Source of the DNA: an uncultured virus (IMG/VR IMGVR_UViG_3300025066_000004)
Lineage: Duplodnaviria; Heunggongvirae; Uroviricota; Caudoviricetes
Strand: one strand, 5' to 3'
DNA length: 20,000 bases
Virus record (IMG/VR): IMGVR_UViG_3300025066_000004
Numbering within the stretch: position 1 is the stretch's first letter; each line of letters starts with the position of its first letter. Under the pieces are notes generated by a model. It was not told the DNA's origin and ran no database searches. It saw only the letters and a program-made list of their open reading frames with translations. Both the position numbers and the translations under genes were made by a program. Of this stretch, positions 1-20,000 are shown piece after piece.

Positions 1-1031
1 TTAACTTGCATTGCAGAGGAAGAGAAATCTCTTTTAAAAAGTTGGGGCCCCAACTCTGGGCGAAGCTGAACTAAAAGAGAGGAGGTTACATCAACAGACT
101 CAGGGTTCGCAGTAACTGCGAACAGAATATTATCCGTAAATTTCAACTCATTTGGGAGCTTAAGTCTTAAGGCTACTGAGCCTTTCTTCTCCCAAGAAGT
201 AGCCTCTTCAATGTCGTAGTAAAACCCAGACCTACCGTGATAAGTTTTACGGAGTTCAAGAGTTTCTCCTACTCTTTTACCTGAAATAGTCGGGGTTAGA
301 GGGGATGAGTCAATAACCGGATCAATGCTTGTTAAGGTCGAAGATTTAACTGTCTTAAGAGGAGAGGTCTCTCCGCTCTCTCCAAAGATACCCGTAGAGA
401 GATAACCCGAGAAATCCGTAGACCCTGAAAAGTTAAAAACTGAAAATCCAGAAAACGCATCTAGAAACTTTAAAGGGCCCTCCTCAATTCTACCAAAATG
501 ATTCTGAGAAAATGAAATAGCGTAATTAAACGTATCTGAGATAGCCCATGGGCGGGAAAAGGGCTCGTTATTAACTAAAACCGGGGTTGTTACGTCTGGA
601 ACTGGAAGGGGGACCCCCACTGTTTTCCGAAAGTCTATAATTGGACTGGGGACAGGATTAGGGTCTGCGATAGTACCCCGGTAAATATAGAAGTCGTTAG
701 TACCCGTATGAGAAAGAAGGTAGTAGAAAATATCCTGCCCTAGCACCCACGGGGAGACCGAATAAATATCATTCAGCCCCCAAACATTTGTCCGAGCTTC
801 TTCAGTTAGGTAATTCCCCTGGTAAGCCGTAGGAACTTCGGACCCAGGATCAGCAGGGGGGTAATCCTCTGGCAGGGTTAAGACTATTTCACTATCAGGA
901 AGAGGTTGAACTTTGCCAGAACTAAAGTCTGCGTTTTTAGCCCAAACCGCCTGACCTCCAGCCTCATCTAAAAAAGAAGGGTCTGCCACATTATTCAGAC
1001 CCTTAAAAGTGCGGATATTTATAACAGCCAT
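1..1031 (-). CDS. Tail tubular/nozzle protein (P22 gp10/T7 gp12-like), N-terminal part; runs off the window edge
   Basis: Not in the ORF track because no stop lies in the window. ATG at 1031 gives MAVINIRTFKGLNNVADPSFLDEAGGQAVWAKNADFSSGKVQP, an N-terminus typical of podovirus nozzle proteins, and it lies downstream of the capsid genes. Confidence 0.6.
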   Translation of the reverse strand, partial: MAVINIRTFKGLNNVADPSFLDEAGGQAVWAKNADFSSGKVQPLPDSEIVLTLPEDYPPADPGSEVPTAYQGNYLTEEARTNVWGLNDIYSVSPWVLGQDIFYYLLSHTGTNDFYIYRGTIADPNPVPSPIIDFRKTVGVPLPVPDVTTPVLVNNEPFSRPWAISDTFNYAISFSQNHFGRIEEGPLKFLDAFSGFSVFNFSGSTDFSGYLSTGIFGESGETSPLKTVKSSTLTSIDPVIDSSPLTPTISGKRVGETLELRKTYHGRSGFYYDIEEATSWEKKGSVALRLKLPNELKFTDNILFAVTANPESVDVTSSLLVQLRPELGPQLFKRDFSSSAMQV

Positions 1032-1053
1032 TTAGCCCTTCTGACACATACTT

Positions 1054-1800
1054 TTATCCAACCATCTCCATATTTCTACGCTTATTCCCTAAACGAAGTT
1101 TCTGCTTATGCTGAGCAATCTGCTCTTCAGTTGCTAAGGACGCTTCGACTACAGGACTAAGCTTATATGGCAAGTGGCCTTCTCTTCCTGCCGCATCAGT
1201 TATAGGCTTAAACCTAACCTTGTAAGAAGATGTGACAGCTTCGTAATGAGTGTAAGGAACAAGTTGAACTCGTCTACCTTCTTTTGCTCCATCGACCATA
1301 TAATCGCTGGAGTAAAACACTCCCATAACTTGCCCGTTCACACCACAATTTAACTGACCATCTGCGACATCCGGATCATCAATGAGAGTAACGGCAATTA
1401 GAGTGGTTCTTCGGAGGGTATCAAGCTCTACCATTGCATCTTCGTAATCTCGGTAAAGTTTCCTCTGCTCGTCGGTCCACTTACTTTTATCCGCCACCGC
1501 TTTAGTGAGTCTTTGACCACTAGCCCCAGAATAATCTCGGTCAATAGTAGTTCGGTGCTTTGGAAAAGTACTAATCTTGTCACTGAACTCTCTCGCGATT
1601 CTTTGTTCTTCAGCCTTGATCTTACTCTCAAAACTCATCAAATCTGTAGAGATTGTGTACTCTAAAGAATGAATCTTCTCATCCTGCTCAGAAATGTGTT
1701 TATTCTTCTCGTCTACTTCTACCTGGAGGCGTTTAATCTGTTCTAGCAAGTCCTCTTGTTCAGGGGGGGCTGCGATATCAACTTTAGCTGGTCTACCCAT
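1054..1800 (-). CDS. Hypothetical protein (248 aa) with N-terminal coiled coil
   Basis: AAGGA RBS upstream. The C-terminal CGVNGQVMGV...VQLVPYTHYEAV resembles proteins commonly found after N4-gp56-type capsid genes (from recollection). Confidence 0.7.
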   Translation of the reverse strand: MGRPAKVDIAAPPEQEDLLEQIKRLQVEVDEKNKHISEQDEKIHSLEYTISTDLMSFESKIKAEEQRIAREFSDKISTFPKHRTTIDRDYSGASGQRLTKAVADKSKWTDEQRKLYRDYEDAMVELDTLRRTTLIAVTLIDDPDVADGQLNCGVNGQVMGVFYSSDYMVDGAKEGRRVQLVPYTHYEAVTSSYKVRFKPITDAAGREGHLPYKLSPVVEASLATEEQIAQHKQKLRLGNKRRNMEMVG

Positions 1801-1823
1801 GATTTAATCCTTTTTTTAAATTT

Positions 1824-1855
1824 AAAGAATAAAGTTGAGGGGCCGAAGCCCCTCA
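1824..1855 (-). terminator. Intrinsic terminator after the capsid/decoration genes
   Basis: Minus strand TGAGGGGC-TTCG-GCCCCTCA followed by ACTTTATTCTTT. The interrupted U tract suggests partial read-through. Confidence 0.8.
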
Positions 1856-1870
1856 GACTTTAGTTAGTCC

Positions 1871-2368
1871 CTACCGATGCGCCTTAATGAAAAGAACATC
1901 TGATACAAGCATATTATCTGCGTGAAAGGTAAACCCCGGCTTAGAAATAAATTTCTGCCCAGTGTCATACTCGGTCCCTGCAGGATTTGTAGCCTGGGTA
2001 AGAGTCGGAAGATGAATACTAATAGAACGATTTCCATCGGTATCCACGTACTTACTCGAAAGAACCGCAGTTCCGTCCTTATCCTTAAAGGTCGGAGTAC
2101 TGCCGTTGTTGTACCCAACTTGAGTCCCACCCGCATAAATAACGATCGCATCTGAATCCTCAGTATGCGTTCCATTGTTATCTATGGCTCGAACCGTCAT
2201 CCCTGTCTCAAAACGGTATGTGGCATCATTCGCAATACCAACCGCGTCATCATCAACAAGAATTTCAATGAAAGTAGGGATAAACCCTAGCTCAAACGTA
2301 ATACCATTTGCAGCATCTGCCGTAGTAACGGTATGTGTATGTGTGAAAACACCATTCTTATCTAACAT
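1871..2368 (-). CDS. Putative capsid decoration/minor virion protein (165 aa)
   Basis: Directly after the MCP with a GGGGGTG RBS, beta-rich with an LGFIPTFIEI motif, and followed by a terminator. Confidence 0.55.
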   Translation of the reverse strand: MLDKNGVFTHTHTVTTADAANGITFELGFIPTFIEILVDDDAVGIANDATYRFETGMTVRAIDNNGTHTEDSDAIVIYAGGTQVGYNNGSTPTFKDKDGTAVLSSKYVDTDGNRSISIHLPTLTQATNPAGTEYDTGQKFISKPGFTFHADNMLVSDVLFIKAHR

Positions 2369-2383
2369 AGTTCACCCCCCTTA

Positions 2384-3433
2384 TTATAGCCCAGCTTGCT
2401 CAGTACAACCAACTTCGAGACGAACCATACGCTCTTGGTAGGTGATTACCCCAGCAAACGGATTCTTGTAACCAACAGTTGCTCTCTGGTTCAATGGATC
2501 AAGTCCACCAGAAGAACCTAACTCTTTTCTAATCAGCTTCATGCCTTGATCCCCAGTTAGAGGAATAGTGGCAAAAGCATCCTGAGAGAAAATCAGAATC
2601 GGATAAACGTCTGCGTTAGCAGTATCCGAAGAAAGCAGATTCTCAGTATCAGGATTTGCGGCCCCAGCATTTCTAAAAGGCTCATAGTTTGTGGTGCAGA
2701 TAAAACGAAAGTTATCTACTTTACCAAACTCATGAGGATCAATAACAGAAGAGCCAGAAGCATAGGAGCTTGTTGGTGAGAAACCAGGTAGAGAGCGGAT
2801 ATCATACTCCAAATCAGGAGTGATAATCGCAATATACGAAGCCTCAACATCAACAGTTCCAAAACTTCCATCAGATCTCATGATCTGAGTAATCGGAAGT
2901 CCTGCCCGTCCATCCAGACCGTTCTTCAGAGTCCTAGAAGCCATGTGCAGATCTCCGATAGAAATCGCGGTTCTCACAGCCACACGAGAAGCAACATTGT
3001 TAGCGTAAACTACGTTTGTTCCTCCGGTAAGAATGTTGAACATCGACATATCCCGCTCTTCAGACTGAAGAGTAGAGAGGAACTGGTTCTCACCAGTTTT
3101 CAGGTTATCCGCATCTTCAAAGATAGTCTCTAAAAGATCAGTGTGCTCTAGGAAGTTACCGTACCAGACCAATTGGGCAGATACTTCTCTTCGAGTGAGC
3201 TTTTTCGAGTCAGGAGTTACACCTTCCAGCAAAGGAACAGGGGTAACAACTCGTGCAGGGGGATTCCATGCTTTTACATGAACAGTCTTGCCCTCCCCTT
3301 TGGGCATTTCAATTTGCATTGCGAACTTCTGCCATAACAGAACTTTGAGGTTGTAATCTAACCATTTGGCAGAGTAAAACGCGTCACGTACCTCACGTCG
3401 CGTATTCTCGGTAGTGTTACCTGAGATAGCCAT
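2384..3433 (-). CDS. Major capsid protein, N4-gp56 family
   Basis: Motifs MPKGEGKT, PLLEGVTP, YGNFLEHTD, HEFGKVDNFRFI, DVYPILIF and DPLNQRATVGYK; AAGGAG RBS; follows the scaffold gene. Confidence 0.92.
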   Translation of the reverse strand: MAISGNTTENTRREVRDAFYSAKWLDYNLKVLLWQKFAMQIEMPKGEGKTVHVKAWNPPARVVTPVPLLEGVTPDSKKLTRREVSAQLVWYGNFLEHTDLLETIFEDADNLKTGENQFLSTLQSEERDMSMFNILTGGTNVVYANNVASRVAVRTAISIGDLHMASRTLKNGLDGRAGLPITQIMRSDGSFGTVDVEASYIAIITPDLEYDIRSLPGFSPTSSYASGSSVIDPHEFGKVDNFRFICTTNYEPFRNAGAANPDTENLLSSDTANADVYPILIFSQDAFATIPLTGDQGMKLIRKELGSSGGLDPLNQRATVGYKNPFAGVITYQERMVRLEVGCTEQAGL

Positions 3434-3467
3434 TGTTAATCTCCTTTATTACATGAATACAAAATCG

Positions 3468-4616
3468 CTAAAAAACCTTAGCCTTTGATGCACGATAAGC
3501 TGCGAGCTTTGCAGCGGGAGATGTTGGGTCCTGGGGGGGCGCGTCTGCGACCCTTCCACCAACTACACGAGAATCGTCTGCTACTTGTTGACCTTCGGCC
3601 ACCCTATCTCGCTCTGATCTCGCATCTTCCTTCACAGTTTTTGCCTTATCTGCCTTCTGAGCTTTCGCTCTAGTTTGATAAGCATCATGCACCAAATGAG
3701 AATACTCCAAAGTACCAAACCCAAATCTCTCTGCTAAGTCGTCTAACATCGCAAAATTCTTTGGGTCACTTTCAAAAGCTTCAAAAGACTTTGAAGTGAA
3801 TACTTTCGGATTTATTCCCCGGCCTTCGAGACCCTGGATGACAGACTGCCTTTGAGATTCGGCCTGTTCAGCATCAAACTGACCAACCCGCTCTTGTGCA
3901 GACTGAAAACCTGCAAGATCTCCAACCAACTTATTTACAGCATGAGAGATTACTTGACTCATTGCTTCCGACTGTTCAGGGTCGTCCATCAAAAAGTTTC
4001 GAACTGCTTCAGGTAAAGAATCATCTGCAAGATGAGAGGAGACATCGTAATTAAACTTAAACCCCTCCTTAATTGCTTCACGATCTCCCTTTACCTGAGC
4101 CTCATGCTCTGCCCGTTTGCTCTCTTGGGCCTTGGTATCTTCGGCCTTTTCGAGAACTTCTAGGCGTCTAAGAAGGTCATCTTTGGTCTCTCCGACTTCA
4201 TCTTCTACATGGGCTTCATCGGAAGAAGATTTTGTTGTGGCCTCGTCTTTGTCTAACTCTTTAGATAGACTGTCGCGACCCAACTCTTCATCTGATTCCT
4301 CACCCTTAGGAGATACCTCATCCTTAGACTCAACATTCTTCTTTTCATCGCCCGAATTTTTTGCATTTGCGTTCGGATCGAAATCCTTTTCTTTATACTG
4401 AACCTCATCCGGTTCTTTTCTATCTCGCTTAGTTGGGTTCTCAGTCGCATCTTGAAGAGACCGAGAATCCGCGCTAATCTGTTTTTTCTCCTGAATCCCC
4501 GAAAAAGGTTTACCAGGTTTCCCCTCCCTGTAGTTTGATAACGCCTCAGAAGCGTTAACCGCAGGAGAGACTTGTCCCTCATTCATAGGCTGATTTGATT
4601 CAAAAGTTTCAGACAT
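3468..4616 (-). CDS. Capsid scaffolding protein
   Basis: Highly acidic, low-complexity N-half and helical C-half; immediately upstream of the MCP. Confidence 0.75.
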   Translation of the reverse strand: MSETFESNQPMNEGQVSPAVNASEALSNYREGKPGKPFSGIQEKKQISADSRSLQDATENPTKRDRKEPDEVQYKEKDFDPNANAKNSGDEKKNVESKDEVSPKGEESDEELGRDSLSKELDKDEATTKSSSDEAHVEDEVGETKDDLLRRLEVLEKAEDTKAQESKRAEHEAQVKGDREAIKEGFKFNYDVSSHLADDSLPEAVRNFLMDDPEQSEAMSQVISHAVNKLVGDLAGFQSAQERVGQFDAEQAESQRQSVIQGLEGRGINPKVFTSKSFEAFESDPKNFAMLDDLAERFGFGTLEYSHLVHDAYQTRAKAQKADKAKTVKEDARSERDRVAEGQQVADDSRVVGGRVADAPPQDPTSPAAKLAAYRASKAKVF

Positions 4617-4631
4617 ACTCTACACCTTTAT

Positions 4632-5456
4632 TTAGGACTGAACTTTAAGTTGGCTATATCGCTCCATGTGAGATCCAGAGCGAAGAGCTTCTTCAAGCAA
4701 TTCAGTCTCGTACAATTGTTTGTAATTTGCAGCTTTCTGAACGTCTGTAGGATCAATACTGTTCTTGAGACGAAGGAAGCAGATTAATAGATATAGTTTC
4801 CTCTGGAACTGCAGAGGGATACCATTATCAAGGAAATGATCTTCCGTTAAAGTAGAGAGGTCAGTGATAAGAGTAGTATTTGTTGCATTCGAGTAGTACA
4901 GCACATCTCGAACGTAGTCTAACTGGATTCTTCGATCTTTATCTGTCCCGCCTGAACCATCTGCATCAATAATATTGGCAGTAGACCCTGAGCCGTCAGT
5001 AGGAACAGGCCAAATTCCAAACTGGTAAAACGAAAGCTCGTCATTGTAAGTGTAAAGAGGAGGACCCTCTTGGTACTTAGCAATTCCTGCTTCGTCTCTT
5101 TCAAAAGTAGAGTCAGACCGCATAACTCGATTTACCCCTGTCCTAAGCTTATCCCTCCAACTCGCTCGGATAAGACTCAAGTATGTGGGGAGAGTAGTGG
5201 TTGCAGTGGTGTTCCCAGAAACAATAGCCTCCTCGCTATCAATGGTAGTTAAAGCCTTACCAAAAATAGGAAGGTCATATATAGCTTGCTGGTGAATCGC
5301 GGGGATGTAGACAGTCTTCTTCAGAATCTTAGAATCCTGAACAAATTGAGTAAGCCCCTCTTTCAACTTTACCAAAAGAGAACTACGAGAATACTTAGTA
5401 GACTTCCCATCTCTCAACTCATCCGACACCAAATCAAGAATTTCTTTAATCTGCAT
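4632..5456 (-). CDS. Putative head-tail adaptor/connector protein
   Basis: Start moved to ATG 5456 (GAGGAGG RBS). The N-terminal helices, QAIYDLP, FGIWPVP and C-terminal helices match the podovirus adaptor pattern. Confidence 0.6.
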   Translation of the reverse strand: MQIKEILDLVSDELRDGKSTKYSRSSLLVKLKEGLTQFVQDSKILKKTVYIPAIHQQAIYDLPIFGKALTTIDSEEAIVSGNTTATTTLPTYLSLIRASWRDKLRTGVNRVMRSDSTFERDEAGIAKYQEGPPLYTYNDELSFYQFGIWPVPTDGSGSTANIIDADGSGGTDKDRRIQLDYVRDVLYYSNATNTTLITDLSTLTEDHFLDNGIPLQFQRKLYLLICFLRLKNSIDPTDVQKAANYKQLYETELLEEALRSGSHMERYSQLKVQS

Positions 5457-5457
5457 T

Positions 5458-5760
5458 TTACAAGCCTCCTCTTGAGTAAAGTATAACAACTTCCCAGTTT
5501 CCCGTAAACCTAGCTCGCTTTAGAGCCAGAGGGTCAAAGAAGCCATTTTCTTCTCCAAGGACAATCACTTGGTTGGCTACAGTCGCAACTCCGCTAGTCT
5601 GAGAAGTGTGTCTTTTAAACTGTCCAGCCCCAAGAGAATGACAGTATGCTTTTACTGGGACTTGTTCCCCATCAAAGAAATCTGTGGTAGGGATCGCTGA
5701 GTCACTAGCCGAAGCTTCATTCCATACTCTTTGTCCCACTATTTTTCTGTACCCAGTCAT
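5458..5760 (-). CDS. Hypothetical protein (100 aa), probably virion-associated
   Basis: AGGGGG RBS; stop abuts the next start; lies within the structural operon. Confidence 0.7.
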   Translation of the reverse strand: MTGYRKIVGQRVWNEASASDSAIPTTDFFDGEQVPVKAYCHSLGAGQFKRHTSQTSGVATVANQVIVLGEENGFFDPLALKRARFTGNWEVVILYSRGGL

Positions 5761-5824
5761 AATATCCCCCTACTTCCTGTCAAGTATAACTTCTATTTTT
5801 TTAAAAAATCCTTTTTCTACAAAG

Positions 5825-8800
5825 CTACCCTAATGTCACCCAAGAGGTTCCGGTATACCCTTTAAAGTTTGTGCCATCAAATTTAATCATCCCTTTTTGA
5901 GGAGTTCCTGCAAAATCTCCGACAGCAAGGTATGAAGCGGCCCTGACACTAGGCAAAACATTAGGATCTAAAACAGACTTCCACCCATCGGAGAGGTAGT
6001 TAGAAGCAGAATCTAATCCTGCATAAATATGGATTTCCCCATTAAAAACCGCTGCACCATGACCCGTGCGACTCACAATTTCCTGATCATAGGAGTAAGC
6101 TTCTCGCCAAGTTATACCATCCTCAGAAACCCAAACATCATCAAAGGTAGTAGAAGCATTATTCCCCCCAATAACGTACATCTTATTACTGTAGATAGTA
6201 AGAGTGTGGTTAATTCTAGGAGTAAAGGAGGCATTACCCGTTCCACTCCCCGATTCTTGAACCCAAGTAGTGCCGTCTACAGAAGACCACACTTCGTCAG
6301 AATACCCACTCACCCATCCTCCAGTAACCCAAATCTTCCCATTGAACGAAGTAACAGCCGTACCTGTAGACGAAGAAAAGGGGTTGGAGAGACTCTGCTG
6401 AACGAAATTCTGACCAATAGAACCCTTCCAAATCTCTAAAGTACTCCCGTCCATTCCAATTACCCAAAGAACCCCGAGAAAATAAACCACTCGAACACTT
6501 ACTAACCCTGGAGGATTGGTAGAGGTGTTATAGACCCAAGTCTCCCCATCTAGTGTATACCGAAACTTAGTCTCGCCACCTGACGAATAAAAAAGGCATA
6601 CATAATCCCCCGCATTTACAAGCTGGTATCCCCCTGCTGATATAGAAGAAGGGTCTCCGTCTCCTGAAAAAGTCAGCGTTTTTTCCGAGAAAGTCACGCC
6701 ATCAGTCGATGAAAAAACCTGGAATACTTGGTTAGTATCCTGTCCACCAGCAATCCAAACTTCAGGAGGATTAATTGAAGCATAAGTCGTTGCAATTACC
6801 GTTGAATATACCCTAGCGACATACCCTGTTGGATTCAATGCAGTAAAGTTTATCCCGTCAGTAATAGGAGTAGAGGAATCAGTAGTAAAGGACTTCCACT
6901 CCCCTCCAACCCTGCCAGTAAAGTCAGAGCCGTCATAGCGGATATTTCCCGCAGTAGTATCTGCGGTATTTCCAAGTGCAACCCCCGCATTAGCATTAAC
7001 CTTTCCTGTTACCGTTAAAGCTAACCCCACCGTAGCCGAAGTAGTAACTTCCAGGTCTCCAGTTACTTTGACCCCCGCATCCGTAGTACGAAAATGCTCC
7101 GACGCATCCTTATGGTTAATCCTAGACCCGTCCGTACTGCCAAACCGATACCCGATAACGTTATTCCCGCTGAGAACAACTTCATTATTCGTAGAGGTTA
7201 AATAGAGGATTCCCGTAGTATTCTTAACATAGGAATGAGATCCATTGTGACAAAGAAACATATCACTGCTAGTACCAAAGTACTGGTAGACATTATCAGC
7301 GTAGATCTGGTTCGCACCCCAAGTATTACTCGCCGCAAGTTTAGCGTATTGGGAAATTCTAGTTGGGCCAAGAGGATCAATTACTTGAAGAATTCCTCCT
7401 GCTACCTGGAGAATCTTAGTCTCGTATACTGCGATAGGGATCGAAGCTTCTCCATCAATTGTCCCGGTAGATGGGACAAGATTTACCGTACCCGTAATTG
7501 AGACATTTTTTACAATAATTACCTGGCCCTCTTCAAGGTTCGCCACAGTAAAATTTACATTTGTAGTAGCCGCTGCTTTTCCAGCGATAATAGTATGATG
7601 GAGATCCGTGACCGCATACTCTATCGGGTCTCCAACCTCCCCCGTAATATCGGTGACTGCCGTAATTACATGATCCGTCGCAAACTCAAGAGCCGTGGCA
7701 CCCGCATTAACTCGAACCTTTTTAAACTTGCCACTTGTAAAGTTAGCGGGGGTATCGCTCAAACTTACGAAATCCGAACCCCCTCCTCCAGAAGCGTCCT
7801 CCCAAGATGTCGTGCCGTCTCCTGCAGTAGTCAAAACTTGGTCAGCCGTACCATTTCCTGTGGGCATCTTAAAAGAGGTAATGTCGTACAGGCTCCCAGC
7901 TCCGTTTATTTGAAGAATCTTTCCAGCGTTCCCCGCCACAAGTTTTCCAGCGGCGATGTTTCCATCAATAACTCCTTGAGCTCTAGCGGTAGTATGGTAT
8001 TCGTTAGTACCTTCAGTGATATCTGAAGTTGTGGCGCTATGGGGATTCCCTGTGGTACCCCGATGAGTAGTGTTTGCAGACACATTAGCGTTAGCGTTTA
8101 CTCTGGCCTCGGTGTAATAGAGGTTAGTATCCTCAGAAATATTCGCAGTAGTCGTCCCATGAGGATTCGAACCATCACTGATATCAGCATGAGCTTTTGC
8201 CGTAGTCACATCAGAATGTGCAGCGACTCGACCATCGGCCCTGGCGTTAGTAAAGTAGAGGTTGGTAACTTCACTAATTTGAGCAGTAGTAGTTCCATGA
8301 GGGTTACTTGCCGTAAGAGCAGTATGGGCAGAGTTAGCAGCCACGTTACTATTCCCATCAACCCGACCTTCCGTGTAGTACAAATTCGTAACCTCATTTA
8401 TATCCGCAGTAGTGAGAGTTACAGCGGGACCTGTGTCTCCATTGACTGAGGCAACCCCATCATTAGGGCTGTTAACTGGAACCCAACTTCCGTCTACAGA
8501 GTAATCCGGATCAGCCAGGATATAGCTCAAACCTGTGTCAGTTTGAATGGCTAAATCTCCCAATTCTGCTGTGGAGAGAGCGAGTCTTGCCGCCAAATCT
8601 GCAGGAGTAAAAACATCTGTTAAAGCTAACGAGGGCAGATAACTCGAAGGGATTTTATCGCTAACTAAAGGAGCGACTCCGTTTGTTGCCCCCCGATCAA
8701 CCGCATCCATCTTCTGAGTATTAATCTTATTAGCAGACCATAAATCTGTACTCGCAGCACCTGCATCATTAATTGTGCGATGGAGAGTAACATCTCCAGT

Positions 8801-9922
8801 ATGGGTGTCTAGGTTCCCCTGGACCGTACCCGCAGAACCCGCAGCATCGTAAGTGCTATCAATGTCGAAAGCTACTACAGAGTTTCCGTCCCCCGCGATT
8901 TTAAGACCGTAGTCAGCGTTATCTCCGAGAACAACCCCTACATCAGATAACCCTTCGAAAGTAGCTCCAACAAATGTAGTTGCGGTAAGGGCTCCTCTGA
9001 CCTCTAAGGCATAAGTGTTATCTGGGGCCTCCCCCTGATTTCCCCGGAACAAAGCATTCCCGTCCTCATCCATGATAAGGGTAGGTACTCCTGAAACAGG
9101 ATTTTGGAGAATAGATGAGCTGGCATGAAATGGAGTAACCATGCCTTGACCCAAAAAGAAGACCTGCCGGATAGCAGGAAGAGTTTCTTCAAAAAACTCA
9201 AAGGAAGGAGACGTAGCGGTATGCATAAAACCGCCGAGGTATAGCCCCCCCGTTTTTGAAGTACCCTTTAAAACTGAGAATAACTTCCCAAGCTTTCTAG
9301 TCCAAACTATATCGGTTAAAGGAGTATCTGCCTTTGCCGTAGCATCCGCCCAATCCGCAGAGTTAGCAGTTAAAAGGAGTAATTGGCCCCCTGTAACATT
9401 TGTCAAAACTGCAGTCAAAGTATCGACACCAGCTTGGGTGGTTAAGTCGTGAGAAGTCCCGAACCCACCTGCCGTAGGAAGAGCAGTAAACGCTCCAACA
9501 GCACTGACCGTAATATCAAACTGCATTGTAGCGACAATTCCTGCACCCAGAGCATTGCTATACTGGCTGTTACCGAGAATTACATTAACTCCAGTAGCGT
9601 CTGTCTCAACCTTCGCAGTATGAAAAAACGAAGTCCCCGCTAAATTGCCGAAAGGGTTGTCAGACCGTAAGGACTGAGCCGCCACGTTTCCAGTATCTAA
9701 AACCTTTAAAGCTTCGACACCCCCAAGAGTTTTTAGGGTTATGCCGTCAACAGTTTTAGCGAAGATATTACGCACGGAGACATCATTTGGAAAAGAGAGC
9801 GAATCTGCACTATCAAAGATAATACTCCCGGTGGCGGTAAGAGTTCCCGGAATTACTAGAGTACGGAAAGTCTGCTCTACATTCCAGTAGTTATGCTTAT
9901 CAAGCAGAGTGCCTCTGCCCAT
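5825..9922 (-). CDS. Large mosaic fibre protein (1365 aa) with C-terminal Kelch-like beta-propeller
   Basis: AAGGAG RBS; G/T/A/S-rich; fibre motifs VASVNGDTGPAVTL and FVSLSDTPANF; NLYYTE..R/NPHG repeats; Kelch-like blades (FNGKIWVTGG..DEVWSSVDGTTW, NKMYVIGG..DDVWVSEDGITW). Confidence 0.8.
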   Translation of the reverse strand: MGRGTLLDKHNYWNVEQTFRTLVIPGTLTATGSIIFDSADSLSFPNDVSVRNIFAKTVDGITLKTLGGVEALKVLDTGNVAAQSLRSDNPFGNLAGTSFFHTAKVETDATGVNVILGNSQYSNALGAGIVATMQFDITVSAVGAFTALPTAGGFGTSHDLTTQAGVDTLTAVLTNVTGGQLLLLTANSADWADATAKADTPLTDIVWTRKLGKLFSVLKGTSKTGGLYLGGFMHTATSPSFEFFEETLPAIRQVFFLGQGMVTPFHASSSILQNPVSGVPTLIMDEDGNALFRGNQGEAPDNTYALEVRGALTATTFVGATFEGLSDVGVVLGDNADYGLKIAGDGNSVVAFDIDSTYDAAGSAGTVQGNLDTHTGDVTLHRTINDAGAASTDLWSANKINTQKMDAVDRGATNGVAPLVSDKIPSSYLPSLALTDVFTPADLAARLALSTAELGDLAIQTDTGLSYILADPDYSVDGSWVPVNSPNDGVASVNGDTGPAVTLTTADINEVTNLYYTEGRVDGNSNVAANSAHTALTASNPHGTTTAQISEVTNLYFTNARADGRVAAHSDVTTAKAHADISDGSNPHGTTTANISEDTNLYYTEARVNANANVSANTTHRGTTGNPHSATTSDITEGTNEYHTTARAQGVIDGNIAAGKLVAGNAGKILQINGAGSLYDITSFKMPTGNGTADQVLTTAGDGTTSWEDASGGGGSDFVSLSDTPANFTSGKFKKVRVNAGATALEFATDHVITAVTDITGEVGDPIEYAVTDLHHTIIAGKAAATTNVNFTVANLEEGQVIIVKNVSITGTVNLVPSTGTIDGEASIPIAVYETKILQVAGGILQVIDPLGPTRISQYAKLAASNTWGANQIYADNVYQYFGTSSDMFLCHNGSHSYVKNTTGILYLTSTNNEVVLSGNNVIGYRFGSTDGSRINHKDASEHFRTTDAGVKVTGDLEVTTSATVGLALTVTGKVNANAGVALGNTADTTAGNIRYDGSDFTGRVGGEWKSFTTDSSTPITDGINFTALNPTGYVARVYSTVIATTYASINPPEVWIAGGQDTNQVFQVFSSTDGVTFSEKTLTFSGDGDPSSISAGGYQLVNAGDYVCLFYSSGGETKFRYTLDGETWVYNTSTNPPGLVSVRVVYFLGVLWVIGMDGSTLEIWKGSIGQNFVQQSLSNPFSSSTGTAVTSFNGKIWVTGGWVSGYSDEVWSSVDGTTWVQESGSGTGNASFTPRINHTLTIYSNKMYVIGGNNASTTFDDVWVSEDGITWREAYSYDQEIVSRTGHGAAVFNGEIHIYAGLDSASNYLSDGWKSVLDPNVLPSVRAASYLAVGDFAGTPQKGMIKFDGTNFKGYTGTSWVTLG
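7975..8415 (-). repeat. About 3.5 tandem 40-46-aa repeats within the fibre gene
   Basis: TTADINEVTNLYYTEGRV..AH..SNPHG / TTAQISEVTNLYFTNAR..AH..SNPHG / TTANISEDTNLYYTEARV..TH..GNPHS / TTSDITEGTNEYHTTAR; boundaries approximate. Confidence 0.85.
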
Positions 9923-9954
9923 AAGGACTCCTTTTTATTTACGAGTTACTTAAC

Positions 9955-10332
9955 TTACGCAATAGTTGCGCCAACAGCACCCAAAGCAACCCAATTACCA
10001 TTTACAAACTTTAAGATTGCGGATTGTCCGTCTCCATCAAAAGTAATTGTGGTAAAGCCCAGGAAGTTAGCAGGAGTTAGAACAATGTCCTCTCCTACTG
10101 CCGCATCTTCTGCAATTAAAGTCATCGTAAACCCAGGATGACGAGCATCTGCTAACGTCATTGCGAGACTAGCATCCCCGCCTGTAGGATTTTTAAATCT
10201 GACTAATGGACAATTTGGATCAATGGCCCCGTCTGCGTCATAGAGAATACTTCTCTCTCCAGCCGTCCCGCCTTGTATAAGTTGAACCTTATCAAACTTA
10301 TTTACCTTATCAGTAACTACACCTCTACTCAT
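9955..10332 (-). CDS. Small beta-rich virion protein (about 125 aa)
   Basis: Start moved to ATG 10332 (AAGGAG RBS; overlaps the end of the upstream ORF). The TITFDGDGQSAILKFVNGNWV motif is typical of fibre/decoration domains. Confidence 0.65.
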   Translation of the reverse strand: MSRGVVTDKVNKFDKVQLIQGGTAGERSILYDADGAIDPNCPLVRFKNPTGGDASLAMTLADARHPGFTMTLIAEDAAVGEDIVLTPANFLGFTTITFDGDGQSAILKFVNGNWVALGAVGATIA

Positions 10333-10645
10333 GATCTTCTCCTTGCAGTTTTTCTGCCTCTCGCTCTGCCTCGATATCTCTTCGAATTTTCTCGACTTCT
10401 TGAGCCAGGGCTCCATTTTTTGTATCTTGCCAGCTTAACAGCTCGTCATAAAGACGGGTTGCTAAAACACAATATAAAGTATTTTGGCTATCACCAGCAA
10501 ACGCAGACTCCTGCGCTGCTACGAGTTGGTCATCTTTTCGATCCTGTAAGTACCGGAATAATGACCGGTAATTCCCGCTACTTAGATTCCTTGCTAGATC
10601 CAGAAGAAGATCGAGCTTTTGACTTGGACTCAGAAGATTTGTCAT
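10325..10645 (-). CDS. Hypothetical helical protein following the portal
   Basis: 106-aa ORF filling the gap between the portal and the next gene and overlapping both; start uncertain. Confidence 0.6.
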   Translation of the reverse strand: MTNLLSPSQKLDLLLDLARNLSSGNYRSLFRYLQDRKDDQLVAAQESAFAGDSQNTLYCVLATRLYDELLSWQDTKNGALAQEVEKIRRDIEAEREAEKLQGEDHE

Positions 10646-12890
10646 TTTTTGCCTTTTCTTTAGTCATCTTGAGCTCTGCTCGAAGGATGTCGAGTTCTTG
10701 CTCATGGACGGCTCTTTGATTTTTCATCTCTTGATTGAGATTTTTATTTTCAACTTGCTCAAGATTTAACCGAGCCTCCACAGGCACTTTAGCCTGAAGC
10801 TCTGCATTTTTTAATTTCGTAGAATCAAGTTCTTTCTCAGTTTGTTCGAGCTCTTTCAGAGTGCTCTCCCCTTGCTGCTGCATTTGCTCCATTTGCTGAC
10901 CCATCTCTTGCAACTGCTGGTTCATTATGTCTAACTGAGAGGAAAGCTCAGGGGTGTTTAAGATCTTGTCTTTATCAAACCCGATCCCCTCCATAGACAT
11001 TGTAAGGATATTTTTCCAGTTAAAGGAGTTTCGGATATCTGGGTTGAATTCTAAAAGAGCTGGAGTCATCTGAAGAAGCTCTGTAACCATTTGCTTATTC
11101 AGGAGCTGAAGAGCGAAAGTCTCGGCACCATAAACCGTGATATTCGCATCCACTAAGCCCTCATCCTCGGTAGCCGGATCATTCTGAAGGTAATGGTAGG
11201 TGCAGGATAAATCCCTCGAGATGATCTCTTGGTCAAAAGACCTTCGAATATCGAGCAAGATAACCTGAGCACTATTCAAATTCTGGGTAACTTCAGTTGC
11301 AGTTTGATGAGCCTGTTGAGTAACTCCAACTAAATTAGACGGGATCAAAGTAAGTTCATCTAACAACAACTCGAGTTTATCGAATAGTGCCATCAACTCT
11401 GCGCTAACTGATTCGAATTTAAGTTGGCTTAAAGCCCCACCCTGAGGACCCGCCCCTCGAACAAGAGTGCTACCAGGCTTAAACCGAACTTTCCCACCCG
11501 GGCGAAAGATCAGAGTTTGCTCGTCTACTACCGCAGGGTCGTAGGTAAACATCGCAGACCCTACGATAGTCGCGTTATCCTTTGATCGACTCCACAAATT
11601 TGACATAGCTCGGGCCGCTTCTCGCCCAAGAGCCATCACCCCAAACCCGTAATTTGTGTCCTCAACAGGAATCATCCTGTTGTAAGCAAGAGGACGTTTC
11701 CTGTCTGCCATGTAATTCGGGGAAGCGTAGATTAACTTGTCATTTAGGAAAATCAGGTTCACCTCAAAAGAGGAGAAGTCTCGATCATAGTCTTTTTGAG
11801 AATGTTCCTTAACCAACATCGCTTGGAGTTCTCGCAGAATTTCAGTGGTCCCAGACTTCGCCCATTCATCTAAATTATCTGAGGTAATAGACCCCCAGAA
11901 TTTTTTAAGAATAAAAGGCTGAGTATCTGTAGAAATAGAGGATTCTTGGAGACTGGAGGCCCCTTCATCCGAAGCCGGGGGCCCAGAGGGAGAATTTAAG
12001 GTTAGCGAAGACTCAGCCCCAAGGATAGAACGGATTTGTTCAAAGTCCCAGTTCCCTTTGCGGCCTAAAAACTCCGCCACTTGAGTTGAGTTAACCCGCT
12101 CTTTAACAAAACTCCCAAGACCATTCTGAGGATTACCTGAAGCATGAGGGTCTAAGAAAACATTATATGGACTGACTCTCGCCTGTCCAACGATAAATGA
12201 GTCCTTGAACGAAGGCTTAGATACAAGATCTAAAGACTCCTGACCCCCATCCTCGACTGATATAACATTTGTTTCGTAGTTTCGAACCCGTTTATTTTCT
12301 CGGATTCCCAACTCCATTGCACAGACCCCGTATTTAGCCAGGTCTTCAATACACTGGTGATATGTTTCCTCTGCACGGGATTCTTGCTTATGGTCGAGTA
12401 CTTGTTTTTCAGCCTTCTCAAGCCTTCGCTCAACCTTATCAACTAATTGCCGTACCATCTCCTCTGGAGGGGATTCCCCATTTACAAGGAGTTTACCTTT
12501 TCTATGCTGCTCTTCGACATCAGACTCTTCAGTAAGGGCTAAAGATCCAGTAACCCGACCATCCTTTGTTAAGTTCTGATAAAGATGGGCCACCATCGCA
12601 ACACACTTTGCACGAAGTTTCATCCCCCCAATATGAGTATCGTCTTTCCACCGATTAGGATCGTGGGAAGGACTGACGCCATAGACACTGCCAACCCATT
12701 TCCGGTAGTTAGACTTAGACGAGTCAACTCCTCCAAGAGGAAGAGCTAAAAAATCAACATCATCATGCTGAAATACCTCGTGCATCCAACTATTCCCAGA
12801 AACAAATTGATCATAGAGGGAAAGGTAGTGATCCTCTAATGGACTCTTCTCAGAAAAAACATAAGACTTATTCGGTTTGTCTTCAGGCAT
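10578..12890 (-). CDS. Portal protein (P22/N4-like, with C-terminal coiled-coil barrel)
   Basis: 770 aa directly after terL; motifs KYGVCAM, RVSPYNVFLDP, NYGFGV, IFRPGGK and QTATE; Q/E-rich coiled-coil tail. Confidence 0.88.
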   Translation of the reverse strand: MPEDKPNKSYVFSEKSPLEDHYLSLYDQFVSGNSWMHEVFQHDDVDFLALPLGGVDSSKSNYRKWVGSVYGVSPSHDPNRWKDDTHIGGMKLRAKCVAMVAHLYQNLTKDGRVTGSLALTEESDVEEQHRKGKLLVNGESPPEEMVRQLVDKVERRLEKAEKQVLDHKQESRAEETYHQCIEDLAKYGVCAMELGIRENKRVRNYETNVISVEDGGQESLDLVSKPSFKDSFIVGQARVSPYNVFLDPHASGNPQNGLGSFVKERVNSTQVAEFLGRKGNWDFEQIRSILGAESSLTLNSPSGPPASDEGASSLQESSISTDTQPFILKKFWGSITSDNLDEWAKSGTTEILRELQAMLVKEHSQKDYDRDFSSFEVNLIFLNDKLIYASPNYMADRKRPLAYNRMIPVEDTNYGFGVMALGREAARAMSNLWSRSKDNATIVGSAMFTYDPAVVDEQTLIFRPGGKVRFKPGSTLVRGAGPQGGALSQLKFESVSAELMALFDKLELLLDELTLIPSNLVGVTQQAHQTATEVTQNLNSAQVILLDIRRSFDQEIISRDLSCTYHYLQNDPATEDEGLVDANITVYGAETFALQLLNKQMVTELLQMTPALLEFNPDIRNSFNWKNILTMSMEGIGFDKDKILNTPELSSQLDIMNQQLQEMGQQMEQMQQQGESTLKELEQTEKELDSTKLKNAELQAKVPVEARLNLEQVENKNLNQEMKNQRAVHEQELDILRAELKMTKEKAKNDKSSESKSKARSSSGSSKESK

Positions 12891-12895
12891 ATTTT

Positions 12896-15145
12896 TTAGT
12901 CATCGTAACCATCTGAGGGCCTTAGATGGGATGGAGTTACTCCCTCAAACGACGTTGAGTCAAAGATACTGTCATATCGGAGTTGGTCAAGCTGCTCTTG
13001 CGAAATTTTTTGTTTTGTAGTCTTCTCAATCACAAACTCTCCACGCATCATAGGAGAGACTCCCGTTAGTAAACAGTCTACCAGGGAGAGCTCTTGACTT
13101 CGTGCAAAAACTCCGGCTCCAGTTAAATCTCGCTTTACAAAGGGTAGCACCCTCCAGAGATTTTTACAATTTGACGTAATTATAAGAGGCTTTGCCGCAT
13201 CACGAAGCTGTTGCTTTAAAAAGGGCACAGACAAACGATGATCGGGAGGAACAGGGATTACCACATCTCCCGTTTTAGTCATTTCTGTTAAATTTGACTG
13301 AGAAATTGAGTTAAATTCTTCTGACTCTTGTAAATAGTATACATAATCTGAGGAGATATTGAAGTTAGTTTCTAATTCTCTTATAAAACTTTGCACTTCC
13401 GCAACAGAATAAGAGGCACCTTTAAAGGAAGGATGGAGACTTGGGTCAACCCCATAGAGCTCTGCGAAAACAATAGGGGTGTTATGGAAAAAGTTATACC
13501 CAGCGATGGAACTTTCCGAATGTGCTCGAGTCAGCCAGAGCACTGAGAAGGGGTCCCCATTCGCAGGGATATTCACAGCCCGAACAATAGGCCAGTTACA
13601 GGGAGGACGGAAAGAAGGAAAAAAGTTCTTGTTTCCGATATCCTCCCCGAACATTGCATCAGCCATTAAATTCAGTAAAAATCTCAAGAGCTGGGAAAGG
13701 GAATCTACTTGATCGTCATGTTTAGCATTAGGGAATTTTTTCAATTCGTCAATAAAATCTGTAAGCCAGGGAGCGTTTCTAGGAAGCTTAACTCGCCCCG
13801 CCTCAATAAGAGAAGTGACGGACATGGCTCTTGCAAGCTTACTATCCCCCCGAACATGAAACGGTTCAACTGGAAGAATAGTCTGTTTCAAGTCTTCTAC
13901 CAGATCAATTCCAGAGGATTTATATTCAATTACAACCTTGTGAGGACGATGCTCCTTGTACTCATCCAAAATCAACTGTTTTAGATCCGGATAAGTAAAC
14001 TTCCCCCGGGTGAGATCTGTCAGGTAAACATTCAGACCATCAAATACAGCAGTGATCCCCACCGAAGGGTCGGAAGACTCGTTACGAGTCGAACCAGTAT
14101 CCCAAGACTGAACAGAGAATACAACATTAGAAGGAAGATCAGAATCTCCGTAATACGTCCACCACTGCTCTTTGAAGATTTCTCCTTCTTCAATAGAGGG
14201 GCGCTGTTGGTACAAGGCAACAAAGTCTGGTTCATCTACAGCTCTTATCGACAGATATCGGTCTAGGGGAAACTTACGAGGGTAGAGCGGCGCACCTTTT
14301 TTGCGTGAAAAGAACTCTGAGCCAAGTCTTTCTTGGTAGTCAGGGTTGAAAATTTGAAACTTCTCATCCTTCTCAGCGATAGCAGGGAGAGACAAGACCT
14401 CCCAATTCTCGTTAAACCGATCAGAATCTGAATCTGGGGCGAGTGCAGTCTCCATCTCCTTAGCAAGAAGCCTCCCTGCCAAGTCATCTTCGTGCCATCT
14501 TGTCATAATCAAAACTACCGCCGACCTTCTTTCCTCTAAACGGGTGTAAGCTACAGCGGTATACCAGTCCCAAATTCTATCGCGGATAGTCTTACTGTTG
14601 GCCTCAGCCCTGTCTTTCACAGGATCATCAATGATGAAAACGTGGGCCCCTTTTCCTGTCGCAGATCCCCCAACGGAAGTCCCAAAATACTTAGAACGAC
14701 GGGTCCTATTGTTCACCTGGTGATAGACCTCCCAGTCTGTTCTGGCAGATGCATCTTGAGAAAGGGAGGCTTGAGGGAAAACCTCCTTAAATTCGGCACT
14801 TTGGACGTAATTCCGGGCGTCTTTTCCGAAAGATGCTGCCAATTCCGCAGAATACGTGGACGCGATAACCTCTTTTTGGGCATTTCTGCCCAAAAACCAA
14901 GACGGAAACAGCCTAGAACTGAGCTCAGTCTTCCCATGCCGGGGAGGCATGAAGATCATGAGCCGGGGGATATCCCCTCTTTCTGCAGCCTCTAGTCGGT
15001 CTGCAATAAGGTAATGGAAGGGCTCAGGATGGTAAGAATCTAGCATTAAAAGAGCATAATCTATGAGATTACCTCTAGCTTTTACCACTCTAAGCTTCCT
15101 TAAAGTCTCAAGTTTCTGGGCAATTTCTAAGGAATCATCTGGCAT
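12896..15145 (-). CDS. terL: Terminase large subunit with about 255-aa C-terminal extension
   Basis: Walker A MPPRHGKT, Walker B FIIDDPVKD, MTRWHEDDLAGRLL, and nuclease motifs QSWDTG / IEYKSSG / HDDQVDSLSQ. Confidence 0.95.
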   Translation of the reverse strand: MPDDSLEIAQKLETLRKLRVVKARGNLIDYALLMLDSYHPEPFHYLIADRLEAAERGDIPRLMIFMPPRHGKTELSSRLFPSWFLGRNAQKEVIASTYSAELAASFGKDARNYVQSAEFKEVFPQASLSQDASARTDWEVYHQVNNRTRRSKYFGTSVGGSATGKGAHVFIIDDPVKDRAEANSKTIRDRIWDWYTAVAYTRLEERRSAVVLIMTRWHEDDLAGRLLAKEMETALAPDSDSDRFNENWEVLSLPAIAEKDEKFQIFNPDYQERLGSEFFSRKKGAPLYPRKFPLDRYLSIRAVDEPDFVALYQQRPSIEEGEIFKEQWWTYYGDSDLPSNVVFSVQSWDTGSTRNESSDPSVGITAVFDGLNVYLTDLTRGKFTYPDLKQLILDEYKEHRPHKVVIEYKSSGIDLVEDLKQTILPVEPFHVRGDSKLARAMSVTSLIEAGRVKLPRNAPWLTDFIDELKKFPNAKHDDQVDSLSQLLRFLLNLMADAMFGEDIGNKNFFPSFRPPCNWPIVRAVNIPANGDPFSVLWLTRAHSESSIAGYNFFHNTPIVFAELYGVDPSLHPSFKGASYSVAEVQSFIRELETNFNISSDYVYYLQESEEFNSISQSNLTEMTKTGDVVIPVPPDHRLSVPFLKQQLRDAAKPLIITSNCKNLWRVLPFVKRDLTGAGVFARSQELSLVDCLLTGVSPMMRGEFVIEKTTKQKISQEQLDQLRYDSIFDSTSFEGVTPSHLRPSDGYDD

Positions 15146-15178
15146 TATTCTCTAATTTTAAAGGTTTTTTAGAATTTG

Positions 15179-15385
15179 TTAATAGATTTTGAAGAATCTG
15201 AGATCCTCTATCCCAGAGCACGATTCTTCTACATCGAAGGTATATTCTCCAGATAATAGGTCATGAGAGAACGAGTCAAAATGGTCCCGATTACGGAAAT
15301 TCAGGTACTCATATACGAATTTCGGGGGCCCTTGAGCCTCGTATACCTTGGTAAAGGTCATGAGATAACACCTAGGATCATGCAA
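15179..15385 (-). CDS. Hypothetical protein (68 aa), first gene of the terL operon
   Basis: GAGGAGG about 6 nt upstream of a TTG start. Confidence 0.55.
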   Translation of the reverse strand: MHDPRCYLMTFTKVYEAQGPPKFVYEYLNFRNRDHFDSFSHDLLSGEYTFDVEESCSGIEDLRFFKIY

Positions 15386-15522
15386 AATACGCCTCCTCAG
15401 AACCCTATTCTACACTATCCGGTACTAGAACCTCCATTCTGGGCAATAAGCTCTCAGAGTCCTTCCTACGGCAAATGGGTGGGTGTTATACCCCGTGGCA
15501 GGTATGTGGGATGCTGGAAATT

Positions 15523-15630
15523 CAAGGTATCCGTAGATAGTCAGTAGAACTGGCCTTTCGGGACGAAGCCTCCTCCGGAGGTGCCCAGAGGGCATCCCGA
15601 AGGGCCCAGTCTACTTGCTAGATACCCTTG
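15523..15630. repeat. Imperfect long inverted repeat with two internal hairpins (T/Y-shaped)
   Basis: AGTAGAACTGGCCTTTCGGGA (15543-63) pairs with TCCCGAAGGGCCCAGTCTACT (15595-615); outer CAAGGTATC/GATACCCTTG; inner CCTCC-TCC-GGAGG and TGCCC-AGA-GGGCA. Confidence 0.8.
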
Positions 15631-15745
15631 GGTAGTGGGTAGGTTCATACTATATAAGAGCCCTCCAAACTCCCTACCCCTGTAACCCGCTCCCAGAGCG
15701 GTTCTCCAAGATCCGGTAGTTTTTGGTAGTTCCACCCTCCCTACC

Positions 15746-15775
15746 TTGACCACATACCCTCAAAAATGCTATCAT
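15746..15775 (+). promoter_or_regulatory. Sigma70-type promoter for the helicase operon
   Basis: TTGACC, 18-bp spacer, TATCAT with extended -10 TGn; the predicted start near 15782 coincides with the start of a long stem. Confidence 0.7.
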
Positions 15776-15782
15776 ATTCATA

Positions 15783-15908
15783 TGACCGAAAACTCACTGC
15801 CACTAAAAATGTAACCCGGTTCTGAGAGGCTTCCTCTCCAGCGAGCAGATTTAGTGTTTTCGGTCAATCTCACTTTACGTTCTTGTGAGGTTTCTCAGAA
15901 CCTGGGTT
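15783..15908 (+). ncRNA. Structured leader resembling P4 CI / P1 C4 antisense RNA plus downstream target
   Basis: Stems TGACCGAAAA/TTTTCGGTCA and CACTAAA/TTTAGTG with an 8-nt bulge; bulge and loop are complementary to 15885-15908. Confidence 0.55.
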
Positions 15909-15929
15909 TTTAACAAAGGATTGACCTCC

Positions 15930-17246
15930 ATGGAAATTGACCAAAATCTCGCCCAAAACATCGACTCCGCAGTCGAAGAATTAGACCGAATTTTCACCCA
16001 TTTTTACCTTCCCGACTTACCCTTAGAAGAGTTCAGGACCCGGCTTGAGCCATGCCTTGATGAACTGCACACTTTTGCCAAATCTGCAGGGCTAACCCTA
16101 GATGAAGAAATCAAGCTATACTATACCTCTCAGCCAGACTCCGACATTAAAGAAGGTGTAGTGCTCCCCACATTCAATTTCGCAGAATTCTTAACCTACG
16201 AACCCGCTCCTGAGAAATTCCTCATAGAAGGAATCCTCCCAGAAAACACTCCAGCCGTCTTGTACGGAACAGGGGGTGTCGGAAAATCGTACTTAACCAT
16301 CCAGCAAGCCGTTGCCTTGGCAACCGGACTCCCTTACTTAGACCGCTTCGAGGTCAAAGAAAAAAGGCAAGTCTTAATCATTGCCCAAGAAGACTCCAAA
16401 AACCAAATCCATTTACGAATCAAAAGAATCCTCGAGCATCTGTGTGAAATCCACGATCTCAATCCAAAAGACTTGGCTGAAGATCTTAAGAACATCGTTG
16501 CCGTGGACTTCTCTCAACTCAGAAAAGACCATCGCAAGATGAAAAGGAATCTCACTGACCCTTCAGAGGAGTTTTTCAACTCAATCAAGCAAACGGTTAA
16601 CAGTTTAGGAAACGTGGGTCTCATAATCGCAGACCCTCTAAACAAACTTTATGGTTCTGACATGAACGCCAATGACTTAGCAACAGACTTCATGCTCCGC
16701 ATTGAAGATCTCTGTGAAACTCTAAACGTCACTGTTGAAATCATCCATCACAAAAACAAAACTTCAGATTCTGTAAAATTCCGTTCTTACGGAGCAGGAG
16801 GCTCAATGGGAGCCGCTTCTTTCATTAACGGCGCTCGTCATGCAATCGAGGTAGACAAAGCCAACAAGCAAAACGACAAAATTCCTTCTGAAGATAGGGG
16901 TAACACCTTCCTTCACAACATTTCCAAATCCAATTACATGGCAGATGGAGATGAAAGAATTTTTTACATGAGAAAAAACACTAATGGAGTCCTCTATTAC
17001 TTTGATATCGAAAAACTCCGCATTGAAAGGGAGAAAAACCAAGAACGCCTCCAACTTGAGCGTCAAGAAGACCTGGCTCTCAAATGTAGAACTGCTCTAG
17101 ACCGAGGTCCTTTGAGAAAAATGGCTTTTTACGAAGCAATTGGTTATGAGAAATCAACCGGGGCTAAAAAACTCAAAGAAGCCTTAGCTTCTAACATCGT
17201 CGCTCTCGACGATAAAGGTCAGGTGGCTTTAAGTGCGCAAAACTGA
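15930..17246 (+). CDS. AAA_25 / RSF1010 RepA-like (SF4-type) helicase
   Basis: Walker A GTGGVGKS, QEDS, Walker B IIADPL, IIHHKNK and GAASFINGAR. ATG 15930 has an AAAGGA RBS; an in-frame GTG at 15885 is an alternative start. Confidence 0.85.
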   Translation: MEIDQNLAQNIDSAVEELDRIFTHFYLPDLPLEEFRTRLEPCLDELHTFAKSAGLTLDEEIKLYYTSQPDSDIKEGVVLPTFNFAEFLTYEPAPEKFLIEGILPENTPAVLYGTGGVGKSYLTIQQAVALATGLPYLDRFEVKEKRQVLIIAQEDSKNQIHLRIKRILEHLCEIHDLNPKDLAEDLKNIVAVDFSQLRKDHRKMKRNLTDPSEEFFNSIKQTVNSLGNVGLIIADPLNKLYGSDMNANDLATDFMLRIEDLCETLNVTVEIIHHKNKTSDSVKFRSYGAGGSMGAASFINGARHAIEVDKANKQNDKIPSEDRGNTFLHNISKSNYMADGDERIFYMRKNTNGVLYYFDIEKLRIEREKNQERLQLERQEDLALKCRTALDRGPLRKMAFYEAIGYEKSTGAKKLKEALASNIVALDDKGQVALSAQN

Positions 17247-17403
17247 TGGCAAGGATTTTACTGACCGGGAAATTATCTCCAAACTTTGTACTCGAGTTCT
17301 CGAACTCCAGGACCGCTTAAACAAGCTCGAAGGAAACTGTCGCTCAGACCAAATATCTAAAGCAATCGCTAATGATCCTCGACATAGCTATAAACTAAAA
17401 TAA
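17233..17403 (+). CDS. Small hypothetical protein (56 aa)
   Basis: Read by eye: GTG start with AGGTGG upstream, MRKTDGKDFTDREIISKLCTRVLELQDRLNKLEGNCRSDQISKAIANDPRHSYKLK; fills the gap between helicase and terminator. Confidence 0.5.
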   Translation: MRKTDGKDFTDREIISKLCTRVLELQDRLNKLEGNCRSDQISKAIANDPRHSYKLK

Positions 17404-17421
17404 TTTATAATTTTTTTCTTT

Positions 17422-17454
17422 TCCCCTCTTCTTCGGAAGGGGGGATTTTTTTTT
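17422..17454 (+). terminator. Intrinsic terminator of the helicase operon
   Basis: TCCCCTCTTC-TTCG-GAAGGGGGGA followed by T9. Confidence 0.9.
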
Positions 17455-17498
17455 ACCCAAAACCTAAATTTTCAAAAAATTAATTAGCGAGGTATGGG

Positions 17499-17522
17499 TT
17501 CACTCCGCTTCCGCTCCGTAAA
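17499..17522 (-). promoter_or_regulatory. GGA-zipper hairpin motif, copy 1
   Basis: Minus strand TTTAC-GGA-GC-GGAA-GC-GGA-GTGAA. Confidence 0.45.
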
Positions 17523-17571
17523 GAGAGGCCCCCTCATTTCGGGGGCCACCCCCCCTACCGGGGAGTTTGTT

Positions 17572-17596
17572 ACACACTCCGCTTCACTCCATGTGT
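17572..17596 (-). promoter_or_regulatory. GGA-zipper hairpin motif, copy 2 (candidate template-strand promoter)
   Basis: Minus strand ACACAT-GGA-GT-GAA-GC-GGA-GTGTGT, 63 nt before ATG 17660. Confidence 0.55.
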
Positions 17597-17659
17597 CTAT
17601 TGATTATGAAGTTTCTCTCACGGTGAGAGGAACAAGAGTGCTGATTGCTAGGAGGTCGC

Positions 17660-17848
17660 ATGAACTGCGAACTGTGTAGCAAAGCCGCTTACCAGGACAC
17701 AGGGCTATGCCCTGAATGTCTCTGGGATGAGGAGTCAAAGGCTATCTTCCTTCAGATGATGAAGGAGATAGCTGAGGACACAAGGGCAGAGACCCTTGTG
17801 GACCTTGACTCCTGCCCTGCGGAACAAGACGACGAGCATTGTCTATAA
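17660..17848 (+). CDS. Small Zn-finger-like protein (62 aa)
   Basis: GGAGG RBS; CELC and CPEC motifs; acidic tail. Confidence 0.7.
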   Translation: MNCELCSKAAYQDTGLCPECLWDEESKAIFLQMMKEIAEDTRAETLVDLDSCPAEQDDEHCL

Positions 17849-17894
17849 AAACTGCTCAAAAGGTGCCGTGTCCCACCTATGGTAAACGTGACAC
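17827..17894 (+). ncRNA. Tandem double H-type pseudoknot module, copy 1
   Basis: [AGACGA]C[GAGCA][TTGTCT]ATAAAAAC[TGCTC] then [AGGTG]CC[GTGTC]C[CACCT]ATGGTAAACGT[GACAC]. Confidence 0.65.
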
Positions 17895-17916
17895 TTTGAT
17901 TCAAAGGGGAAGCATC

Positions 17917-18213
17917 ATGCCGTGGTATGAATGCAAGAGCTTTGATAACTGCAAACAGTTAATAGACGAGGCATACGAGTACTTACTCTGTCCTCAATGT
18001 CTAGAGGCTGAAAGCAAGGAGAGCATCATTAACCCTAAGGATGCTATCCACATATTTTGCAGTTGGTGTGGACTGGAACTGTCTTCACTGGAGTGCCCAG
18101 CCTGTGACAAGGAAACAGGTATGGAAACTTACGCTTGTAGAGAGTGTGAGGAACAAACTCCAATAGAAGACGGGCCAGTCTGCGAAGACTGCCAGCAGGA
18201 CTGTTACATCTAG
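17917..18213 (+). CDS. Multi-CxxC zinc-ribbon protein (98 aa)
   Basis: Start moved to ATG 17917 (AAGGGG RBS); CPQC, CSWC, CPAC, CREC and CEDC motifs. Confidence 0.75.
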   Translation: MPWYECKSFDNCKQLIDEAYEYLLCPQCLEAESKESIINPKDAIHIFCSWCGLELSSLECPACDKETGMETYACRECEEQTPIEDGPVCEDCQQDCYI

Positions 18214-18340
18214 GAAAGGTGTGACAGATCTTCAATTCCTTTTCAAAGGGACGCTGCATAGACAGTAAGGCCATGACAGGCCAGTCCCCTCTGTGGATCG
18301 TGACAGATCCCATGTCCCGGGCCGAGGGTTAAGTCGGCAC

Positions 18341-18414
18341 AGACCTGAGCACGTCTTTAAACTGCTCAATCTTTATAAAAAGGAGACGTTACCCTCCGAA
18401 GGTAAAAGCGTAAC
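18341..18414 (+). ncRNA. Tandem double H-type pseudoknot module, copy 2
   Basis: [AGAC]C[TGAGCA]C[GTCT]TTAAAC[TGCTCA] then [GGAG]AC[GTTAC]C[CTCC]GAAGGTAAAAGC[GTAAC]. Confidence 0.65.
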
Positions 18415-18433
18415 ACTCAGAGAAAGGAAGACC

Positions 18434-18667
18434 ATGAACGATTACGTTCATCGTTGCTTCTGTGAGTTTTGTGGTAAAAGCGTGCACTACCCTCAAATAG
18501 GGGAAGAGTCCGTGGAGAAGGCCCATTACTTCTGTTATTGGAATCGCGTCGACTGGGACTACCAGAATGACGCGAGGACGGCAGATGATGATGCCATCTT
18601 CGACCACTGCACCGGGGAGAAAACCGTTACTTTAAACGGCAAGATCCCCGGTTCTTGCAGAAAATAG
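18434..18667 (+). CDS. Small Cys/His-containing protein (77 aa)
   Basis: Start moved to ATG 18434 (AAAGGA RBS); CEFC and HYFC motifs. Confidence 0.7.
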   Translation: MNDYVHRCFCEFCGKSVHYPQIGEESVEKAHYFCYWNRVDWDYQNDARTADDDAIFDHCTGEKTVTLNGKIPGSCRK

Positions 18668-18809
18668 TCGGGACAAAATTTTGATCCCGTTGTGCCTCAA
18701 CGAATGGCACGAGGTAAACTACTCGCCAAAAGCAGTAGCGTCACCTCAAATTCTCCTGACCGGAGCCATACTCGCCACAGTAAGAGTTAAGCTGTGATAA
18801 ATCTGTAAG

Positions 18810-18844
18810 GAGCCTGGACCCTTCGGGGTCTGGGCTCTTTTTTT
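18810..18844 (+). terminator. Intrinsic terminator
   Basis: GAGCCTGGACCC-TTCG-GGGTCTGGGCTC followed by T7. Confidence 0.92.
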
Positions 18845-18874
18845 ATGTGAGTTCCCACTCTGGGGAGTGGGAGG

Positions 18875-18893
18875 TAACCCACCCTCCTGGCCC
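18875..18893 (+). repeat. 19-bp direct repeat, copy 1
   Basis: TAACCCACCCTCCTGGCCC, identical to 19349-19367. Confidence 0.9.
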
Positions 18894-18950
18894 CTGCCAA
18901 GCTCCCTACCAAAGATCGACCCACTCGCTATTTTTATTCTTTTTCTTTAT

Positions 18951-18975
18951 ACACATTCCATTTCATTCCATGTGT
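18951..18975 (-). promoter_or_regulatory. GGA-zipper hairpin motif, copy 3 (candidate template-strand promoter)
   Basis: Minus strand ACACAT-GGA-AT-GAA-AT-GGA-ATGTGT, 43 nt before ATG 19019. Confidence 0.55.
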
Positions 18976-19018
18976 CTAATAATGTTGTGATTATTTACAA
19001 CTTTAAGGAGGTTGTATT

Positions 19019-19267
19019 ATGGCTATTGCCAATAAGAAAGAAATCATAGATTCCATCGTAGTTAATGAGACCCCAAAAGGGGTCTTCATGAATTTACGAC
19101 AATCGACCACAAACTCTACTCTTGAAGGAGTAGATTTTGTGACAAATTCGACAGGGTATCGCCTGTCGGATTCCCTTTCAGAAGAGGATTACCCTCTCCT
19201 GAAAGAGAAGATTGCGGAAGCAATCGTCCGTGAGCAGATTGCACTGCTCACAGCGTCATTGGCCTAA
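19019..19267 (+). CDS. Hypothetical protein (82 aa), monocistronic cassette
   Basis: TAAGGAGGT RBS; has its own upstream motif and downstream terminator. Confidence 0.85.
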   Translation: MAIANKKEIIDSIVVNETPKGVFMNLRQSTTNSTLEGVDFVTNSTGYRLSDSLSEEDYPLLKEKIAEAIVREQIALLTASLA

Positions 19268-19276
19268 TCGGCCACC

Positions 19277-19313
19277 AGGTCCTCAGCCCCTCAGGGGGCT
19301 GGGACCTTTTTTT
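19277..19313 (+). terminator. Intrinsic terminator
   Basis: AGGTCC(T)CAGCCCC-TCAG-GGGGCTGGGACCT followed by a T run. Confidence 0.88.
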
Positions 19314-19348
19314 ATGCAATTTACCACTGTTGGTTTTTTTAATACTTT

Positions 19349-19367
19349 TAACCCACCCTCCTGGCCC
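19349..19367 (+). repeat. 19-bp direct repeat, copy 2
   Basis: TAACCCACCCTCCTGGCCC. Confidence 0.9.
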
Positions 19368-19369
19368 GC

Positions 19370-19426
19370 ATCAATAGATCAAAGAATCAAAGAATCAAAG
19401 AATCAAAGAACCACCCAAGTCAAAGA
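19370..19426 (+). repeat. Tandem 8-mer array (ATCAAAGA)x4 with degenerate flanking copies
   Basis: Perfect copies at 19378-19409; ATCAATAG at 19370 and GTCAAAGA at 19419. Confidence 0.9.
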
Positions 19427-19428
19427 AA

Positions 19429-19995
19429 CTAAGGCTCAACCAACATTCCACTACGCTTCAATTCCTTTTCATACTTAGCTATCAACTCTTCATCACTCAT
19501 GCTATCGTTATCAGTGACCTTAACATGGATAGTAGAGTCAGCGTACAATTGCATTAGCTTAGACAGCTCTTTCAATGCATCCATTTTATTATGCATCTTA
19601 ACTCTCACAGATTTGTGTCCACCAGCCGCTCTAGTCATGCTCACTTCGCTAATTGCATCTGCTATCGAAGCATCTATTTCTTCAGACGCTTTCAATGAAA
19701 CAGTGTCACCTTCCCACTTAGTTACATCTTTAATATTTGCCGTTGCAATACGCACTAGTTGAGAAATTACAGTTTCAGGAGTTAGCGATGTCATCACCAT
19801 TACTTCCTTCATCCTAGTCATAATTGCACGAGCAACAGGTTCCTTAGTTAACATCTGATTAACGTAAGTTTTGAACGAACTTTCATTCTCATTTTGATAC
19901 CCAGCAAGTCTAGCCGCTTCTTCAGCTCGTCCCTCAGTTGCTATAAAAAACTCAACAAATAACGACTGCCTAAACGTTAATCCATTTGGTAACAA
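19429..19995 (-). CDS. terS: Terminase small subunit (Terminase_2-like); true start may lie beyond the window
   Basis: LTFRQSLFVEFF..AEEAARLAGY helix-turn-helix, VISQLVRIATANIKD and VRVKMHNKMDALKELSK; the frame is open to the window edge. Confidence 0.9.
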   Translation of the reverse strand: MLPNGLTFRQSLFVEFFIATEGRAEEAARLAGYQNENESSFKTYVNQMLTKEPVARAIMTRMKEVMVMTSLTPETVISQLVRIATANIKDVTKWEGDTVSLKASEEIDASIADAISEVSMTRAAGGHKSVRVKMHNKMDALKELSKLMQLYADSTIHVKVTDNDSMSDEELIAKYEKELKRSGMLVEP

Positions 19996-20000
19996 CGCCC

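What the first reader, a model, noticed from the sequence alone, without database searches (positions are those of the whole stretch)
17499..18978. Template-strand GGA-zipper/GAA-loop hairpins upstream of the small-gene units: candidate N4-like ssDNA promoters
Seen: TACACAYTCCRYTTCAYTCCATGTGTCTA occurs at 17571-99 and 18950-78 (25/29 identical), with a variant at 17499-522. On the minus strand all three read stem-GGA-2bp-G(G)AA-2bp-GGA-stem. Each of the three stem irregularities is a G.T wobble on the minus strand but a C/A mismatch on the plus strand, so only the template strand folds. Known: d(GNA) triloops and paired GGA/GGA motifs (as in TGGAA repeats) are stable non-canonical DNA structures, and N4 virion RNAP recognises template-strand hairpins with purine triloops. 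The capsid here is N4-gp56-like. Inference: early promoters read as non-canonical ssDNA by a phage RNAP or activator. I found no convincing -35 box for these units.
Basis: partly seen in the sequence, partly recalled or inferred. Interest (0 to 1): 0.8.

Follow-up and report, generated by a model that had tools for sequence, protein, structure and literature searches.

The report
Purine-strand zipper hairpins before phage genes
A marine-type phage carries four copies of a small DNA hairpin whose purine-rich strand should fold unusually tightly. They sit mostly at the head of small-gene units, and the same hairpin tip recurs in many other viral and cellular genomes, but what it does is still open.

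Summary
Two 29-mers (17571-99, 18950-78; 25 of 29 identical) and the variant at 17499-522 share one architecture. It is a variable 5-6 bp stem, TCC, 2 covarying bp, TTC(C), 2 bp, TCC, stem. A fourth copy with a third stem sequence lies about 0.7 kb past the window end, in contigs L004 and L011.

Pairing covaries. On the minus strand 39 of 40 cells pair, against 35 of 40 on the plus strand. Every irregular cell is G.T on minus and C/A on plus. The minus strand reads GGA-NN-GAA-NN-GGA, which combines two published extra-stable DNA motifs: the guanine zipper and the GCGAAGC-type mini-hairpin.

The capsid is N4-gp56 family (215 bits).

The promoter reading is untested. No RNA polymerase gene appears in about 36 kb of an estimated 66 kb genome. 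The hairpin is not of N4 form, which I checked directly on N4 P1-P3.

The same cap is widespread. A GC-clamped 17-mer gives at least 119 IMG/VR loci against 9 for its mirror control. It also occurs in phages with no detectable phage polymerase and in many bacteria.

Best reading, at about 0.3 confidence: a supercoil-extruded template-strand hairpin at the core promoter position of accessory units. Minus-strand RNA, priming signal and plus-strand RNA remain live rivals.

The parts
17571..17599 (-). Hairpin copy 1. The paired part is 17572-17596. On the minus strand it reads: 6-bp stem (one G.T), GGA, GT, GAA, GC, GGA, stem. It lies 64 nt before the start of gene A.
18950..18978 (-). Hairpin copy 2. 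The paired part is 18951-18975 and all pairs are Watson-Crick. The minus strand contains TGGAA-TGAAA-TGGAA, a three-unit satellite-III-like pentamer repeat. It lies 43 nt before the start of gene D.
17498..17523 (-). Hairpin copy 3, the weaker variant. It has a 5-position stem (one G.T on minus), GGA, GC, a GGAA tetraloop, GC, GGA. It lies 74 nt upstream of copy 1.
17422..17455 (+). Intrinsic terminator T1 closing the helicase unit. Copies 3 and 1 follow it.
18807..18846 (+). Intrinsic terminator T2 (15-bp stem, T run) closing the A-B-C unit. Copy 2 follows 105 nt later.
19282..19314 (+). Intrinsic terminator T3 closing gene D.
17660..17848 (+). Gene A: 62 aa, Cys-rich (CxxC pairs), strong Shine-Dalgarno sequence. 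First gene of the unit headed by copies 3 and 1.
17917..18213 (+). Gene B: 98 aa, double zinc ribbon (PF12773, 27.0 bits, just under the 27.3 cut-off).
18434..18667 (+). Gene C: 77 aa, Cys-rich, no family.
19019..19267 (+). Gene D: 82 aa, no family. It is the single gene of the unit headed by copy 2.
17527..17547 (.). G+C-rich 7-bp hairpin between copies 3 and 1. The scan flagged it as terminator-like on the minus strand.
15746..15775 (+). The only good sigma-70-type promoter of the region (TTGACC, 18 nt, TG-extended TATCAT), before the helicase gene. It shows that host-type promoters are recognisable here when present.

Best explanation
The element is a strand-asymmetric mini-hairpin.

Shown:
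- Four copies share a constant 13-14 nt cap and variable, covarying stems.
- All four are oriented so that the purine-rich strand is the template strand of the neighbouring + strand genes.
- Three copies lie between an intrinsic terminator and the first gene of a small accessory unit, where no host-type promoter is detectable. The fourth lies between two + strand genes, upstream of a terminator-like hairpin.

Inferred from published DNA structures: on the purine strand the cap folds as sheared G.A / intercalated G-G ('guanine zipper'), then two Watson-Crick pairs, then a G-A-A or G-G-A-A turn. The pyrimidine strand has no comparable fold.

Inferred mechanism: negative supercoiling extrudes the hairpin. 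The compact template-strand hairpin persists and marks or opens the core promoter region (about -5 to -30 of the likely start) for an RNA polymerase or cofactor that reads DNA structure. This resembles coliphage N4 early promoters in principle. The enzyme has not been identified.

I put about 0.8 on 'real structured, strand-specific element', about 0.55 on 'the minus strand is the folded strand', and about 0.3 on the promoter mechanism as a whole.
For: Structure:
- 7 of 8 pairs change on both sides across 5 distinct sequences.
- 39 of 40 cells pair on minus against 35 of 40 on plus.
- 0 of 500 shuffles reach the observed covariation.
- L011 copy 1 carries GT..AC where the window has GC..AC. 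That one change restores a pair, while the 12-nt flanks each carry 2-3 changes.

Strand:
- All 3 independent irregularities are G.T on minus.
- Loops read GAA (3 copies) or GGAA (1 copy) on minus.
- In copies 1, 2 and 4 a T/C mismatch below the stem is G.A on minus.
- The copy 2 minus strand is TGGAA-TGAAA-TGGAA. The purine strand of such repeats forms hairpins held by guanine zippers, whereas the pyrimidine strand shows no melting (PMC11014236, passages).
- The copy 4 centre is GCGAAGC, the mini-hairpin with Tm 76.5 C, which is also the heptamer of N4 promoter P1 (PMC13037366, passages; read directly in N4).

Position:
- T1 is followed by copies 3 and 1, then gene A. T2 is followed by copy 2, then gene D.
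- No sigma-70-like site is predicted in 17456-17659 or 18847-19018, although one scoring 10 of 12 is found before the helicase gene.
- Each 5' leader has its own small hairpin starting 9-18 nt after the element, so a start site just after the element is plausible (read).

N4 comparison: all three N4 hairpins lie on the template strand 21-58 nt before gp1, gp2 and gp15. Here the hairpin centres lie 56 and 76 nt before genes D and A.

The capsid is N4-gp56 family. The closest cultured capsid relative, StenR_269, is annotated with a putative virion RNA polymerase.
Against: - No RNA polymerase gene was found in any sequence available for this phage or its 60%-identity relative.
- The large unassigned virion protein (1504 aa) matches only a 'virion-associated phage protein' in the PDB.
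- The hairpin is not N4-like in form. It has a 2-bp inner helix plus a 3x3 internal loop, and no conserved flank like that of N4.
- Copy 4 follows a gene directly and precedes an 11-bp hairpin with a T run that abuts the next ribosome-binding site. That is an odd place for a promoter.
- Three cultured phages with N4-gp56 capsids, one with an annotated virion polymerase, have no such element.
- The same cap is single-copy in 5 of 5 other viral records tested, and only 1 of those 5 has a T7-like polymerase.
- In the wider 17-mer set, orientation relative to genes is mixed and if anything opposite. Of 27 intergenic cases, a gene on the GGA strand ends within 100 nt in 11, and a gene on the TCC strand ends upstream in 2.
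- The cap also occurs in many bacteria and archaea.
- Nearest-neighbour DNA folding gives no strand asymmetry.
- N4-type promoters are confined to the genome end injected first (PMC4496689). The position of this region in the packaged genome is unknown.
Confidence: 0.3

Rival explanations
1. Minus-strand RNA hairpin. Late transcription on the minus strand, which carries terS, terL and all structural genes, runs antisense through the small-gene block. The GGA-GAA-GGA hairpins then act in that RNA as stabilising, processing or pausing structures, or within antisense control of the early units.
For: - G.U-type wobbles are the usual signature of RNA structure, and all 3 irregularities fit the minus strand.
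- With RNA parameters the minus strand folds into exactly this architecture in 3 of 4 copies, at -5.0 to -9.7 kcal/mol.
- Copies 2, 1 and 3 lie downstream of the terS stop on the minus strand, and T3, T2 and T1 have no T run in that direction.
- In the wider 17-mer set, the gene that ends next to the cap is on the GGA strand in 11 of 27 intergenic cases against 2 for the TCC strand.
Against: - Copy 4 lies upstream of terS on the minus strand, inside a block of + strand genes that continues for at least 4 kb. A minus transcript there would be pure antisense.
- No minus-strand promoter or gene is evident in the 4.3 kb between terS and terL.
- GAA triloops are not notably stable in RNA, whereas they are in DNA (recalled, together with the passages).
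- Only 5 of 96 contexts have a T run after the GGA-strand hairpin.
Confidence: 0.2
2. Single-strand DNA signal for replication. These would be SSB-resistant hairpins on one strand next to the replicative helicase gene, serving as priming or helicase/primosome loading sites, like the G4 complementary-strand origin or RSF1010 ssiA.
For: - GCGAAGC-type mini-hairpins occur at the G4 primase site and in ssiA, which RepB' primase recognises, and such hairpins bind SSB poorly (PMC13037366, passages).
- All four copies lie within 3.5 kb downstream of the AAA_25 helicase gene.
- Iteron-like 8-bp tandem repeats lie at 19371-19444.
- The hairpin is single-copy in 5 of 5 other viral records, 3 of them at least 91% complete. 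That fits a one-per-genome function.
Against: - The copies are spread over 3.2 kb and interleaved with genes and terminators, rather than clustered in one origin.
- All are on one strand.
- The 60%-identity relative keeps the helicase but has no hairpin.
- No primase gene was seen.
- GC skew gives no origin signal in the window.
Confidence: 0.12
3. Plus-strand RNA element. The hairpin is transcribed as part of the mRNA leaders or intercistronic regions of the small genes. It acts there as a 5' stabiliser, a processing site or a protein-binding operator, with its UCC triplets presented in an internal loop.
For: - All four copies have the TCC strand as the sense strand of adjacent genes.
- The same holds in 4 other viral contexts that could be read: L138, L140, L141 and L271.
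- Copy 4 is almost certainly transcribed with gene F, since no terminator lies between them.
- The plus-strand RNA of copy 4 folds into the same shape at -7.1 kcal/mol.
Against: - Plus-strand RNA folds are weak for copies 1-3 (-1.7 to -3.0 kcal/mol). Copy 3 is no better than shuffles: 195 of 200 fold as well.
- All irregularities are C/A mismatches on this strand.
- Pyrimidine 3x3 loops and UUC loops are not known stable motifs.
- No Rfam family matches.
Confidence: 0.13
4. No dedicated function. The element would be a by-product of pentamer (GGAGC/GGAAT-type) slippage repeats, or a recombination scar at cassette junctions, kept because it is harmless. Alternatively it is a double-stranded binding site made of three CTYCG pentamers.
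For: - The cap plus one base on each side reads as three tandem pentamers (CTCCG-CTTCG-CTCCG in copy 4, TTCCA-TTTCA-TTCCA in copy 2).
- Flanks of many database hits carry further GCTYC-type units.
- The small-gene region is mosaic. L011 has an extra gene flanked by another repeat, and the 60% relative lacks the whole block.
- 103 of 121 17-mer hits have no stem beyond 3 pairs.
Against: - Slippage repeats do not explain 5-6 bp flanking stems of three unrelated sequences, or pair-restoring changes.
- The mirror-image controls argue against composition alone: 0 of 121 hits with at least 4 flanking pairs against 16 of 119, and 9 loci against at least 119.
- A sequence-read double-stranded site would not need covarying inner pairs.
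- The hairpin is more conserved than its flanks between the window and L011.
Confidence: 0.2

Closest known systems
Coliphage N4 early promoters P1-P3 (virion RNA polymerase hairpin promoters)
   Same: - Hairpin on the template strand, tens of nt before the first gene of a unit.
- A purine G-N-A turn closed by G-C pairs.
- Stems are variable as long as they pair.
- The copy 4 centre is the same heptamer as N4 P1 (PMC4496689 and PMC13037366 passages).
- The capsid belongs to the N4-gp56 family.
   Different: - N4 has a contiguous 5-7 bp stem and a conserved flank. Here only 2 bp close the turn, followed by a 3x3 GGA/GGA loop and then 5-6 bp.
- One copy has a 4-nt loop.
- Three of four central heptamers are not GCG(G/A)AGC.
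- No virion polymerase was found.
- The position relative to the genome end is unknown.
Guanine-zipper (GGA)2 hairpins of human satellite III, d(ATGGA)n / d(TGGAA)n
   Same: The copy 2 minus strand is literally three such pentamers with the middle GGA replaced by GAA. The published fold alternates two A-T pairs with sheared G.A / intercalated G-G, and only the purine strand folds (PMC11014236 passages).
   Different: That is eukaryotic satellite DNA with no known regulatory role. Here there is a single three-unit module embedded in a Watson-Crick stem. Copies 1, 3 and 4 use G-C or G-T pairs in place of A-T. Folding here is inferred and was not measured.
d(GCGAAGC) / d(GCGAAAGC) mini-hairpins at priming sites (phage G4 origin, RSF1010 ssiA)
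   Same: The central heptamer of copy 4 is identical, and copy 1 differs from it by one base. These hairpins are SSB-resistant compact ssDNA structures used as start signals (PMC13037366 passages). The element lies near a helicase gene.
   Different: Those sites sit in defined origins and are recognised by a primase. Here there are four dispersed copies on one strand and no primase gene in view.
Promoter/stem-loop cassettes flanking mobile small genes in T4-type phages (PeSL; recalled, not read here)
   Same: Small accessory genes are each framed by a repeated regulatory module and a terminator. Gene content is mosaic between close relatives.
   Different: PeSL modules are host-type early promoters plus an RNA stem-loop. 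Here no host-type promoter is detectable, and the repeated unit is the hairpin itself.

Membership tests
N4-type virion-RNAP hairpin promoter | Hairpin on the template strand upstream of the transcribed gene | tested here: met
   In 4 of 4 copies the purine hairpin is on the strand complementary to the adjacent + strand genes. N4 P1-P3 are read the same way.
N4-type virion-RNAP hairpin promoter | Contiguous 5-7 bp stem closing a 3-nt purine-centred loop (GC-rich heptamer GCG[G/A]AGC) | tested here: not met
   The inner helix is only 2 bp and is followed by a 3x3 internal loop. Copy 3 has a 4-nt loop. Only copy 4 has the heptamer. N4 has 5, 7 and 7 bp stems.
N4-type virion-RNAP hairpin promoter | Conserved sequence from -17 to +1 shared by all promoters of the phage | tested here: inconclusive
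   The cap (9 invariant columns) and a CT dinucleotide after the stem in 3 of 4 copies are shared. The stems are not. No start site is known, so positions cannot be numbered.
N4-type virion-RNAP hairpin promoter | Phage encodes a virion-packaged RNA polymerase | tested here: inconclusive
   None was found in the window, L011 or G007, about 36 kb in all. About 30 kb of an estimated 66 kb genome is unseen: CheckV completeness is 16% for a 10.8 kb fragment of the nearest record and 39% for the 25.6 kb relative.
N4-type virion-RNAP hairpin promoter | Location in the genome end injected first | not testable with these tools
   No whole genome or genome termini are available.
Guanine-zipper / mini-hairpin DNA structure | GGA opposite GGA flanked by Watson-Crick pairs, with a G-N-A turn closed by a pair, on the purine strand | tested here: met
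   Both GGA triplets and the GAA core are invariant in 5 of 5 sequences. The inner pairs are 100% paired on minus. The actual fold was not measured.
Intrinsic (rho-independent) terminator | G+C-rich hairpin followed by a T run on the transcribed strand | tested here: not met
   None of the four copies was called by the terminator scan, and no T run follows on either strand. In the wider set only 7 of 96 contexts have one.
Sigma-70-type promoter | -35 and -10 hexamers at 16-18 bp spacing | tested here: not met
   No site was called in 17456-17659 or 18847-19018. The scan does find one before the helicase gene.
Any curated RNA family (Rfam 15) | Match at or near the gathering score | tested here: not met
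   The best matches over L011 7500-17738 have E of 0.23 or worse, all lie far below gathering and none is on the hairpins.

The most novel reading that the evidence does not exclude
The 13-nt cap GGA-GC-GAA-GC-GGA, with covarying inner pairs, is a previously undescribed and widespread self-folding DNA module: a guanine zipper stacked on a GNA mini-hairpin. Phages, and possibly cells, would use it as a strand-specific single-strand DNA signal. In this phage it would be the core of structure-read promoters for accessory early genes. That would extend hairpin-promoter transcription beyond the N4 family, and it would be the first natural prokaryotic or viral use of the satellite-III-type zipper.
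Probability: 0.22. Interest if true: 0.85.

Novelty: new variant of a known kind. Interest (0 to 1): 0.6.

Why it matters
Only one well-studied system, coliphage N4, is known to read promoters as extruded DNA hairpins. If this element works at the DNA level, it would show that other phage lineages use structure-read signals built from a different non-canonical motif. It would also give a simple sequence signature (cap plus any stem) for finding them in metagenomes.

Independently of function, the over-representation is a concrete, testable lead to an unannotated class of structured elements. A GC-clamped form of the cap gives at least 119 IMG/VR loci against 9 for its mirror control. It is missed by nearest-neighbour folding programs and is absent from Rfam.

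Tried and rejected
1. Whole genome: none is held. So there are no further motif copies from the rest of this genome and no transcript ends.

2. blastn of 15000-20000 against cultured phages gave no match.

3. Exact and relaxed scans of the full motif in IMG/VR returned only this phage's own contig.

4. The covariance model R1 found nothing beyond the four known copies in 223 kb, including three cultured N4-gp56-capsid phages.

5. I suspected enrichment of cap hits near contig ends. It is not significant against the control: 14 of 76 against 8 of 52 for contigs of at least 15 kb, Fisher p = 0.81. Rejected.

6. Link to T7-like polymerases: PF00940 was found in 1 of 5 hairpin-bearing records. Rejected as a general link.

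7. A crAss-like identity for the 94-97 kb records carrying the 17-mer: PF25731 was found in 0 of 5, but the family also rang in no control genome, so this is uninformative.

8. Shared proteins next to hairpins in different phages: none with E below 0.01.

9. The 1482/1504-aa virion protein as a hidden polymerase: no PHROG, NCBIfam or PDB polymerase hit. BLASTP against the StenR_269 putative virion polymerase gave E = 0.24. The profile hit only 8jov_A, a 'virion-associated phage protein'.

10. By eye I tried sigma-70, extended -10, sigma-54 and Bacteroidetes-type readings of the motif and its flanks. None fits both copies. A candidate GATTAT -10 is not conserved in L011.

11. Anti-Shine-Dalgarno pairing of the UCC triplets with the downstream ribosome-binding sites: at most 4 bp, and not shared by the copies. 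Rejected.

12. Full-text search for the cap as a word: 107 papers hold a sub-word. The 20 listed are primer or unrelated contexts judged by title and abstract, and none concerns phage.

13. GC skew shows no switch in the window.
Full report
**What the window is.** It is a tailed-phage contig.
- The minus strand carries the structural and packaging genes: large terminase 12896-15145, portal 10578-12890, major capsid protein 2384-3433, and large tail proteins.
- The capsid protein is an N4-gp56 family member (TIGR04387, 215.1 bits against a cut-off of 60, E 1.5e-63).
- The plus strand carries an AAA_25 helicase (15885-17246) behind a good sigma-70-type promoter (15746-15775).
- Four small genes follow it (A 17660-17848, B 17917-18213, C 18434-18667, D 19019-19267), divided by strong intrinsic terminators T1, T2 and T3.
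- A small-terminase gene on the minus strand starts the next block (19429 onward).
- No whole genome is held.
- An identical IMG/VR contig (L004) extends 977 nt beyond the window.
- A metagenome contig with a 96%-identical helicase (L011) extends about 8 kb beyond it.
- A relative with a 60%-identical helicase (L005, and G007 through L006/L150) extends 8 kb beyond the other end.

**The observation.** It holds.
- The degenerate 29-mer matches only at 17571-99 and 18950-78, and 0 of 200 shuffles gave a match. The two copies differ at 4 of 29 positions.
- The stripped-down core TCC-NN-TTC-NN-TCC occurs twice against 0.28 expected. The TTCC-loop form occurs once against 0.10 expected.
- A regular-expression scan found that all core matches lie on the + strand and all have 5-6 complementary flanking positions.
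- Reading the L004 extension revealed a fourth copy at L004 9633-9657 (window-equivalent 20665-20689). It has a perfect 6-bp stem of unrelated sequence.
- L011 has the same four copies.
- The family has three different outer stems around a constant cap.
- On an alignment of the five distinct sequences, 7 of 8 pairs show changes on both sides. The structure beats all 500 shuffles and all slid registers.
- On the minus strand 39 of 40 cells pair; on the plus strand 35 of 40 do.
- The four differing cells come from three independent events. Each is G.T on minus and C/A on plus.
- Where the window's copy 1 has the G.T, L011 has a Watson-Crick pair. That is the only change inside the hairpin, while the 12-nt flanks on each side carry 2-3 changes.
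- Three of three events in one direction is suggestive, not decisive.

**Which strand and which molecule.**
- Nearest-neighbour DNA folding gives weak hairpins on both strands and nothing for copy 3. Such parameters ignore sheared G.A pairs.
- RNA parameters favour the minus strand and return the proposed architecture as the minimum for 3 of 4 copies.
- The sequence argument is stronger. On the minus strand the cap reads GGA, two pairs, GAA or GGAA, two pairs, GGA.
- The minus strand of copy 2 is TGGAA-TGAAA-TGGAA. In passages of PMC11014236, the purine strand of d(ATGGA)n folds into hairpins built from A-T pairs alternating with a G-G intercalation between sheared G.A pairs. A three-repeat variant with a changed middle triplet forms a hairpin. 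The pyrimidine strand shows no clear melting.
- The centre of copy 4 is GCGAAGC. In passages of PMC13037366, this 7-mer melts at 76.5 C. Such mini-hairpins occur at the G4 primase site, in RSF1010 ssiA and in the N4 early promoter.
- In copies 1, 2 and 4 the mismatch just below the stem is T/C on plus, which is G.A on minus.
- I therefore think the minus strand is the folded one (about 0.55). Both motifs are best known from DNA.
- Minus-strand RNA is not excluded for copies 1-3, because that strand carries the late genes. It is unlikely for copy 4, which lies inside a + strand gene block.

**Direct comparison with N4.** I fetched the first 7.5 kb of N4.
- It has exactly three GCG(G/A)AGC heptamers with flanking stems. 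All are on the template strand, with 5, 7 and 7 bp stems and loops GAA, GGA, GGA. They lie 21-58 nt before gp1, gp2 and gp15. This matches passages of the N4 review PMC4496689.
- The element here shares the strand, the purine turn, the tolerance of stem sequence and a similar distance to the gene.
- It differs in having only two pairs under the turn, then a 3x3 GGA/GGA loop, then the stem.
- It is therefore not a member of the N4 promoter family as defined, although it could work like one.

**The polymerase question.**
- I found no RNA polymerase in the window, in 8 kb of L011, or in the relative's 8 kb beyond the capsid module.
- The closest cultured capsid relative, StenR_269, is annotated with a putative 2270-aa virion polymerase. 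That protein finds nothing in the three held records of this lineage.
- The lineage's 1482/1504-aa unassigned virion protein is unrelated to it. Its profile hits only a 'virion-associated phage protein'.
- CheckV completeness values (16% for a 10.8 kb fragment of the nearest record and 39% for the 25.6 kb relative) put the genome near 66 kb. About 30 kb is therefore unseen.
- StenR_269, Rollin and vB_Pun_Y3 carry no such hairpin.

**Position in the window.**
- The layout is T1, copy 3, a G+C hairpin, copy 1, a leader hairpin, then gene A. Likewise T2, about 100 nt, copy 2, a leader hairpin, then gene D.
- No sigma-70-like site is called in either interval. T2 is strong, so gene D needs its own promoter within 18847-19018.
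- Copy 2 is the only block this interval shares with the interval before gene A, apart from short CCCTACC and AT-rich stretches.
- This is the main argument for a promoter role.
- Copy 4 breaks the pattern. It follows the stop of gene F with no terminator between. It precedes an 11-bp hairpin with a T run that abuts the ribosome-binding site of gene G.

**The cap elsewhere.**
Of 119 matches, 16 have at least 4 and 12 have at least 5 consecutive complementary flanking pairs, with many different stems. For the mirror-image control the figure is 0 of 121.
- A 17-mer with one more G-C pair on each side again hit the limit, with at least 119 loci and 96 distinct contexts. Its mirror control gave 9 loci in the whole collection.
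- Most 17-mer hits (103 of 121) have no stem beyond three pairs, so the GC-clamped 17-mer may be a self-contained unit.
- The covariance model finds the hairpin once per record in 5 of 5 other records, three of them at least 91% complete.
- Only 1 of 5 records has a T7-like polymerase.
- In eight contexts I could read (four here, plus L138, L140, L141 and L271), the TCC strand is the sense strand of neighbouring genes. In L141 the hairpin lies about 40 nt before an HNH endonuclease gene.
- In the larger 17-mer sample the orientation is mixed. Of 67 dereplicated contexts, 48 lie inside an ORF of at least 90 aa on one strand or the other, though many contigs are G+C-rich and this count is unreliable.
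- Of the 27 intergenic contexts, a gene on the GGA strand ends within 100 nt in 11, against 2 for the TCC strand.
- T runs follow the hairpin in only 7 of 96 contexts.
There 33 of 122 hits have at least 4 flanking pairs.
- I read the cap as a generic structural module used in several settings. This weakens the idea that it is a recognition sequence of one phage enzyme.

**Verdict.** The element is real, structured and strand-asymmetric. It is absent from Rfam, and I found no description of it by word search.
- My preferred mechanism in this phage is a supercoil-extruded template-strand hairpin at the core promoter of accessory units (0.3).
- The rivals are a neutral or double-stranded-site reading (0.2), a minus-strand RNA hairpin (0.2), a plus-strand RNA element (0.13) and a priming signal (0.12).
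What I add is the fourth copy, the covariation statistics, the direct N4 comparison, the failed polymerase search, and the wide distribution of the cap.

Noticed in passing
window 17868-17894 and 18388-18414; L011 10783-10815 and 11161-11195: This is a second structured repeat family just upstream of genes B and C. It has a 5-bp outer stem (GTGTC/GACAC or GTTAC/GTAAC, which covary), a 3-bp inner hairpin and a 6-7 nt A-rich 3' bulge. It is preceded at variable distance by AAACTGCTCAA (17849-17859, 18359-18369). In L011 two copies flank an extra 103-aa gene (10835-11146) that the window lacks, as if the repeat were a cassette junction.
   Followed up: partly
window 19371-19444: Four to five tandem 8-bp units (TCAAAGAA) lie directly after the 3' end of the small-terminase gene. 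They look iteron-like and could be a pac site or an origin element.
   Followed up: no
window 18819-18893 and 19288-19367: Terminators T2 and T3 are part of a duplicated module of about 80 nt. It ends in an exact 19-nt repeat (18875-18893 and 19349-19367).
   Followed up: no
window 15664-15678, 15731-15745, 17553-17559, 18896-18910; L004 about 9618-9626: The short motif (C)CCTACC recurs in intergenic DNA. One copy abuts the -35 hexamer of the helicase promoter. Others lie 11-39 nt before hairpin copies 1, 2 and 4. It could be a factor-binding site.
   Followed up: no
window 12896-20000; L005 2-5236: The small and large terminase genes, both on the minus strand, are separated by an opposite-strand block. 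In the window that block is the helicase plus small genes. In the 60% relative it is the helicase plus one small ORF. The split is therefore ancestral, and the small-gene cassettes are a later addition.
   Followed up: partly
window 12896-15145: The large terminase is 749 aa. The terminase domains end near residue 490, which leaves an unassigned C-terminal extension of about 250 aa.
   Followed up: no
window 5825-9922: This 1365-aa virion/tail protein has Kelch repeats at its C-terminus (residues about 1179-1321; PF01344, 41.5 bits).
   Followed up: no
L491, L496, L518 (genome-contig hits): Three bacterial records share the same longer bulged stem around the cap (GTGGTTGC-cap-GCAAACCAC). This suggests a conserved hairpin at one locus of a bacterial group.
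   Followed up: no
L139 (G002, provirus record) 1334-1619: Here the capped hairpin sits inside a 273-bp tandem duplication, giving two copies 273 nt apart.
   Followed up: no

Follow-up and report, generated by a model that had tools for sequence, protein, structure and literature searches.

Two consecutive small genes of this uncultured virus are each preceded by a stretch that can be read as two successive RNA pseudoknots, and the question is whether these stretches act as one leader for the gene that follows or serve another role. In the first-pass annotation the arrangement was described as two diverged copies of one module, in which a pseudoknot called PK-A is followed by a second one (PK-B), an RBS and the ATG. 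We analyzed the whole stretch of 20,000 nucleotides (the window) and recovered both copies in this order. The features of the region are listed below, and the scores for PK-A refer to model R1, a covariance model constructed only from PK-A copies of other phages.

17422..17445, plus strand: terminator-like hairpin with T run, ends the preceding helicase unit
17660..17848, plus strand: 62-aa Cys-rich ORF, TAA stop at 17846-17848
17827..17859, plus strand: PK-A copy 1, divergent H-type pseudoknot (18.5 bits, E 2e-4)
17861..17894, plus strand: PK-B copy 1 (pairing read in the sequence; compensatory changes relative to copy 2)
17903..17912, plus strand: purine-rich RBS stretch, AAAGGGGAAG, 5' of the ATG at 17917 (direct sequence reading)
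17917..18213, plus strand: 98-aa double zinc-ribbon gene (Pfam DZR, E 5.2e-6)
18341..18369, plus strand: PK-A copy 2, canonical (46.9 bits, E 1.3e-13)
18382..18414, plus strand: PK-B copy 2 (pairing read in the sequence; compensatory changes relative to copy 1)
18422..18430, plus strand: purine-rich RBS stretch, GAAAGGAAG, 5' of the ATG at 18434 (direct sequence reading)
18434..18667, plus strand: 77-aa Cys-rich gene, also conserved in a relative phage
18807..18840, plus strand: terminator-like hairpin with T run, ends the small-gene operon

The final codons and the TAA of the 62-aa ORF overlap PK-A copy 1, the TAA being located inside L3 of this copy, and the ORF has no Pfam or PHROG match. 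The 98-aa protein scored 27.0 bits with Pfam DZR, for which the cut-off is 27.3 bits, and for the 77-aa gene no family match was obtained in Pfam or PHROG. When positions 17400-19000 were compared by blastn with GenBank phages, no match was detected. The module region lies outside the coverage of the nearest virus record (G001, 10.8 kb), and a protein-guided search starting from the 98-aa and 77-aa genes yielded the same phage but no further relatives.

In PK-A copy 1, stem S1 is formed by AGAC (17827-17830) and GTCT (17841-17844) and stem S2 by GAGCA (17834-17838) and TGCTC (17853-17857). The corresponding elements of copy 2 are AGAC (18341-18344) and GTCT (18353-18356) for S1 and TGAGCA (18346-18351) and TGCTCA (18363-18368) for S2, with C 18345 as L1 and TTAAAC as L3. 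S1 had originally been given as 6 bp in one copy and 4 bp in the other, but 4 bp (AGAC/GTCT) were read in both. For PK-B copy 1, S1 pairs AGGTG (17861-17865) with CACCT (17874-17878) and S2 pairs GTGTC (17868-17872) with GACAC (17890-17894); for PK-B copy 2, S1 involves GGAG (18382-18385) and CTCC (18394-18397) and S2 involves GTTAC (18388-18392) and GTAAC (18410-18414). Here, the earlier description was confirmed: pairing is preserved, L1 comprises 2 nt (CC in copy 1, AC in copy 2), L2 is a single C and L3 carries GGTAAA in both copies. By itself, a loop that matches the tail over 5 bp is expected by chance with p 0.056 for copy 1 and 0.124 for copy 2. Nested minimum-energy folds (ViennaRNA) of about -17.6 kcal/mol per copy preferred other pairings, and since pseudoknots are not representable in nested folds, these calculations are uninformative on both knots. 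A search of the 20-kb window with model R1 revealed no third PK-A copy.

PK-A is a member of a very large family of H-type pseudoknots of about 30 nt, which is absent from Rfam 15. Its consensus involves a hairpin (NNNC-CUGAGCAN-GNNN), an A-rich linker and then UGCUC, which pairs with the loop. The hairpin has one stem of 4-5 bp and a loop of 8 nt, the stacked helix amounts to only about 10-11 bp, and the C of L1 and AAAC in L3 are unpaired but invariant. Both window copies conform to this definition, copy 1 with a loop of 10 nt instead of 8 nt. In S1, pairs 6-19 and 7-18 were formed in 147 and 145 of the 148 sequences, respectively, with six standard pair types each, and the S1 covariation score was reached by none of 500 shuffles. 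S2 was 95.1% paired (103 sequences) and four of its six pairs had changed on both sides (G-C to A-U six times, G-C to U-A twice and A-U to G-C twice, with one further change each from G-C to A-U and from U-A to C-G); S2 pairing had been left out of the model with which PK-A variants were found. At pair 14-31 we counted 18 U-G pairs, and that G-U is tolerated on this strand points to RNA. The covariation of both stems, the acceptance of G-U pairs on the sense strand only and the strict co-orientation of the copies with the genes (in 19 of 20 regions all PK-A matches lie on one strand) indicate that selection on PK-A acts at the RNA level. The first-pass annotation had postulated such selection, and the covariation of S1 and S2 over more than 100 PK-A sequences, together with PK-B stem differences that are all compensatory, bears it out. 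Most PK-A copies were gathered by patterns with a fixed S2 sequence, and the variability of the family is therefore undersampled. A plain stability element would not require loop and S2 to stay nearly invariant across phyla, and this invariance may reflect a specific partner or a specific chemistry. We found no description of PK-A in the literature; it may appear in the supplements of Weinberg 2017 or PMC10690425, and the smaller supplementary files of the latter gave 0 matches.

The fold of PK-A, its placement, its multicopy state and its spread over phage types and host phyla are shown by the data. We collected 233 unique copies and found the upstream stop codon 5 nt away in 53 of them, 6 nt away in 32 and 0-30 nt away in 179 (mode 5-6 nt, median 10 nt). 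The next start was much more variably spaced (median 58 nt, interquartile range 30-134), and 25 copies had no start within reach. What comes next varies and may be a gene, a tRNA gene or non-coding DNA. A tRNA gene was located up to 40 nt 3' of PK-A in 17/233 copies, 16 of which preceded it by 4-9 nt in four independent tRNA contexts, and none of the 233 copies had a tRNA just upstream. Because PK-A tracks the stop and its distance from the start is variable, it must be regarded as an intergenic element tied to the upstream gene and not as a leader. Of the roles that had been suggested originally for a cis-acting leader, a nuclease block is still plausible; PK-A is not primarily a leader of the downstream gene. 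The window copies are atypical of the stop-codon rule, since copy 1 overlaps a coding end and copy 2 begins 128 nt downstream of the 98-aa gene, with only a 6-codon ORF ending 8 nt before the knot.

All 50 viral records scanned carried PK-A, with 1-8 copies per record. Among the isolates are cyanophage S-RIM4, Synechococcus phage S-EIVl and Paracoccus phage ParMal1, and the carriers range from a T4-like myovirus and a podovirus of the Autographiviridae to unrelated uncultured phages of many host phyla. A scan of a genome collection was diluted by chance matches in coding regions, and among the first 100 loci listed 28 scored at least 35 bits with R1, coming from about ten bacterial phyla. The portability that had been proposed for the module is supported by these data, as PK-A is present in hundreds of unrelated phages and copies of PK-B flank an extra gene in the relative.

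The repeated module is real, but it consists of two separable RNA elements that abut in this phage. A PK-B-like element was found 3' of PK-A in two of 165 PK-A contexts, both from this phage, and the relative carries one PK-B copy without PK-A, so that the notion of a single module had to be abandoned. In pattern scans PK-B was confined to this phage and a single close relative. The viral-record scan returned the phage's own record and one match within a coding region, and the metagenome scan returned the relative (two overlapping loci) and three GC-rich coding matches, which we take as chance. The relative has a PK-A copy scoring 21.5 bits with the PK-A model and three PK-B copies, two of which flank an extra 103-aa gene; as repeats, the PK-B copies also delimit a gene cassette that the relative has and this phage lacks. 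The PK-B copies found in the window and in the relative aligned without gaps in MAFFT, and 36 of 36 cells were paired. Three of the nine pairs had changed on both sides, a number that was equalled by 8 of 500 shuffles, and these three stem differences, drawn from two lineages only, are all compensatory. PK-B sits between PK-A and the RBS of small zinc-ribbon genes, and its S1 pairs a Shine-Dalgarno-like strand (AGGUG/AAGGAG) with an anti-Shine-Dalgarno-like one (CACCU/CUCC). PK-B probably tunes translation initiation.

When Rfam was applied at gathering thresholds, nothing was found in the window, and permissive scans gave only terminator look-alikes and one sub-threshold alignment to GP20-b (RF03003). 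GP20-b is a putative cis-regulatory motif located 5' of phage GP20 genes (Weinberg et al. 2017, as cited in PMC10690425). Copy 2 of the module (PK-A plus PK-B) aligned to positions 1-62 of the 62 positions of this motif with 15.2 bits, which corresponds to E 0.38 when 121 nt were searched and to E 5 for 1.6 kb. As the gathering score is 36.2, this is a resemblance and not membership; true members (L067-L069) reach 47.8-48.5 bits. The view that the module matches no named family has to be qualified by this full-length, sub-threshold alignment. Copy 2 and GP20-b share the same order of elements, beginning with a short 5' strand that pairs inside the loop of hairpin 1 and continuing with an A-rich linker (UAAA), a GGNG/CNCC hairpin whose loop has 8 nt, a run of A, the tail GCGUA and the RBS, and the layout of the true members is the same. 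The alignment places AAAAGCGUA at the conserved tail of the motif. Copy 1 carries GGUG/CACC and GGUAAACGU and yet is missed by the GP20-b model in the Rfam scans. There are also differences. Neither the 98-aa double zinc-ribbon protein nor the 77-aa protein has a GP20-family match, the PK-A model did not detect true GP20-b loci, and PK-A alone gave no GP20-b match in seven loci that hold it. Moreover, PK-A has a near-invariant loop and S2 and follows stop codons, whereas the GP20-b member that was inspected follows a terminator-like hairpin. PK-B, which is private to this lineage, is similar to the 3' half of GP20-b.

A likeness to preQ1-I, SAM-II and pistol had also been suggested, but neither copy matched these families in Rfam at E-values up to 10. 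Shared with them is the H-type topology with an A-rich L3, and the pistol ribozyme has extra helices that PK-A lacks. Parallels also exist with the exoribonuclease-resistant xrRNA-D of plant viruses, a small RNA whose function depends on its pseudoknot and for which PMC6299227 describes two stacked helices (P1, P2), conserved internal loops (L1, L2B) and an apical-loop pseudoknot. Both are small intergenic viral RNAs with covarying stems and highly conserved loop bases, in which an apical loop is pseudoknotted with adjoining 3' sequence. The role of xrRNA-D in defining RNA ends is likewise proposed for PK-A, where exonuclease resistance is putative. However, PK-A has one stem of 4-5 bp in place of P1/P2 with L1/L2B, and the Rfam scans matched it to no family.

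Several other explanations were weighed. The original reading, in which both knots form one leader of the downstream gene acting as translation enhancer or ligand/protein sensor, is unlikely. It would fit that both window modules end 19-22 nt 5' of the ATG, that PK-A lies about 25-35 nt 5' of the next start in S-EIVl, S-RIM4 and ParMal1, with a C/A-rich spacer in between that has no obvious Shine-Dalgarno sequence, and that the invariant unpaired bases of L1 and L3 look like a binding pocket. Against this stand the placement relative to the upstream stop, the occurrence of PK-A before tRNA genes and before non-coding stretches rich in TTATCCACA, its presence in up to 8 copies per genome before unrelated genes, the PK-B copy of the relative that lacks PK-A and the lack of any riboswitch family match in the Rfam scans. 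Somewhat less probable still is that PK-A imitates part of a tRNA and recruits the universal RNase P or RNase Z to cut polycistronic RNA between genes. RNase P accepts the pseudoknotted tRNA-like ends of plant viruses as substrates, the PK-A family spans very different hosts, the copies just upstream of tRNA genes would suit such a role, and the tail after S2 loosely reads A-(A/C)-C-(A/U). However, ACCA was present in only 8 of 103 sequences, the short stacked helix of PK-A goes without a T-loop, and ARAGORN found 0 genes in the window and nothing tRNA-like at either copy. An anticodon-arm mimic and a new self-cleaving ribozyme were also considered, and the data speak neither for nor against them. 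An operator or cleavage site for a protein (a phage RNA-binding repressor, an endoribonuclease or a conserved host factor) is improbable. A covarying stem with an invariant loop is typical of protein-recognised hairpins and many copies lie in accessory-gene regions, as for a regulon, but a shared phage protein is unlikely because the carriers are diverse and their hosts belong to many phyla.

We give even less weight to the idea that the repeats are mainly DNA, namely recombination sites that shuffle gene cassettes, with an incidental RNA fold. What distinguishes the relative from the window is one gene between two PK-B copies, PK-A copies border small accessory genes in arrays, and near-identical 30-nt sequences occur amid otherwise unrelated flanks. 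In T4-type phages, cassettes of a promoter and a simple stem-loop reportedly flank small mobile genes and act as DNA homology (work ascribed to Arbiol et al. 2010). The likeness lies in short conserved regulatory sequences that border small accessory genes and are tied to gene gain and loss; the difference is that two interleaved stems covary as RNA here. This covariation and the G-U tolerance on the sense strand only rule out a purely DNA-level repeat as the main reading, the co-orientation with genes also speaks against it, and recombination may be a side effect. The least credible proposal is that PK-A stimulates readthrough or frameshifting at the preceding stop. Recoding pseudoknots such as those of luteovirus -1 frameshifting and retroviral readthrough are compact H-type folds (L1 of 1 nt, L3 rich in A) located 5-8 nt 3' of the codon that occupies the decoding site, and PK-A is similarly compact and placed; its 5-6 nt spacer is the spacing of known recoding pseudoknots. 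In contrast to these, PK-A has no slippery site and occurs in many copies per genome. Readthrough would add few codons, mostly 0, 1 or 7 (179 copies), most L3 linkers contain TAA, all stops are used (TAA 134, TAG 31, TGA 14) and a tRNA gene can be the next feature. With no extended reading frames, recoding was rejected. A nut-like antitermination site (hairpin plus single-stranded box) was likewise rejected, as the covariation of S2 indicates that the supposed box pairs with the loop. Some hosts of PK-A phages are cyanobacteria, which are not known to have Rho.

The best explanation, to which we give slightly less than an even chance, combines PK-A as an intergenic punctuation that fixes and shields RNA ends with PK-B as a modulator of translation initiation. 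Considered separately, PK-A probably marks and protects mRNA ends. The copies lie on the sense strand in intergenic gaps, as near to the previous stop as the terminating ribosome permits, and according to this punctuation model the compact fold would separate one gene from the next, defining an RNA end and protecting it. If the RNA is cut in the gap, for example by RNase P where a tRNA starts 4-9 nt later, the upstream gene would be left with a structured 3' end, and PK-A might also stall exonucleases coming toward the downstream message. PK-B would tune initiation at the small zinc-ribbon genes. A bolder version, in which PK-A is a universal viral punctuation knot and a new, minimal class of RNA, acting through its fold alone in hosts from CPR bacteria to cyanobacteria, which sets intergenic mRNA ends by exoribonuclease stalling or as tRNA-like substrate of RNase P/RNase Z and of which GP20-b is a specialised offshoot, is conceivable but doubtful.

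The recurrence of PK-A almost letter for letter in phages of about ten bacterial phyla, with several copies per genome placed just behind stop codons, suggests that polycistronic phage messages are organised in a general manner that has so far gone undescribed. If PK-A blocks nucleases or signals processing, it would be for bacterial viruses what exonuclease-resistant RNAs are for eukaryotic viruses, and synthetic operons could make use of it as a very small insulator that works independently of the host. PK-A also provides GP20-b, an orphan motif of Rfam, with a much larger set of possible relatives, and the isolates S-EIVl, S-RIM4 and ParMal1 make the PK-A question testable at the bench. Many PK-A copies are followed by a terminator-like hairpin of their own, and at these sites a 3' protector would be redundant.

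Both PK-A/PK-B modules occupy the two gaps within a small operon of Cys-rich genes, and the surrounding features are these:

Minus strand: major head protein, portal or adaptor protein, long Kelch-repeat tail protein, large and small terminase subunits
5825-9922: tail-region protein of 1365 aa with Kelch repeats near its C-terminus
12896-19995, plus strand: block between the two terminase genes, with a helicase-like gene and small zinc-ribbon genes
15885-17246, plus strand: AAA_25 helicase-like gene
17422-17445, in the plus-strand block: terminator-like hairpin after the helicase-like gene
ATGs at 17660, 17917 and 18434, plus strand: small operon of three Cys-rich genes
18807-18840: terminator-like hairpin, end of the small operon

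The position of this plus-strand block between minus-strand small and large terminase genes is an unusual site for a replication or accessory module. Inspection of the window sequence recovered, in both copies and at the coordinates given there, the pairings described in the first-pass annotation; the S1 of PK-A, which had been given as 6 bp in one copy and 4 bp in the other, was AGAC/GTCT in both. Pattern and R1 searches of the 20-kb window did not detect a third copy (R1 is a covariance model built from PK-A copies of other phages). The two knots had been read as one module and they do occur side by side here, but the one-module reading does not hold and has to be split into PK-A and PK-B.

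When IMG/VR was searched with the pattern GAGCA N1-2 GTCT N2-4 AAACTGCTCAA, we obtained 66 loci representing 49 distinct contexts with unrelated flanks. In one of the 49 the 5' strand of S1 was missing, and this match, within a coding region, probably arose by chance. A pattern with relaxed S1 (CTGAGCA N7-9 AAACTGCTCAA) yielded at least 130 loci, and with this stem freed its sequence varied yet stayed complementary (for example AATC/GATT, ATCC/GGAT, TCTC/GAGA, GGTC/GACC, CCAC/GTGG). In a set of 148 different sequences, pairing was kept in 147 and 145 at the two inner variable pairs of S1, with six standard pair types at each, and the covariation score of the stem was reached by none of 500 shuffles. 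Since the collecting patterns had fixed the sequence of S2, R1 was built as an S1-only model and whole records were scanned with it. Here, we found matches in 50 of 50 records (1-8 per record, grouped within a few kb), and the 100 matches in 20 fetched regions were confined to one strand in 19 of these regions. The weaker matches were compensated S2 variants (UAAGCA+UGCUU, UUAGCA+UGCUA, UGGGCA+UGCCC, UGAACA+UGUUC, UGAGUA+UACUC). Across 103 sequences S2 was 95.1% paired, four of its six pairs carried changes on both sides, and all three changes at the two central pairs were matched. The outermost U-A pair was frequently missing (unpaired in 22 of 103), and pair 14-31 was U-G 18 times versus unpaired once. 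S2 is thus a genuine pairing. From the covariation of S1 and the pairing of S2 with its compensated variants, it follows that PK-A is an H-type pseudoknot in which S1 has 4-5 bp and S2 has 5-6 bp, L1 (C) and L2 are single nucleotides, and L3 ends in AAAC. Tolerance of G-U on the sense strand and co-orientation with genes argue that PK-A acts as RNA and not as DNA; the earlier proposal of selection on RNA structure agrees with this tolerance and with the covariation of both stems.

To define the placement of PK-A, we used 233 unique copies. The knot lay 5 nt past the stop codon that ends the preceding long ORF in 53 of them and 6 nt past it in 32 (median 10 nt; 179 at 0-30 nt), and a further small hairpin was present in those longer spacers that were inspected. 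The next plausible start lay at widely varying distances (median 58 nt, interquartile range 30-134), with no start within reach in 25 copies. In some cases a ribosome-binding site came immediately after PK-A; in others there was a GC hairpin, a tRNA gene or non-coding sequence rich in TTATCCACA. The short spacing to the stop codon, the broad distance to the start and the varied downstream features indicate that the one feature PK-A constantly accompanies is the upstream gene's end. Given the ribosome footprint, a spacer of 5-6 nt sets the base of the knot at the mRNA entrance while the stop codon is decoded, and such a spacing is the nearest place where a terminating ribosome need not unwind a knot. 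Readthrough of the stop would gain just a few codons. Related phages carry gene-knot-gene-knot arrays.

A tRNA started within 40 nt 3' of PK-A in 17 of the 233 copies, at 4-9 nt in 16 of these; 14 were tRNA-Asp from one related clade, and the other three (Val, Leu, Gln) lay at separate loci. No tRNA was found just 5' of PK-A among the 233 copies. In the tRNA-Asp clade of uncultured phages (fetched loci L232-L251; e.g. L232 3489-3599), PK-A comes after a DUF932 gene and is itself followed, 4-9 nt later, by the tRNA, in which CCA is not encoded. In L033, a viral contig bearing direct terminal repeats, a putative tmRNA-like gene (ARAGORN call) lies between two PK-A copies at 1736-2152. At L166, L186, L148, L176 and other loci, PK-A with an AATC/GATT stem is followed by repeated TTATCCACA-like words, which we take to resemble DnaA boxes; where they follow, this suggests a replication origin adjoining PK-A.

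Among isolates, PK-A was present in cyanophage S-RIM4 (Kyanoviridae, one copy), Synechococcus phage S-EIVl (seven matches) and Paracoccus phage ParMal1 (Autographiviridae, one copy), and in one annotated region of each (three of three) it lay between annotated genes. When one genome per prokaryote species was scanned, at least 118 loci were obtained, many of them chance matches within genes. Among the first 100 listed, 28 scored at least 35 bits with R1, and their contigs are labeled Bacteroidota, Patescibacteria, Bacillota (including Ligilactobacillus salitolerans), Actinomycetota (Nocardia nova), Chloroflexota, Planctomycetota, Cloacimonadota, Omnitrophota, Ignavibacteria and Hyphomicrobiales. 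In one well-sampled clade the neighbors were accessory genes (DUF932, GP88, small unknowns) and not capsid genes. PK-A belongs to a very large, widespread and uncatalogued family of phage pseudoknots linked to stop codons.

We infer a mechanism from this fold, placement and distribution. The carriers infect very different hosts, and no shared phage protein was noticed among them. PK-A is anchored to the gene end whatever follows, and held just beyond the reach of the terminating ribosome. On the simplest reading, it would be a persistently folded intergenic mark by which an RNA end is set and protected. With a tRNA 4-9 nt downstream, a cut by RNase P would give an upstream message that terminates in the knot and a very short tail. 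Stability alone does not account for the near-invariance of the loop and S2, which leaves room for a specific partner or chemistry. The main rivals are a tRNA-processing mimic and a protein operator.

PK-B had a much narrower distribution. A PK-B-like element followed PK-A in two of 165 contexts, both from this phage's own IMG/VR record; pattern scans found none elsewhere in IMG/VR and, in metagenomes, one relative contig (L270) with 88-97% identity to the window. This relative carries PK-A and PK-B ahead of a 98-aa gene, as does the window, and PK-A with a slightly altered PK-B ahead of an extra gene missing from the window:

L270 340-651, minus strand: extra gene of 103 aa, no Pfam match, between two PK-B copies

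The window arrangement equals that of the relative minus one PK-B-bounded cassette. A third PK-B of the relative, ahead of a 77-aa gene, has an unrelated hairpin 5' of it and no PK-A, which argues that PK-B goes with the downstream ribosome-binding site and that PK-A is not part of it. In an ungapped alignment of five PK-B copies (four distinct), 36 of 36 cells pair. The compensatory change noted in the first-pass annotation was confirmed, as the two sequence types differ at three stem pairs (one in S1, two in S2), all of them compensated. Support for the pairing is good but thin, because only two lineages contribute, and the 5-bp loop-to-tail match alone would arise by chance with a probability of 0.06-0.12. 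In S1, a Shine-Dalgarno-like AGGUG/AAGGAG is paired with CACCU/CUCC, and the real purine-rich site of the downstream gene lies 8-12 nt 3' of PK-B. This position and the Shine-Dalgarno/anti-Shine-Dalgarno stem suggest that PK-B controls translation initiation.

An Rfam 15 scan of the window gave no family at its threshold. The sole suggestive match was the GP20-b motif (RF03003), to which copy 2 aligned across the whole 62-position model, scoring 15.2 bits versus a gathering score of 36.2; PK-A corresponded to hairpin 1 with its UAAA linker, and PK-B to the GGNG/CNCC hairpin plus the AAAAGCGUA tail. Neither copy 1 nor PK-A alone matched the GP20-b model. True members, fetched by a consensus-derived pattern, scored 48 bits and share the layout of copy 2 ahead of a GP20-like gene; R1 did not detect them. 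GP20-a and GP20-b are described upstream of GP20 genes of unknown function (PMC10690425). The subthreshold score of copy 2, the blindness of R1 to GP20-b and the lack of a match for PK-A alone argue that GP20-b is the nearest known relative in architecture, possibly in descent, and not the family of the window element. PK-B is a leader knot that resembles GP20-b and occurs in this lineage alone. The exonuclease-resistant xrRNA-D of plant viruses, as described in PMC6299227, resembles PK-A in its loop-to-downstream pseudoknot, conserved loops and intergenic placement, but differs in having two helices and internal loops, which are absent from PK-A.

Several other repeats were seen around the operon. 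The 128-nt gap before PK-A copy 2 (18214-18340), which is preserved in the relative phage, contains a direct repeat GTGACAGATC (18220-18229 and 18299-18308) and a 6-codon ORF that stops 8 nt short of the knot. A 34-nt box with inverted ACACA/TGTGT ends occurs at 17571-17604 and 18950-18983 (82% identity), about 55 nt 5' of the first gene of the operon and upstream of an 82-aa gene at 19019, and may be a promoter or operator common to both sites. At 18819-18893 and 19288-19367, a terminator-like hairpin is followed by related sequence ending in an exact 19-nt repeat TAACCCACCCTCCTGGCCC, which looks like a repeated terminator-plus-signal cassette. About five tandem 8-nt units (TCAAAGAA) at 19371-19444, at the 3' end of the opposite-strand small-terminase gene and just past it, might be iterons or a packaging-site feature.
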